From positions 1,024,001 to 1,088,000 of the forward strand of contig OZ239628.1 of the NCBI GenBank assembly GCA_965195345.1: a stretch of 64,000 bases of DNA, given 5' to 3'. Positions 1 through 64,000 of this stretch are shown one piece after another. The notes beneath the pieces are model-generated. The model was given only the letters and a program-made list of their open reading frames with translations, made no database searches and had not been told where the DNA came from. The stretch's first letter is position 1, and each line of letters opens with the position of its first letter. The position numbers and the translations under genes were made by a program. The stretch is from an uncultured Thiomicrospira sp. (GTDB lineage Bacteria > Pseudomonadota > Gammaproteobacteria > CAKMZV01).

Positions 1-84
1 CCTTATTCGACGGGCGATTAGTTGTGTAAATTGCGATCCAAAATCAAGGATGAGTAAGTGATGAGCATTTTCATTTTTTTCCAC
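1..84 (-). CDS. guaA: GMP synthase (glutamine-hydrolysing), 5' end only; runs off the window
   Basis: Not in the ORF track. Manual translation from GTG at 84 gives MEKNENAHHLLILDFGSQFTQLIARRIR, with the GuaA ILDFGSQ..QLIARR motif; lies directly downstream of guaB. Confidence 0.92.
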   Translation of the reverse strand, partial: MEKNENAHHLLILDFGSQFTQLIARRIR

Positions 85-86
85 AG

Positions 87-1550
87 TTAAACTCGATAAT
101 TTGGTGCTTGCTTGGTTATGGTTACATCGTGCACATGGCTTTCATTGAAAGCTGCAGAGCTTATTTCGACTATTGTTGCGTTATTCTGGAAACTTCTAAT
201 ATCAGCTGTCCCGCAATAACCCATGCTCGAGCGTAGACCACCGCATAATTGCGCAATGATGGGGGAAACAGGTCCTTTATAAGGCACTCTGCCTTCCACG
301 CCCTCAGGAACTAATTTATCGAGTTCTGTTTCTGTTTGAAAATACCGATCACTTGAGTTATTTGGTCCACGCATGGAAGCAAGCGAACCCATGCCACGAT
401 AAGACTTATATGCACGCCCTTGGAAATATTCAACTTCTCCTGGAGATTCATCTGTTCCAGCAAATATGCTACCTAACATGATGCAGTCGGCTCCCACGGC
501 TACGGCTTTAGCAATATCACCTGAGTAGCGTACGCCACCATCAGCGATAACTTTAACCGACGTCTTTTTTAATGCTTCTACAGCGCTTTGGATGGCAGTA
601 ATTTGTGGCACACCGACTCCTGAAATAATACGTGTTGTGCATATTGATCCAGGTCCTATCCCAACTTTAACGGCATCTACCCCAGCTTTATAGAGTGCAA
701 CAGCAGCTTCAGCAGTAGCGACATTGCCACCGATAACTTGCATGTCAGGGTAATGTTGTTTAATCCATTTAATTTGATCGAGCACACCTTGTGAGTGACC
801 GTGCGCAGTGTCGACCACGAGCACATCAGCTTGCGCTTCAACAAGCGCTGTAATACGTGCTTGATTATCATTGCCAACACCTACGGCAGCACCTACCAAT
901 AAACGTTCGTCGGAGTCTTTGCTGGCGTTTGGATGGCTTGATGCCTTTTTAAAGTCACGAGCAGTAATCATGCCGCGTAATTCAAAGTCTTGATTGATCA
1001 CAAGAATGCGTTCAAGTCGATGTTTATGCATTAGTTCGATAACTTTTCTATTGTCGATATTGCGCTCATCAACGGTTATAAGTCGCTCTTTGGGAGTCAT
1101 TACACTGGTAATGGAAGCGTTGGTGTCGCGAACAAAGCGCATATCTCTACCCGTTACAATGCCTGCTAAATCTCTACCCTTAACAACAGGCATTGCTGAA
1201 ATGCCTTTTTCTTGACTGAGCGTAAGTGCATCAGCTATGCAAGCATCTATGTTGATGGTTACAGGATCTCGAATTACTCCGCTTTCAAATTTTTTGACGC
1301 GCAAAACTTCGTTAGCTTGATCTTCAATGCTTAAGTTTTTGTGGATGATGCCTATTCCTCCTTCTTGTGCAAGTGCAGTAGCTAATCCACTTTCAGTAAC
1401 AGTGTCCATAGCAGCAGAGAGCAGGGGGATATTGAGTCGTATTTTTTCTGTTAAATAAGATTTAAGATCAACATTTTTAGGGACAATGTTGGAATAAGCT
1501 GGAACAATGAGAATATCATCAAAGGTAAGAGATTTTTTAATGGATTTCAT
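87..1550 (-). CDS. guaB: IMP dehydrogenase
   Basis: LTFDD start, [12 protein letters not shown] pair, catalytic [17 protein letters not shown]. Confidence 0.98.
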
Positions 1551-1934
1551 GATTGAATAGAAAGCATAAGGAGCAAGGAATACACAATGCTGTATTTTAT
1601 CGCAATTAGCTGTTTTTTTTATTCAAAAAAACTTTTAAGTTTTAGCTTTTCACAGCATATTTTTTCTATAGCAAAGAATGAAAATTCTATGTAATGATTG
1701 ATTTTTTCTTTTGCCAATTTAAATAAATCCAATGAGAAAAAACTGATTTTATGATATCCATTTATCGCAGGATGGTCTTTCAGCAAAAATGGAGAGCACG
1801 GTGATGAGATGTTACGTTCAGCACAAGGAAACCCTGTCCGCTGCGTGTTCTGGTCTTGAAAAAGGGAGAAAGAATGATTTTATATAGTACAGTATACACA
1901 AAATATTAAATGGTTACTTTTGAGGAGGAATGAT

Positions 1935-3083
1935 ATGTTGCACTTTTCTGAAAACGAATTTGAACAAAGGTTAGCAAAATTACGAGAAAAAATGGTCGAA
2001 GAAAATTTAGATGCCATGTTGCTATTCGCGCAAGAGTCAATGTATTGGTTAACGGGCTATGATACTTTTGGATTTTGTTTTTTTCAAACAGTTTTGGTTA
2101 CGCACAATGAGCCTGTAGCGCTACTGACACGATCCGCTGATTTGCGACAAGCACAGTTAACATCAAATATTAAAAACATTGATATTTGGGTGGATGGACA
2201 GGATGTAGATCCAACCAAAAATGTAAGTGATATGCTTAAAAAAAACAATCTGGTGAATAAACGGGTTGGTGTTGAAACAAATACGCATGGTTTGACTTTT
2301 TATAATGGACAATTATTACATGCTCGCATTGGTTCAATGATTCAATGGGTTGAGGCGTCTTTTATTATTTCTAATTTGCGACTCATTAAATCGGACGCAG
2401 AGATTGAGTACGTTAAGAAAGCAGCATCTATTGGTGATGGAGCCTACGCTAAAGCATTATTAGCTATTGAAGAAGGAAAAGATGAGTCGAATGTAATAGC
2501 GGCATTACAAGGAGAAATATTTGCTCAAGGGGGTGACTTTCCTGCCAATGAAATAATCGCTGGCGTAGGCGCAAACGCAATTTTATGTCGTTATCAATCG
2601 GGGCGGAGTATTATTCAAAAAAATGATCAGTTTACCCTTGAGTGGGCTGGAGTGTATAAACATTACCACGCGGCTTTGATGCGAACGGTCGTAGTGGGGA
2701 AGCCAACAGAAAAACACTTGTACTTGCAAAAACATGGTGCAGAGGCGTTGCTTGCGTGTGAAGAAGTGTTAAAGCCTGATCGACCGATGGGTGATGTGTT
2801 TGCCAAACATGCCCAAGTGTTAGATGCAGCTGGATTATCAAAATGTCGGCTGAAAGCGTGCGGTTATTCTTTAGGTGCTCGTTTCTCTCCTTCTTGGATG
2901 GAACATCAAATGTTCTACGAAAATGCTGAAACGATTATGCAAAAGAATATGGTTTTTTTCCTGCACATGATTCTTGCTGATAGTGAAAGTGGAGCAGCTA
3001 ATTGCATAGGGAGGACTTCAATAATTACCGATGCGGGCTCTCAAACATTGTCAGAACTATCGCTTGAATTGACTGTCGTATAA
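1935..3083 (+). CDS. M24-fold (Xaa-Pro peptidase family) hydrolase, creatinase/ectoine-hydrolase-like subfamily lacking the metal ligands
   Basis: Creatinase N-domain (QESMYWLTGYD), LRLIKSDAEI, YHAALMRT, CGYSLG. ATG at 1935 follows the SD GAGGAGG. Confidence 0.8.
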   Translation: MLHFSENEFEQRLAKLREKMVEENLDAMLLFAQESMYWLTGYDTFGFCFFQTVLVTHNEPVALLTRSADLRQAQLTSNIKNIDIWVDGQDVDPTKNVSDMLKKNNLVNKRVGVETNTHGLTFYNGQLLHARIGSMIQWVEASFIISNLRLIKSDAEIEYVKKAASIGDGAYAKALLAIEEGKDESNVIAALQGEIFAQGGDFPANEIIAGVGANAILCRYQSGRSIIQKNDQFTLEWAGVYKHYHAALMRTVVVGKPTEKHLYLQKHGAEALLACEEVLKPDRPMGDVFAKHAQVLDAAGLSKCRLKACGYSLGARFSPSWMEHQMFYENAETIMQKNMVFFLHMILADSESGAANCIGRTSIITDAGSQTLSELSLELTVV

Positions 3084-3173
3084 CTTCAATTGCAGTGCTG
3101 GCCGGTTGTTGATTGTTTTGCCACGATAGGTGATGTACCTTGATGTGCACAATAATAGGACCAGTGTACGGTG

Positions 3174-3182
3174 TGCTATAAT
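3174..3182 (+). promoter_or_regulatory. Putative extended -10 promoter (TGcTATAAT) for the YciI-like gene
   Basis: TGCTATAAT about 32 nt upstream of ATG 3215. Confidence 0.5.
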
Positions 3183-3214
3183 CGTTTTTTAATCATATTC
3201 AATATAAAAAAGGC

Positions 3215-3532
3215 ATGGAAAAATACATATTTATATATCATGGTAGTGGTTCTGCTCCAGAAAACGAAGAAGAAGGCAAAAAAGTCATGCAAGCTTGGAT
3301 GGAGTGGTTTGAGGTAATGGGTGAGGCAGTAGTCGATATGGGGGCACCTATTGGTATGTCTTCAACAGTTCACAGCGGTGGGAAGGTAAGTTCAGATGGA
3401 GGAAGTAACCCTGCTTCTGGCTATACTATAATTCAAGCAAATACTCTCAATGAGGCACTTGAGCATGCAAAAGGTTGTCCGCTTCTTGAGGATGAGGGGA
3501 GCATAGAAGTTGCTCAAATTCATTCAATGTAA
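3215..3532 (+). CDS. YciI/DGPF-family dimeric alpha-beta barrel protein
   Basis: AWMEWF..MG..VVDMGAP, SGYTIIQA..L.EA...AKGCP, IEV pattern. Confidence 0.75.
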   Translation: MEKYIFIYHGSGSAPENEEEGKKVMQAWMEWFEVMGEAVVDMGAPIGMSSTVHSGGKVSSDGGSNPASGYTIIQANTLNEALEHAKGCPLLEDEGSIEVAQIHSM

Positions 3533-3585
3533 GTTGACGGAAATTTCTAAGGAAAATAAAAAATAGCTTTTAGATTAGTACACGT

Positions 3586-3614
3586 AAGCATGCTTATAAA
3601 AAGGCATGCTTTTT
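3586..3614. terminator. Putative bidirectional intrinsic terminator
   Basis: Inverted repeat AAGCATGC (3586-3593) / GCATGCTT (3604-3611) followed by T-run, between convergent genes. Confidence 0.55.
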
Positions 3615-4770
3615 ATAAGAAGTATGATATCTGTAGTTCTAAGTAGCTACTGCGATTTAGACGACTGGCGAGTAGTTCTTCTGAATCCAAATTAAATATG
3701 AATGCTGATATGTTTGCTTTCCAGTCATTGCCAAAGCGTTTTGATCCTGTAAGCGTAAAAGTTTGACTGAGGTGGTTGTTGTCAATGCTTACGCCAAGAA
3801 TAAACTCAGTACCATCAACATCATTTAAGGCAAAACGAGTTGCTAAGAAAGTATCGTTTTGTAATAACTCAAAACTTGATTCTCCTCTTTCATCCCAATT
3901 TACTTCAGCAAGCAATCCAAGATCTGTGTCCGCATAAATACCTACTAAAGTATATTCAAATCCAAATACACTTGCAAAGAAATCAATGTCATCTTTGAAT
4001 GACTTGTGAATTGCTTCAAGTTTCCAAAGCCATCCATCGTTTGAAAATTGATACTCAAGACCAAACTGTTTTATTTGACGGTAAAAGGGACGTAACTCAT
4101 TGTCTGAAAAGATGTAAATTGGAATGCGATCAGTTCCTTGAAAATACGATAGAGCAAATTCATGCTCTTCAATGAAATTCGAATAGCGAAAGGCAAAATC
4201 AACATGATTCTCTTCATCTGGATCTTGAAAGACTGGTGCCGCGTCTGTAATAAAAGCAGGATTCTCTTCTCCAACCCTTGTTTGAACGCGAAAGAAAGGC
4301 AGGATATATAAATCAAATACACCTGCTTCTTCTTGGTCGAATGTGGCACGGACAAGAGGCTGTCCCAATCGATAGGCTTTGTCAAACCCGTAAGCAACAT
4401 CTTGTTGATTAATAACATTTACAATGTTTCGAGATTCAACGACACCCCAGAAAACCTTGCTTATCCCTGCTGCTACTTCCCATGTTTCGGCTTGATATAA
4501 CCAGTTGAATTCACGAATGTCAAAGTGTGTCCTTTGTTCATCAACGCTGTCATGTAGATAGAAAAGCTGTATGTTTAGTTGATTGTCCTGATCAGAACTA
4601 ACCCATGTTAGTTGTGGTTGGAATATTGCCGCGATGAATAATTGTTCACTGTTCTCAGGAGGAGCATCAGTATAGTTAATGAGGTTAAGGGCAAATTCGG
4701 ATTGTACCTGTGTATCGGCGTATGTCAATGTACATGCAAATAACCAGCAAATAAACCAACAAACACGCAT
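3613..4770 (-). CDS. Putative outer-membrane beta-barrel protein of the MMPL/LolA-like module
   Basis: Signal peptide, amphipathic beta-strands, VFWGVVES motif, C-terminal LQISYFL; translationally adjacent to the LolA-like gene. Confidence 0.7.
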   Translation of the reverse strand: MRVCWFICWLFACTLTYADTQVQSEFALNLINYTDAPPENSEQLFIAAIFQPQLTWVSSDQDNQLNIQLFYLHDSVDEQRTHFDIREFNWLYQAETWEVAAGISKVFWGVVESRNIVNVINQQDVAYGFDKAYRLGQPLVRATFDQEEAGVFDLYILPFFRVQTRVGEENPAFITDAAPVFQDPDEENHVDFAFRYSNFIEEHEFALSYFQGTDRIPIYIFSDNELRPFYRQIKQFGLEYQFSNDGWLWKLEAIHKSFKDDIDFFASVFGFEYTLVGIYADTDLGLLAEVNWDERGESSFELLQNDTFLATRFALNDVDGTEFILGVSIDNNHLSQTFTLTGSKRFGNDWKANISAFIFNLDSEELLASRLNRSSYLELQISYFL

Positions 4771-4774
4771 AGGA

Positions 4775-5605
4775 CTATCGCAATGATTTTAACTTGCGTT
4801 TGTTAAAGTCTGAACTTTTAAGACCAGTATCGAATTTAAAGTCGTTAAAGTGAAGCTCTGTTCTACGTTTCTTTTGATGATTCTCCATATTCATCTGTGT
4901 TGCACGCCAAACACCAACATCAAATTTTTTGTAGTTTGAAAGCTTTAATGTTTTCAATAGACTGCCTTTTCTATCATAAAATTCGGATTTTAATGGTTGA
5001 AAATGTTCGTGTGAGAACCAAGTATAAAAGTATTTATATCCAGAATCTTTGTCCTGAGGGGTGAGTTTAACTTTAGAAGTAGGTTTTCCACCAAGCATTT
5101 CTTCGCCAATATATTCATAACCGTATTTTTTAATTTCAAACGAACTTAAATCTTCAAAAGCAAATTCGCTGCCCATAAAAGGGCCAGAACGGTTGCGCGA
5201 GGAAATGCGTTTTACTCTTTTAAGGGCCGGTAAATACAACCATTGATCGTCTGATTTGTCAACGTGTGAAAAAGTTAAAAAGGCAGTGCCTTTAACATCG
5301 CGGGGATCATCAAAAATGGAAAGCGACTTATCACCATCATCTTTTACTTCAAGTGCTCGAGCGCGTACTGAGCGTGTGTTTTTCTCTCCGTGGTTATTAA
5401 TAAGCACCATCTCCATTTTGTTTTCACTGCTTATCCATCCAGTATTAGATTCTTTTGATTTTGTGGCAATTTCAAGCCCTTTTTTCTCATTAGGTGTTTT
5501 TGCTTCCCAATCTGCATAAGAGTTTCCAGAAAGAAGTACTGTCAAGGATATTAGAGAAATGCCAAATGCATAAGCTAGGTTAAAGTTCGCTGTATTCGTT
5601 TTCAT
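4775..5605 (-). CDS. Outer-membrane lipoprotein-sorting (LolA-like) protein
   Basis: FDDPRDVKGTAFL, QWLYLPALKRVKRIS, FMGSEFAFEDL motifs. Signal peptide from ATG 5605, which overlaps the upstream stop (ATGA). Confidence 0.85.
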   Translation of the reverse strand: MKTNTANFNLAYAFGISLISLTVLLSGNSYADWEAKTPNEKKGLEIATKSKESNTGWISSENKMEMVLINNHGEKNTRSVRARALEVKDDGDKSLSIFDDPRDVKGTAFLTFSHVDKSDDQWLYLPALKRVKRISSRNRSGPFMGSEFAFEDLSSFEIKKYGYEYIGEEMLGGKPTSKVKLTPQDKDSGYKYFYTWFSHEHFQPLKSEFYDRKGSLLKTLKLSNYKKFDVGVWRATQMNMENHQKKRRTELHFNDFKFDTGLKSSDFNKRKLKSLR

Positions 5606-7896
5606 GTGGTTTTCTTCCGTTCGTTTCGATTGATAAAAATTAAGAGAGGGGGTAGTAACAAGAAATCGATTAGCAATGCAGTGATGATGGTTATACAAGT
5701 AAGTACAGCCATTTCAGCGTTAGGTAAATAAGTCGATTGAGACATTATAATAAATCCACATACTAATGCCACTGTTGTTATCCATAACGCTCTTCCTACA
5801 CTACGGAATGCGTAGCGAATAGCATCTTCTGTGTTTGCGCCTCTATGTCTTTTCGCATGCAAATATTTACTTAAAAAGTGAACTGTATCGTCGACGATGA
5901 TGCCGAGAGCCAAGCTAACAACAATTGAATTTGCTATGCCTATTTGACCTTTTATTAAGTACCAGATACCAAATGCAATACCAGCAGGTAAAAGATTTGG
6001 AATAAAACTAATTAGTCCATAACGCCAAGATCTAAGTGCTACTAATAAAACAAGAGAGATAAGCATCAAAGCTGAGAAAGCACTGATTAAAGAACTATTG
6101 ATATTTATTTGACCTATATACGAAAACATCAAAGTGGTACCAACCGGTTTAGCTTCAAAAGTTGTGACATTGCTATTAAGCCAATCTTGAATACGTTTTT
6201 CAAAAGCGATATTTGCTTCGCTGTCAAGGCTGGTGATGGTTATCACGATGCGAGTAGCTGATTTGTCAACATTAATTTGATTATTTAAATCAAGTCCATA
6301 GGGTAAGGACAGTTCGTATAACAGTAAGTATTGTGCAGCAAGCTCCTGAATTTTAGGGATATTATAAAAATCAGAGTTATCTTGGTTCATGGTTTTATTC
6401 AAACGCTTGATGATGTCTGATAAACTATTCACATTACGCACTTCGGGCTGTGTTTTAAGCCATTGTGTTAGTGTGTCGGCCTCTTTGAGAAAGTTAGGGT
6501 TATTTATGCCATTGGCTACTTTTGTGTCCAAAGAAAGTTCAAAAACACCATTTCCTCCAATTTCTCGATCAGAAAACTCAGTAGCTTGGCGTATACTTGT
6601 TGAAGTGTCAAAATATTTTGTGAATTCATCATTTAATATATTCAAAGGCATAAGTGCAATGAATATCAAAGAAACAATTGAAGCACCGAATAGAAGTTTG
6701 CGTGAATTACGGATAACAAATTCAGCAAGTATTTCCATCATGTCTGATTTAGCGTTGACAGACCTTTGTTTCACTCTAACAGGCAATACTAACATCAGCA
6801 TTGGCAGCAGAATAGTCGAAAAAATAAACGCACCAATTACGCCAGCAGCAACAATGTTCCCTAAATCCCTAAATGGACCAACGTCACTGAAGTTAAGCGT
6901 CAAGAAACCAATGGCGGTGGTTAGACTGGTTATGAAAACAGGCATAAAATTGATTTTTAAACTTTCTAACATGGCGACAGTTTTATTGGCTGCACCATGG
7001 CGCATTTCGTAATAAAAACTGGATAATATATGCACACAGTCAGCAACTGCGAGCGTCAATATCATATATAGCCCGATCATTGCAGGACCCGATAAGTAGA
7101 TACCAAGCCAACCCGCTGTTCCATATCCAGTGATAACACTCAAAATAACAACAATGAAAGTGGCAAAAGAGCCACTTATTGTTCCCACCAACAGCCCCAT
7201 AATGAGAAGGACGCTAAGAACTAATAAGGGCATAAGTGTTTTCAGATCAGACACGGCGGATTCAGCAAATGCATTATTCAACATAATGATGCCACTTAAA
7301 TGCACTTCAGTATCTGAATGCTCAGCTTGATATTCAGCCATACGTTCTTTAACGGCGCCTGCAACTATTGGTACACCAATAGCGGAGTCTTCTGCAGGAA
7401 TGTTAATTGTAATATTTATCGCTGTAACGGTTCCATTAGGAGAGATGATACGTCCTACTAATGAAGGCTCATTTGCCGCTACTCTTTTTATCTTCTCTAT
7501 ATCTTCTTGATTGAGATCAAAAGCATTTTCGACTAAATTGCCAACAATCAAATCATCTTCCTCAACGTCGGTATGCTGATAATTGGTTAAAGAATCTACT
7601 CGGTTAGAATAGGGGATTTGCCATAAATCTTCGGTCAGTTCTTCGATTGAAGCGAGAAATTCTTTATTAAAAACGCCCGATTTTGGTTTGATAGAAATGA
7701 AAACGTTATCAACACGGTTATAGATGTCTTGTACTTTATCATATTCCAACATAGGTGGAAAATCAGGGGAAAAGAAAATTCTATAATCGTCGTTGAAATA
7801 CAAAAAACGTGCGCCAGAAGCAGCTCCAACAGCAAGTAGTATGGACGCAAGCATGGTTAACCATTTAAATCGTATTAAGGTAGGGAAAAATCTCAT
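5602..7896 (-). CDS. MMPL/RND-family transporter
   Basis: Two repeats of one TM + periplasmic domain + five TM; LAVADCVH and GIIVDDTVHF motifs. Start may extend to 7941. Confidence 0.88.
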   Translation of the reverse strand: MRFFPTLIRFKWLTMLASILLAVGAASGARFLYFNDDYRIFFSPDFPPMLEYDKVQDIYNRVDNVFISIKPKSGVFNKEFLASIEELTEDLWQIPYSNRVDSLTNYQHTDVEEDDLIVGNLVENAFDLNQEDIEKIKRVAANEPSLVGRIISPNGTVTAINITINIPAEDSAIGVPIVAGAVKERMAEYQAEHSDTEVHLSGIIMLNNAFAESAVSDLKTLMPLLVLSVLLIMGLLVGTISGSFATFIVVILSVITGYGTAGWLGIYLSGPAMIGLYMILTLAVADCVHILSSFYYEMRHGAANKTVAMLESLKINFMPVFITSLTTAIGFLTLNFSDVGPFRDLGNIVAAGVIGAFIFSTILLPMLMLVLPVRVKQRSVNAKSDMMEILAEFVIRNSRKLLFGASIVSLIFIALMPLNILNDEFTKYFDTSTSIRQATEFSDREIGGNGVFELSLDTKVANGINNPNFLKEADTLTQWLKTQPEVRNVNSLSDIIKRLNKTMNQDNSDFYNIPKIQELAAQYLLLYELSLPYGLDLNNQINVDKSATRIVITITSLDSEANIAFEKRIQDWLNSNVTTFEAKPVGTTLMFSYIGQININSSLISAFSALMLISLVLLVALRSWRYGLISFIPNLLPAGIAFGIWYLIKGQIGIANSIVVSLALGIIVDDTVHFLSKYLHAKRHRGANTEDAIRYAFRSVGRALWITTVALVCGFIIMSQSTYLPNAEMAVLTCITIITALLIDFLLLPPLLIFINRNERKKTT

Positions 7897-8021
7897 TTTT
7901 ATTTTTTCGGGTGTTGCGTTTTTGAGTTGCTTCAAAAACAAGTGACTAAGATTAAAAAATCTTTTAAAACAATAATCGGATTATAGCATCAAAACCGCAG
8001 GCACTTGCAGTAGGGAGTATA

Positions 8022-8774
8022 TCACGAGGTGTATTGAAAATGGTTCCTCTGGCGATGTATTTCGTATAATCCTAATGCACATGCAACAGAAGCGTTTAGG
8101 CTTTGAATTTTCCCAAACATCCCAATAGAAAGAAGGGCATCACAACCTTTTAGTTGTCTGAGCCGCATTCCTTTTTCTTCGGAACCAAGTACTAAAGCTA
8201 TATGCGGTGATGAGAACTCATAGTCATATAAATTAGTCGGACTCTCTCCTGTTAGACCGTATATCCATATGCCTTTCTTCTTCAAATGTTCAATGTTCCT
8301 CGATAAAGCATTTACTCGAAATATGTTTAGCGTTTCACTGGCTCCAGTTGACGTTTTCCGAGCAAGAGAAGACAAAGGAGCGCTGTTTTTTTGACTTAAT
8401 ATTACACCTGTTACTCCTACAGCATCTGCATTTCTAAGAATAGCTCCAAGATTTCGGGGATCTTGGATTTGATCACAAATGAGCCATAGACTTTGCTTGG
8501 GCAAGTTTGTTAAAGCGGATTTTAAATCGGTTTCATTGCCTTCTTTTTGACACAGGATATGTGCTACAACACCTTGATGATTGACGTCAGGACAGATTTT
8601 GTCAAGGGCAGAGCGATCAGTAACAGTGCATTGAATGCCCATTGACTTTGCTAATGTCAAAATCTCTTGTAGACCAGAGGAGTCGTATAAAGATAAATGG
8701 ATGATGCGCTCAGGCACATTTTCGATTATGTGGAGTACAAGCCTTTTCCCTCCTACAAAAATCTTTTCGTTCAC
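8022..8774 (-). CDS. rlmB: 23S rRNA Gm2251 2'-O-methyltransferase
   Basis: HQGV, DPRNLGAILR, LGSEEKG, SLNASVA SPOUT motifs; follows rnr. Confidence 0.93.
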   Translation of the reverse strand: MNEKIFVGGKRLVLHIIENVPERIIHLSLYDSSGLQEILTLAKSMGIQCTVTDRSALDKICPDVNHQGVVAHILCQKEGNETDLKSALTNLPKQSLWLICDQIQDPRNLGAILRNADAVGVTGVILSQKNSAPLSSLARKTSTGASETLNIFRVNALSRNIEHLKKKGIWIYGLTGESPTNLYDYEFSSPHIALVLGSEEKGMRLRQLKGCDALLSIGMFGKIQSLNASVACALGLYEIHRQRNHFQYTS

Positions 8775-10915
8775 GTTTTTGTTGCTCTTTTTTGATCGGA
8801 TGTGTCAATAGGAAGAAGATCAATTTTACGTTCGCCGATATTTATTTGATTCAGCTTGATTTTAATACGATCACCAATGCTAAATGTGTTACCTAAATGC
8901 TCGCCTTTTAATTGATGATGAATTTCATCAAAATGATAATAATCCGATTTAAGATTAGAGACATGTACCAACCCATCTAAACCAAGCTCGTCAATCAAAA
9001 CAAAAAAGCCAAACGCTCTTACACCAGTAATGGAACCACTGAAAGATTCGCCCACATGCTGTTTGGCAAAATGACATTTTAAAACCAACGTTACATCACG
9101 TGTGGCGCTATCAGCGCGGCGTTCAGTCCGTGAGCAGTGTTGACCAATTTTCTCTAAAGCTTCTTCATTATTTGCAATACTTGTGACGGTTTTTGTTTGC
9201 AGTGTGCTTTTAATGGCACGATGTACAAGTAAGTCAGGGTAACGCCGTATGGGCGAGGTAAAGTGTGCGTATTCGTTGAAGTTCAAGCCAAAATGGCCTA
9301 AGTTTTGAGGGCTGTATATGGCTTGTTTGAAAGTTTGTAAGACAGCCATTTGCACCATTGCTGATTGAGGAAGTGATTTTGCTTCATTAATCAATTTGCA
9401 AAAGTGTTGTGGTTGAGGATTGTTGCCTCCACCTAAAGTAAGATTTAATGCGATCAACGTTTGCCTTAATAAAACAATTTTTTCCGAAGCAGGTGGTTCA
9501 TGTATGCGATACAACAAGGGCACATTATGTCGACGCAAATACTCAGCAGCACAACAATTTGCTAGTAGCATGCATTCTTCAATAATACGATGAGCATCGT
9601 TGCTTTCATAAGGATTTATTTTTTTTATAGCCCCTGTTTCTCCAAATTCCATTGTGACTTGAGAAGAGCTTATTTCAAGAGCACCACGCTTACGGCGTTG
9701 TTTGATAAGCTGTCTATACAGGGCATCTAATTGTTCAATATTTTTGCTAACTTCAGCGTTTTCAGACCACAGTTTGTGATTTTTATTTTCAATCATTTCC
9801 CAAACTGAGTTGTAAGTTAGGCGTGCTTTTGAAAGCATAATGCTGTTGTGCAGGGAAAAGTTAACAATTTCACCATCCTTGTTGATGTGCATGTCACAGG
9901 CAATGCACAACCGCTCAACGTTTGGTTTTAAAGAACACACGCCATTACTCAAAGATTCAGGGAGCATGGGAATGACTTTATTGGGAAAGTAAACAGAGTT
10001 TCCTCTTTTATGCGCTTCTTTGTCTAAAGCAGATCCTTGCTTGATGTAATGAGAAACGTCAGCAATTGCAACGATTAAACGCCAACCATCTTTCAATTTT
10101 TCGGCATAGACGGCATCGTCAAAATCTTTTGCGTCCTCACCATCGATGGTAATCAGCGCTAGATTGCGTAAGTCTAAGCGTTCTTTTAACTCCTTAGAAG
10201 GTATTTGTTCTTTTATAGCTTCGCTTTGTTTTAATGCCCCAGCACTCCATTCTGATGGAATAGCATATGAACGTAGTGCAATTTCTACTTCGTGAATTGG
10301 GTCGTCTGCTTTACCGATGATTTCAGTAATATTACCAATCGGAGGAGAGTGTTCGGTTGGTTGATGGGTGAGCTTTACCTGTACTAAAGAGCCAGTGTGT
10401 TTTCTGCTTGCATTGACAATAATGACGTCTTGAGAAAAGTGTACCGCTGATGGTTGCAAAAATGTTATGCCTTGTTCTTTGTAAACTGTTCCAACTATAT
10501 CAGTCGTGTTTCTTTTTAAAATTTCGGCAATGGCCACTTCATTTTTGTCACCTGATTTTTGGGAAACATAAGCAATTACTTCATCGCCATGTAGTACTTT
10601 GCGCATCTCACGAGAGGAGATAAATAATCGTTTCAATGATTTAATAGTATCTGTTTCAAGATAACCAGTGCCGTCTGAACGACCAACAACAACTCCCTTA
10701 ATCAAATCCATTGATTGAACCAGTCCGTATTTATTGCGACGGTTACACAGTAGTTGACCATCTCGAACCATCGCTTTAATACGATACTTCAAGGGCTTCT
10801 CTACATTTGGAGTGATATCTAATTGCCGAGCAATGTTGCGAAAAGAGAGTGGTGTCCCTGCATCCTTCATTATGGAAAGGATGTTTTCGCGAGTTGGGAC
10901 GTTTTTAATTTCCAA
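8771..10915 (-). CDS. rnr: Ribonuclease R
   Basis: TIDGEDAKDFDDA, HFTSPIRRYPDL, C-terminal S1 domain. Confidence 0.97.
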   Translation of the reverse strand: MEIKNVPTRENILSIMKDAGTPLSFRNIARQLDITPNVEKPLKYRIKAMVRDGQLLCNRRNKYGLVQSMDLIKGVVVGRSDGTGYLETDTIKSLKRLFISSREMRKVLHGDEVIAYVSQKSGDKNEVAIAEILKRNTTDIVGTVYKEQGITFLQPSAVHFSQDVIIVNASRKHTGSLVQVKLTHQPTEHSPPIGNITEIIGKADDPIHEVEIALRSYAIPSEWSAGALKQSEAIKEQIPSKELKERLDLRNLALITIDGEDAKDFDDAVYAEKLKDGWRLIVAIADVSHYIKQGSALDKEAHKRGNSVYFPNKVIPMLPESLSNGVCSLKPNVERLCIACDMHINKDGEIVNFSLHNSIMLSKARLTYNSVWEMIENKNHKLWSENAEVSKNIEQLDALYRQLIKQRRKRGALEISSSQVTMEFGETGAIKKINPYESNDAHRIIEECMLLANCCAAEYLRRHNVPLLYRIHEPPASEKIVLLRQTLIALNLTLGGGNNPQPQHFCKLINEAKSLPQSAMVQMAVLQTFKQAIYSPQNLGHFGLNFNEYAHFTSPIRRYPDLLVHRAIKSTLQTKTVTSIANNEEALEKIGQHCSRTERRADSATRDVTLVLKCHFAKQHVGESFSGSITGVRAFGFFVLIDELGLDGLVHVSNLKSDYYHFDEIHHQLKGEHLGNTFSIGDRIKIKLNQINIGERKIDLLPIDTSDQKRATKT

Positions 10916-10920
10916 AGTGT

Positions 10921-12246
<1,326 letters not shown>

Positions 12247-12253
12247 TTATATC

Positions 12254-12610
12254 TTAATTGTCTGACCAAACCGCTAACTCATTGCCTGAAGGCTCAGTGA
12301 AGTGAAATCTTCTACCACCGGGAAATGAAAAAATTTGTTCGGTAATAATACCCGCATTATCCTTAACCTTTTGTAAGGACTCTTCTAAATTTTTTGAATA
12401 TAACACCACTAATGCACTACCTTTAGAGCTATTAGAAGTAAGCTCAGCAGTATAAAATCCGCCGTCCAAACCTGACGTCGCTTTATCTAGAGCAGTATAA
12501 TTCTCACCGTAGTCAATAAATTTCCAGCCAAAAGCGTTGCTAAAAAACTCTTTAGTTTTGGCAATATCTCGGGCAGGAAATTCTACATAATTAATGTGCT
12601 CATTATTCAT
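12254..12610 (-). CDS. VOC (glyoxalase/bleomycin-resistance) family protein
   Basis: INYVEFPARD, FSFPGGRRFHFTEPSGNELAVWS. Confidence 0.88.
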   Translation of the reverse strand: MNNEHINYVEFPARDIAKTKEFFSNAFGWKFIDYGENYTALDKATSGLDGGFYTAELTSNSSKGSALVVLYSKNLEESLQKVKDNAGIITEQIFSFPGGRRFHFTEPSGNELAVWSDN

Positions 12611-12671
12611 TATCTTTCCTGCGTTAAGTGATAATTCACAACTTTTTCTACTTCGTTTTTAGAGCCAAAAA

Positions 12672-13571
12672 TTACAGTCGGTTTAATTCAAAAGTGAACC
12701 CTGTAGCAGGGCGAGGGTGCCCAAAACGTTCACCAATACCGTCATAACGTCCTCCACGGGCGATCAGTTTACTTCCAGCGTATAAACGCCAACTTAATCC
12801 GTGATGTAACTTCCAGCCTTGAGTCTCAGCAAAATCAAAGTACAAACAGACATTTGTGAATTTGTCTTCAATTTGATCAGTGAGTAGTTTTATTTTTTTT
12901 AATGTGTCTTCCACATTGGGTTTAAAAGAGATTATTTTTTTAGAAATTTCTTCAAAATCATTACCACAATATTCTAAAATGAATTCTAACTGAGGTGCGT
13001 TAGTGTTCTTGGCGTACTCTTTTAAATCAGGCTTTGAACGACGTTTGAGAATGCTAATTATTTCTGGATTATTTGCACAAATTTCAGTGAGTATTTCTGT
13101 GTGTCCGATGTCAAGCGTTAGAGGCTCACAAGTGGCGAATTTCGCACAATCAAGCGCTAAAGTAATGCTTTCAATTTCAGCTTCCAAAGAAGCATCGCCA
13201 AACAATTCAGCACCAATTTGATACGGATTACGTTGGTTACTTAAAGTTGATGCTTGTGTGCGAAACACTTCTCCAGCGTAACAATAGCGAACAATATCGT
13301 CTTTTCTTAAATTCGCATCCATACGGACAACTTGTGCAGTCATGTCAGCACGAATGGCTAACTGCTCGTTTTTTGAACCAGCTACTACGCACAATTCATG
13401 CTCTGAATTAGCGCTGCTTAACGCAGAGGCATATTCAACCAATGGAGGATGAATGTATTCATATTTATTGGCGGTTAAATGATCAAGAAAACGACGACGT
13501 AATAGCTCAAACTCCCAAGCTTTTGGAGGTCTCAAATCATCCAGTTGTGGAGGAAGCTGCCATGATTTCAT
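12672..13571 (-). CDS. hisZ: ATP phosphoribosyltransferase regulatory subunit
   Basis: WQLP..., IRADMTAQVVRMD, QIGAELFG, GGRYD, RPATGF; conserved position before purA. Confidence 0.9.
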   Translation of the reverse strand: MKSWQLPPQLDDLRPPKAWEFELLRRRFLDHLTANKYEYIHPPLVEYASALSSANSEHELCVVAGSKNEQLAIRADMTAQVVRMDANLRKDDIVRYCYAGEVFRTQASTLSNQRNPYQIGAELFGDASLEAEIESITLALDCAKFATCEPLTLDIGHTEILTEICANNPEIISILKRRSKPDLKEYAKNTNAPQLEFILEYCGNDFEEISKKIISFKPNVEDTLKKIKLLTDQIEDKFTNVCLYFDFAETQGWKLHHGLSWRLYAGSKLIARGGRYDGIGERFGHPRPATGFTFELNRL

Positions 13572-13750
13572 CACACAAACTTTATTATTAGTGCGCCAAC
13601 CAGAACAAGCAACAAACCAACGCCTCGCAATTGAATTTCACTGAAATCTGCTAATTGAGTAAGTGTTTTTTTCCAAAATCTCGGGAATAAGCTAGGCATT
13701 AGCCCCTCAATAATCAAGACAGCTCCCAATACTTCTAAAATGTAAATCAT
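13571..13750 (-). CDS. DUF2065 (YjeT-like) small membrane protein, 59 aa
   Basis: Not in the ORF track. Manual translation MIYILEVLGAVLIIEGLMPSLFPRFWKKTLTQLADFSEIQLRGVGLLLVLVGALIIKFV; conserved position between hflC and hisZ. Confidence 0.88.
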   Translation of the reverse strand: MIYILEVLGAVLIIEGLMPSLFPRFWKKTLTQLADFSEIQLRGVGLLLVLVGALIIKFV

Positions 13751-13789
13751 TCAATTCACTGATCAAAACCGGTCCATTTATTATTTAAG

Positions 13790-14665
13790 TTATCTAAGGT
13801 CAGGCTTTTGGCCAAAGAAATCAAAAAAACGTGATTTTGTATCTAAAAGTAAGACGTCGTTTTTGTTACTAAAACTTTTCTCGTATGCCGTAAGTGATCG
13901 GTAAAAGCGATAAAAGTCTTTATTGGTATTGTATGCGGTCGAATATATATTGGCAGAAGCCGCATCACCAACACCACGAACACGCTCGGCATCACGGTAA
14001 GCTTCTGCGATGAGAATGGTTCTCATTCGATCGGACTCAGCGCGAATTTTTTCAGACTGTTCCTGACCTTCTGAACGCAATTCTTTAGCAATTCTATGAC
14101 GTTCTGATTCCATTCTTCGATAAACGGATTCATTGACTTCACTTGGTAAATCCACACGCTTCAAGCGCACATCAATAACATCAATTCCAAATTTTCCCAT
14201 TGCCAGTGTTCTTACAGAAGCAGTAATGATATCGGTGATTTGTGAACGCTCACCGCTTACTACTTCATGGACTATGCGCTTACCAAATTCAGCACGCAAA
14301 CCATTGTTTATTGATTCCGCTAAGCGAATGTTGGCAACATCAATACTCCCACCAACACTCGTATAGAATTTTTTCAAATCGAAAATTCGCCATTTAGCAA
14401 AAGAGTCAACTTTAACTTTCTTTTTTTCCTTTGTTAAATAAGTCTCTGGTGGAAAGTCAAGCGTTTGTACACGAGAATCAAATTTACGAACGTTATTAAT
14501 AAAAGGAACTTTAAAATGCAATCCAGCTTGAAAATCAGTACGGACGATTTCTCCAAAACGCAATAACAAAGCTTTTTCTCTTTCGTCAACAATGAAAAAG
14601 GCATTTACCACCAATATTGTGACGATGGCTATGACAATAGTAAGTCCCATGCGTAATATGCCCAT
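13790..14665 (-). CDS. hflC: FtsH protease modulator HflC
   Basis: SPFH domain, VYRRMESER, FYRFYRSL.AY. Confidence 0.96.
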   Translation of the reverse strand: MGILRMGLTIVIAIVTILVVNAFFIVDEREKALLLRFGEIVRTDFQAGLHFKVPFINNVRKFDSRVQTLDFPPETYLTKEKKKVKVDSFAKWRIFDLKKFYTSVGGSIDVANIRLAESINNGLRAEFGKRIVHEVVSGERSQITDIITASVRTLAMGKFGIDVIDVRLKRVDLPSEVNESVYRRMESERHRIAKELRSEGQEQSEKIRAESDRMRTILIAEAYRDAERVRGVGDAASANIYSTAYNTNKDFYRFYRSLTAYEKSFSNKNDVLLLDTKSRFFDFFGQKPDLR

Positions 14666-15840
14666 TAGTTTCTACTCCGTAGGTTGCCGCGTAATTGATT
14701 AACGCGATCATTAGGATCTGTTAACCCTCCTTGCTGCTTATTTCCAAAATTCTGTGTGACGTTATTGTTTTCGGTACGTCCGTGGTTGACGATCTTGTCT
14801 AAAGGCAGATAAAGGATATTATTACCGCCTTCAACGTCTACTATTACCTTGGAGGTTCTCTCAAAAATAGACTCAATTGATTGCAGGTAAAGTCGCTCTT
14901 TAGTGACTTCAGGAGCTTTCTTGAATTCCTCAGAAATACTTAGGAAGCGATCCGTTTGACCTTTTGCCTCAGCAATTACACGGTCTTTATAGCCCAATGC
15001 TTCTTCAGTCAATCGGGCAGCTTCACCACGTGCTTGAGGAAGAATTTGATTAGTGTATGCTTCTGCTTCATTAATAAAACGTTCTTTATCCTCACGAGCC
15101 TTTACTACATCGTTAAATGCCGCTTGCACTTGTTGAGGTGCACTGGCGTTGCGCATGTTTACTGTGTAGACTTGCAAGCCTGTCTTATATTCATTTAATG
15201 TATTTTGAAGTAATACTTTTACATCCGCTACCACACGCTCTCTTCCTTCAGTTAGTACATCGTCCATAGGGGAACGCCCAACGACCTCACGAAGCGCGCT
15301 TTCAGTAACTTGACGCAACGTGTTTTCAGGGTCACGAACATTAAAAAGAAAGTCAGGAGCACTTAATATTTGATATTGAATACTTAGTTCGACATCAACA
15401 ATGTTTTCATCTTCGGTCAACATAAGCGCTTCACTTAAAACTTTGGTATTGTTTGAGCGGAAGCCTATTTCAGCACTGCGCACTGCTTGCACGTTGACAA
15501 CTTCTACCCTTTCAATAGGATATGGTAAGTGCCAGTTAAGACCTTCCGATGTTTCTTCAACAAATTTCCCAAAGCGGATGACTACACCTCGTTCAGCGTT
15601 TTCAATTTGATAAAGACCAGTGCTTGCCCAGATAATAAATAATACTAAAAATAGGCTACCAATGGCTTTTTTGGGTAATTTCAAAGGTGCGCCACCACCT
15701 CCATTTGATGAATTTTCGGAATCACCTGAGGATTTGTTTTGTCCAAACATTTCCTTTACTTTATTGATTAAGGCGTCGAACTCTTCCGATTGTTTGCCTC
15801 CCCACTGGTCGTTTGGCCGTCCGGGTTCATTCCAAGACAT
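14665..15840 (-). CDS. hflK: FtsH protease modulator HflK
   Basis: MSWNEPG start, MLTEDENIV, APEVTKERLYL, LYLPLDK; SD AGGAG upstream. Confidence 0.96.
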   Translation of the reverse strand: MSWNEPGRPNDQWGGKQSEEFDALINKVKEMFGQNKSSGDSENSSNGGGGAPLKLPKKAIGSLFLVLFIIWASTGLYQIENAERGVVIRFGKFVEETSEGLNWHLPYPIERVEVVNVQAVRSAEIGFRSNNTKVLSEALMLTEDENIVDVELSIQYQILSAPDFLFNVRDPENTLRQVTESALREVVGRSPMDDVLTEGRERVVADVKVLLQNTLNEYKTGLQVYTVNMRNASAPQQVQAAFNDVVKAREDKERFINEAEAYTNQILPQARGEAARLTEEALGYKDRVIAEAKGQTDRFLSISEEFKKAPEVTKERLYLQSIESIFERTSKVIVDVEGGNNILYLPLDKIVNHGRTENNNVTQNFGNKQQGGLTDPNDRVNQLRGNLRSRN

Positions 15841-16083
15841 CAATGCTCCTTATTTGAATTGTTTACTTTTGCTGTGAATTACAGACACGATGTTATTTTA
15901 TCATTAAATCAAGTAAACAGATGGATAGATAGTATGTGGAATTAAATAATAATTATGGTATGTTAAAGTTGTTCTTTTGGTTTTTTTTAAAAAGACTTTA
16001 TTTTAGGAAACTCTATTTTTCACGATCTTATTTTATGAAAGCACCAGTTTGTTATGATGGTTTAATTTTAAAAAAACGAACTA

Positions 16084-16111
16084 ATCATAAATATTAAAAC
16101 CACAGTGTCAA
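16084..16111 (-). promoter_or_regulatory. Putative sigma70 promoter for the hflK operon
   Basis: Minus strand TTGACA (16111-16106), 16 nt, TATGAT (16089-16084). Confidence 0.5.
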
Positions 16112-16139
16112 TATTTGGAAAACAAGCGTCAATATTGGG

Positions 16140-16156
16140 TGGTACAATTTGCGCGC
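16140..16156 (+). promoter_or_regulatory. Putative stable-RNA promoter for tRNA-Met
   Basis: Extended -10 TGgTACAAT followed by GC-rich discriminator (GCGCGC). Confidence 0.55.
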
Positions 16157-16165
16157 TGTTTTATC

Positions 16166-16242
16166 GGCTATATAGCTCAGTTGGTTAGAGCGCATCACTC
16201 ATAATGATGAGGTCCCTGGTTCAAGCCCAGGTATAGCCACCA
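16166..16242 (+). tRNA. tRNA-Met (CAT), elongator type
   Basis: GGCTATATAGCTCAGTTGGTTAGAGCGCATCACTCATAATGATG...GTTCAAGCCCAGGTATAGCCACCA: 77 nt cloverleaf, encoded CCA, resembles enterobacterial metT. Confidence 0.96.
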
Positions 16243-16312
16243 AATTTCTCCTCTCGCACACTCGATTGGTATTAATCTTTTGTATCAAAATATTTCTTGT
16301 ATCTAAACTATT

Positions 16313-17704
16313 ATGAACAACGTCAATCCTTCAATATTTCGTGCCTATGACATACGTGGTGTAGTTGATCAAAGTTTGTCTGAGGAAACCGTTTATCTGA
16401 TAGGTAGGGGCTTAGCTGCTGAAATAATACAAGGTGGTGAAAATAAAGTAGCTATAGGTCGAGATGGCCGTTTATCAGGCCCAAGATTCGCACAGCAATT
16501 AATTGCTGGTTTTTTAGAGAGTGGCGTTGATGTATATGATCTTGGATGCGTTCCCACGCCCGTTGTTTATTTTGCTGCCAATAAATACGCCAACGGCAGT
16601 TGTGTTGTTATTACAGGGTCACATAATCCTCCAGAATACAATGGTTTGAAAATGATGGTGTGTGGGCATACCTTGTCTTCAGAGCGCATACAGAAGCTCC
16701 GTCAAAACGTTGAACAAGGCAAATTTAATGATGGTAGAGGTGAACACAAGATACAACCTGTATTTGAAGAGTATGTTTCTGCCGTTTGTGAAAGAGTCCA
16801 ATTAAGCAGACCATTGAAGGTGGTGATCGATGCTGGCAACGGTGTAGCAGGTGGTTTCGCCCCAGAGTTAATGCATCGATTAGGCTGCGAGGTCACAGCG
16901 TTGTATTGTGAAGTGGATGGAAACTTTCCTAATCATCATCCTGATCCAAGTAAGCCAGAGAATTTGAGTGACTTGATAGATGCGGTGCGTAATAAGAAAG
17001 CCGATATAGGGCTTGCTTTTGACGGTGATGGTGATCGTTTAGGCGTTGTTGATGCGCAAGGTAATATTATTTATCCAGATAGACAACTTATCATGTATGC
17101 TCAGGACATTTTAACCAAGCATCCTGCTGCTACAATCATTTACGATGTGAAGTGCAGTGTGCACGTTCCTAGAGAAATAGAGAAATCGGGAGGTGTTGCC
17201 ATCATGTCTCGTACAGGACACTCTTTTATTAAAGCAGCATTGAAAGAACAAAACGCTGCATTAGCAGGTGAAATGAGCGGACATATATTCTTTAACGATG
17301 ACTGGTATGGTTTCGATGATGCTCTGTACACTGCGGCAAGGTTATTACAAATCGTTTCACGATCTGAATTAAACACAGTGCAGTTGTTTTCAACCATCCC
17401 AGACAGTAAGAATACTCCTGAATTAAATATTCATTTTGCTGAAGGAGAGCATTATAAAGCGATGGAAAAAATAATTGCGTTAGCCAATTTTAATGATGGA
17501 AATGTCTCTACCCTTGACGGCTTAAGAGTGGATTTTGAAAAAAGTTGGGGACTTGTTCGTCCTTCAAACACGACGCCCGTGCTTGTTTTACGCTTTGAGG
17601 GAGAGGACGAACTGGAATTGCAAAGTGTTATAAACAGGTTTGCTGTGTTGATTCAAGACGCCTGTCCAGAGGCTGTTTTGCCTGAAGAAATGATGCTTGT
17701 CTAA
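16313..17704 (+). CDS. algC: Phosphomannomutase/phosphoglucomutase
   Basis: IFRAYDIRG, TGSHNP phosphoserine loop, FDGDGDR, GEMSGH, RPSNTTP. Confidence 0.93.
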   Translation: MNNVNPSIFRAYDIRGVVDQSLSEETVYLIGRGLAAEIIQGGENKVAIGRDGRLSGPRFAQQLIAGFLESGVDVYDLGCVPTPVVYFAANKYANGSCVVITGSHNPPEYNGLKMMVCGHTLSSERIQKLRQNVEQGKFNDGRGEHKIQPVFEEYVSAVCERVQLSRPLKVVIDAGNGVAGGFAPELMHRLGCEVTALYCEVDGNFPNHHPDPSKPENLSDLIDAVRNKKADIGLAFDGDGDRLGVVDAQGNIIYPDRQLIMYAQDILTKHPAATIIYDVKCSVHVPREIEKSGGVAIMSRTGHSFIKAALKEQNAALAGEMSGHIFFNDDWYGFDDALYTAARLLQIVSRSELNTVQLFSTIPDSKNTPELNIHFAEGEHYKAMEKIIALANFNDGNVSTLDGLRVDFEKSWGLVRPSNTTPVLVLRFEGEDELELQSVINRFAVLIQDACPEAVLPEEMMLV

Positions 17705-17819
17705 ACGGCATTTGTTTAAACAATGTTATTAGACATTAAGACTGTCAAATGATTACGAGCATATGCTTGGCATTTACCATTTTTTTTTAACGATAAGAAT
17801 GTGTGTTCAATTCAGTAAA

Positions 17820-18506
17820 CTAAAAATTATACTGAACACCAAATCGGGTATTAAAGTTGCCAACCAAGACTAAAGTGGTTTCGTCACTTCCAGATCCAAA
17901 GAGTGCTTCAGCGCCAACTTTTTCTGCCGCGAAAAAGTAAGGGCGATCAACCATAAAATTAAATGCAAAACTATCGGTTAAATACCAATTTAAACCTACT
18001 TGATATCCGAGTACAATGCCTGCCACATTTTGTGAGAAGCCAGAAACGCCTAAATTTGGATTCTCCACACTGACTGTCGAATAGCCGAGGTGCCCCCCAA
18101 ATAAAAATTCCAAAGATTCAACGCGCACAGCCTTGTCATAGTTTATGGTTAAAGCAAGGAAATTTTTGAATTGCGTTAACTCTGTTCCAGTAGAAGCATT
18201 GACATTTCTATCATCTAAAGGGGTTGGTGAAATAATGTTTTGCTCACCAACATAGCGCAATCGTCCGTATAGATAATAATCATTTTTTTTCCCACCACCA
18301 ACGCTTAAATCCATTCCGAAAGGTGTAGAGCCACTCCCAAAATTAAAAACGCGTAGATCAGAACCCGCGCTGGATCGTTGATTTTCGCCATGCAATTCTA
18401 AATAGTGATGCACTAAATTAAATCGAAGAAATCCTTCTGCAAAAGCTGACTGCGGTAGGAATAATTGAAAACCTGCAATTAGGAAAAATAAAAATGCTCT
18501 CTTCAT
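17820..18506 (-). CDS. Hypothetical small outer-membrane beta-barrel protein
   Basis: Signal peptide ending AFA, alternating beta-strand pattern, C-terminal FGVQYNF; SD GAGGTG. Confidence 0.7.
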   Translation of the reverse strand: MKRAFLFFLIAGFQLFLPQSAFAEGFLRFNLVHHYLELHGENQRSSAGSDLRVFNFGSGSTPFGMDLSVGGGKKNDYYLYGRLRYVGEQNIISPTPLDDRNVNASTGTELTQFKNFLALTINYDKAVRVESLEFLFGGHLGYSTVSVENPNLGVSGFSQNVAGIVLGYQVGLNWYLTDSFAFNFMVDRPYFFAAEKVGAEALFGSGSDETTLVLVGNFNTRFGVQYNF

Positions 18507-18579
18507 TTTTTCACCTCTGTGAAATTATTTTAGATTGATTGTCAAACTCCAGACTGGAGTGAACCTCTAGTCTTGCCGC

Positions 18580-18608
18580 ATTGTATACAAATTGCAGGAC
18601 TTATTCAA
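18580..18608 (-). promoter_or_regulatory. Putative sigma70 promoter for the beta-barrel gene
   Basis: Minus strand TTGAAT, 17 nt, TACAAT, then GC-rich GCGGC. Confidence 0.55.
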
Positions 18609-18785
18609 TTGCTTGTGTACTATTTTCGATAATTCTTAAAGTCCTTTCAAGAGATATTTCAGAACAAGCGCATATATTTGACGAATTATAGACTGATGCT
18701 ACAGATATTTTTAAATATATCGTGCTGGTATAATGACCCACAATCATTCTAATTCAAAAGCCATATCATTAATATTTAAAGTACT

Positions 18786-19670
18786 ATGCACTCTGCTTTC
18801 ACCGCTGTAATTCCTGTTGCAGGATTAGGAACTCGATTTCTACCAGCAACAAAAATGGTTCCTAAAGAACTTTTAGTCTTAATAGACAGACCACTGGTAC
18901 AGTATGGTGTTGAAGAGCTGGTTGCAGCAGGGATAGATACAGTTATATTTGTAGATAGTCCAGCTAAACAAGGGCGTATTGAACGCCATTTTTCTCCTAT
19001 GCCGTGGCTTAATGATTTATTAGAAAAAGCCGATAAGAAAAACATTAAAAAACGCTTAGCTAATGCAGTTCCTCAAAATGTAAAGTTTATTACGGTTCTG
19101 CAAGATGAACCGTTGGGCTTGGGGCATGCAATTCTTCAGAGCGCCTCTATCGTTCGTTCAGATTACATTGTTATACTTTTGCCAGATATTATCATGTCAG
19201 ATCAACGAGGAGAAGATTTACAGCTGATGATGTCAGAATGTCAGTCAACTGGAAAAGGGCAGATTATGCTTCAAAAAGTTGATATGGCGGAGGTTAACTG
19301 TTATGGAATAGCGGACATTAAAAATGAAGAAAGATCTTCTACAAACAGTTGTGAGATTAAGGAGTTGGTCGAGAAGCCAGCTCCAGAATCCGCGCCTTCC
19401 AATTGGGCAATATCAGGACGTTATGTGTTACCAACTAGTATATTCTCATATTTGGAGGATATAGAAAGAGGTGTGAATAATGAGTTTCAACTAACGGATG
19501 CTCTTAATAAATTGTGCAGTAAAGAGGGTCTTAACGGTTGGTTGGCTATAAATGATGTGCATGATTGTGGGAATCGATTAGGGTACTTAAAAGCCAATCA
19601 TTATTTTGCATCTCAGCATGAAGAATTGGGGTCTGAATACCTTGCATGGCTTAAAAAACAATTGAAATAG
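18786..19670 (+). CDS. galU: UTP-glucose-1-phosphate uridylyltransferase
   Basis: AVIPVAGLGTRFLPATK..PKE, LGLGHA, VEKP, GRYV, QLTDA. Confidence 0.93.
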   Translation: MHSAFTAVIPVAGLGTRFLPATKMVPKELLVLIDRPLVQYGVEELVAAGIDTVIFVDSPAKQGRIERHFSPMPWLNDLLEKADKKNIKKRLANAVPQNVKFITVLQDEPLGLGHAILQSASIVRSDYIVILLPDIIMSDQRGEDLQLMMSECQSTGKGQIMLQKVDMAEVNCYGIADIKNEERSSTNSCEIKELVEKPAPESAPSNWAISGRYVLPTSIFSYLEDIERGVNNEFQLTDALNKLCSKEGLNGWLAINDVHDCGNRLGYLKANHYFASQHEELGSEYLAWLKKQLK

Positions 19671-19724
19671 ATTGCATTTAGTTAAAGCACTAATCAAGTA
19701 ATATAAAAACGAGTAATATTGATT

Positions 19725-20891
19725 ATGAGAATAACTGTTGTTGGCACTGGATATGTTGGTTTATCATTGGCATTGATTCTTGCGCAAAATAATGACGTTA
19801 TTGGATTGGATATTGATTCGACGAAAGTAGCGTTGCTTAATGAAAATAAAAGCCCTATCATTGATCATGACATAGATGCATTTTTAAGTAGAACGGATAT
19901 TAAATTTCAAGCGACTACCGATAAAGAACGAGCCTACCTTCATGCAGATTTTGTCGTCATAGCAACGCCTACTGATTACGATCCTGTTGAAAATAAATTT
20001 AACACTCAATCTATAGAAAACGCTATAGAGACGCTTTTAAGTTTCAATAAAAATGCATTTGTAATTATAAAATCTACAATTCCAGTTGGATATACTGAAA
20101 AAATAAAAAAACACTTCAATTTTAATAATATAGCTTTTTCACCTGAATTTTTACGAGAAGGGCAAGCGCTATTTGACAATCTTTATCCTTCAAGAATTGT
20201 TATTGGAGATTGCTCAAAGCGCGCTCATGAATTTGCCAAACTTTTATCCGATGCTGCGCTATCGGATAATGTCCCAGTGCTATTCATGGATTCAACAGAG
20301 GCCGAAGCTATTAAATTATTTTCTAATACATATTTAGCCATGAGAGTTGCCTTTTTTAATGAACTGGATAGCTTTTGTGAAACATTTGATGTGAGTACTA
20401 AGCGGATAATTGATGGAGTTTGTCTTGACCCACGAATTGGGGAAGGTTATAACAATCCTTCCTTTGGCTATGGAGGCTATTGCTTACCGAAAGATACGAA
20501 ACAACTCGTTGCGAACTATGGCAATGTTCCTAATAATTTAATTAAAGCAATCGTCAATGCTAATGTGACAAGAAAGGATTTTATCGCAAGTCAAATTCTA
20601 AAGATGAATCCCAAAGTTGTGGGCATTTACAGGCTAACGATGAAGAAAGACTCTGATAATTTTCGGTTTTCAGCGATACAAGGTATTATGAAACGTATTA
20701 AAGCAAAAGGTGTTGAAGTTATAGTATATGAACCACATCTTGAGGTAGAACAATATTTCAACTCCAAAGTTATTCGTGAATTGAGTGATTTCAAAGAGCT
20801 CTCGGATTTGATTATCACTAATAGAATTACTGAGGCGTTAGAAGATGTTTCGGAGAAAGTATATACACGTGACGTTTTTGGAGAGAGTTGA
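19725..20891 (+). CDS. ugd: UDP-glucose 6-dehydrogenase
   Basis: [29 protein letters not shown]. Confidence 0.95.
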
Positions 20892-22081
20892 ATGATATTT
20901 TTAATGCAAGCAATGTGTTCAATTTCCAAACAACATGGTTTTATCAAAAAGTGATAAAAAAAGCAGTATTCGTAACCCCACATTATTTAGACCAAAAAAG
21001 AAGAACAGGATTTTATTGGGCAGCCAACGCACTTCATGAGATGGGCTGGCAAGTGCTATTCTTTACATCACCTATCAGCATGATCTCTCGATTAAATCGG
21101 GACCATCGTATTCAGTACGGAGCGTTAAGTGAAAAGCATAAATTAATAGAGAAACGGCCTAATTTTTTTTCTTACGTACACTACACCACCTGGCATAAGG
21201 TGAATTTTTCTAAGGCATTTCCAAAAAAATGGCTGGGAAATGTTGCACAAAAAGTGCTTTATCCTTTGATGAAAACGCCCACTTTAATGTTGGGTGAGAG
21301 TGCGAAATTCATCCGTGAAGCAGACGTCATTGTTTTTGAGAGTTCTCCATCATTAGAACTTATGACACAATTTCAAGCACACAATAGCCACGCTCGTTAT
21401 ATATACCGAGCTTCCGATGATTTAGATGTTCTTCGAGTACATCAAGACACAAAGGATTTTCAGGCTAAAAATATGTTGAATTTTGATCGTGTGAGCTGCG
21501 TAAGTATTAAATTGTATGAAAAATTAAAAACCATAGCACCAAAGGCAAATATACATTTAGATTATCATGGCATTGAAAAAAACATTTTTGATGAAAAGCA
21601 TCCGAATCCGTATAAACAAAATGGTAATAAAAATGCTGTTTTTGTTGGAGTAGGTGATGTTGATTATGATTTTTTTGAAAAAGCGGCTGATATTTGCCCA
21701 AATTGGAATTTCCATTTTATTGGTCCTTTAAAAACTATTTCGAAGGCTAATGTAATCATGTATGGAGAAATACCGTTTATTGAAACAATTCCTTACATAC
21801 AACATGCAGACGCTGGACTAAATTGTCGCGTTTGGTCTCCAGGTGGAGATGCTTTTACTGACACACTTAAGGTTATGCAGTTTACATATTGTGGCATAGC
21901 TATCGTAGCCCCTGAATTTTTAAGGACCGAACGCAAAAATACCTTTTATTATCTTCCGGGTGATCAAGATTCTATGAAAGTGGCGTTAGACCAAGCCTCA
22001 GAGTATAAACGCGAAGATGACGGCATGGACTATCAAATCAACAGTTGGCAAGATGTTGTTGAAAGTTGGATTGCTGTTTAA
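20888..22081 (+). CDS. GumK-like (GT70) glucuronosyltransferase
   Basis: N-terminal H-x4-RRTGF.WAA..L...[32 protein letters not shown]...V.P resemble GumK. Real start may be GTG 20951. Confidence 0.7.
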
Positions 22082-22128
22082 AAGCCTTTTAAAAAACCAA
22101 TGACTCATTAATGGTTTTATCAAGGACC

Positions 22129-22563
22129 CTAGATATTTGGTTCTAAAGGGTGAGGCTGTCCTACTCCTTTTTCAAGTAAGTTTTTCAAACTCACTGTAAG
22201 AAAGAAGCCCCATTTAGAATTGCAATGCATAAAGAACTCATTGGGCTCTGCCCAACCTAAATTGCTAAATTCTAGCGCAGAACCTCGGACATCTTTTTCT
22301 ATGTTGAATACAAATGATTTTGTATCAATCCATGGGCCATCACTGCAAGTCCAGCAAACTCGCTTGTTTGAGATTAACTCAGTGATTTTCATTTTGACCA
22401 AATGATCGCCGTTTTCACCAAAGAAAAAATGAATCTCTGAACCGAGTTCCCCTTTGGTTTCTGCTTTAGTCCACCAAGCACTCAATTGACTTTGTTTTGT
22501 TAGTGCGCTGAATACTTTTTCGGGCGACGCCTCTATGATTACGCGATGTAAAATATCTACCAT
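22129..22563 (-). CDS. SRPBCC/AHSA1-like domain protein
   Basis: ILHRVII.ASPEKVFSALT...L..WW, HCNSKWGFFL..SLK. Confidence 0.85.
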   Translation of the reverse strand: MVDILHRVIIEASPEKVFSALTKQSQLSAWWTKAETKGELGSEIHFFFGENGDHLVKMKITELISNKRVCWTCSDGPWIDTKSFVFNIEKDVRGSALEFSNLGWAEPNEFFMHCNSKWGFFLTVSLKNLLEKGVGQPHPLEPNI

Positions 22564-22901
22564 AACTTTTCATTTCCTTAATTGCTGCGAAAGATCTTCT
22601 TTCAGCTTATTTATATTTTAAACGTAGATGACATGTTTTTATCTGAAAAAGTACATTAAATCATCAGGGATTATCGTAACAGTTTAACGATAGAAAAACT
22701 TTTTAATATCATGAAACAGCTATGTACATGAGGCAAGCCAATAGGATCAGTATTGTTACAGCGGTTGATTCATACAATTATTGCAAGCTAGTAATTTTAA
22801 GTTTACAATGAAATAAGTTTCAGTTAAAGTTACGCTGTGGTACTAAGTGAATTGCTGGAGATTTCGATTATTTTTTAACAGTTTAACACTCTAAATCAAT
22901 C

Positions 22902-24167
22902 ATGACAAAAAAAGTAGTTATTGTTGGGGCAGGTTTCGCTGGATTAGAGGCTGCTAAAGCTGTTGCTCAATCAAAGAACATGGAAGTTGTTGTAATTGAT
23001 CGACGCAATTATCATCTTTTTCAACCTCTCTTGTATCAAGTCGCCATGGCTGGTCTTAATGCTGCTGATATTGCAGAACCAATCAGATCAATTTTTTCAA
23101 AACAAAAGAATGTTACTGTATATCAAGGCGCAGTTGAGCAAGTTTTAGCTTCTGAAAATAAAATAATCACAGATTTTGGTGATATAAATTATGATTATTT
23201 AGTGTTGGCGTGTGGAGCAATGCATCATTATTACGGCAATGATGAGTGGGAAAAATTTGCACCAGGGTTGAAAACGTTGTCACAAGCCACTGAAATCCGA
23301 TTACGAGTGCTTAGCGCTTTTGAAGAGGCTGAAAAGTCGAATGATCCTGAGACAAGAAGGAAGCATTTAACTTTTGTTATTGTTGGGGGAGGTCCTACTG
23401 GTGTTGAACTAGCTGGTGCTATTGGGGAAATGAGTCGATTTACATTGCGCAGTGATTTTCGCAATATTAATCCCAGCGATGCACGGATTATATTAGTGAA
23501 TGCGGGCGATCTTGTTTTAAATACTTTTGCACCTGACTTATCAAAGCATGCCATGCGATCATTGGAGTCTCTTGGAGTGGAGATTATTGTAAATAAGCAC
23601 GCTAGTAATTTAAGCAGCGAAGGGCTTGATATTGGTGATACTTTTTATCCTGCTTCTACTATTCTTTGGGCTGCAGGCGTTACGCCTTCACCAATTGGTA
23701 AGGATTCAAAATTGCCCATAGATAGAGGGGGACGTATACTTACCAATGCTGATTTGTCCGTTCAAGGACATTCGAATATTTTTGCTGCTGGTGATTTGGC
23801 AAACGTAGTAAAAAATGAACATCCTCTTCCTGGAGTAGCTTCTGTTGCTATGCAGGAAGGAAGATATGTTGGTAAAGTTATTCTTGCTGATGCACAGAAC
23901 AAAAAACGTCCAGTATTCAATTATTTTGATAAAGGTTCTATAGCTACTATTGGTCGTTCAAAAGCTATCATGCAAAGTGGTCCAATTAAATTATGGGGTT
24001 GGGGGGCATGGATAGTGTGGTTATTTGTTCACATTGTTTATTTAGTACGCTATAAAAATCGATTTTTCACCATTTTCCAATGGGGTGTCTCATATTTCTT
24101 TTATCGCCGTGGTGCTCGCCTTATCATTCGTAAAGAATGGCATCGACGTAAGCAAGATATTAAGTAG
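22902..24167 (+). CDS. ndh: Type II NAD(P)H:quinone oxidoreductase
   Basis: GAGFAG, HLFQPLLYQVA, GGGPTGVELAG, WAAGV, FAAGD, YFDKGSIATIGR. Confidence 0.9.
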   Translation: MTKKVVIVGAGFAGLEAAKAVAQSKNMEVVVIDRRNYHLFQPLLYQVAMAGLNAADIAEPIRSIFSKQKNVTVYQGAVEQVLASENKIITDFGDINYDYLVLACGAMHHYYGNDEWEKFAPGLKTLSQATEIRLRVLSAFEEAEKSNDPETRRKHLTFVIVGGGPTGVELAGAIGEMSRFTLRSDFRNINPSDARIILVNAGDLVLNTFAPDLSKHAMRSLESLGVEIIVNKHASNLSSEGLDIGDTFYPASTILWAAGVTPSPIGKDSKLPIDRGGRILTNADLSVQGHSNIFAAGDLANVVKNEHPLPGVASVAMQEGRYVGKVILADAQNKKRPVFNYFDKGSIATIGRSKAIMQSGPIKLWGWGAWIVWLFVHIVYLVRYKNRFFTIFQWGVSYFFYRRGARLIIRKEWHRRKQDIK

Positions 24168-24190
24168 CCCGATTTCTTTTGTGATTTAAT

Positions 24191-24218
24191 AAAAAAAAGC
24201 GTGCTTCGCACGCTCTTT
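24191..24218. terminator. Intrinsic terminator, strongest on the minus strand (sox operon)
   Basis: AGCGTGC-TTC-GCACGCT hairpin flanked by A8 on the left and CTTT on the right, between convergent ndh and soxA. Confidence 0.8.
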
Positions 24219-24258
24219 ATTCAAATAAAATATAGCCTTTTGAAGTCTAAATAAAGCA

Positions 24259-25095
24259 TCAACCTCGTGTTTGAGGACCATTCCACCTCAACCCATTTGA
24301 CATGTAAGTGTGGAAAAATTCAAGGTTTCTATATTCCGTGCTTTGAGGCTTAAATGGTTTGGCTCGGATGTTTTTTTGACAACCAACATATCTGCGATGT
24401 AAAGTACCCAAATTTCCCCATTTTTTACGGTATACCGGAAAGTGTGAAGTTTGACCAATGACGCTTGATAGCACATTAGCTCGCGCTCTATAACCGGCAT
24501 AATAAACGTGGCAGTCGGCACATGCCATATTCAGTTGCCCACGTTTTCCATAAAAAAGATTCTTCCCTTTTAGATAAGCGTTTTTTGCACCTTCACTTGA
24601 TATGTCTATGTTGATTTGTTTTTCCCGCGCTTCGAATGACAGATAAGCTGCTAGATTAGCAATCGCTCCTTTTTGCCAGCCAAAAGGTATTTCACCGTTG
24701 GCTACTCGACACTCATTAAGTGCTAATTCAAGCGTTATAACCTCAGCCCTTTCATTACTATAGCTAGGAAAACTTGGACGAATATTATCAACGCTCATAC
24801 CTGGAAAGCAACTGGCGTATGTTTTTCCATTACTAAAAGTAGTATTCCACTCGTCTTCACCTTTGGTAATGAAGTCTTCGTAAGGTGGAAAGTCTGCTTC
24901 TGTATCTTCCCACTGCTCACGCAGATCAGGATCAAAAACATAGTTACCGTTGATGTAATCTGAAGTCTCTATAGAAGAGTATTTGTTTGAAAAATAGTCC
25001 CATAGTCTTTGCTTGTCTTCTCCTGGAGTGGCACTGTAAGCAGAAAGAACGAATAACGTACTTCCTAATCCTGCAAAAAAAGTTCTCAGTTTCAT
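24259..25095 (-). CDS. soxA: SoxA cytochrome c subunit (monoheme type)
   Basis: RGQLNMACADCH, FPVYR.KW, RRYVGC..NIRA, Y.NLEFF..YMSNG; signal peptide. Confidence 0.95.
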   Translation of the reverse strand: MKLRTFFAGLGSTLFVLSAYSATPGEDKQRLWDYFSNKYSSIETSDYINGNYVFDPDLREQWEDTEADFPPYEDFITKGEDEWNTTFSNGKTYASCFPGMSVDNIRPSFPSYSNERAEVITLELALNECRVANGEIPFGWQKGAIANLAAYLSFEAREKQINIDISSEGAKNAYLKGKNLFYGKRGQLNMACADCHVYYAGYRARANVLSSVIGQTSHFPVYRKKWGNLGTLHRRYVGCQKNIRAKPFKPQSTEYRNLEFFHTYMSNGLRWNGPQTRG

Positions 25096-25119
25096 ACTAA
25101 TCCTTTAAAAATAGTGGAG

Positions 25120-25425
25120 TTATTTTACCTTTGCCTTACCTGATCCAGTTTTTCCGTTGTTATCCACATAACTTAGTTCGATAAAGTCACCTTTTTCTCC
25201 TCGTAGCTTCAAGCCTATGAAAGGGTTTTTAGAAACTGCTGTACTCATCTCACCCACTGAAGCAATCTTATCATTATGTTTAATAGTTACTTGTGTAATG
25301 TAGTTGGCTGGAATTAATTTGCCTGTTTTTTTGTTTTTACGCAATCCAGTTTCCATGGGGTGCTTAATCAAAGATCTAACATTAATCAAACCTTTTTTAA
25401 GGTTAGCTCGTATTTTCACGCTCAT
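25120..25425 (-). CDS. soxZ: Thiosulfate oxidation carrier complex protein SoxZ
   Basis: HPMETGLRK, IPANYI, VSKNPF, YVDNNG. Confidence 0.95.
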   Translation of the reverse strand: MSVKIRANLKKGLINVRSLIKHPMETGLRKNKKTGKLIPANYITQVTIKHNDKIASVGEMSTAVSKNPFIGLKLRGEKGDFIELSYVDNNGKTGSGKAKVK

Positions 25426-25457
25426 AATTTTTTCTCCTGAAATTAGCTAATAATCGT

Positions 25458-25925
25458 TTAACCGCCACATCCGCCAATAGTCACTTTGATTTCTTTTTCC
25501 ACAGACTCCAACTGCCCAGAGGTCGTTTCAAGTACTGCTAAAACTTTGGAGGTTTTTCCCATTTTTATTCGAGTTTTAAGAAATGGAACCGCATCTTCTT
25601 CAAATACATAACTGCTGGCAAGAGGGCGTGGATTATTTTCAACAAAAACAGCCACTTTGCGGATATCTTGTCTTTTTGACGCATCAACTTCAATAGAGAC
25701 TACTAGACCATTTTCCGCAACTGCTGGTGTTTTAAACTTAACATTTTTTGCGGGAACATGCACACTGCTGCCAAAATATGCTTCCATTGCTTTGGGTATT
25801 GATTCTTCACTGAAAGCTTTCTCGTTCCAAGCCGCATTTGCGACTGTTCCGTTTAATAGCGCTGTTCCAGTGGCTAAAATAGCTGATGTTGCTAGACTTC
25901 CTTTTAGAAAAATTCTGCGTTCCAT
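25458..25925 (-). CDS. soxY: Thiosulfate oxidation carrier protein SoxY
   Basis: Tat signal ERRIFLK, AENG, NPRPL, RIKMGKTS, C-terminal KVTIGGCGG arm. Confidence 0.97.
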   Translation of the reverse strand: MERRIFLKGSLATSAILATGTALLNGTVANAAWNEKAFSEESIPKAMEAYFGSSVHVPAKNVKFKTPAVAENGLVVSIEVDASKRQDIRKVAVFVENNPRPLASSYVFEEDAVPFLKTRIKMGKTSKVLAVLETTSGQLESVEKEIKVTIGGCGG

Positions 25926-25942
25926 AAATTCTCCGTATATAG

Positions 25943-26314
25943 TTATAGAGTGTGTATATAAGCTGTAATAGCTCTTATCTCCTTTTCGGTTAGCATTAAA
26001 TGCTTACCAAAAGGAGGCATAATTGAGTTTGGATTGATTTTTGAGGCATCAAATATTTGATTGTAAAGCTTTTCCTCTTCAGGGAAACGAGCCATCATAC
26101 CAACCAAAGGCGGCCCAATAGTTCCAGCCAAAGTCGCTTTCTTAGGATCTGCGGTCGGCATGGCATGGCAAGCGATGCAGTTTCCTTTACCTCTGTTAAA
26201 AGCTAATTTTTCTCCTTCTTTAATGAGATCTTCACCTGAATATGCCACTGTTGTTACGCCAAAAAAAGCAGTAAACAGTGCAATATTTACTCCAAGTAAA
26301 ACCATTTTTTTCAT
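25943..26314 (-). CDS. soxX: SoxX cytochrome c subunit
   Basis: KGNCIACH, GTIGPPL, NPNSIMPPFGK. Confidence 0.95.
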   Translation of the reverse strand: MKKMVLLGVNIALFTAFFGVTTVAYSGEDLIKEGEKLAFNRGKGNCIACHAMPTADPKKATLAGTIGPPLVGMMARFPEEEKLYNQIFDASKINPNSIMPPFGKHLMLTEKEIRAITAYIHTL

Positions 26315-26345
26315 GTGTTCTCCATAATTAGCCTATTTTGTGTAA

Positions 26346-26374
26346 AGCATACAATGAAAAGGTAAAAACCTCAA
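26346..26374 (-). promoter_or_regulatory. Putative sigma70 promoter of soxXYZA
   Basis: Minus strand TTGAGG, 17 nt, TATGCT; SD GGAGA before soxX. Confidence 0.45.
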
Positions 26375-26413
26375 GTATTTTTTCATATAAATCGTAAAAA
26401 AATATACGCTCAA

Positions 26414-27781
26414 CTAGTTATATTCTAAAAATTGTTTTAAGCGTGCACTTTCACTATCCATTCGAGTTTTGAAAGTGTTGTTGTCGCTTGCATTTTTAGC
26501 CTCTTCAATAAAGGTAAGTGATTTACGTATATGTCCTGTTTGCTCAAATGCTCGTGCTTTGTAAAATAAAGAATGAACTCTATCATTGTTTCTATCGTAT
26601 GCCTTGGCAAGCAAGTTATAAGTAAAAGCAGGTTTTGCTGTTGTTTGAATATTCTCATGATATCTTTTAATTAAAGTTTCGGGAGATTTCACAAATCTCA
26701 TGCTAAGTGATTGAATGGCAAGGTGATAGGGGTTCGATAAGTATAATTGTTCAAATAAGTGTTTTTTCTCATCTTCATTCAGTAAGTCACTTTCTAAAGC
26801 CAGTAGATCATAAAACAAGTGTTTTCTTAATTTTGTGGCTAGCCATTCTTTCAATTTTGGATTTTTATTTTGATGCCAGACAAGCGCCTGATAGTATTCT
26901 CGTGAAGCAAGAGAATATGTTGAGTCAATTTCCCTGCCAGTTACAAATGCTGTCCTTGCTTGTACTAACTGAAAGGTTAACTGTTCTTTTAGTGGGAAAT
27001 CAGATTGATTCTCACTACGTTCTATAGCTTCTTTCAATCTATTTTGTGTAAGCGGATGAGTACGTAGATATACAGGAAGATTGCCAGTGTCGAAGCGAGA
27101 AAGTCGAGCAAAGAACGATGGCATTGCTTGGCTAGAGTACCCCGCTCTTTCTAAATAAACTTGACCTTTACGGTCAGCTTCAAGCTCGAATAATCTTGTG
27201 TTAGCCAGAAAGCTATCATATTGAAGTGCAATGGAGCCATAGATACCTGCTGCTGATAAATCAGCATTATCTGAATAGATCCCAGCGATCAGTAGTGCCA
27301 GCCCTGCAAGCAAAGAAGGGGTTTCGTTTTTTCTACTGTTCAGTAGCGGACGGGCAATATGGTTTTGTGTAACATGCGCGACTTCGTGAGCAATCACAGC
27401 AATTAGCTCTTCTTCACTTCGAGCATTAACTATCAACCCAGCATGAATACCAATTCGACCATCAGGACCAGCAAATGCATTTATCGAATTGTCAACGACC
27501 ATAAAAAAGTCGAAATCGCGACCAACGTGATCGCTAGCGTTGGTTATCTGCGTTCCAAGGTCATAAAGGTATTGAGTAAGAATGGGGTCATTTGAAACAT
27601 GAGTAAAAGCAAGGATTTGACTCATAAATCTTTGCCCTGCAACTTTTTCATCAAAACGGCTAAATTCAACTCTTTCAGGGTTGCCAAGTAACGGAAGATC
27701 AACAACATCTTTGGAATATGCAGATGTTGATATATGCGTGATGATGATTATGCACAGAGCATGAAAAAATCTAATTTTCAT
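26414..27781 (-). CDS. bepA: M48 family periplasmic metalloprotease (BepA/YfgC-like)
   Basis: INAFA.P.G, AHEVAHVTQNHIAR (HExxH), E.EADR.G, YLRTHP, TPR-like C-terminus. Confidence 0.8.
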   Translation of the reverse strand: MKIRFFHALCIIIITHISTSAYSKDVVDLPLLGNPERVEFSRFDEKVAGQRFMSQILAFTHVSNDPILTQYLYDLGTQITNASDHVGRDFDFFMVVDNSINAFAGPDGRIGIHAGLIVNARSEEELIAVIAHEVAHVTQNHIARPLLNSRKNETPSLLAGLALLIAGIYSDNADLSAAGIYGSIALQYDSFLANTRLFELEADRKGQVYLERAGYSSQAMPSFFARLSRFDTGNLPVYLRTHPLTQNRLKEAIERSENQSDFPLKEQLTFQLVQARTAFVTGREIDSTYSLASREYYQALVWHQNKNPKLKEWLATKLRKHLFYDLLALESDLLNEDEKKHLFEQLYLSNPYHLAIQSLSMRFVKSPETLIKRYHENIQTTAKPAFTYNLLAKAYDRNNDRVHSLFYKARAFEQTGHIRKSLTFIEEAKNASDNNTFKTRMDSESARLKQFLEYN

Positions 27782-27806
27782 ACGTTCATATCATTTTGTC
27801 GAACTA

Positions 27807-28097
27807 TCACCCTTGCCAGTCTTTATAGCTACCCATATCAAAAATTTTCGTGTACCCGTGATGATGCAAAATATTAAGAGCGATATCAGAGCGTCGACCT
27901 GTTCTACAGAACAATACGATAGGACGTTCCTTGTCAGCGTCTAATAAATTGAAATCTAACCTTTCTATTTCCTGTAGAGGGAGGTTGACTGAACATGGAA
28001 TTCCAGAATCAGCATATTCTTCGGGAGTTCGAACGTCTATGAACTGAGCATTTTCATTCTCAATTAGTTGTTTGGCTTGACTGTATTCAATTTTCAT
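27807..28097 (-). CDS. Single-domain rhodanese (sulfurtransferase)
   Basis: IDVRTPEEY, active loop CRTGRRS; SD AGGTG before ATG 28097. Confidence 0.88.
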   Translation of the reverse strand: MKIEYSQAKQLIENENAQFIDVRTPEEYADSGIPCSVNLPLQEIERLDFNLLDADKERPIVLFCRTGRRSDIALNILHHHGYTKIFDMGSYKDWQG

Positions 28098-28132
28098 TTT
28101 TTCACCTGATCTTGCTTGTCCATGTCTCAAAA

Positions 28133-28603
28133 TCAGAATATGGACAATAAGGATATTATTATAATTAAAAAACCTGTAATTAACCCTGCTACTACGTCAT
28201 CAATCATGATTCCCCAGCCAGAGGGTACTTTTTTCTCTAACACATGAATTGGCCATGGCTTCAAAATGTCAAAAATTCTAAAAATCAAAAAGGCCATAAT
28301 AATAAGCGCTAAGTTAGAGTTTTGCTGCAACGGTAGTAGCGCAATCCACATACCAGAGAACTCATCAAAAACAATTGACTTTGGATCTTTTTGTTGCCAG
28401 TCGCTAGCGGTTTTTCCACATAGCCAAACACCTATAAAAAAGATCACTATATTAAACGCCAGTGCTTCTTTTAAAGAAAAATGTCGCAGAAAAAAATACC
28501 AAATAAGCAATGCAACAATTGATCCAGCAGTACCTGGAGCTATTCTACTTAGACCGCTTCCAAAGCCACAAGCAAGAAAATGAGACCAATTTTTTATTGA
28601 CAC
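28133..28603 (-). CDS. pgpA: Phosphatidylglycerophosphatase A
   Basis: GFGSGL...APGT.GS, DP..IV.DE..G, FRIFDILKPWPI, GIMIDD..AG. Confidence 0.95.
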   Translation of the reverse strand: MSIKNWSHFLACGFGSGLSRIAPGTAGSIVALLIWYFFLRHFSLKEALAFNIVIFFIGVWLCGKTASDWQQKDPKSIVFDEFSGMWIALLPLQQNSNLALIIMAFLIFRIFDILKPWPIHVLEKKVPSGWGIMIDDVVAGLITGFLIIIISLLSIF

Positions 28604-28620
28604 AACAGAAAGTTAATTTG

Positions 28621-29838
28621 TCAACTTCGGTGAAGTTTTCGTGTTCGATTTCTTAGGCGTAAAGCATTCAGTTTAATAAAACCCTCAGCATCCTTTTGAT
28701 TATAAGCGCCGTCATCTTCTTCAAAAGTAGCCGTTTTTTCATCAAATAAGGAACAGTTCGAGCGCCTTCCAATTACAGACACACTCCCTTTGTATAGAAA
28801 GAGGCGCACTTCTCCTTCTACGTTCTGTTGCGTTGAATCGATCAAAGCTTGAAGGGCTTCTCGTTCAGGGCTAAACCAATAGCCGTTGTAAATCAATTCT
28901 GCGTATTTCGGCATGATGCTGTCTTTTAAGTGTGCTTCTTCACGATCTAATGTGATCGATTCTATCGCTCTATGGGCTTTGAGCATAACTGTCCCCGCAG
29001 GGGTTTCGTAGCAACCACGCGACTTCATGCCGACGTATCTATTTTCTACGATATCAGCGCGACCGATGCTGTGAGCACCCGCCATATGATTAAGCTTTAG
29101 CATAAGGGCACTAGGAGAAAGTGGTTCGTGGTTTAATTTGATTGGGTTACCATGTTTATACTCTATTAATATTTCTTGCCCATCGTTTGGTGCTTGTTGA
29201 GGAGAACAAGTCCATTCCCACATGTTTTCTTCAGGTGCATTCCATGGGTCTTCAAGGCAACCACCTTCATAGGAGATGTGTAAGAGATTAGCATCCATAG
29301 AGTATGGGGACTTCTTCGCTGTGCTTTTTTCAATAGGTATGTTGTATTTATGAGCGTAACTTAGCAATTTTTCTCTTGAATTCAAGTCCCATTCACGCCA
29401 AGGAGCGATTATCTGAATTTCAGGGGATAGGGCATACGCACTTAGTTCAAAGCGGACTTGATCATTTCCTTTGCCTGTAGCACCATGTGCTATAGCGTCT
29501 GCTCCACATTCTTGAGCAATTTCAACCAATCGCTTTGCTATCAAAGGTCGAGCAATTGAAGTACCCAACAAATATTCCCCTTCATACACAGCATTTGATC
29601 GAAACATTGGAAAGACATAGTCTCTAGCAAATTCTTCTCGCAAATCCTCAATATAAATGGATTTAATCCCCATTAATTGAGCCTTTGCACGTGCGGGTTC
29701 TATTTCCTCTCCTTGTCCAATGTCGGCTGTAAAAGAAATTACCTCACAAGAATAATTTATTTGTAACCATTTTGCGATGACCGAAGTGTCGAGACCACCA
29801 GAATAGGCTAATACGATTTTTTTAAATGATTTAGACAT
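28621..29838 (-). CDS. argG: Argininosuccinate synthase
   Basis: [39 protein letters not shown]. Confidence 0.98.
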
Positions 29839-30058
29839 GCAGTTCCATATTTATCAGAAGATACTTTTACCGTCTGTGGTTTATTTCTATTTTATGTAAG
29901 CCTTACAAGCGGGCATTGTAAATTATTTTCACCAACAAGTAATATACAAATTTTTTGAATATTGTTGATTTAAAAGCCGCTTAAGTATCAATGATACGCT
30001 AATTTAGTATTGGTTGAAATTCAGGTTTGATGGGAAGTGAGACGCAAAAGAATTAAGT

Positions 30059-30421
30059 TCAATTGACAGGCATTTCTGGAGATGAAGGAGGTGTTTCTAT
30101 TTCTTGTTTGTTTTTTTGTTCATTCTGTGGATAGGAATCTTCAGTTAAATTCAATTTAAGCAATTCATTTCGAATATCATTCATCTCTTCGAGGGCTTGA
30201 GTAACATCCGTGCTTTTGCGCAATAAATCAAATGCTAAAAGTAGTCCAGCCATGATGGCTTGTTTTTCAAAAGGCGTTCCTTTATTAACCAAATTATCTA
30301 ATTGCTGTTGCAGTTTTTCTGCTGCCATTTCAAGTAAGACTTGATTTTCTTTGGGACAGCGGATTTTATAAGATTGGCCAAGGAATAAAAATTCTAAGTT
30401 TTCAATGGATGGTTGAGGCAT
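30059..30421 (-). CDS. zapA: Cell division protein ZapA-like
   Basis: FLGQSYKIRCP.E....LEMAAEKL, AIMAGLLLAFDLL, then coiled coil. Confidence 0.75.
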   Translation of the reverse strand: MPQPSIENLEFLFLGQSYKIRCPKENQVLLEMAAEKLQQQLDNLVNKGTPFEKQAIMAGLLLAFDLLRKSTDVTQALEEMNDIRNELLKLNLTEDSYPQNEQKNKQEIETPPSSPEMPVN

Positions 30422-30666
30422 GCGACTCTAATGTAGTTTTAATTTAGGAAAAAACTTCATTAATGAAGCTTGTATTAGTAGAATTATATATCAATTTGAA
30501 AGTTAAAGTGTTTTATTAAGAGACAAATGACAAATTACTTGTTCTTGAAAGTATAACTATTTGATTTTTCAGAAATAAAAATAGTAAAAAGTGAAACTTA
30601 TGAAGTGTGTTCATAAAGTTTTCATTAGAACAACTATCGTTTTTAAGGAAGACGATATTGATCGTT

Positions 30667-31266
30667 TTATTTTTGGAAATTATTGACGATTAGACAAAAA
30701 AGGCGTGCTGTTTGCATGCAATCGTATAGTGCTGAATGGGCAGCATTGCTGTCCCAACCTAAACCAGCGCGTTGACATGCTTGGTTTAGCACAGTTTGAC
30801 CGTAGGCAGTAGCAGCGAGTGTTACAGTATCAAAGGTGCTAAATGAGTGTAAAGCACTGTTTATGTTATGTCGTTCAAATGCTTTATTAAGAAATGTTAG
30901 ATCGAATGATGCATTGTGTCCCACTAAAATTGCGCGCGAACAGTTATGAAGTTTTATCTTTTCTTTAAGAATTTTATTTAAATCGAGCAAAGCTTCCTCT
31001 TCTGGTTCGGAAAAACGCAATGCGCTATAAGGATCGTATCCTAGAAAAGCTTCACTTTTAGGATCAACAACAAGTCCTGGCTCTGGAGTGATCGCGTAAT
31101 GCAGCGGTTCGTCGCTCGGAACAAGAAGTCCGGCGGCGTTAACCGTAATTACAATTGCACATACCTCTAATAATGCATTTTTTTCAAAGTCAAATCCGCC
31201 TGTCTCAACATCAATAACAACAGGTAAAAATTTACGGAATCGATTTTTTATTTTAGTAACTTGCAT
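30667..31266 (-). CDS. rnt: Ribonuclease T
   Basis: RFRKFLPVVIDVETGG, LVGHNASFD, FDTVTL, AYGQTVL, HSALYD. Confidence 0.95.
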   Translation of the reverse strand: MQVTKIKNRFRKFLPVVIDVETGGFDFEKNALLEVCAIVITVNAAGLLVPSDEPLHYAITPEPGLVVDPKSEAFLGYDPYSALRFSEPEEEALLDLNKILKEKIKLHNCSRAILVGHNASFDLTFLNKAFERHNINSALHSFSTFDTVTLAATAYGQTVLNQACQRAGLGWDSNAAHSALYDCMQTARLFCLIVNNFQK

Positions 31267-32438
31267 AGTACCTGTGCATTTCTTTGATGGTTATATATGC
31301 GTGTAAGAGGTAATTCACTATAATCTTGAGCAATAAATTGATGTTCTATAAACCAATCTAAGGCTTGTGTAGTGAGTACGAATATTTTAGACTTATCCAT
31401 GCTTAGAGCTTGATCTTGTGCATGAAGTAGAAGTGTATTTCCCAGTTTCAATCTTCTAGCATCATCAGATACGACTAAAGATGCCAACTCAACTGAATTT
31501 TCATCTAATTCATATAAAACATAGCACCCTATTAGCTTTCCATCGCGTAACATAACGGTATAGTTATCAATGTGGCGTGTTATATCATCCTCAGTTCTAT
31601 GAACAAGCATATCCTGGCTTTGTAGAGGTGTGGTGAGGTTTAGAATATGAGGGATATCACTGCTATCAGCGCTCCTCAATACATCGTAATTATCTTGATG
31701 GATGAGTAAGCCAACGCCATCTCGGGTATACAATTCAATTAATAGGCTTCCGTCGTATTTACAATCAAGGAAATGCACTCTTGAGAGGCCTTCGCTTGTT
31801 GCTCGAATGGCGAATTGAAGTAATGGGTGTTTCTCATCAGATATGTCTCTAGGAATATATTGACGTTTTGGTAATTTTGGCATTTCAGACTTGTCTGCTA
31901 ATACGATAACCTTACTCGCAGAAACAGCCGTAGCTATTTTAATGGCGAAGTAATAAGCGTTCAGTAGAAATCCTTTTCCACTCGGTGAGTGTGCAATAGG
32001 AGGGTGCCAAATAATTTGTTCCGCCTCTAACGCAGCATTAATATGACCGATTTCAATATTTCTACACACGCCTCTTGATAATTGATTCACACCTTTGATT
32101 ATGCCTTGGGGGCGTGCGGAACAGAATTGTCCACCTATTATTGGCAATAATAGCTTGGCTGATTGGCTGTTAAAAACATACCGCATTTGCTCAAATTTAT
32201 ATCGTATCTCCTGCAAATAGGCATCATCTACTACTTTCATTTCAGGTTCAATAGATTCAGTCGTAGGAATTAATATTAGTTTAATGCCAAGATTGTGAAG
32301 TAAAGCAAGATCTTCAACTAAACTCGACGGAGTTGAAGTTGTTACAATAGAGTCTGGGATGACTACTACCATTGTTTTATCGCGATGTTCGTGAATATAG
32401 GGTAGGGCTTGCCTTAAATAACTAACAATTTTTTCCAT
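31248..32438 (-). CDS. argA: Amino-acid N-acetyltransferase (N-acetylglutamate synthase)
   Basis: LRQALPYIHEHRDKT, RVHFL...DGSLLIELYTRDGVG, C-terminal GNAT with FVLTT...WF and YN.QRN. Confidence 0.9.
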   Translation of the reverse strand: MEKIVSYLRQALPYIHEHRDKTMVVVIPDSIVTTSTPSSLVEDLALLHNLGIKLILIPTTESIEPEMKVVDDAYLQEIRYKFEQMRYVFNSQSAKLLLPIIGGQFCSARPQGIIKGVNQLSRGVCRNIEIGHINAALEAEQIIWHPPIAHSPSGKGFLLNAYYFAIKIATAVSASKVIVLADKSEMPKLPKRQYIPRDISDEKHPLLQFAIRATSEGLSRVHFLDCKYDGSLLIELYTRDGVGLLIHQDNYDVLRSADSSDIPHILNLTTPLQSQDMLVHRTEDDITRHIDNYTVMLRDGKLIGCYVLYELDENSVELASLVVSDDARRLKLGNTLLLHAQDQALSMDKSKIFVLTTQALDWFIEHQFIAQDYSELPLTRIYNHQRNAQVLCKLLK

Positions 32439-32448
32439 ATACTGAATT

Positions 32449-33345
32449 ATGCCAGAACAAGAACCTGAAAAAGTCCAAGAATTGCCACAACAAAATATAA
32501 TTGCGCTTGTTTATGATTTTGATGGCACATTGTCTCCTCAGCCAATGCAAGAATATACGGTTTTGCCTGAAATTGATATGGATGCCAATAAATTTTGGGA
32601 TGCTGTACAAAAAGAGACCGATAGAACTAAAAGTGAGAAGATGTTAGTTTATATGCGCATGTTAGTTGAGGCGATAGAGGCGAAAAAAATTCATATTTCA
32701 CGTGACAAATTCACTGCAATGGGAGGCGATGTAGAGTATTTTCAGGGTGTTAATGAATGGTTCGATAATATTAATGCATACGTGGAAGAAATTTCTAATG
32801 GTCGTGTTGAATTGCGCCACTACATTATTTCTGCTGGGTTGAAAGAAATTCTTGATGGCGTGACAATTGAAAATAAATTTCACAAAATATATGCTTCTGA
32901 ATACCATTATGATCATCACGGTTGTGCGGTTTATCCTAAATTATTGATCACTGATACGAGTAAGACACAATTTTTGTTTCGCATCAACAAAGGAAAGGAG
33001 GGTGTGATAGATCCTATAAATGATCACATGTCTGAAGATCAACGTCCCATTCCTTTCTCAAATATTATCTATATAGGCGATGGCGATACCGATGTTCCTA
33101 GTATGGCTGTAGTGAAAAAAAACGGTGGTCACGCTTTGGCAGTATACGACTCAACCGAAGCAGAGAAAGGGAAAAAAGGGTATGAATTATGTTGCAGCTT
33201 GCTTAAATCAAATCGAATCGATTTTTTTGCTGAAGCAGACTATAGAGAGAATGAAAATTTAGATAGGGTAATCAAATTGATTTTAGAGTATGTGGTAAAA
33301 AAAATCGAATTTAATTTAATTGTAAATCAAGGAGAGAATCAGTAA
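32449..33345 (+). CDS. HAD-superfamily hydrolase
   Basis: Motif I YDFDGTL, motif II IISAG, motif IV YIGDGDTDVPSM. Confidence 0.85.
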   Translation: MPEQEPEKVQELPQQNIIALVYDFDGTLSPQPMQEYTVLPEIDMDANKFWDAVQKETDRTKSEKMLVYMRMLVEAIEAKKIHISRDKFTAMGGDVEYFQGVNEWFDNINAYVEEISNGRVELRHYIISAGLKEILDGVTIENKFHKIYASEYHYDHHGCAVYPKLLITDTSKTQFLFRINKGKEGVIDPINDHMSEDQRPIPFSNIIYIGDGDTDVPSMAVVKKNGGHALAVYDSTEAEKGKKGYELCCSLLKSNRIDFFAEADYRENENLDRVIKLILEYVVKKIEFNLIVNQGENQ

Positions 33346-33347
33346 TT

Positions 33348-34367
33348 ATGCCCAATAAATTTCCTAAACCACCGTTTCCTGAAGATATACCTGAGAAAAT
33401 TGGCGTATTGCTGATCAATCTTGGTACCCCAGATGCGCCAACAGCGAAAGCGATAAGACCATATCTTGCTCAGTTTCTGCATGATTGGAGAGTTATAGAG
33501 GTGAGCCGTTGGATCTGGTGCTTAATTCTGCACGGATTTATTTTGCGGATAAGACCTGGAAAAATTGCATCAGCGTATGCAACTATTTGGACAGATGAGG
33601 GGTCGCCGTTACTCGCGATCACTAAACGACAAGCAAACAAATTGTCTAAGAAACTCAGTAATTATGAAGTGGCGTATGCAATGCGTTACGGAAATCCTTC
33701 GGTTTCATTAGCTATGAATTCTTTGCATCGTGCTAACTGTCGTAAATTGCTTGTTCTTCCGATGTATCCTCAGTACTCCAGTGCAACGACTGCTTCTAGT
33801 CTAGATGCAGTATTCGATGAATTAAAGACATGGAGATGGATGCCTGAAGTCAGAACAATAAATTCTTATGCAACCGACCCAAGATACATAAGTGCACTTG
33901 CAAATAGTTTACAACGTGTTTGGAAGAAAGATAAGCCTTTTGAAAAACTGGTTATTTCTTTTCACGGAACACCGGAAAAATTCCGCGATCTTGGAGATCC
34001 TTATTATTATCAATGCAAAGCAACGAGCGAAGCTTTAGCAAAGGCATTGAAATTGCAAGATGATCAGTGGATACTGTGTTTTCAATCTCAGTTTGGCAAT
34101 GATCCATGGATCAAACCATCTACTTCAGGCACCTTGAAATCACTTGGTGAGCAAGGAGTAAAGTCAGTCGATGTTATTTGTCCGGGATTTTCGGCAGATT
34201 GCCTTGAAACCTTAGAAGAAATAGAAGAAGAGAATCGTGAAGTATTTGAAGAAGCAGGTGGTACTCACTTTCGTTATATTCCAGCCCTTAATGACAATGA
34301 TGATCATATTGAAGCATTAGAAAAAATTATTAATAGCCACGTCTTTGGTTGGAATGATGCGTCATAG
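33348..34367 (+). CDS. hemH: Ferrochelatase
   Basis: LINLGTP, AMRYGNPS, PMYPQYS, SFHG.P, CPGFSADCLETLEE. Confidence 0.96.
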   Translation: MPNKFPKPPFPEDIPEKIGVLLINLGTPDAPTAKAIRPYLAQFLHDWRVIEVSRWIWCLILHGFILRIRPGKIASAYATIWTDEGSPLLAITKRQANKLSKKLSNYEVAYAMRYGNPSVSLAMNSLHRANCRKLLVLPMYPQYSSATTASSLDAVFDELKTWRWMPEVRTINSYATDPRYISALANSLQRVWKKDKPFEKLVISFHGTPEKFRDLGDPYYYQCKATSEALAKALKLQDDQWILCFQSQFGNDPWIKPSTSGTLKSLGEQGVKSVDVICPGFSADCLETLEEIEEENREVFEEAGGTHFRYIPALNDNDDHIEALEKIINSHVFGWNDAS

Positions 34368-34372
34368 CTCTA

Positions 34373-34903
34373 ATGATTAAAATAGGTCTAGTTACAGTGT
34401 CAGATCGTGCCAGTAAAGGCGAATACCAAGATATGGGTGGTCCAGCAATGCAAGCATGGTTGAATAAGGTGCTTACGGTACCTTGGCAAGCGGTAAATTG
34501 TGTAGTTAGTGACGATAAGCCCATTGTTGAGGCATGTTTAATTGAGTTGTGTGATCAAGAACATTGCTCGCTTATATTAACCACTGGAGGAACTGGACCT
34601 GCTCCGCGCGATATTACTCCAGAAGTTACGCAATCTGTGTGTGAAAAAATCTTACCTGGTTTTGGTGAGTTGATGCGACAAAAATCGCTTCAACATGTAC
34701 CCACTGCCATCTTATCAAGACAATGTGCGGGTATTCGCAAAAACTGCTTGATTATAAATTTACCTGGAAAGCCAAGTTCGATTTCTGAATGTCTTGAAGC
34801 CGTTTTTCCAGCTGTTCCGTATTGTCTTGACTTGATTGGTGGAGGATACTTAGAAACAGATGCTTCAGTTATTACCAGCTTTAGACCAAATTCAAAAAAA
34901 TGA
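34373..34903 (+). CDS. mog: Molybdopterin adenylyltransferase
   Basis: VSDRAS.G.Y.D, TTGGTGPAPRD.TPE, PGFGELMR, NLPGKP, VPYCLDL. Confidence 0.95.
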   Translation: MIKIGLVTVSDRASKGEYQDMGGPAMQAWLNKVLTVPWQAVNCVVSDDKPIVEACLIELCDQEHCSLILTTGGTGPAPRDITPEVTQSVCEKILPGFGELMRQKSLQHVPTAILSRQCAGIRKNCLIINLPGKPSSISECLEAVFPAVPYCLDLIGGGYLETDASVITSFRPNSKK

Positions 34904-35715
34904 GAGAAAATATGACAACTAACAAAAATATTGTACTGAGTGAATTGAATGATAACGGTATTCTACGTCTAACCTTAAATGATAGTCAGCGGAGAAATGT
35001 TTTATCCGAATCGATGATAAATGAGCTTACTGAAGCCTTTAATGATGCTAAGAAAAATAATGAAGTACGCGTTATAGTTCTTGCTGCAAACGGTCCCGCC
35101 TTTTGTGCTGGTCATGACCTCAAAGAAATAACTAATGCACGCGCTCAAGAGGACGCTGGACAATCTTATTTCAAAAAAATTCTTAATCTTTGTTCACAGC
35201 TTATGCAAGTGATAGTAAATAATCCTAAGCCAGTTATAGCTGAAGTTGCAGGTATTGCGACTGCTGCGGGGTGTCAATTGGTCGCCAGTTGTGATCTTGC
35301 AATAGCGACACGTGAAGCACGATTTGCCACGCCCGGTGTTCACATCGGACTTTTTTGTTCTACACCAATGGTAGCGCTTTCTCGAAATGTATCCAATAAA
35401 CAGGCCATGGAGATGTTATTACTTGGTGATTTTATTACTGCAGATAGAGCTTGCAGCATTGGATTAATTAACAAAGCAGTAGACCAAAAAGAATTAACTG
35501 TCGAAGTAATGCAAATGGCTGAAAAAATGGCTGCTAAATCTTCTACGACTTTAGCTATGGGTAAGGAAGCTTTCTATGTGCAAAAAGAGATGCCGCTTGA
35601 TGAAGCTTATGTATACGCTTCAAAGGTGATGGTCGCAAATATGCTTAAGGCAGATGCAAAAGAAGGCATTAGTGCATTTATCGAGAAAAGGAAACCTCAA
35701 TGGCAAATTCTTTAA
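34900..35715 (+). CDS. Enoyl-CoA hydratase/isomerase family protein
   Basis: FCAGHDLKE, ATAAGCQLVASCDLA, FATPGV.IGLFCSTP. Confidence 0.9.
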   Translation: MRENMTTNKNIVLSELNDNGILRLTLNDSQRRNVLSESMINELTEAFNDAKKNNEVRVIVLAANGPAFCAGHDLKEITNARAQEDAGQSYFKKILNLCSQLMQVIVNNPKPVIAEVAGIATAAGCQLVASCDLAIATREARFATPGVHIGLFCSTPMVALSRNVSNKQAMEMLLLGDFITADRACSIGLINKAVDQKELTVEVMQMAEKMAAKSSTTLAMGKEAFYVQKEMPLDEAYVYASKVMVANMLKADAKEGISAFIEKRKPQWQIL

Positions 35716-37328
35716 GCATTTATGACAGCGGGTTGGATAAAAATCCAGCGAATTATCAACCGCTTACTCCTCTGGTTTTTTTGCAAAGATCGGCTTCTGT
35801 TTATCCTGAACATTTAGCAATAATTCACGGTAGGCAGCGAATTTCGTACCAACAATTTTATAATAGATCACGTCAATTAGCGAGTGCTTTAAGTAAGCGT
35901 GGAATAGGGCGCAACGATACTGTTTCAGTAGTGCATTCGAATACTCCTGCAATGCTTGAGGCGCATTATGGTATCCCAATGAGCGGTGCTGTTCTGCATT
36001 CAATCAACACGCGTCTTGATTCTAAAGTAATGGCTTTCCAATTGGATCATGCTGAGTCGAAAGTAGTTATTGTTGACCGAGAATTCTCTAAGGTTGTAAA
36101 GGATGCTTTGTGCTTGTCTAAAATTGATCCGTTGGTTATAGACTATGATGATTTGGAGTTTCCTCAAGAAAATCAGGCAATAGGAAGTATTGATTATGAA
36201 GACTTTATAGCACAGGGGGAAGAGGATTTCTATTGGAAAATGCCAGAAGATGAATGGGATGCTATATCCGTGAATTATACTTCAGGTACCACTGGTAATC
36301 CCAAAGGGGTCGTATATCATCATCGAGGTGCTTGTTTGCTATCACAAGGAAATGCATTAACAACTTCGATGGTTAAGCATGCGGTTTATCTTTGGACTTT
36401 ACCGATGTTTCATTGCAATGGTTGGTGTTTTACTTGGACTATTAGTGCGATAAATGGCACACACGTTTGTTTGAGACAGGTGAACGCCAAAGCCATTTGG
36501 GACGCGTTGATAGATTTTAAAGTGACGCATTTATGTGGAGCGCCTATCGTGATGCACACCATCCTAAATGCATTAAAAGAAAATGAAAGTCCACTTAATC
36601 ACACTGTTGATTTCTTTACTGCTGCTGCGCCACCGCCTGAACGCGTATTATTTGATATGAACAAAATTGGCTTCAATGTGACTCATTTATACGGACTAAC
36701 TGAAACATACGGTCCTGCTGTCGTCAATGACTGGCATCAAGGTTGGAGTGATTTAGATAGTTCTGAACAAGCACGATTAAAGGCACGCCAAGGAGTACGT
36801 TATCACGCACTGGAATCGCTTGACGTTATTGATCCTAAAACAATGAAGCCAGTACCACGTGACGGTGTCACCTTAGGTGAAGTAATGTTTAGTGGTAATA
36901 TAGTTATGAAAGGCTATTTAAAGAACACTGAAGCAACTAAAGCCGCTTTTTCTGGTGGTTGGTTTCATTCGGGTGATCTTGGCGTTATTCACCCAGATGG
37001 CTATATTCAGCTCAAAGACCGCTCTAAAGACATAATTATTTCTGGTGGGGAAAATATTTCATCAATTGAAATTGAAGATGTTCTATATAAGCATCCAGCG
37101 GTTTCCGTTGCTGCGGTAGTAGCTAAGCAGCATGAGAAGTGGGGTGAGACGCCATGTGCATTTATTGAATGTAGACAAGGAAAGAGTACGAATGCAGAAG
37201 ACATGGAAAAATGGTGCAGACAGCATCTTGCATCCTATAAAGTTCCTCGCACATTTATTTTTATGGAAATCCCTAAGACATCTACAGGCAAGATTCAAAA
37301 ATATTTATTGAGAACTAGTCTCACATAA
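35700..37328 (+). CDS. Acyl-CoA synthetase (AMP-forming), DmdB1-like clade
   Basis: LDKNPANYQPLTP N-terminus, YTSGTTGNPKG, YGLTETYGP, GWFHSGD, PKTSTGKIQK. Confidence 0.88.
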   Translation: MANSLSIYDSGLDKNPANYQPLTPLVFLQRSASVYPEHLAIIHGRQRISYQQFYNRSRQLASALSKRGIGRNDTVSVVHSNTPAMLEAHYGIPMSGAVLHSINTRLDSKVMAFQLDHAESKVVIVDREFSKVVKDALCLSKIDPLVIDYDDLEFPQENQAIGSIDYEDFIAQGEEDFYWKMPEDEWDAISVNYTSGTTGNPKGVVYHHRGACLLSQGNALTTSMVKHAVYLWTLPMFHCNGWCFTWTISAINGTHVCLRQVNAKAIWDALIDFKVTHLCGAPIVMHTILNALKENESPLNHTVDFFTAAAPPPERVLFDMNKIGFNVTHLYGLTETYGPAVVNDWHQGWSDLDSSEQARLKARQGVRYHALESLDVIDPKTMKPVPRDGVTLGEVMFSGNIVMKGYLKNTEATKAAFSGGWFHSGDLGVIHPDGYIQLKDRSKDIIISGGENISSIEIEDVLYKHPAVSVAAVVAKQHEKWGETPCAFIECRQGKSTNAEDMEKWCRQHLASYKVPRTFIFMEIPKTSTGKIQKYLLRTSLT

Positions 37329-37381
37329 TTTCCTTAAAAGACAGCAGTGTTAGTGACTTTTCTTAAAGTAGGGCAATAATT

Positions 37382-37416
37382 TTCATACTTTGAGGGTCGC
37401 TTAAGTATAATGCGCC
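37382..37416 (+). promoter_or_regulatory. Putative stable-RNA promoter upstream of the tRNA-Leu transcript
   Basis: TTCATA, 18 nt, TATAAT (37406-37411), followed by GC-rich discriminator GCGCC. Confidence 0.55.
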
Positions 37417-37417
37417 T

Positions 37418-37510
37418 TGTTCGTAAAAAGTTATTCTTAATTGCTCGTTATTGAATAATAACGATAAAGAATGACGTACAAAATATATACGAACAGCACA
37501 CGGCGGTGCT
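37418..37510 (+). ncRNA. Candidate structured RNA / tRNA leader (long interrupted hairpin plus small hairpin)
   Basis: Nested stems 37418-37425/37488-37495, 37430-37438/37467-37475 and 37445-37452/37457-37464, plus AGCAC/GTGCT hairpin 37495-37510. Confidence 0.4.
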
Positions 37511-37528
37511 ACAAAAAATCTTTACGTA

Positions 37529-37613
37529 GCGGGAGTGGTGAAATTGGTATACACGCTGGATTTAGGTTCCAGTGCCTCACGGCGTGAGAGTTCGAGTCTC
37601 TCCTCCCGCACCA
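37529..37613 (+). tRNA. tRNA-Leu (TAG)
   Basis: GCGGGAGTGGTGAAATTGGTATACACGCTGGATTTAGGTTCCAG...GTTCGAGTCTCTCCTCCCGCACCA: 85 nt, long variable arm, encoded CCA. Confidence 0.96.
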
Positions 37614-37658
37614 TTAATCAAAAGCACAAAGCTTAAGCGATTAAAATCTATAAAAAAA

Positions 37659-38861
37659 TTAGAACCTTTTAGGGATGTCAATTTCCTTTCCGCGAACAAT
37701 CTTACCTGTCTTGTCATACATAGGCAAGGTGCAAAGTGTGCCGTTATTTAGCATGCCATCACTGCATTGAACTTGCACACTATCACCGATTTGAAAATGT
37801 ATGTTATCCATGCGTACAATTGCCACTCCGCATTGTAGATATGGAGAATAAGAACTAGAGCATACTTTCGCAACAGTTTGTTTGTCTATGAGAACACTGC
37901 GACCTAATTCAGCAATGCCATTTTCTGTTTTTAGACCTACAGTGCGTGGATCCTTTGCCGCTTTCAATAATGCTTCTTTGCCAAAGAATTTTGTTTTGTT
38001 AAAGTCGACCAAATGTCCAAGACCTGCATCAAATGGGGTAGTAGTTTCATCAAAATCCGATCCAGCATTGAGCAATCCTGCTTCAATTCGTCTTGTGCGG
38101 AATGCTTCAGCGGAAGTTGGCATTAAATTAAAAGGCGCGCCTGCTTGCAATATTTTTTCTCCAATGGCATCACTGTTATGATGAGGTTCTAAATAGAACT
38201 CCCAACCCAATTCGTTAGTAAAGCCAGTGCGAGTAATAACAACTTCTTCTCCTGCTATTGCTACACGAGCCATGTCAAAATAGTTGAATTTTTCTGGTAA
38301 ACATTTTCTATCTATAGCATTTTCCAGAACCTTGAGAGCATTCGGTCCTTGTACTTGAGAGACCCAAATACCCGTGTCACTTGCCTCAACGTTTAAATTT
38401 TCAGAGTGTGCTTTTATCCACGAAATAACATCGCCATCTCCTTGTGCAAACCAAAATCGATCTTCCTCTACTTGCACGAGTACTCCATCGGTAATCATGC
38501 CTCCATTGTGGTCACAAACAAATTGATAAGAGCATCGTCCTATTTTGTGTTTTCTTATGTCACGAGCAAAAATTAAGTCGCATAATTTCCGAGCATCTTT
38601 TCCACGAATATCAACCGGTAATTCACCGGTATGGCGCATGATGACATTAGTGCGTACTTGCCAATACACTTCATCAGCACTGTAGTTCTCCATTTTATTT
38701 GCAGCAAGCCTTCGGTTATATACCATATATTTTGGTTTATAGGGTAATTCCTGATGGATAAGTGGATGCGGTGCCATTGCACGAGAAAATTCATTGGGAA
38801 CACCGTTTTTTACAGGCATTGCCGATGCATAAATATCTAGATTCTGGAGGAGTTTTGTCAT
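37659..38861 (-). CDS. GcvT-family folate-dependent aminomethyl/methyl-transferase, DmdA-related
   Basis: GGMITDG, QVQGPNA, TRTGFTNELGWE, RRIEAGLL..G.D, TPFDAGLG, F.GKEAL, LPMYD. Confidence 0.8.
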   Translation of the reverse strand: MTKLLQNLDIYASAMPVKNGVPNEFSRAMAPHPLIHQELPYKPKYMVYNRRLAANKMENYSADEVYWQVRTNVIMRHTGELPVDIRGKDARKLCDLIFARDIRKHKIGRCSYQFVCDHNGGMITDGVLVQVEEDRFWFAQGDGDVISWIKAHSENLNVEASDTGIWVSQVQGPNALKVLENAIDRKCLPEKFNYFDMARVAIAGEEVVITRTGFTNELGWEFYLEPHHNSDAIGEKILQAGAPFNLMPTSAEAFRTRRIEAGLLNAGSDFDETTTPFDAGLGHLVDFNKTKFFGKEALLKAAKDPRTVGLKTENGIAELGRSVLIDKQTVAKVCSSSYSPYLQCGVAIVRMDNIHFQIGDSVQVQCSDGMLNNGTLCTLPMYDKTGKIVRGKEIDIPKRF

Positions 38862-38904
38862 ATATCAGTGAGTGCTTAAATATATTTGCTAAGCGACTGA
38901 ATGA

Positions 38905-39705
38905 TTATTTTGCTTCTGCAACAACTCGAAAGCCATCGACAACAAAACCTTGCTGAGGTTTATTCCCTCCGCGGTGTGCAAAGCGCATCATGTGCATCGG
39001 GCAATGATACGAACCACCACGTTTGACTTTAGAAAATCCCTTTTCCGGTCCTTTTGGGTCAACTGCTTGCTTAGCATTGCGTTCATAAGTTTTTGAAGAA
39101 TACCAATCGTCAACCCATTCCCAAACATTTCCAAACATATCGTGCAGTCCAAAGGCATTTGCTTTACGTGTGGCAACTGGATGAGCATGGTCATTTGAAC
39201 TTTCGATAAACCACGCATACTTTTGCATGTCATCGCCTTCGGCTGGGCGAACATCATCATTGCCTCCACGTGCAGCGTATTCCCATTCGGCTTCTGTAGG
39301 CAACCGATAATTGTAGTTCTTATCAAGTTTGCTCAGTTCTTGCGTAAATCGTTTCGCCATAAACCATGAAATATCGCCTACGGGATAGTTTTGCCAGTCC
39401 TTTTTCTTCCAAGTATCACCTGGGCGATTTTCCATAACAGTTAGCCATTGCTGTTGGGTTACTTCGGTTTTACCCATCAAATAAGGTTTGCTAATGACTA
39501 CTCGATGGGCTGGCGTCTCATCGCGCGCCGTGTTTTCATCCGCTTCGGGGAATTCCAATTGGGCATCAACTAAGTCTTTGGTGCCCATATTAAAGTTGCC
39601 AGCTGGAATCTTCACAAATTCCATGCCGATTGTATTTTTTATGGTTTCTATCGCTTGGGAATTGAAACTGATGAGGGCAAATAAAGTAAAGATAATGTAT
39701 TTCAT
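38905..39705 (-). CDS. Exported SUMF1/FGE-sulfatase-domain protein
   Basis: F.MG, ETPAHRV, RLPTEAEWEYAAR, NAFGLHDMFGNVWEW, RGGS, GFR. ATG 39705 has SD AGGAGA and a signal peptide. Confidence 0.85.
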   Translation of the reverse strand: MKYIIFTLFALISFNSQAIETIKNTIGMEFVKIPAGNFNMGTKDLVDAQLEFPEADENTARDETPAHRVVISKPYLMGKTEVTQQQWLTVMENRPGDTWKKKDWQNYPVGDISWFMAKRFTQELSKLDKNYNYRLPTEAEWEYAARGGNDDVRPAEGDDMQKYAWFIESSNDHAHPVATRKANAFGLHDMFGNVWEWVDDWYSSKTYERNAKQAVDPKGPEKGFSKVKRGGSYHCPMHMMRFAHRGGNKPQQGFVVDGFRVVAEAK

Positions 39706-39727
39706 AAGATGTCTCCTTGGTTTTAAA

Positions 39728-40423
39728 TTAAAGTTGCCAATTGATCGGTTTAATGTTTTTAAGTTGCAGGTAGTTATTTGTTTTTGAAAAAGGGGAAGAA
39801 CCGAAAAAACCTCGCGATGCAGATAGAGGAGAGGGGTGCACATCTTTAATAACATAATGTTTTTGATCATCAATGATCGCCCCTTTTTTTTGAGCATATT
39901 TACCCCATAAAATAAAAACGATTTTGTCTCTAAGAACGTTTAATTTTCTAATGACATGATCAGTAAAATCTTCCCAGCCTCTATTTGCGTGGCAGCCTGC
40001 GTTGCTTTCCTCAACAGTTAGGATTGCGTTGAGTAGTAGCACTCCTTGTTTTGCCCAAGGTGTCAAATCGGTCTTTTGATTGTTTATATTTAAATCACTC
40101 TTTAATTCGGCAAAAATATTACGCAACGAAGGAGGCGTAGCATTACCCGATAAAACAGAGAAAGATAATCCATGTGCTTGATTTGGCTGATGATAAGGAT
40201 CTTGTCCAAGAATCACCACCTTTACTTGATTAAAGGGAGTTGTATTGAACGCATTGAACCATAGCTTTGGAGGGGGGTAGATATGAGCTCCTTGTTTGTG
40301 GCGTGCAAGCAAGTATTTTTTAAGATTTTGCATATTTTCGCCTTGCAAATATTCATCAATATGCGGGATCCAAGTTGGATCTAAATCAGTAGTGTTCACG
40401 GAGATAGTCGGGTAATTTTCCAA
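39728..40423 (-). CDS. ung: Uracil-DNA glycosylase
   Basis: ILGQDPYH, AHGLSFS, PPSLRNI, GVLLLN, HPSPLS. Confidence 0.97.
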   Translation of the reverse strand: MENYPTISVNTTDLDPTWIPHIDEYLQGENMQNLKKYLLARHKQGAHIYPPPKLWFNAFNTTPFNQVKVVILGQDPYHQPNQAHGLSFSVLSGNATPPSLRNIFAELKSDLNINNQKTDLTPWAKQGVLLLNAILTVEESNAGCHANRGWEDFTDHVIRKLNVLRDKIVFILWGKYAQKKGAIIDDQKHYVIKDVHPSPLSASRGFFGSSPFSKTNNYLQLKNIKPINWQL

Positions 40424-41031
40424 TCATGATCATTTTGAATGTAGCAAAAACGATCGTGTAAACGATTTTCACCTCCTTGCCAAAATTCCCAATAATACGG
40501 TTTTAATAGATAGCCTTGCCAGTGATCAGGGGTATCTATGGTTTTCCCCTCCCATTTGGAAAGAAGCTCGTGGGAACGAGTTTCAAGCATTTTACGTGAA
40601 GATATAGGCTGACTTTGATGAGACGTAAGCGAACTTATCTGTGCCTCGCGTGGGCGTGATTGAAAGTATTCATGACATTGTTTTCTATCAATTTCACGGA
40701 TATTTCCCTCAATTCGAATTTGACGTTCTAAAGGTTCCCAATAAAAGAGTACAGCCACTTGAGGGTTTTGTCTAAGCTGATTGGCTTTTCTACTACGGGC
40801 ATCCGTAAAGAAAATCAAATTTTCATTTTCAATTTTTTTTAGCAGTACAGTGCGCGAAGAAATGCGTGCGTTTTCATCACAGGTTGCAAGACTCATTGCA
40901 TTGAAATTATTAACTTCTTTTTGTGCCTCACTCAGCCATTCATGCAATTGAGCAAATGGATTACTGGATAAATTTTCCCTATGTAAATGTTCTCGTGTAA
41001 ATTCATGCCTAGTTCGATAATCAAAAGACAT
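40396..41031 (-). CDS. pdxH: Pyridoxine/pyridoxamine 5'-phosphate oxidase
   Basis: RTVLLK, SRKA, RQIRIEG, YFQSRPR..Q, EFWQG..NRLHDR, RLSP. Confidence 0.95.
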   Translation of the reverse strand: MSFDYRTRHEFTREHLHRENLSSNPFAQLHEWLSEAQKEVNNFNAMSLATCDENARISSRTVLLKKIENENLIFFTDARSRKANQLRQNPQVAVLFYWEPLERQIRIEGNIREIDRKQCHEYFQSRPREAQISSLTSHQSQPISSRKMLETRSHELLSKWEGKTIDTPDHWQGYLLKPYYWEFWQGGENRLHDRFCYIQNDHDWKITRLSP

Positions 41032-41039
41032 GTTACTAT

Positions 41040-42863
41040 TTATGTTTGTTGCCAGACTTTAATACGATCGAGTAGACCTTGCGCAGAAATGACACCAATA
41101 ACGCGCAGATTTTTTATTTCATTGCCGTGACTATCTAGGAAAATTAACGCTGGAGGACCAACGATTTTAAACTTTTTGAAAAATATTTTATCGGCAGATG
41201 AGTTATCTGTCACATCTACTTTATACGTTTTTTGTTTAGCAAGTTGTTGAATGACTTCGGTATTTTTAAAAGTAGTGACCTCAAGTTCCTTACATGAAAT
41301 ACACCACTTAGCGGATGCGAACAAAAGGGTTGGTCTACTGTTTTCAATATTGGTTGCAAGTGTAGATTTCAATGAATCACCAGTATATACGCTTGGAAAT
41401 AATTCCGGTTGTTGTTGAAAGGATGCGTTACCGTTATTATTTAAGCTCAACTTCTCTAAAGGCTGAAGAATTGAGCGACCACCGCTAGCAACTCCAATAA
41501 TTAAAATAATACCCATCAACAATAATATCCATGCTATTCCTTTCCAAAGAGCATACCATTTACGGTTATTGAGTTGCTCAAAGGCGCCCATATAAACAGC
41601 GCTAACGATAAATAACGATGCCCAAAGGAGCATGGTTATCCACACGGGTAATATGCGTTCTAATAAGAATAGAGAGAGCCCAAGCATCATGACACCAAAT
41701 ATCGCCTTAACGACATCCATCCATGCTCCAGCTTTAGGGAGGTATTTCCCAGCTGTTGTGCCGAATACTATGATTGGAACACCCATTCCCATACTTAATG
41801 AAAATAAAGCAAGCCCTCCAAGTACAGCGTCTCCCGTTTGCCCAATATAAAGCAATGCCCCAGCTAAAGGAGGTGCAACGCAAGGGCCGACAATCAAAGC
41901 CGAAATAATACCCATGATAATAACGCCAAGAAATGATCCTGTCTTTTGTTTGTTACTAATCGCATTTAATTTTGATTGGAGAGATGAGGGCAGTTGAATC
42001 TCATAGAAGCCAAACATTGACAATGCCAATAAAACGAAAAGTATTGCCATCAAGCCGAGTACGTAAGGATTCTGCAATGCAGCTTGTAAATTTTCACCGA
42101 ATAATCCTGCAAAAACACCTGCAATAGTATAAGTAAGGGCCATCGCTAATACGTAAACTAATGAAATAATGAATGCTCTTTTTGTGCTTATTGATGCCCC
42201 TTGTCCAATAACAATGCTTGACAGTATTGGAATCATAGGGAATACACACGGTGTAAGGGCTAACAAAAGCCCAGATATGAAGAATAGAATGAGTGTAGCC
42301 CAGATGCCTCCTTTTTCCAAAATGTTAAGAACATCATCTTGCTCGGAGACTATATTTGAGGTATTAGCAGTTATGGATGGGGCGGTTGGATCTACTGATT
42401 TTGAAACAGTATTTGCTGTTTTAGTCAGTTCGTATTCTTGCTTTTGAGGAGGATAGCATACTCCAATACTTGCGCACCCTTGGTATTGAATTGTTAATTT
42501 ACTCCCTTTTCTAAGCTCGGAAGCACTGATTAGGATGCTTATAGGCTTTAGGTAAACCTCAACGCTACCAAATAAAGGATCTTCTTTGATTTTCCCTTCA
42601 GGCAATACAACTTGTAATTGTTGTTCATCCGCCTTAAAGTTAAACTTATCTTTATATAGATAGTAACCATCTTGCACATCAAAGCTTACAACGCCGCTGC
42701 CATCAGCGATTCTTTTAAAATCGATTACAAATGCCTGTTCAGGGGCTAGGATATCTGTTTCGTCTGAAAATAGACCTTTGGTGAAATCCGCTTGTGTTAC
42801 AGAAACAACAGACAGCAACGCAAGTAGAAAAATTTTATTTAGGATGGACTTATTAAAAATCAT
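41040..42863 (-). CDS. dsbD: Thiol:disulfide interchange protein DsbD
   Basis: QGCASIGVCYPP, LTPCVFPMIPI, GPCVAPPL, thioredoxin WCISCK. Confidence 0.95.
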   Translation of the reverse strand: MIFNKSILNKIFLLALLSVVSVTQADFTKGLFSDETDILAPEQAFVIDFKRIADGSGVVSFDVQDGYYLYKDKFNFKADEQQLQVVLPEGKIKEDPLFGSVEVYLKPISILISASELRKGSKLTIQYQGCASIGVCYPPQKQEYELTKTANTVSKSVDPTAPSITANTSNIVSEQDDVLNILEKGGIWATLILFFISGLLLALTPCVFPMIPILSSIVIGQGASISTKRAFIISLVYVLAMALTYTIAGVFAGLFGENLQAALQNPYVLGLMAILFVLLALSMFGFYEIQLPSSLQSKLNAISNKQKTGSFLGVIIMGIISALIVGPCVAPPLAGALLYIGQTGDAVLGGLALFSLSMGMGVPIIVFGTTAGKYLPKAGAWMDVVKAIFGVMMLGLSLFLLERILPVWITMLLWASLFIVSAVYMGAFEQLNNRKWYALWKGIAWILLLMGIILIIGVASGGRSILQPLEKLSLNNNGNASFQQQPELFPSVYTGDSLKSTLATNIENSRPTLLFASAKWCISCKELEVTTFKNTEVIQQLAKQKTYKVDVTDNSSADKIFFKKFKIVGPPALIFLDSHGNEIKNLRVIGVISAQGLLDRIKVWQQT

Positions 42864-42940
42864 TGTTTTATTGTAGTTGATTTTTGAACTAAAAGCATGT
42901 TTAAAATATTTTTACTATATTCTGTTCAATTTAATCCTGT

Positions 42941-44119
42941 TCAATTTAGCCAAATAATTGGCACTTTATCACCTTTTTGTACGATGGTTTTCTCACCAAC
43001 CTCTGCTAAGGCATTAGCCCATGCTAATGCAGTTACGGCATTTGACTCTTGTTTTTCATGCATGGATGCGTGTAGTTTCCCATTTACATTGGACACTCTA
43101 ACACGCAAATATTCTAATCGTTCACCGGATTCAAAATTGAAATTGATATAAGCGTATTCTTTGTTCAAATTTTTAACTTCACCTTGCGCACTGTGCAGGA
43201 AAGGCTTTGCAAAGACGTTTAATGTTACCAATGCTGAAGCAGGGTTTCCAGGCAATCCAAAGTAAAAGCAATTTCCTAAATGTGCAAATATAAAAGGTCT
43301 CCCTGGTTTCATTTTTACTTTCCATGAAAATATTTCTGCCATATTTTCAATGGCAGGTCGCAAATAATCATGTTCTCCTACTGATACTCCCCCTGTAGAA
43401 ATGATAACATCAGAGCGTTTTGCCATTTTTTTAAGTACATCGGTTGTTTTATCGATATTGTCAGGGACTTTTTCGTAAGAAACTTCATAGCCCCAACTTT
43501 TCAATACTGAAGTGATAAGTGGAATATTTGAATTGTATATTTTCCCATTTGGTAAAGAGTTTCCTGGCTCTATAAGCTCATCTCCAGATGCCAAGAATGC
43601 GATGCTTAATCGTTTATAAACGCTAACTTTATCAATTCCTACAGAAGCAATAAGCCCAATGTGGCGAGGTGTTAATCGTGTACCTTTTTTAACAATACAA
43701 GCCCCTTGAAGCACATCGTATCCGCAATGGCGGATAAATTGTTGAGGTGCTGGTTTTTCATTGATATGAATTTTCTCATCCATTTTAGTGACGTATTCTT
43801 GCATCACTACGCAATCAGCACCTGCAGGAATTACTGCACCAGTAAAGATTCGAGCAACAGTATTAGTGGGCAGTTGTTTTTGAGCTTCCCCTGCGGCACA
43901 TGATATGGATACATCGAAATATTTTTCTTTCAACCAATCGGCACTGTTTAATGCGTAGCCGTCCATTTGTGCATTTTCAAAAGGAGGAGAGTGTGTGGGG
44001 CTGAGGATGTCTTCAGCAACGATGCGAGAGCAACATTGTAAGAGTGTAATTTGTTCTTGCTTGGGCACAGAAGGAACGCAAGCCATTAACTTCTCAAGTG
44101 TTTTTGTTACGCTTAGCAT
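42941..44119 (-). CDS. moeA: Molybdopterin molybdenumtransferase
   Basis: PPF.N..MDGYA, IFTGA.IP.GAD.VVMQE, GGVSVGEHD, KPGRP, GLPGNP. Confidence 0.95.
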   Translation of the reverse strand: MLSVTKTLEKLMACVPSVPKQEQITLLQCCSRIVAEDILSPTHSPPFENAQMDGYALNSADWLKEKYFDVSISCAAGEAQKQLPTNTVARIFTGAVIPAGADCVVMQEYVTKMDEKIHINEKPAPQQFIRHCGYDVLQGACIVKKGTRLTPRHIGLIASVGIDKVSVYKRLSIAFLASGDELIEPGNSLPNGKIYNSNIPLITSVLKSWGYEVSYEKVPDNIDKTTDVLKKMAKRSDVIISTGGVSVGEHDYLRPAIENMAEIFSWKVKMKPGRPFIFAHLGNCFYFGLPGNPASALVTLNVFAKPFLHSAQGEVKNLNKEYAYINFNFESGERLEYLRVRVSNVNGKLHASMHEKQESNAVTALAWANALAEVGEKTIVQKGDKVPIIWLN

Positions 44120-44131
44120 AACTTTCAGTGT

Positions 44132-44374
44132 TTATCCGCCAGTAACGGGTGGGAATAAAGCAATTTCGCTATTGGTGCGAACTTTTGAATGGATATTGGC
44201 GATGTTGTGATCGACTGCAAAACAAATTTTTTCATTGGCAATTTTAGAAAAACCTGGTTGGTTTTCTAATAGCCAATCAACGATTTGAGAAACATTCTCA
44301 TACGGCTCTTCTATAGAAACCTCTGAGCAATCCAATCGTTCACGAAAACTAGCAAAAAACTTGACGTGTGGCAT
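44132..44374 (-). CDS. moaD: Molybdopterin synthase sulfur carrier subunit
   Basis: VKFFASFRE start, EIALFPPVTGG C-terminus. Confidence 0.93.
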   Translation of the reverse strand: MPHVKFFASFRERLDCSEVSIEEPYENVSQIVDWLLENQPGFSKIANEKICFAVDHNIANIHSKVRTNSEIALFPPVTGG

Positions 44375-44377
44375 TAA

Positions 44378-45394
44378 TCATCCTCCTAAAGAAACCATCT
44401 GGCGAAACTCAATGTTGTGTACGTTTTCATTGAAAAAGTGACGTTCTGGTTTTTTCTTAATTGCATTGATAATAACTTTTTTCATCTCATCTTTTGAAAC
44501 GTTAGAACGGACAATCTCACGCAAATCAACACTGTCTTTTTGTCCAAGACATAGCGCAAGAACTCCTCGCGAAGTTAAACGCACTCGATTACAAGATGCA
44601 CAAAAGTGTTGAGAAACAGCAGAAATAACACCTACCTGATTATTTGAAGTGCCAACTTGATATTGCCGAGCTGGTCCACCACCTGTATTTTTTGATGTTG
44701 GAATAAGTTTGGAATTTGTATGCTTTTCTAATCGTTTGATGATATTTTCTGTTGGGTAGTGTTTTTCCATCAAGGCAATACCCGAAGAACCAATAGGCAT
44801 AATTTCAATGAAGCGAAGAATCAGGTTCTCTGCAATCGCCCAATCAAACATGGACTCAATTTCATCATCATTGACTCCTTTCATTACGACGCAATTGATT
44901 TTCACTGGAGAAAGTCCTGCATCTTTAGCTGCTTTTATTCCTCTAAGAACTTTAGTAAGATCGCCACCTTGAGTGATATTATTGAATTTTTCATTTTGCA
45001 AAGAGTCTAAGGAGACGTTTACTCTTTTTAGTCCTGCCGCAGCTAATGCATTGGCTTGTTGAGGAAGACGATGTGCATTGGTCGAGAGAGAAATATCCTC
45101 CAATCCGTCGATATTTGCTAATTGAGCAATGAGTTCATTGCAGTTTTTGCGCACTAATGGTTCGCCACCTGTGATGCGCACTCTTTTTAATCCAAGTTGT
45201 GCGAAGCAATCTACTATGAATGTCATTTCTTCAAAGCTAAGGTATTCGCTATGATGACCTTCTGGGTGATATCCGCGCGGAGGCATGCAATAGTTACAAC
45301 GATAGTTGCAACGATCGGTTACAGAAAGTCGTAAGTAATTGATTACCCTATTAAAAGGATCGACCAGCTGTGGTTGTTCAATGCGGTTGTGCAT
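44378..45394 (-). CDS. moaA: GTP 3',8-cyclase
   Basis: YLRLSVTDRCNYRCNYC, FCASCNRVRLT, C-terminal GG. Confidence 0.97.
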   Translation of the reverse strand: MHNRIEQPQLVDPFNRVINYLRLSVTDRCNYRCNYCMPPRGYHPEGHHSEYLSFEEMTFIVDCFAQLGLKRVRITGGEPLVRKNCNELIAQLANIDGLEDISLSTNAHRLPQQANALAAAGLKRVNVSLDSLQNEKFNNITQGGDLTKVLRGIKAAKDAGLSPVKINCVVMKGVNDDEIESMFDWAIAENLILRFIEIMPIGSSGIALMEKHYPTENIIKRLEKHTNSKLIPTSKNTGGGPARQYQVGTSNNQVGVISAVSQHFCASCNRVRLTSRGVLALCLGQKDSVDLREIVRSNVSKDEMKKVIINAIKKKPERHFFNENVHNIEFRQMVSLGG

Positions 45395-45483
45395 TTTCTA
45401 AATTATATACTAAAATGCAAGTCTCTAAACGTTTACCGCGAGGAACTTTGAGTACCAATAAATTTTCTTTTCTGTTAATAAAA

Positions 45484-47547
45484 TTATGACTGCTTTTTGG
45501 GGATGGGCTGTTTGATCAATGCGTCAACAGCAACGACTCCATTTCCTTCTGATAGTACTAATAGAGGGTTAATGTCTAACTCAAATATAGGATGACAATC
45601 AACGTGTTCAGTGATTTTTGTGATTGCACACACCAGTGCTTCAATGTCGCCTTTAGGTCGATTTCTATAACCAGAAAGCATAGGAAAACACTGCAATGAC
45701 TCTATGGCTTTCTTAATATCCTCTTTATTAGTAGGAAGAAGAAGAGTGCGTGTATCTTGCAATAGCTCGACAAAAACCCCACCAAAACCAATGACCAGCA
45801 CCTGACCAAACAGTTGATCATGTTTAATGCCAACAATCATTTCTGCCACAGCCGATGTAATCATTTTTTCAAGCAAGAAAACATCACTTAATGCGGTCAT
45901 TTCTTCAACAGCTGTATTAAGTTGATTGGCGTTTAATATGTTTAGGCGAACTCCTCCATAATCACTTTTGTGCCCAATTTTATCAGAGTGTATTTTCAGT
46001 ACTACGGGATAGCCACTTTTCTCAGCAAAAAACACAGCATTTTTTGAGGTACATACGTATGAATTAGGCGTCGTTAAGCCAGCATCCTTAAGCCATTTTT
46101 TACTGTCAAATTCATTAAGTTGTACACTTCTAAGATCGTCTAAATAATGCTGTTTAATAAGAAAAGGCTTGTTGGAAACATGAGAGATTTTAGTGGCTAT
46201 ATTGACTGAGTGAGCAATGGCTTTAAGTCCGTCATTTAAGCCTTGTAAAGGGGTGATTCTTGCATGAATCAAACGATCACGAACTGTTTCTGGTAGTGAC
46301 TCAGGCAGCGTTGAAATAACAACGACTGAGGTATGACTTGACTCCTTTGCGGAAATTAAAGCGCGTTCGGTTACCTCCCAAGAAATGATTGAACGATCGT
46401 CAATGTTTGGGTAGTCAATAACTAAAGCTACGCAGTCATAGCCATCGTCAAGGACAGCCTTAAAACACTGTTTCTGTTTCTCAAAGTCCCCCCAAATATA
46501 AGTATGATAATCCAAAGGATTGCTTATGTGGACATTTTCACCAAGTATTTCAGAGAGTTTTCGCTGACTTTCATTTGAAGGAAAGGGCATAGATAAGCTT
46601 GACTCAGATACCGCGTCAGCAACTAAAGCAGCTTCGCCACCCGAGCAACTGAGTGACATAAACTTATTGCCTCGAATAGGGTGACTTAAAGCCAATAATT
46701 TAAGCGTCTCCATGAATTCGGTCAGTGAATCAATGCAGATAATTCCTATGCGTTCAAACATTGCCGTGTAAAGGCGGTGTTCACCAGCAAAAGAGCTGGT
46801 GTGACTAAGCGTGAGATTGCTACCTGATTCGGATTTTCCTGATTTAATAACAATTATTGGTATGTTTTTCTCAAAAGCGATATGGCAAGTCTGTATAAAG
46901 GCATTAACGTTAGTAATGGCTTCAATATATAACCCTATAGCAGTAACTCGTGCATCGTCTAACAATGTGATGATTAGATGGTGTGCGTCGATAACAGCAC
47001 GGTTTCCTATAGTAATTAGATGGCTAATAGGCGTGCTTCGATCGTTGAAGGACAATGATAGCGCAATATTTCCGCTTTGCATTATGACAGCAGCTCCTCT
47101 ATCAACGCGTTTCAAACCATGAAGATCTGGCCAAAGCGCTACGCCATCAAGATAGTTTAAAAAGCCATAACAATTGGGACCAATGGTCGCAAAATTAGAA
47201 GAGGCTGAGACGAGTCTATTTTGCATTGCTTGCCCGTGTGGGCTATGCTCAGCAAAGCCTGATGTATAGCACACTGCGCCGCCTGCTCCCATATCACTCA
47301 GTGCTTGAATATCATTTATTGCAGATTCGGGTGGAATGGCGATAAACGCAGCATCTGGGATGCTGGGTAGTTGAGTGACGCTTGAAAAGCATTTGATTCC
47401 TGCAAGAGAGTCTCTTTGAGGATTTACGGCCCATATTTTTCCAGAAAAACCTAATTTAAGGCACTGTTCTATAACCTTCTCTCCCTCCGTTCCTCCAATA
47501 ACTACAATGCTTCGAGGATTAAGAAGGCGCTTTAAATTTTCGATCAT
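45484..47547 (-). CDS. ADP-forming acyl-CoA synthetase (acetate-CoA ligase family, fused alpha-beta)
   Basis: CoA-binding domain, GPNCYG, QSGN, SHT, SGGEA, NPLDYH, HKSD.GGV, LDINPL, VAVDA. Confidence 0.88.
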   Translation of the reverse strand: MIENLKRLLNPRSIVVIGGTEGEKVIEQCLKLGFSGKIWAVNPQRDSLAGIKCFSSVTQLPSIPDAAFIAIPPESAINDIQALSDMGAGGAVCYTSGFAEHSPHGQAMQNRLVSASSNFATIGPNCYGFLNYLDGVALWPDLHGLKRVDRGAAVIMQSGNIALSLSFNDRSTPISHLITIGNRAVIDAHHLIITLLDDARVTAIGLYIEAITNVNAFIQTCHIAFEKNIPIIVIKSGKSESGSNLTLSHTSSFAGEHRLYTAMFERIGIICIDSLTEFMETLKLLALSHPIRGNKFMSLSCSGGEAALVADAVSESSLSMPFPSNESQRKLSEILGENVHISNPLDYHTYIWGDFEKQKQCFKAVLDDGYDCVALVIDYPNIDDRSIISWEVTERALISAKESSHTSVVVISTLPESLPETVRDRLIHARITPLQGLNDGLKAIAHSVNIATKISHVSNKPFLIKQHYLDDLRSVQLNEFDSKKWLKDAGLTTPNSYVCTSKNAVFFAEKSGYPVVLKIHSDKIGHKSDYGGVRLNILNANQLNTAVEEMTALSDVFLLEKMITSAVAEMIVGIKHDQLFGQVLVIGFGGVFVELLQDTRTLLLPTNKEDIKKAIESLQCFPMLSGYRNRPKGDIEALVCAITKITEHVDCHPIFELDINPLLVLSEGNGVVAVDALIKQPIPKKQS

Positions 47548-47571
47548 TAAAGGGACAATTTTAAAGGAACG

Positions 47572-48354
47572 TTATCGTCCTTTCCAAACGGGAGGGCGCT
47601 TTTCTGCAAATGCACGTGATCCTTCTATCTGATCTTCACTGCTGTAGAGCTTTTTGACCGTTGCGTATTCTTCTTTTGCAATGCGGGTGATAACTTCGTC
47701 AAAATTTTTGTTCTCACTATCGCGTACCACTTCTTTAATAGCAGCATAAACTAATGGCGGACCTTCAGCCAATAAACGTGCCATTTTCCAGCTTTCTTGC
47801 ATTAAATTCTCAAATTTAACAATATGATTAACTAAGCCCCAGCGATGCGCTTCTTCTGCGTCTATCCATCGACCTGTTAGCAGCATTTCTATTGCTATGT
47901 GCCAAGGGATGCGTTTAGGTAATTTGATTGAAGCAGCATCGGCCAAAGTTCCTGAATTGATCTCGGGAAGGGCAAAGGTTGCAGTGTTTGAGGCAATTAT
48001 GATGTCAGCGCTGATAGCTATTTCTAATCCACCACCACAACATATGCCATTCACTGCTGCAATAATAGGCTTGTTTAAATTTGGCAATTCTTGCATCCCA
48101 CCAAAACCACCAATGCCATAATCGCCTTGCACTGGGTCTCCTGCTGCCGCTGCTTTTAAGTCCCATCCTGCGCAGAAAAATTTCTCACCAGAGCCCGTTA
48201 AAATTGCAACACGCAATTTAGGATCATCACGGAATGAGGCAAAAACCTCTCCCATTTTTCGACTAACAGCGTTGCTAATAGCATTTGCTTTCGGATTGTC
48301 TATAGTGACTTCAAGTATAGAGCCATCTACTCTGGTTTTAATAATATTATGCAT
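47572..48354 (-). CDS. caiD: Carnitinyl-CoA dehydratase-like crotonase
   Basis: PKANAI...SRKMGEVF..FRDDP.LRVAILTG.GEKFF.AGWDLKAAA, CaiD-like signature; AFAEKRPPVWKGR. Confidence 0.8.
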   Translation of the reverse strand: MHNIIKTRVDGSILEVTIDNPKANAISNAVSRKMGEVFASFRDDPKLRVAILTGSGEKFFCAGWDLKAAAAGDPVQGDYGIGGFGGMQELPNLNKPIIAAVNGICCGGGLEIAISADIIIASNTATFALPEINSGTLADAASIKLPKRIPWHIAIEMLLTGRWIDAEEAHRWGLVNHIVKFENLMQESWKMARLLAEGPPLVYAAIKEVVRDSENKNFDEVITRIAKEEYATVKKLYSSEDQIEGSRAFAEKRPPVWKGR

Positions 48355-48362
48355 AGCGTTTC

Positions 48363-49544
48363 TCAATTATTGGAATTTTTCTGACGTTCTTCAAAAGGTC
48401 TTAATAATTCGCGACTTATTATATGGCGTTGAATTTCAGAGGTGCCATCCCAAATACGTTCCACTCGTGCATCTCTCCAAAACCGTTCAAATGGCAAATC
48501 AGACATTAATCCCATGCCGCCATGAATTTGAATTGCTTCATCGGTTACTTTAGCTAACATTTCAGTAGCAAACAGTTTTGCACTTGAGATTTCACGGTTC
48601 GCATACTTTCCTTGATCTAATAGGGAAGCGGCACTGAGTGTTAGTAAGTCGGCAGCATCAATTTGAGTTATCATATCAGCCAACTTGAAAGAAACTCCTT
48701 GAAATTTTCCTATCGATTGCCCAAACTGTTTTCTCTCAATGCAATATGGTAGAGTTTCTTCTAAACAGCGTCTTGCTCGACCTACACAACTTGCAGCTAC
48801 AGATAGCCTTGTTGATTCAAGCCACTTATTTGCAATATCAAATCCCTTATGCACTTCCCCCAAAACTTGCGATTTGGGTAAGCGGCATTGTTCAAAGCGC
48901 AAAATGCTATTGTTGTAGCCTCTGTGTGATATTGATTGGTAACCGGGCAATATTTCGAAACCTTTGGTATTACGGTCAACTAAAAAGCAAGTAATGCGTT
49001 TTTTTAAGCCACGTGTACTCTCTTCTTCACCACTGGCGACAAATACAATCACAAAGTCTGCAATATCGGCATGGCTTATGAAATGTTTACTGCCATTGAT
49101 AATCCAGTCATCTCCACAAGCTTTCGCCGTACAACGCATACCACGCACATCGGACCCTGCATCTGGTTCAGTCATTGCGAGGGCATCAAATTTTTTTCCA
49201 GTAATCGCAGGATATAGGTATTTTTCGCGCTGCTCTTCATTACAAGCCATAAGGATGCCGGATGGGCGACCAAAAAAAATGCTTAACGCCATTGAAGTTC
49301 GACCTAATTCACGCTCAACCAAAGTAGATTCAAGGTGATTTAGTCCACCGCCTCCAATTTCTTCAGGCATGTTCGATGCAAAAAAGCCTAAATCACGGAC
49401 TTTTTTAACAAGAGTGGCTCCTAACTCTTTAGGGACAACCCCTGTACGCTCAATTTCCTTCTCGTGTGGAATCATTTCTTGTTCGCAGAATTTTCGTACA
49501 GTATCTACGATTAAAAATTGCTCTTCATTGAGGGTAAATTGCAT
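48363..49544 (-). CDS. Acyl-CoA dehydrogenase
   Basis: AMTEPDAGSD, NGSKHFIS, RKQFG..IG.FQ, QIHGGMG, RIWDGTSEIQR. Confidence 0.93.
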   Translation of the reverse strand: MQFTLNEEQFLIVDTVRKFCEQEMIPHEKEIERTGVVPKELGATLVKKVRDLGFFASNMPEEIGGGGLNHLESTLVERELGRTSMALSIFFGRPSGILMACNEEQREKYLYPAITGKKFDALAMTEPDAGSDVRGMRCTAKACGDDWIINGSKHFISHADIADFVIVFVASGEEESTRGLKKRITCFLVDRNTKGFEILPGYQSISHRGYNNSILRFEQCRLPKSQVLGEVHKGFDIANKWLESTRLSVAASCVGRARRCLEETLPYCIERKQFGQSIGKFQGVSFKLADMITQIDAADLLTLSAASLLDQGKYANREISSAKLFATEMLAKVTDEAIQIHGGMGLMSDLPFERFWRDARVERIWDGTSEIQRHIISRELLRPFEERQKNSNN

Positions 49545-49570
49545 GGTATTAAACAGTTAACGATCGATAA

Positions 49571-49894
49571 TTAATTTGAAGTGATGAGGTATAGAGTAAG
49601 TGAAGCAGTGAGAAAAATAGCAGCAATTAACCATACCGGTTGTTTTTGTTTTTTTGGATTTGAAATAGAGGCGTCTGTATCAGCACTGTTGTTGTCATAT
49701 TCGAGTAGCAACGGCAGAGCTTTTTGGTAGTTTTCCTCATCGACATAAACACGAGCAAAGTCCATGCTCGCTAATTCTCCAATTCCTCCTTGAAGGTATT
49801 GCCCGCTGACATGACAATTTATGCCGTCGGCTTCAAGCATACCCGAGACAATGTATGCTTCGGTTATATTATTTGCACGGTACACTTCTTTCAA
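49571..49894 (-). CDS. DUF2007 domain (PII-like) protein with C-terminal membrane anchor
   Basis: VYRANNITEAYIVSGML...GI..., G.YLQGGIGEL, V.V.EE; TTG start with SD GGAG. Confidence 0.8.
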   Translation of the reverse strand: MKEVYRANNITEAYIVSGMLEADGINCHVSGQYLQGGIGELASMDFARVYVDEENYQKALPLLLEYDNNSADTDASISNPKKQKQPVWLIAAIFLTASLTLYLITSN

Positions 49895-49902
49895 AAGAAC
49901 TC

Positions 49903-51366
49903 CTAATAAATACGGTCTTTAATACCCATAAGTACGTATTGGCACTCTAAATACTCATCTAATCCGTATTTTGAACCTTCACGACCTAAACCTGACTGCT
50001 TCACTCCACCGAAAGGCGCGACTTCAGTCGATATGATTCCTTCATTTACTCCAACTATGCCACAATCAAGCGCTTCAGATACGAGGAATGCTCTAGTAAG
50101 GTTTTGAGTGCAGAAATAGGCAGCTAAGCCAAATTCAGTATTATTTGCTTTAGCGATGACTTCATCATCTGTTTTAAAAGTAATGATTGGCGCAACTGGT
50201 CCAAAGGTTTCTTCATTGTTAATTAATGCGTCAGCAGAAACATTTTTCAAAATAGTTGGTTCGAAGAATAACTTTCCATTGTGGTGTCGCTTACCACCAA
50301 CGATTATTTCAGCACCTTTAGCAACAGCATCGCTGATGTGCTCTTCTACTTTTTCTAAAGCGTTTTGGCTAATAAGTGGACCTTGAGTAGCGCCTTCCTC
50401 AAAACCATTTGAAGTATGGAGTTTTTTAACTTTCTGACTCAATTTTTGTGCGAAAACTTCTGCAACATCTTCATGAACGTAAAATCGGTTCGCACAAACG
50501 CATGTCTGCCCCGTATTACGAAACTTACAAATCATTGCAGCATCTACTGCTGTGTCTAAATTAGCGTCTGAAAAAACAATAAAAGGAGCATTTCCACCCA
50601 ACTCGAGGGATAGCTTTTTAAGTGTAGGGGCTGACTTCTCCATTAGGAGCTGTCCTACTTTAGTAGAGCCAGTAAAGGATATTTTTCGCACAATATCACT
50701 TTTTGTCATTACATTAGAGATAACCGAAGAGTCTCCACAAACAATATTTATTACTCCTTTAGGTATGCCTGCATCTTCAGCAAGTTTAACAATTGCTATC
50801 GCACTTAAAGGTGTTAAGCTTGAAGGTTTAATGACACAAGTACAGCCAGCAGCAAGTGCTGGAGCGATCTTGCGAGTGATCATTGCTACTGGGAAGTTCC
50901 AAGGCGTAATAATCCCAACAACGCCTATAGGTTTTTTATTGACTAAAATACGTGCATTTACATTATGCGTTGGAATTAAATCTCCATATGCACGAACACC
51001 TTCTTCTGCAAACCATCGTAAGAAGTTAGCAGCATAAGTAATTTCTCCTTTTGCTTCCGTTAAAGGCTTACCTTGTTCAGTGGTCATTATGGTTGCAAGA
51101 TCGTCTGCATTATCAAGTATTAATTGATACCAGCGCATTAAGAAATCTGACCTTGTGCGTGCCGTGTGTGAACGCCAAGTAGCAAAGGCAACGTTAGCGT
51201 CATTAATTGCTTTTTCGGTATCCGAAGCAGAGCAACTAGGTATGCTTGCAATGATGTCAAGCGTAGCAGGATTTGTAACTGTAAAAGTTTTTTCAGAACT
51301 AAGCCACTCACCGTTAATGTAACATTTGTTTGGTAAAAGTGAAGTATTTTGGATATTTGAGAGCAT
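49903..51366 (-). CDS. gabD: NAD(P)-dependent succinate-semialdehyde dehydrogenase-like aldehyde dehydrogenase
   Basis: ITPWNFP..MITRK, SFTGST, LELGGNAP, KFRNTGQTCVC, EETFGP, GREGS.YG. Confidence 0.85.
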   Translation of the reverse strand: MLSNIQNTSLLPNKCYINGEWLSSEKTFTVTNPATLDIIASIPSCSASDTEKAINDANVAFATWRSHTARTRSDFLMRWYQLILDNADDLATIMTTEQGKPLTEAKGEITYAANFLRWFAEEGVRAYGDLIPTHNVNARILVNKKPIGVVGIITPWNFPVAMITRKIAPALAAGCTCVIKPSSLTPLSAIAIVKLAEDAGIPKGVINIVCGDSSVISNVMTKSDIVRKISFTGSTKVGQLLMEKSAPTLKKLSLELGGNAPFIVFSDANLDTAVDAAMICKFRNTGQTCVCANRFYVHEDVAEVFAQKLSQKVKKLHTSNGFEEGATQGPLISQNALEKVEEHISDAVAKGAEIIVGGKRHHNGKLFFEPTILKNVSADALINNEETFGPVAPIITFKTDDEVIAKANNTEFGLAAYFCTQNLTRAFLVSEALDCGIVGVNEGIISTEVAPFGGVKQSGLGREGSKYGLDEYLECQYVLMGIKDRIY

Positions 51367-51375
51367 AATTTTCTT

Positions 51376-51879
51376 TTATTTATTGAGGGTTGGCGTATAG
51401 AAAGGGTTGCTGGGGTTTTTCATGGCCTCTTGTATTTCTTCTTCGGTTGGATCGCCTTTTAGGGCGCGTTGAATAGCTGTTTTCATGGCAATGTGATTGT
51501 TATGGTAGATTTCATCAGCATTGTTTGCTTCTGGGTTGACCCAAACTGCTGCAATAATACACCAGTCATTCGCAGCACACTCTGGTAGTGTTTTTTCATC
51601 GATGCACTCTTGCACTCCACGTGCCACTCCTGCTTGAGCGGGGCCCCAAGTCAAATTAGCGTGTTCATCGCTACGCATGTCAACTTTTGCAGCAAATAAG
51701 GTGGCTGGTTTGACGGGAACGTTCGGTTTATGGATAGCCATAAAAGGGATGTATCCCATGCGTGGAGCCGCTGCTGATGCAGTAAGTCCCGTTCCAACAG
51801 GTCCATTCTTATCACCAATAAATGCATTGATGTGTGCTGCATTAGCACCACTTCCGATGAAAGCCTCTCCTATATACAT
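51376..51879 (-). CDS. fae: Formaldehyde-activating enzyme (Fae) homologue
   Basis: IGEAF.G.G..AAHIN..IG...GP, PN...KP.TL...K, WGPAQAGVARGV, V.V.P, AI.RA, NPF end. Confidence 0.82.
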   Translation of the reverse strand: MYIGEAFIGSGANAAHINAFIGDKNGPVGTGLTASAAAPRMGYIPFMAIHKPNVPVKPATLFAAKVDMRSDEHANLTWGPAQAGVARGVQECIDEKTLPECAANDWCIIAAVWVNPEANNADEIYHNNHIAMKTAIQRALKGDPTEEEIQEAMKNPSNPFYTPTLNK

Positions 51880-51892
51880 ATTTTCCTCTTAG

Positions 51893-53008
51893 TTATATTG
51901 TATTATGCGGTTCAACAACCATACGTAATGCTTTATTTGTTCGAACCTTAGTAATTGCCTCATTTATTTTATTTAACGGAACGACGTCAGTGACTAGTTC
52001 GTCAAGTAATAACTTTCCTTGTTGATAAAGATTGGCAATCATTGCAAAGTCTCTTTGAGGGTTTGCGCTGCCATAAAAACTGCCAGTGATGATTTTTTCC
52101 TCACGTGGTATTTTTAAAGCAGGTAATTTTACTTCAGCACCATCTGGAGCTATTCCAATGTAAACGATAGTCCCTGCACGTGCGGTTATATCGTAAGCCT
52201 GTCGCTGAAGATCAGTATTTCCTATGGCTTCAAATACGTAATCAGCACCATGATTATTGGTAAGTTCTTTAATGGCATCAACAACATCCTCTTTTTTGGG
52301 GTTGATGAAATGTGTTGCACCAAATAGCATAGCATGATCTTTTTTCTCTTCAACCGCATCGATACCAATAATCATTTCAGCTCCAGATAATCGAGCACCT
52401 TGAGCTATGTTTAGACCCACGCCTCCCATACCATAAATAACAACGCTACTACCCGGTCGTACCTTAGCAGTGTTTACGACTGCTCCTATACCAGTCATAA
52501 CAGCACAACCAATAAGAGAAGCGGGCACAAAAGGTATGTCTTCATTTAACTTTACACAGCTTGCGCCAGGTACAACGGTGTATTCAGCCCAAGTTGATGT
52601 GAAAGAATAGTGATAGATCGTTTGATTATCTTTTGACAAGCGAGAGGTGCCATCAAGCAAAGTGCCATCAAGCACGATAGGTGCTGACGCATCGCATAAA
52701 TGGGGTTTTCCAGTGTAACAAAAACGGCATTTTCCACATTCTGGTGCCCACGAAAGGGCAACATGATCTCCTGGTTTTACGTGTTTAATATTTTTGCCTG
52801 TTTCAATGACTATGCCAGCCCCTTCATGACCCAATACAGCGGGTAGAGGAACGGACATGGAACCAGTAATGACGTGAATGTCACTATAACAAACTCCCGT
52901 GGCTTCAATTTTGACTAATACCTCATCATCTTTGTGTTGCGCTAATTGAATTTTTTCAATAACTTGAGGTTTTTCAATCTCATAACAAACAGCTGCTCGT
53001 ATTTCCAT
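51893..53008 (-). CDS. Zn-dependent alcohol dehydrogenase (MDR family)
   Basis: GVCYSD, LGHEGAG, CGKCRFC..G.PHLC, IGCAVMTG.GA, GMGGVG. Confidence 0.92.
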   Translation of the reverse strand: MEIRAAVCYEIEKPQVIEKIQLAQHKDDEVLVKIEATGVCYSDIHVITGSMSVPLPAVLGHEGAGIVIETGKNIKHVKPGDHVALSWAPECGKCRFCYTGKPHLCDASAPIVLDGTLLDGTSRLSKDNQTIYHYSFTSTWAEYTVVPGASCVKLNEDIPFVPASLIGCAVMTGIGAVVNTAKVRPGSSVVIYGMGGVGLNIAQGARLSGAEMIIGIDAVEEKKDHAMLFGATHFINPKKEDVVDAIKELTNNHGADYVFEAIGNTDLQRQAYDITARAGTIVYIGIAPDGAEVKLPALKIPREEKIITGSFYGSANPQRDFAMIANLYQQGKLLLDELVTDVVPLNKINEAITKVRTNKALRMVVEPHNTI

Positions 53009-53043
53009 GGTGTTTTATGATTATATTTTTATACGAATAAATT

Positions 53044-54429
53044 TTATGAGTAGGGTAAAACGCATTTTAAACGCTTTATAGTTTCTTCTTGACCCAGTAT
53101 TTCAGCAATCTCACCGATAGAGGGAGTATTGGTCATGCCTGTTAAAGCAAAGCGTAATGGCATTCCAATGCTTCCAACTTTCATCCCATGATTTTTTGCA
53201 GTGGTTTTGATACTTTCAAAAATGACATTGTGTTTCCAATTCGATATTTTTTCCAATTCGACTAATAAATCCTTTAAAACGATTGCGATTTCTTCTTGGC
53301 AATGAGATTGCCAAGCTTGTGAATCAATAGTAGGGGCATGGATAAAGTAATTGCAATCATTTGCCATCGATAATAAAGTATTATGTCTGGGTTGTTGCAA
53401 GGCAATCATTGGAAGCATAGACTCGTCTATAGGATGGCGCATTAAATGGCTTAATGCAGGCAATAAGGATGCAGGGTCTGCGGATTGAATGTAATGTTGG
53501 TTTAACCATTGTAATTTTCCCAAATCAAATTGCCCAGATGCTTTATTTAGGCCTTCAATAGAAAAGGTTGCTATCATTTCTTCTAAACTGAAAATTTCTT
53601 GATCGCCGTGTGACCAGCCTAAGCGCACTAAGTAGTTCAGTAAAGCTTGAGGCAGATATCCTTGGTCGCAATATTCGGTTACGCTTGTTGCGCCGTGCCT
53701 TTTAGACAAACGGGATCCGTCTTCACCCAAAACCATTGGCACATGAATCATTGTTGGGTGCATGGCGTCTAAGGCTTTGTATATATGCAACTGGCGGGGC
53801 GTGTTGTTTATATGGTCATCCCCGCGAATAATGTGGGTTATTTGCATATCGATATCATCGACCACAACGCAGAGATTATAAGTTGGTGAACCATCACTGC
53901 GTGCTATGACAAGGTCATCAAGTTCGTTGTTTTCTGTACGTATAGTACCGTACACTCCGTCTTCATAAGTAATGAATCCTTCTTTAGGTGTTTTAAAACG
54001 AACTACTGGTTTTATATCTTCTGGATGTGGCATGTCACTGTCTCGCCAGCGACCGTCGTAGCGCATTTTCTCACCCCGTTTCTTTTGCTCCTCGCGCATT
54101 ACCTCGAGCTCTTCAGGAGTGGTATAGCAGTAGTAAGCATTGCCACTGGCAAGAAGTTCAGAAATAACTTCTTTATAGCGTTGAGTACGTTCGCTCTGAT
54201 AAAAAGGACCCTCATCATAGTTTAGACCTAACCATGCAAGTCCTTCAAGAATTACTTTTGTGGCTTCGTCGGTTGAGCGCTGTGTATCTGAGTCCTCAAT
54301 ACGCAGTACAAACTCACCTCCATGATGTCTGGCAAAAAGCCAGTTAAAAAGAGCAGTGCGTGCGCCACCAATGTGTAAAGAACCCGTGGGGCTTGGAGGA
54401 AAACGAGTACGAATTTTATTAGTACTCAT
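53044..54429 (-). CDS. gltX: Glutamate-tRNA ligase
   Basis: RTRFPPSPTG.LHIGG, LRIED, IRGDDH, LSKRHG. Confidence 0.96.
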   Translation of the reverse strand: MSTNKIRTRFPPSPTGSLHIGGARTALFNWLFARHHGGEFVLRIEDSDTQRSTDEATKVILEGLAWLGLNYDEGPFYQSERTQRYKEVISELLASGNAYYCYTTPEELEVMREEQKKRGEKMRYDGRWRDSDMPHPEDIKPVVRFKTPKEGFITYEDGVYGTIRTENNELDDLVIARSDGSPTYNLCVVVDDIDMQITHIIRGDDHINNTPRQLHIYKALDAMHPTMIHVPMVLGEDGSRLSKRHGATSVTEYCDQGYLPQALLNYLVRLGWSHGDQEIFSLEEMIATFSIEGLNKASGQFDLGKLQWLNQHYIQSADPASLLPALSHLMRHPIDESMLPMIALQQPRHNTLLSMANDCNYFIHAPTIDSQAWQSHCQEEIAIVLKDLLVELEKISNWKHNVIFESIKTTAKNHGMKVGSIGMPLRFALTGMTNTPSIGEIAEILGQEETIKRLKCVLPYS

Positions 54430-54438
54430 TTTCAATTA

Positions 54439-54912
54439 TTAATATTTAGCGGAAATGATTTCATACTCTACTTCACCGTCGGGCGTGTGCACAGTAACCA
54501 CTTCACCAATTGATTTCCCTACCAGTGAACGAGCCAAAGGAGAGGTGATTGAAATTTTATTGAACTCTAAATTTGCTTCGTATTCACCAACAATTTGATA
54601 ATGAATGACTTGTTCGTCGCTTAATCGAAATAATTCAATTTTAGCGCCAAAGACCACTTTGTCACCTGGGTTGAGGGAAGCAATATCTATAACCTGCACA
54701 GAAGCAGCAGTGCCTTCAAGCTCTTTGATACGTCCCTCTATGAATCCTTGTTGTTCACGTGCTGCATGGTATTCTGCGTTTTCTTTTAGGTCTCCATGTG
54801 CACGGGCTTCTACAATTGCCTCTATAATAGCGGGGCGTTGGTTTTTTTTTAAATCTTCGATCTCATCGCGCAGGGCGTTCATTCCTTCTTGCGTAATTGG
54901 GATGGTATTCAT
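54439..54912 (-). CDS. greA: Transcription elongation factor GreA
   Basis: [24 protein letters not shown]; likely start MNTIPIT. Confidence 0.96.
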
Positions 54913-55005
54913 TGCGTTATTCTTACTGGCTTTGTTAATCAAAGGGCATTATATCGCTTTGCGTTACTGTTGAAGCAGTCATTCTTAACGTTTTATAATA
55001 GAGTT

Positions 55006-55917
55006 ATGTCATCAATAATATCAATAAAGAATCTCACTAAGAGATATGAAGGTAACACCGTTCTTAAAGATTTTTCTTTGGAAATAGAGCAGGGTGAAAT
55101 ATTAGCTCTTCTTGGTCCTAATGGAGCAGGTAAAACAACATTAATATCCATTATTTGCGGTTTAGTAAATGCAAGCTCAGGAACAGTTTTAGTGGGTGGG
55201 TATGATAATGTAATTGACTTTCGACTTACAAGAGAAAAAATTGGTCTTGTTCCACAAGAACTAATGCTTGGTGTTTTTGATAGAGTAATTGAAACAGTAA
55301 AACATTCAAGAGGCTTGTTTGGGCGAGCACCAGACCATGAATACATTACTCAACTTTTAGATGATTTATCATTAGGTGATAAGAAAAATAGTTTAATACA
55401 GCAATTGTCAGGCGGTATGAAACGCCGTGTTTTAATCGCCAAAGCGTTGTCTCATCAGCCTCCTATCTTATTTCTTGATGAACCAACTGCTGGCGTTGAT
55501 GTGGAATTACGCAAGGACATGTGGCGTTTGGTTGAGGATTTGCGCAAAAAAGGAGTCACTATTATTTTAACGACACATTATATTGAAGAAGCCGAAGCAA
55601 TAGCTGACAGGGTGGGCGTTATCAGTAAAGGCGAATTGATAGTAGTTGATGAAAAAAAATCATTGATGCGCAAGCTTGGTAAAAATCAACTAAGAGTTGA
55701 ATTGAATGCCCCTCTACAGAAGTTGCCTGATGGATTGGATCATATGTGGGAACTATCAACAGATGGAGTTTTCTTAACGTACACTTATAGCACTTTCGAG
55801 AATGAACACACCATGAATAATGTTTTAGAGCATTTGCATAAGTTGAACTTGCCTATCAAGGATCTAACTTCAGTTAAGTCTTCTTTGGAAGATATTTTTG
55901 TTAATTTAGTAAAGTAA
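55006..55917 (+). CDS. ABC-2 transporter ATP-binding protein (YadG-like)
   Basis: [32 protein letters not shown]; likely start ATG 55006. Confidence 0.92.
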
Positions 55918-55972
55918 CACATTGAAAGTACAAAATAGACATTAAATTGGTTTAAATATAATTAAAAAGAAT

Positions 55973-56740
55973 ATGAAAATAAACACTTATGCAATAAGAG
56001 TACTTTATAAGAATGAAATGAGAAGGTTTTTCAGGACCATTGGGCAAAGTATTGCATCGCCGGTTATTTCTACCTCTCTTTATTTTGTGATATTTGGTTC
56101 TGCTATCGGGTCGCGAATAAGCGAGGTTGGCGGCGTTTCTTATGGCACATTTATTGTTCCAGGCTTGGTTATGCTTGCATTGCTTACTCAAAGTATGGCA
56201 AATGCTTCATTTGGTATATTTTTTCAAAAATTCACGGGAACTATTTATGAAGTGCTATCCGCTCCTGTATCAGCCTTCGAAATTATTATTGGTTTTGTTG
56301 GCGCCGCAGCTACGAAAGCGATGATTGTTGGGACGATCATATTGATTACAGCTACTTTTTTTGTCGATTTGCATATAGCCCATCCGTATATTGCACTTAT
56401 GTTTTTCATAATGACTTGTGTAACATTTAGCCTATTTGGTTTCATTATTGGATTGTGGGCAAAAGATTTTGAACAATTACAAATTATTCCGCTATTGGTA
56501 ATTACTCCTTTGGTTTTCCTAGGGGGAAGTTTTTATTCGATTGATATGTTGCCGGAATTTTGGCAGAATGTGTCATTATTTAATCCTGTTCTTTATTTGG
56601 TCAGTGGATTTAGATGGAGTTTTTTTGAAGTCGCAGATGTTAACGTGACAACCAGCTTGATAGCTATCTTTACAATCTTGGTGATATGCATTAGCATTGT
56701 ATGGTGGATGTTTAAAACAGGTTACAAGACCAGAGGCTAA
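55973..56740 (+). CDS. ABC-2 transporter permease (YadH-like)
   Basis: RFFRT..QSI.SPVI...[30 protein letters not shown]. Confidence 0.92.
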
Positions 56741-56908
56741 TGCTTTTGACTATTTTTGTGGAGAACAATAAGCTTATTTCTGAATTTTCAACCAAAGAAC
56801 ATGAAGCCCACTCAGAATGAATGAGAGGTACTTACAAAGCTGTATTGGGTTAACTCAGAACTTTAATTGATAACTAATTACTAAATTTAATCTAAAAAAT
56901 TATTAAAA

Positions 56909-57550
56909 ATGGAAAAATTAACAACTATTCATGGTGTCGTTGCTCCTTTAGATCGTGCAAATGTTGATACGGATGCCATTATTCCCAAACAATTTCTTAA
57001 ATCCATTCGTCGTAGTGGTTTTGGTCCTAATTTGTTTGATGATTGGCGCTATTTAGATACAGGAGAGCCTGATAGTGATAATTCACAACGCAAATTAAAT
57101 CCAGATTTTGTGCTAAATAAAACACGTTATGCAAATGCAAAGATTTTACTCACACGTGAAAATTTTGGTTGTGGCTCTTCACGTGAGCATGCTCCGTGGG
57201 CTTTGAAAGGTTACGGTTTTGATGTGATCATTGCACCAACCTTTGCCGATATTTTCTTTGCCAACTGCTTTAAAAATGCATTGTTGCCGATTACCCTTGA
57301 TAGCAGTGTTGTTGAATCTCTTATGCAGGATGTGGTTGATAATGAAGGGTATCATTTATTGATTGATTTGCCAGCACAAACAATTACTAAGCCAAATGAT
57401 GAGTTAATACCCTTTGAGGTTGATGCATTTCAAAAGCATTGTCTAATAAATGGGTTGGATGATATAGGTGTCACGTTACAACATACTGATAAGATAAAGG
57501 CTTACGAAGAAAAGCAGCGCAAAGTTACTCCTTGGCTGTTTAGGGAATGA
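56909..57550 (+). CDS. leuD: 3-isopropylmalate dehydratase small subunit
   Basis: [42 protein letters not shown]. Confidence 0.97.
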
Positions 57551-57631
57551 AATTTCTAAAAGGTTTTTGACTCCTACAGATCACACAAACTGATTTTTAA
57601 AAATTAGTTTAATCTTCAGCTATACAAATAT

Positions 57632-58453
57632 ATGTCCATATTCCATAAAGACAAACAACCTCTGGTGATGGGAATTCTAAATGTGACGAATGACTCTTTT
57701 TCAGATGGAGGGGATTTTATAGATCCAGAATATGCTTTAGAACATGCTTTAAGTATGATTGAAGATGGGGCGGATATGCTGGATATTGGTGGCGAATCAA
57801 CTAGGCCTTTTGCACAAAAGGTCTCATTAGATCAAGAGCTACAACGCACAATTCCAGTAATTAAAGCGTTAAGGAATAATGGAGTAGGTATACCAATATC
57901 GATAGATACGAGTAAGTTTGATGTTATGTTTCAAGCTGTTGAGGCTGGCGCAAATATCATAAATGATATAAGGTCTTTAGGAGAGGTTCACTCATTAAAA
58001 GATGTAGCAGCACTGGGTGTACCCGTATGCTTAATGCACATGCAGGGGACTCCTGAAACTATGCAAAGAAAACCATACTATCGAGACGTTGTTGCTGAAG
58101 TAAAGACGTTTTTAATGCTCCGTTGTCAACAAGCCTTAGATGCTGGGATTTCTGATTTGTGTATTGATGTCGGTTTTGGCTTTGGTAAAACGTTAGAACA
58201 CAATCGTACTTTATTTCAGAATTTACACCATTTTTCTGAATTAGGCTACCCTGTTTTGGTTGGTGTATCGCGCAAACGAATGTTTCAAGAAATTACGGGA
58301 CGTGAGATACCTAAAGAACGAATGAGCGGGGGAATTGCTGCATCTGTGTTAGCAGCTCAGAAAGGGTGCTCTGTACTTAGAGTACACGATGTTGCAGCAA
58401 CGGTTGATGCTTTGAAAGTTTTAAGATTTTTTGATGAAGGACATCCAGCTTAA
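57632..58453 (+). CDS. folP: Dihydropteroate synthase
   Basis: MGILNVT.DSFSDGG, DIGGESTRP, SIDT, GFGFGK, SRK, RVHDV. Confidence 0.96.
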   Translation: MSIFHKDKQPLVMGILNVTNDSFSDGGDFIDPEYALEHALSMIEDGADMLDIGGESTRPFAQKVSLDQELQRTIPVIKALRNNGVGIPISIDTSKFDVMFQAVEAGANIINDIRSLGEVHSLKDVAALGVPVCLMHMQGTPETMQRKPYYRDVVAEVKTFLMLRCQQALDAGISDLCIDVGFGFGKTLEHNRTLFQNLHHFSELGYPVLVGVSRKRMFQEITGREIPKERMSGGIAASVLAAQKGCSVLRVHDVAATVDALKVLRFFDEGHPA

Positions 58454-58489
58454 AAAGAGTTTGAAGGAAGTCTTTGTTGATGGTGTTGA

Positions 58490-59038
58490 CTAAAGTTTTT
58501 TGCTTATAAAAGGGGCATACATGCTATCCCATTTCCCTTGTACTTGCAAAATCAAATCGCACAGTTCTCGAACAGCTCCATAACCTCCAGACTTGCTCAA
58601 TTGGATGTCTGCTGCTTTTTTAACGAGTGGTTGGGCATTATTAACAGCACAAGAAACCCCCACTTGATTCATTACAGGTAGATCAATGATATCGTCTCCA
58701 ACATAAGCAGCTTCATCATTGGTGATCCCGAAATCTTTTTTAAGTTTATCGTAAACTTCAGCTTTGTTTAGAGAGCCTGGGTAATATTGTTCAATGCCTA
58801 GATTCTCCATACGATGACGCACTGAGTCCGAATTTCTTGCAGTTATCACGGCGATAGTGATGCCTGATTTCATCAACATCTTCATACCTAACCCGTCAGT
58901 CACATCAAAAGCTTTCAGTTCATTTCCACTATCACTAAAATAAATTTGCCCGTTAGTAAGAACGCCGTCAACGTCTAGTATAAGCATTTTAAGGCGTTCC
59001 ATGCGTTTCTTTACAGTGTCATTGATAATATGTTCCAT
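58490..59038 (-). CDS. kdsC: KDO 8-phosphate phosphatase (HAD)
   Basis: LDVDGVLT.G, K.F...DG.G, YVGDDIIDL, GG.GAVRE. Confidence 0.93.
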   Translation of the reverse strand: MEHIINDTVKKRMERLKMLILDVDGVLTNGQIYFSDSGNELKAFDVTDGLGMKMLMKSGITIAVITARNSDSVRHRMENLGIEQYYPGSLNKAEVYDKLKKDFGITNDEAAYVGDDIIDLPVMNQVGVSCAVNNAQPLVKKAADIQLSKSGGYGAVRELCDLILQVQGKWDSMYAPFISKKL

Positions 59039-59075
59039 TAGTTCTAAGTAGTTTTTTTAGCAGTTGCTGCGTTAA

Positions 59076-60029
59076 TTAAATGCTTTGGAAAGTTAACAGT
59101 CCCATATATGAGCAAAATAAAGTTAATAACACTCCACCTTGCCACCGACTTATGCGTAATTTCGGCCAGTTCATTCCAATAAATATGATCAGTAATACAG
59201 TGAACCCCAACATTATCAAACCATCTCTATCGAGTAGCTCTTTTTCTATTGCTGGGGCTGCTAATAATGCGGGGATAGGCAATACGGCTAAGAGATTAAA
59301 TAAGTTAGAGCCTAGTATATTGCCAATGCTTAAATCATAATGCTTTTTCCTAACAGCAGCTATGGAGGTGGCAAGTTCGGGGAGGCTGGTTCCAATTGCA
59401 ACAATGGTAAGTCCAATAATGGCTTCTGAAATACCAAAGAAAAGGGCTACTTCAACGGCACCCCAAACGAGCAGACGAGCGCTTAAAAGCAACACAATCA
59501 AACCCGATAATAATTGAAAGCTGGCTGTTTTTAGAGAAACTTCTTCGCTGTTTTCATGTTGTTCAGCAGCCATGTCTTCATTACCGCTGGTAAAGTACAC
59601 TATTGAAAGTACAAAAGTAAATAACAAAATAAGTATGATGCCATCAGTAAATTGCAATTGATAATCTGAAAAAAGATACAAGGCGACAATAGTGATGAGT
59701 AAAACCAACATGGTTTCTCTTTTAAAGGTTTTAGAACTGAGCGTCAGTGGGGCGATCATTGCTGTTATACCAAGTACTAAACCAATATTTGCGATATTTG
59801 AACCAACCACATTGCCTATAGCAATGCCTGGAGCACCATCTAATGTTGCGATAGCAGCAACGACCATTTCTGGAGCCGAAGTGCCAAAACCCAGCATAAA
59901 TACACCAACAATGATGGGAGGCACGTTAAATAACGAGGATATATTTTGAGCACCAATGATAAAACGATCGGCACTCCACATGAGAACAATCAACCCAACT
60001 ACTATGGCAACTAGTGCAAGAATGGTCAT
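59076..60029 (-). CDS. Calcium/sodium antiporter (YrbG family)
   Basis: Alpha repeats GTSAPE/GNVVGSN and GTSLPE/GNILGSN. Confidence 0.92.
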   Translation of the reverse strand: MTILALVAIVVGLIVLMWSADRFIIGAQNISSLFNVPPIIVGVFMLGFGTSAPEMVVAAIATLDGAPGIAIGNVVGSNIANIGLVLGITAMIAPLTLSSKTFKRETMLVLLITIVALYLFSDYQLQFTDGIILILLFTFVLSIVYFTSGNEDMAAEQHENSEEVSLKTASFQLLSGLIVLLLSARLLVWGAVEVALFFGISEAIIGLTIVAIGTSLPELATSIAAVRKKHYDLSIGNILGSNLFNLLAVLPIPALLAAPAIEKELLDRDGLIMLGFTVLLIIFIGMNWPKLRISRWQGGVLLTLFCSYMGLLTFQSI

Positions 60030-60054
60030 AAAATGGATGAAGCGGTAGAGGTGT

Positions 60055-60369
60055 TTAGTTTTTTCTAGTGATTTTCGACACTAGATTATTTTTATCGAAA
60101 TCAATGATGATGTTTCTTTTGACTTCACTGTCATCTTGCTTCCATAAGTAGTAAGTATATATCCACTGGTTTTTTCCAAACGGATGTGTCAAAAGAGGTT
60201 CACCTATTAGTAGAGCAACGTCACGTTGACTCATGCCTACTTTGACTTGTAAAAGTTGCTCTTGTTCTACAATTTGTCCTTGTTGGCGTTCAGGACGATA
60301 TGCGCAACCATTGAGTGATACTAATAAATGTAGGCAGAAAAAAGCAATTGATGCTATCTTTAACAGCAT
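60055..60369 (-). CDS. bamE: Outer-membrane protein assembly factor BamE
   Basis: Lipobox LNGC, QQG, VKVGMS...V..L.GEP, W.Y. ATG 60369 overlaps the lon stop (TGATG). Confidence 0.85.
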   Translation of the reverse strand: MLLKIASIAFFCLHLLVSLNGCAYRPERQQGQIVEQEQLLQVKVGMSQRDVALLIGEPLLTHPFGKNQWIYTYYLWKQDDSEVKRNIIIDFDKNNLVSKITRKN

Positions 60370-62762
60370 CAGTGAGGCAACGATTTTAAATTGTCGGTTT
60401 TGTGCGATGCTTGCATGGCAAGCGGCAAAGTAACTAAAGAATGAACAAACGCCTCTCTTATCCAACGAATAGGAACAATCTCAAGTTGGTCTTTTATGTC
60501 AGAAGGGACTTCAATAAGATGACGTTCATTTTCTATAGGAATAAGTACTTTCTTGATACCAGAACGCGTTGCTGCCAATAGTTTTTGTTTTAATCCACCA
60601 ATAGAAAGCGTCTCGCCTCTTAGTGTTATTTCGCCAGTCATCGCAATATCGGATCTAACAGGTATGCCCGTTAATGAAGAGGCTAATGATACTGCCACGG
60701 CTACGCCTGCGCTTGGTCCATCTTTAGGTATTGCTCCCTCAGGAACGTGTATATGAAAATCTGAATTTGCAAAAGTTTCAACATCAATTCCGAGCATAAC
60801 CTGCTGTTTTTTGATGACACTTAGAGCAGCTTCAATCGACTCTTTCATAACATCACCGAGTTTTCCTGTATACGAGAGTTTCCCTTTTCCAGGGTAATGG
60901 ACGGCTTCAATAGTCAATATATCTCCACCCGATTGTGTCCAAGCAAGACCTGTAACATGACCTATACGATTATTCTTTTTAGCCGAAGAATATTTATATT
61001 TTTCTATCCCAAGGAAATTTTTCAGCTTAGCTGGTGTCACTTGAATCTTTTTTGTATCATCATCAAGCAACAAATTTGTAACCCCTTTACGACAAATTTT
61101 AGCAATTTCACGCTCAAGGTTACGTACACCCGCTTCTCTTGTGTAGTTGTGTATTATTTTACGTATAGTGGCTGAGTTGATAGAAATTTCCTGCTTAGTG
61201 CTTCCGTGTTGTTGAAGTTGTTTTGGAATAATATGTCGTTTGGCAATTTCTACTTTCTCATTGTCGGTGTATCCTGATAACTCAATTACTTCCATGCGGT
61301 CCAGCAAAGGTGGAGGGATATTCATGCTGTTTGACGTTGCCAAAAACATGACATCGGATAAATCGTATTCAATTTCTAAATAATGATCTGTGAAATATTT
61401 ATTTTGTTCAGGATCCAACACCTCAAGCAAGGCAGAACTAGGGTCGCCGCGAAAATCAGAGCTTAACTTGTCTATTTCATCCAATAAAAAAAGTGGGTTT
61501 TTTACTTCAGCCCGAGTCATTTTTTGCAAAATTCTCCCCGGCATCGATCCGATATAGGTTCTTCTGTGCCCGCGAATTTCTGCTTCATCTCTGACACCAC
61601 CAAGTGCAAATCGGACATACTTCCTTCCAATAGCCTTAGCTATTGATTCAGCAAGAGAAGTTTTACCGACACCTGGAGGGCCGACAAGACATATTATTGG
61701 ACCTGACAGGCGATTTGTGCGTTGCTGAACGGCTAAATATTCAATGATTCTAGACTTAATATCTTCTAAACCATAATATGCCTCGCTCAATTCTTTTTGT
61801 GCCTTCTTTAAATCATTGCTGAGTTCGTCTTTTTTATCCCACGGTAAAGATAGAAGCGTATCAAGATAATTTCGTATAACGGAGGTTTCGGGTGATTGAG
61901 GAGAAACAGCTTTTAATTTATTGATTTCTTTGAGTGCTTTCTCTCTTGCGTAATCTGGCATTTTTGTGTTTTTCAATCGTTTTTCAAATTCCTCAACTTC
62001 ATCGACATCATCAGAGTTTCCTATTTCTTGACGTATTGCTTTGACTTTTTCATTCAAGTAATATTCTTTTTGACTTTGTTCAAGGCGAGAACGAACGCGA
62101 TCGTTGATTTTTTTATCAATGTGTTTTTTCTCTTCAAATTCTGCAAGTAACTTGGATACAATTTCAACACGCTTGTTGACATTTATTTCCGAAAGAATGC
62201 GCTGTTTTTCATCGAGATCAAAAGGGATATTTAATCCAATAACATCAGCATTTTGTCCGTACATGCTTGAACTGATTGATTTCAATGCATCCAAATTGAT
62301 TTTTGAGTTTTTACTGCCAACTTTTTGAGCAGATTCTATTAAATTAGCAGAAGTTTTCTTTAATACCTCTGTATTGCGTACTTTGTCTTCAAGGATGCAA
62401 ATGTCAGCACTAATAAACTCTTTATCGAAGTAAGGTGTTATTTTGACTCTATAAAAGGCTTCAAATAATATTTTTAATGAACCATCTGGCATCTTCATAC
62501 GCTGGGCTATCTGACCAATAACACCAATTGTATAAATGTCATCCGACCCAGGCGTTTCAACTTCTGATTTATTTTGAGAGACGGCTACAATTAATTTATT
62601 AAAGGACTCTGCACTTTGCTCAAGTGCTTTGATTGAGCTTTTCCGTCCAACATAAAGAGGTACGATTGTTTTCGGAAAAATAACCATATCGCGCAAAGGA
62701 ATCAAAGGAATTTTTTCTTTTTTTCCTTCTAAAAAGGTGGTTATATTTTTTTCGTCAATCAT
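60369..62762 (-). CDS. lon: ATP-dependent protease La
   Basis: [34 protein letters not shown]. Confidence 0.97.
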
Positions 62763-64000
62763 GATGCCTTTACAATACCTTGAGTGGAATTTATCATTTT
62801 GGGAAGCACTTTTCCTTTAATAGTGTTGCGGTCAACTATAATTTTAGCCAATTTTTTATTTGATGGTGCTTCGTACATTGTATCTAATAAAGCATTCTCT
62901 AGAACTGTTCGAAGTCCACGTGCGCCTGTGTCACGTTTCAATGCTTCCTTCACTACTTCTTTGAGGGCAGAATCGGTAAATTCAAGGGCAACGTTATTTA
63001 TAGAAAACAATTTTTGATATTGTTTGATCAGTGCATTTTTAGGGCGTGTTAATATTTGCAAAAGCGCTTTTTCGTCCATTGGTTGTAGAACAGCATGTAT
63101 TGGCAGGCGACCAACGAATTCAGGAATTAACCCAAAACGCATCAAATCACCATCTCTAACATCTTGCGAACGCATTTTGAATACATTCTTCTCATTGCTG
63201 TCAAATTTCGCATTGAATCCAATTCGGTGATTGTTTTCTAATCGTTCTGCTACAATTTTATCAAGCCCATCAAATGCTCCACCGCATATAAACAATATGT
63301 TAGCAGTGTCTATTTGAATGACTTCTTGATTAGGATGCTTGCGTCCCCCCTTAGGTGGCACGCTGGCAACAGTCCCTTCAATCAATTTAAGCAGTGCTTG
63401 TTGAACACCCTCACCAGAAACATCACGGGTAATGGAAGGATTTTCTGATTTTCTGCCAATCTTATCAATTTCATCAATGAAAATGATTCCTTTTTCTGCT
63501 TTTCCAGCATCGTAGTCACAAGATTGAAGTAATCGAAACAAGATACTTTCGACATCATCACCGACATAACCTGATTCGGTCAAAGTGGTTGCATCTGCAA
63601 TTGCAAAAGGAACTTCAAGGAAGCGTGCAAGCGTTTGTGCAAGAAGTGTTTTCCCACATCCCGTTGGACCAATTAAGAGAATGTTACTTTTGTTTAACTC
63701 AATCTCATCACTAAAGTTTTTGTTGCTATTCAAACGTTGATAGTGGTTATATACAGCAACTGACAATAACTTTTGAGCTTCCTCTTGTCCAATGACATAT
63801 TGCCCAAGCATAGTTTTTATTTCTTGAGGAGTGGGTAATACGCTCGGTTCTTCAGAGACTTCTTCGTTTTTTCCGATGATAATCTCGGTGCAATAATCAA
63901 CGCATTTGTCACATATAAAAGCGGATGAGCCCGCAATGATTTTTTGTGTCTCTTTTTGAGATCTTCCACAAAAAGAACAATTAATGGGTTTATTTTTTGA
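62759..64000 (-). CDS. clpX: ATP-dependent Clp protease ATP-binding subunit, 5'-truncated by the window edge
   Basis: Frame stays open to 64000 and includes the zinc finger CSFCG...ICDKCVDYC; [29 protein letters not shown]. Confidence 0.97.

Follow-up and report, generated by a model that had tools for sequence, protein, structure and literature searches.

The window is the whole stretch of DNA that was analysed (64 kb), and it comes from a genome (G000) represented by one contig of 1,920,693 bp that is 99.71% complete. It contains three co-directional genes encoding a Zn-dependent alcohol dehydrogenase (ADH), a protein homologous to the formaldehyde-activating enzyme (Fae) and an aldehyde dehydrogenase (ALDH) (Table 1). 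The ORF coordinates leave 13 nt (51880-51892) between the ADH and Fae-like genes and 9 nt (51367-51375) between the Fae-like and ALDH genes, exactly as the original prediction had it, and the GVCYSD and PHLCDAS motifs that it read in the ADH are both present in the translation.

Table 1. Genes of the Fae-like locus and of the adjoining part of the window.
Gene product	Position	Strand	Size and profile matches
Zn-dependent medium-chain alcohol dehydrogenase (ADH)	51893..53008	-	371 aa; ADH_N + ADH_zinc_N
Fae-like protein	51376..51879	-	167 aa; PF08714, TIGR03126
SSADH / malic-semialdehyde-dehydrogenase-type ALDH, NAD(P)-dependent	49903..51366	-	487 aa; Aldedh, TIGR01780
Small DUF2007 protein, hydrophobic C-terminal stretch	49571..49894	-	PF09413, 53.4 bits
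Acyl-CoA dehydrogenase	48363..49544	-	AcrC-type best, 309.8<640; CaiA 168<540
Enoyl-CoA hydratase (ECH)	47572..48366	-	CaiD model NF002936 best, 297.1<500
ADP-forming (NDP-forming) acyl-CoA synthetase	45484..47547	-	ATP-grasp_5, Succ_CoA_lig, CoA_binding_2

A gene for a DUF2007 protein begins 8 nt past the ALDH gene, and no DUF2007 homolog was found beside Fae among 80 related loci. The acyl-CoA dehydrogenase gene that follows may continue the transcription unit of the trio; elsewhere Fae has no such conserved neighbor (1 weak match in the 80 loci). It shares a 4-nt overlap with the ECH gene, whose product falls below the CaiD equivalog cut-off, yet has this model as its top match among 73 families. 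ECH homologs occur in 2 of the 80 related loci, 6-8 kb away from Fae. The acyl-CoA synthetase scored 246 with the 4-hydroxybutyrate-CoA ligase model, below the cut-off of 1300. Since the greA-to-moeA stretch lies all on one strand and is densely packed throughout, the short gaps alone do not prove an operon here. It is the recurrence in other phyla that links the trio beyond chance.

The Fae-like protein matches PF08714 over model positions 1-158 of 159 (173 bits) and exceeds the TIGR03126 cut-off (154.6 against 118). Its AlphaFold2 model (mean pLDDT 94) has the Fae fold, as the top Foldseek matches were 1Y60 and 1Y5Y (TM 0.87-0.92, rmsd 1.3-1.4 A); the comparison with 1Y60 gave TM 0.91 and rmsd 1.4 A at 34% identity. 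Phylogenetic analysis of 154 rows placed the query inside a 56-row clade (SH-aLRT 98), and all 6 Fae from mch-linked contexts fell in a separate 31-row clade (SH-aLRT 99). Once fusion proteins were included in the tree, the canonical side formed a 50-row clade with a support of 100. The query is not a member of the clade with mch/H4MPT-linked Fae, and its own clade extends over Actinomycetota, Deinococcota, Pseudomonadota, SAR324 and other phyla. A literature search returned no description of this clade.

The two clades share a core. H16 of the query aligns with His22 of Methylorubrum extorquens Fae, reportedly the catalytic His (Acharya et al. 2005). The query keeps this residue and the equivalent of Gln88, and the His occurs in 96% of its own clade as against 89% of the canonical one. 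H16, Q82, K57 and K65 are retained in the query clade, surrounded by ten clade-specific substitutions (E13N, D18N, Q73H, F78W, A84G, A88G, L106W, F113W, H115N and H158N). Positions 13 and 18 (query numbering) are near-invariant acidic residues in canonical Fae and Asn in the query clade.

Profile searches of the whole genome gave 0 matches to MCH (PF02289), FTR (PF01913) and beta-RFAP synthase (TIGR00144), for which the positive controls did match; Mpt_N (PF09176) also had 0 matches, but its control was silent everywhere. The absence of H4MPT genes, first claimed for the 64-kb window, thus holds there and genome-wide. A full H4MPT pathway elsewhere in the genome combined with a canonical-clade Fae would have spoken against the original prediction, and neither was found. 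G000 has only one Fae gene. Among the 79 genomes that hold the 80 closest loci, many of them MAGs that come with no completeness figure, Mch was detected in 2 (2/50 and 0/29) and gave no match in 77. In one of the two carriers, Variovorax humicola, there are two canonical Fae as well (about 240 bits), and mch lies 2 kb from one of them. The same-class comparison covered 61 genomes, of which 8 beyond the genus of the query have a Fae match. Mch is present in five of these eight (G058, G068, G069, G093 and G106); the search found none in the Fae-bearing G064, G083 and G095, nor in G000 and two congeners. It is therefore scarcely credible, and already contradicted, that the protein is a canonical, H4MPT-dependent Fae for formaldehyde oxidation. 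The protein does pass the Pfam and TIGR03126 equivalog cut-offs and its relatives carry the annotation formaldehyde-activating enzyme, but a complete genome without Mch, Ftr and beta-RFAP synthase, the position outside the mch-linked clade and the rarity of Mch in the genomes of relatives all oppose this assignment. The Fae-like protein belongs to a non-canonical, probably H4MPT-independent branch of the family, large, widespread and uncharacterised.

An inspection of the neighborhoods of relatives revealed which partners recur. In 55 loci the sequence extends 4 kb or more to either side of Fae; of these, 40 have an ALDH and 42 an alcohol-dehydrogenase-type enzyme, with either in 51 and both in 31. 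The dehydrogenases are of several types (AKR 18, Zn-ADH 9, SDR 9, Fe-ADH 8, beta-HAD 8 and GMC 6). An OpuAC binding protein is found in 19 of these 55 loci and in 26 of all 80, a BCCT transporter in one, and IclR regulators in 19 of the 80. In the SAR324 MAG L006, genes for an AKR, an OpuAC-ABC transporter, a Zn-ADH, Fae and an ALDH lie on one strand. A plasmid of S. clavuligerus carries an OpuAC-ABC transporter, fae, an NAD(P) oxidoreductase and SSADH, and a plasmid of Burkholderia sp. YI23 carries fae, AKR, SSADH and an MFS transporter. In G000 itself no OpuAC or BCCT gene adjoins the trio; its three OpuAC matches sit elsewhere. A GFA-family gene lies near Fae in the SAR324 locus L002. The neighbor sets also vary among phyla (MR_MLE, FGGY kinase, FAD oxidase), and the enzymes may accordingly act on more than one substrate.

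A lack of conservation of the three-gene neighborhood in other taxa would likewise have spoken against the original prediction, but the neighborhood is conserved. The prediction is thus supported by both checks; hydration, ring opening or imine hydrolysis would be its candidate chemistry. The exact Zn-ADH/Fae/ALDH order recurs in 1 of the 80 loci (SAR324 L006). ADH orthologues (40-62% identity) stand beside Fae in 10 of the 80, and the congeners G051 and G052 both have the pair, with the ADH at 58% identity and no ALDH alongside. An ALDH at least 41% identical to that of the window is present in 46 of the 80 loci. The conserved core is Fae with an SSADH-type ALDH and a variable dehydrogenase, not the exact trio.

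The ALDH of the window scored 552.7 bits with Aldedh and 685.4 with the SSADH subfamily TIGR01780, above the cut-off of 646.35, and fell below that of the GabD equivalog NF008415 (678.5 against 828). Its matches to E. coli GabD (3JZ4) and to 8S33 reached 620 and 603 bits. We identified the catalytic residues C289 and E255 and a carboxylate triad of R165, R283 and S446. In PMC11353897, malic semialdehyde dehydrogenase (MSA-DH) has Cys290, Glu256 and the triad Arg166/Arg284/Ser447, and human SSADH Arg213, Arg334 and Ser498; the residues of the window ALDH line up with the MSA-DH triad and catalytic pair as reported there. Both Arg are kept in all 46 related ALDHs and the triad Ser in 45 of them. 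Twenty loci have a second ALDH, of the KauB/PuuC-like type, in which Trp/Tyr occupy the two Arg positions.

As the ALDH is the only GabD-like enzyme of G000, a very compact genome, chance might have put a housekeeping gabD there, and the three genes would then form no functional unit. Small gaps being the rule across greA-moeA, and the congeners having no ALDH next to ADH-Fae, would agree with such fortuitous adjacency. We nevertheless hold it to be very unlikely, as SSADH-type ALDHs accompany Fae in those 46 loci in various orientations and several phyla, and SAR324 has the identical three-gene order.

The ADH resembles class III and Rxyl_3153 ADHs and stays under every curated cut-off. Its best-scoring model was TIGR03989 (NDMA-dependent / Rxyl_3153 ADH, 352.5<440), and it matches class III ADH structures with about 253 bits. 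Glutathione is contacted in class III enzymes by the Asp57-region loop and Arg115. In the alignment with a plant class III ADH, gkdpeg stands opposite gsmsvp with a one-residue gap and the Arg of gkvr opposite Ala, so that a DPEG-type loop is missing. We rejected the ADH as a glutathione-dependent formaldehyde dehydrogenase, since it scored 320.3 against 543.95 with TIGR02818 (S-(hydroxymethyl)glutathione dehydrogenase / class III) and these contact positions are not matched. The original prediction had likewise excluded this function, and the true FrmA of G000 (1806695-1807819, TIGR02818 663.6 bits), followed by FghA, is found elsewhere in the genome.

ADH and the Fae-like protein might still form a two-gene adduct-dependent (form)aldehyde dehydrogenase analogous to Gfa-FrmA, with an unrelated ALDH. 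In this scheme, a hydroxymethyl adduct of a thiol or amine cofactor would be made by the Fae-like protein and then oxidized by the class-III-like ADH. The nearest curated families of the ADH are indeed adduct-dependent formaldehyde dehydrogenases and nicotinoprotein ADHs, the ADH-Fae pair stands alone in both congeners, Acidimicrobiia are among the other loci in which the two genes lie side by side, and SAR324 L002 has its GFA-family gene close to Fae. We consider this quite unlikely, however. The ADH is under all those cut-offs with no DPEG-type loop in the class III alignment, it occurs in the 10 loci only while AKR, Fe-ADH or beta-HAD take its place elsewhere, and a formyl-adduct hydrolase is not a conserved neighbor in the annotated clusters. 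The clade also extends over phyla whose thiol is glutathione, mycothiol or bacillithiol.

The main rival to an H4MPT-independent module is formaldehyde activation that depends on tetrahydrofolate (H4F) or another universal pterin in organisms whose methyl oxidation runs through folate. The enzyme would accelerate the reaction of formaldehyde with H4F, and the neighboring dehydrogenases would be only loosely related to it. The Fae fold is shared and the His and Gln positions are kept, so a pterin-type cofactor such as H4F would fit too, and a universal cofactor would suit the broad phyletic spread of the clade. G000 also makes C1 units: it encodes a TMAO demethylase (1161.7>1100), a TmoX-like ABC transporter, formate-THF ligase, a GmaS-like type III glutamine synthetase and an FMO-like gene. 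The neighborhoods point in another direction. Among the annotated neighbor clusters (39 recurrent representatives and 132 of the 145 rare ones), FolD, PurU, Fhs, SHMT, GcvT-type and DAO-type demethylase genes were not found, one FTCD_N being the sole folate-related match, and the partners are ALDH, AKR and ADH. The acidic positions 13 and 18 have become Asn in the query clade, and FrmA and FghA of G000 already serve free formaldehyde. We regard H4F-dependent activation as rather unlikely.

We think it reasonably probable that the H4MPT-independent Fae paralogue, an NAD(P) dehydrogenase and a C4-semialdehyde dehydrogenase constitute a short catabolic module with an aldehyde or carbinolamine intermediate. 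Our data establish the family, the fold, the clade, the missing H4MPT pathway and the conserved gene partners; the order of steps, their chemistry and the substrate are what we infer here. The dehydrogenase, in this genome the Zn-ADH, would oxidize a small polar compound that the cell has imported. At the carbonyl or iminium carbon so formed, the Fae-like enzyme might then catalyze an addition or an elimination that turns a carbinolamine, gem-diol or hemiacetal into the free aldehyde or back, perhaps with release of an amine. This would be the Fae reaction on another substrate, or its reverse, extrapolated from the reaction of the family. The ALDH would finally convert a carboxylate-bearing C4 semialdehyde to a dicarboxylate, e.g. 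succinate or malate. The substrate of the trio is probably a C4 quaternary-ammonium solute; the transporter and enzyme context in relatives suggests a quaternary-ammonium, osmolyte-like compound akin to choline, gamma-butyrobetaine or carnitine.

A more specific version of this module is conceivable, though unlikely as it stands. The Fae-like protein might act as a hydro-lyase in reverse, adding water onto the N-bearing carbon of a C4 betaine intermediate and expelling trimethylamine. A carnitine- or gamma-butyrobetaine-type betaine would first be activated by the dehydrogenase (in other phyla, by an enolase-superfamily dehydratase), and the succinic or malic semialdehyde left over would pass to the adjacent ALDH. 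In the window, the acyl-CoA synthetase together with the CaiA-like and CaiD-like enzymes, all encoded just downstream, would feed gamma-butyrobetaine in. Consistent with this are OpuAC in 26 of the 80 loci and one BCCT, the MSA-DH-like triad, the KauB/PuuC-like ALDH in 20 loci, the clade-specific Trp residues of the Fae-like protein and the Tmm/Tdm-type trimethylamine oxidation genes in G000. If true, it would represent an oxygen-independent and radical-independent route from betaine to trimethylamine.

In genome and metagenome surveys, fae serves to mark methylotrophy and the presence of the H4MPT pathway. The current NCBI model TIGR03126 names such proteins “formaldehyde-activating enzyme”, for example in the S. 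clavuligerus and Burkholderia records. As 77 of the 79 closest-relative genomes have no Mch match, the whole branch is probably mis-annotated. Should osmolyte-type compounds be broken down through a novel reaction of this clade on an aldehyde, a carbinolamine or a C-N bond, it would supply a step now missing from the turnover of solutes that abound in sea and soil, and might be a further source of trimethylamine. How the name can steer interpretation is illustrated by an ocean metaproteome study which takes detected Fae as evidence for the tetrahydromethanopterin pathway in SAR11 (PMC8889253).

The Fae of M. extorquens (1Y5Y/1Y60; 5,6,7,8-tetrahydromethanopterin hydro-lyase) shares with the query the fold, the full-length Pfam match and the His and Gln positions. 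The query differs in its separate supported clade, its ten substitutions and a genome without the H4MPT pathway, and the neighbors in its clade are ADH, AKR and ALDH instead of mch, mtd or fhc. The Gfa-FrmA-FghA system of glutathione-dependent formaldehyde oxidation follows the same logic, its activating enzyme being accompanied by a class-III-type Zn-ADH, whereas the fold of Gfa is unrelated, the window ADH fails TIGR02818 (320<544) and G000 has FrmA and FghA elsewhere. Agrobacterium blcABC (attKLM), which serves GHB/GBL catabolism, combines an alcohol dehydrogenase, SSADH and a lactonase under an IclR-type regulator. The alcohol dehydrogenase, SSADH and IclR (19/80 related loci) are common to both systems, but that of Agrobacterium has a lactonase and is not known to include a Fae-like gene.

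Fae2 and Fae3 of methylotrophs are also homologs dispensable for the canonical step and with an unassigned role: according to PMC5023235, fae2 and fae3 mutants of Methyloversatilis universalis FAM5 grow normally on C1 substrates. Their hosts, however, are H4MPT-containing methylotrophs, and they are discussed there as C1-shuttling candidates. The carnitine operon of Acinetobacter baumannii, as PMC11353897 describes it, encodes CntAB, the malic semialdehyde dehydrogenase 8S33, D-malate DH and a BCCT transporter, and its MSA-DH removes the C4 semialdehyde left once trimethylamine is split off. The query clade resembles that operon in its SSADH-type ALDH with an Arg/Arg/Ser triad and in the adjoining betaine-type transporters. 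It differs in that the annotated clusters of the conserved neighborhood yielded no Rieske oxygenase, whose position is taken by a Fae-like protein and an NAD(P) dehydrogenase. The Fae-like protein would be a candidate for the cleavage of the C-N bond.

The three ORFs of the trio lie on one strand with gaps of 13 and 9 nt, as originally read from the DNA, and the translated alcohol dehydrogenase (ADH) carries the GVCYSD and PHLCDAS strings ascribed to it. This ADH is nearest to class-III and Rxyl_3153-type ADHs, yet it stays under every curated cut-off, scoring 352.5 against 440 for TIGR03989 and 320.3 against 544 for TIGR02818. The Fae-like protein matches the Pfam Fae profile over its whole length (173 bits) and exceeds the NCBI cut-off for TIGR03126 (154.6 > 118).

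Genes of the trio in the window
Feature	Position	Strand	Basis
Zn-dependent alcohol dehydrogenase, 371 aa	53008..51893	-	ORF and family profile matches
Fae-family protein, 167 aa	51879..51376	-	ORF and family profile matches
Aldehyde dehydrogenase, 487 aa	51366..49903	-	ORF and family profile matches

The aldehyde dehydrogenase (ALDH) passes the SSADH subfamily model (685.4 > 646) and is the only GabD-like ALDH of the genome. It aligns with E. coli GabD (3JZ4) at 620 bits and with 8S33, the malic semialdehyde dehydrogenase (MSA-DH) of the Acinetobacter carnitine operon, at 603 bits (PMC11353897). As outlined there, MSA-DH uses Cys290 and Glu256 in catalysis and binds the carboxylate through the triad Arg166, Arg284 and Ser447; equivalents of all five are present in the window ALDH as C289, E255, R165, R283 and S446.

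Upstream of the trio, greA and gltX follow on the same strand without real breaks. Directly 3' of it come a DUF2007 protein, then an acyl-CoA dehydrogenase, an enoyl-CoA hydratase and an ADP-forming acyl-CoA synthetase (45484-49544, minus strand), and then moaA/moaD/moeA. Since this same-strand run continues unbroken in a compact genome, spacing alone defines no operon. The hydratase is CaiD-like, below the cut-off of NF002936 (297 < 500), and the three genes at 45484-49544 might form either a betaine-CoA (gamma-butyrobetaine) pathway or one resembling DmdC/DmdD; a paralogous pair of acyl-CoA synthetase and hydratase lies at genome positions 1536213-1539109. The trio has a GC content of 0.40-0.41 in a window that ranges from 0.35 to 0.42, which does not indicate recent transfer, and promoter and terminator scans gave matches not usefully above shuffle expectation.

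The original prediction had noted no H4MPT pathway genes in the window, and this holds genome-wide. The genome is a single contig of 1,920,693 bp (99.71% complete) in which a six-frame search found one Fae gene and no Mch, Ftr or beta-RFAP synthase, each control being positive in methanogens. The N-domain of MtdB (Mpt_N) gave 0 matches too, but the control of this search was silent everywhere, so its zero does not count as evidence. A canonical H4MPT-dependent Fae is thus contradicted by the genome itself. A genuine glutathione-dependent pair, FrmA (663.6 > 544) and FghA, is encoded outside the window at genome positions 1805837-1807819. Positions 97545-107282, also outside the window, hold a TMAO demethylase (1161.7 > 1100), formate-THF ligase, a GmaS-like type III glutamine synthetase and a TmoX-like ABC transporter (OpuAC binding protein plus ABC partners of the ProV/ProW kind); positions 82367-83497 encode an FMO-like protein. 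With these gene sets present and Mch, Ftr and beta-RFAP synthase not found, we conclude that C1 units are made and disposed of via folate and glutathione routes, not H4MPT.

Elsewhere in the window, at 34900-38861, the genes of an enoyl-CoA hydratase (PRK08139, 392 > 313) and of an AMP-forming acyl-CoA synthetase (PRK08162, 895 > 677) overlap and are adjoined on the opposite strand by that of a GcvT-family protein resembling DmdA and the TMAO demethylase C-terminus, under cut-offs (197 < 410); the set may serve demethylation of DMSP or a methylated compound. SoxA (217 > 110) at 24259-26314 (minus strand) is followed by three small ORFs, possibly other sox genes, a sign that this heterotroph-like genome of 1.9 Mb may encode thiosulfate oxidation. 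The best match of an M24-family protein at 1920-3083 (plus strand) is the ectoine hydrolase DoeA, far under cut-off (174.6 < 575).

Relatives of the Fae-like protein number 1811 at 90% clustering, and a search at 50% gave 746 representative clusters, with Aquitalea, Pseudogulbenkiania, Allomeiothermus and Actinomadura among the named close ones. Mch was detected in 2/50 and 0/29, that is 2/79, of the genomes carrying the 80 closest loci, many of them MAGs without known completeness. Variovorax humicola, which is one of the two, encodes three Fae proteins: a pair with scores near 240 bits, of which one is encoded 2 kb from mch, and a third (181 bits) that is the clade member. A control set comprised 61 genomes from the class to which the query belongs. 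Distant Fae proteins (29-31% identity) in G058, G068, G069, G093 and G106 are each encoded 2-5 kb from an Mch gene, a linkage that stands without the unpublished G093. Distant matches without an Mch match occurred in G095, G064 (75% complete) and G083 (Fae fragments with a stop codon). In the genome under study and its two congeners, the query-type Fae is present and no Mch match was found.

A tree of 154 full-length sequences was built from the 80 closest loci (GTDB species genomes), representative proteins and Fae from mch-linked contexts, by quick search with SH-aLRT support only. All six mch-linked Fae fell in one 31-row clade (support 99). The query stands outside it, in a separate 56-row clade (support 98) where its nearest rows are SAR324 and Desulfobacterales MAGs, and which a mainly actinobacterial 64-row group adjoins. 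The query is a Fae-fold protein of a distinct clade whose host genomes almost never encode the H4MPT pathway. Adding the Fae domains of HPS, DHDPS and SDR fusions enlarged the canonical clade to 50 rows (support 100), and all fusions lay inside it; they therefore tell nothing about the query clade and were dropped as functional hints. Four representative proteins on that side (P0141, P0200, P0263 and P0216) join a DHDPS-family aldolase domain to a C-terminal Fae domain.

In the 80 loci we clustered the ORFs lying up to 6 kb away from Fae and annotated the cluster representatives; neighbours were counted in those 55 loci that have 4 kb or more on each side. An ALDH is found in 40 of the 55 and an alcohol-dehydrogenase-type enzyme in 42 (AKR 18, Zn-ADH 9, SDR 9, Fe-ADH 8, beta-hydroxyacid dehydrogenase 8, GMC 6); at least one of the two is present in 51 loci, and both are in 31. 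An OpuAC-type binding protein with ABC partners (19/55), an enolase-superfamily (MR_MLE) protein (18/55) and an IclR regulator (17/55) also recur. An ALDH at least 41% identical to that of the window occurs in 46/80 loci, which makes chance adjacency of the trio unlikely, and its carboxylate triad is kept (both Arg 46/46, Ser 45/46). Two links of the Fae-like gene are thus persistent, one to a carboxylate-recognising C4-semialdehyde dehydrogenase and the other to non-homologous, functionally equivalent NAD(P) alcohol/carbonyl oxidoreductases, often behind a betaine-type importer. In 20/80 loci there is a second ALDH (e.g. L058 11647-13146) in which Trp and Tyr replace the two carboxylate-binding Arg of SSADH; one of these, compared with the PDB, was most like the aminoaldehyde dehydrogenases KauB and PuuC.

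Conservation of the three-gene neighbourhood itself was borne out in part. A SAR324 locus (L006) keeps the Zn-ADH/Fae/ALDH order at 62%, 64% and 56% identity, preceded on the same strand by an AKR, an ABC ATPase, two permeases and an OpuAC binding protein. Variants are found on plasmids of S. clavuligerus (OpuAC-ABC transporter, fae, NAD(P) oxidoreductase, SSADH) and Burkholderia sp. YI23 (fae, AKR, SSADH, MFS transporter). In the two congeners ADH (58%) and Fae (50%) stand alone, paired at a different chromosomal site and without the ALDH. Such pairs would fit a Gfa/FrmA-like adduct dehydrogenase system, but the frequent exchange of the Zn-ADH for an AKR, Fe-ADH or beta-HAD elsewhere does not. 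In the congeners (L107 6921-18625 in G052; L108 in G051) the pair is flanked on one side by msrPQ-like genes and on the other by a variable island of AAA_15/DUF4435, HNH, DUF4062 and DUF711 genes. A second Fae copy in a SAR324 MAG (L002 6541-14569) is preceded, in this order, by MarR, a GFA-family protein, an AKR and a 218-aa ALDH fragment, and followed by a BCCT transporter, a KduD-like SDR, a GlcD-like FAD oxidase and an FGGY kinase, so that the same genome has two differently wired Fae-like loci.

The AlphaFold2 model of the Fae-like protein (pLDDT 94) superposes on M. extorquens Fae with a TM of 0.91 and an rmsd of 1.4 A at 34% identity. Column comparison showed a core kept across Fae clades (E5, H16, K57, P58, T60, K65, G79, Q82, N128) and consistent swaps in the non-canonical ones (E13N, D18N, Q73H, F78W, A84G, A88G, L106W, F113W, H115N, H158N). 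In the alignment H16 and Q82 match residues that we take, in identity and role, to be His22 and Gln88 of M. extorquens Fae. The main alternative, a folate-dependent formaldehyde-activating enzyme, draws on this kept catalytic His and Gln, on a host that oxidises methyl groups and on the universality of H4F. Against it, the query clade has Asn at two positions that are typically acidic in canonical Fae, and folate C1 genes are essentially absent from the Fae neighbourhoods: 132 of 145 rarer neighbour clusters were annotated (13 long or over-extended ORFs were left out), and their only folate enzyme was one formiminotransferase domain. These clusters contributed a BCCT transporter, MFS transporters, BKACE, a GFA-family protein and two aromatic-amino-acid-lyase-family genes. 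The lyase-family genes stand beside Fae in two actinobacterial MAGs (L065 8468-9769; L075 11622-14328), followed in L075 by a cysteine-dioxygenase-type plus rhodanese protein; this lyase family includes the trimethylamine-eliminating ergothionase.

While the dehydrogenase family is swapped, Fae and ALDH stay, as would be expected of a Fae-like protein whose step involves, or adjoins, an aldehyde intermediate. Canonical Fae is established to catalyze the addition of an amine to an aldehyde and dehydration of the carbinolamine (outlined in PMC8879981). By analogy, the paralogue probably carries out an addition or elimination of a related kind, with another aldehyde, carbinolamine, gem-diol or hemiacetal as its substrate, and so would deliver or generate the semialdehyde that the ALDH then oxidises.

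Several signals point to a C4 quaternary-ammonium substrate class: transporters of the OpuAC and BCCT types, the second ALDH that resembles KauB/PuuC, the triad like that of MSA-DH and the new Trp residues in the Fae-like protein, joined in the window by the sub-threshold CaiD-like hydratase, acyl-CoA dehydrogenase and acyl-CoA synthetase directly downstream. This assignment is the weakest step, as those three genes are not conserved beside Fae in the other loci of the 80 and no importer was found next to the trio. On the boldest reading, the putative reaction is expulsion of trimethylamine from an activated carnitine- or butyrobetaine-type intermediate, leaving succinic or malic semialdehyde; such a reaction would balance and agrees with the context. 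Homoserine betaine (the DGTS head group) as substrate is speculation, and no mention of it was found in the literature searched for this link. BKACE was considered as a sign of the canonical carnitine pathway and rejected as uninformative, because the one BKACE gene of the genome stands alone.

As fae serves as a methylotrophy marker, the clade matters for annotation, and it is possibly relevant to osmolyte and methylamine cycling. No description of an H4MPT-less Fae clade, a Fae-ADH-ALDH module or Fae with betaine/carnitine genes was found in the literature searched, which consisted of the main texts of papers open without subscription, so an earlier mention of the clade is possible. The fungal ssf cluster (PMC11623301) was discarded as a precedent, for it concerns Gfa, not Fae. 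We rate the query clade as new in function within the already known Fae family, whose described paralogues include the methylotroph Fae2 and Fae3, for which no phenotype is known (PMC5023235).
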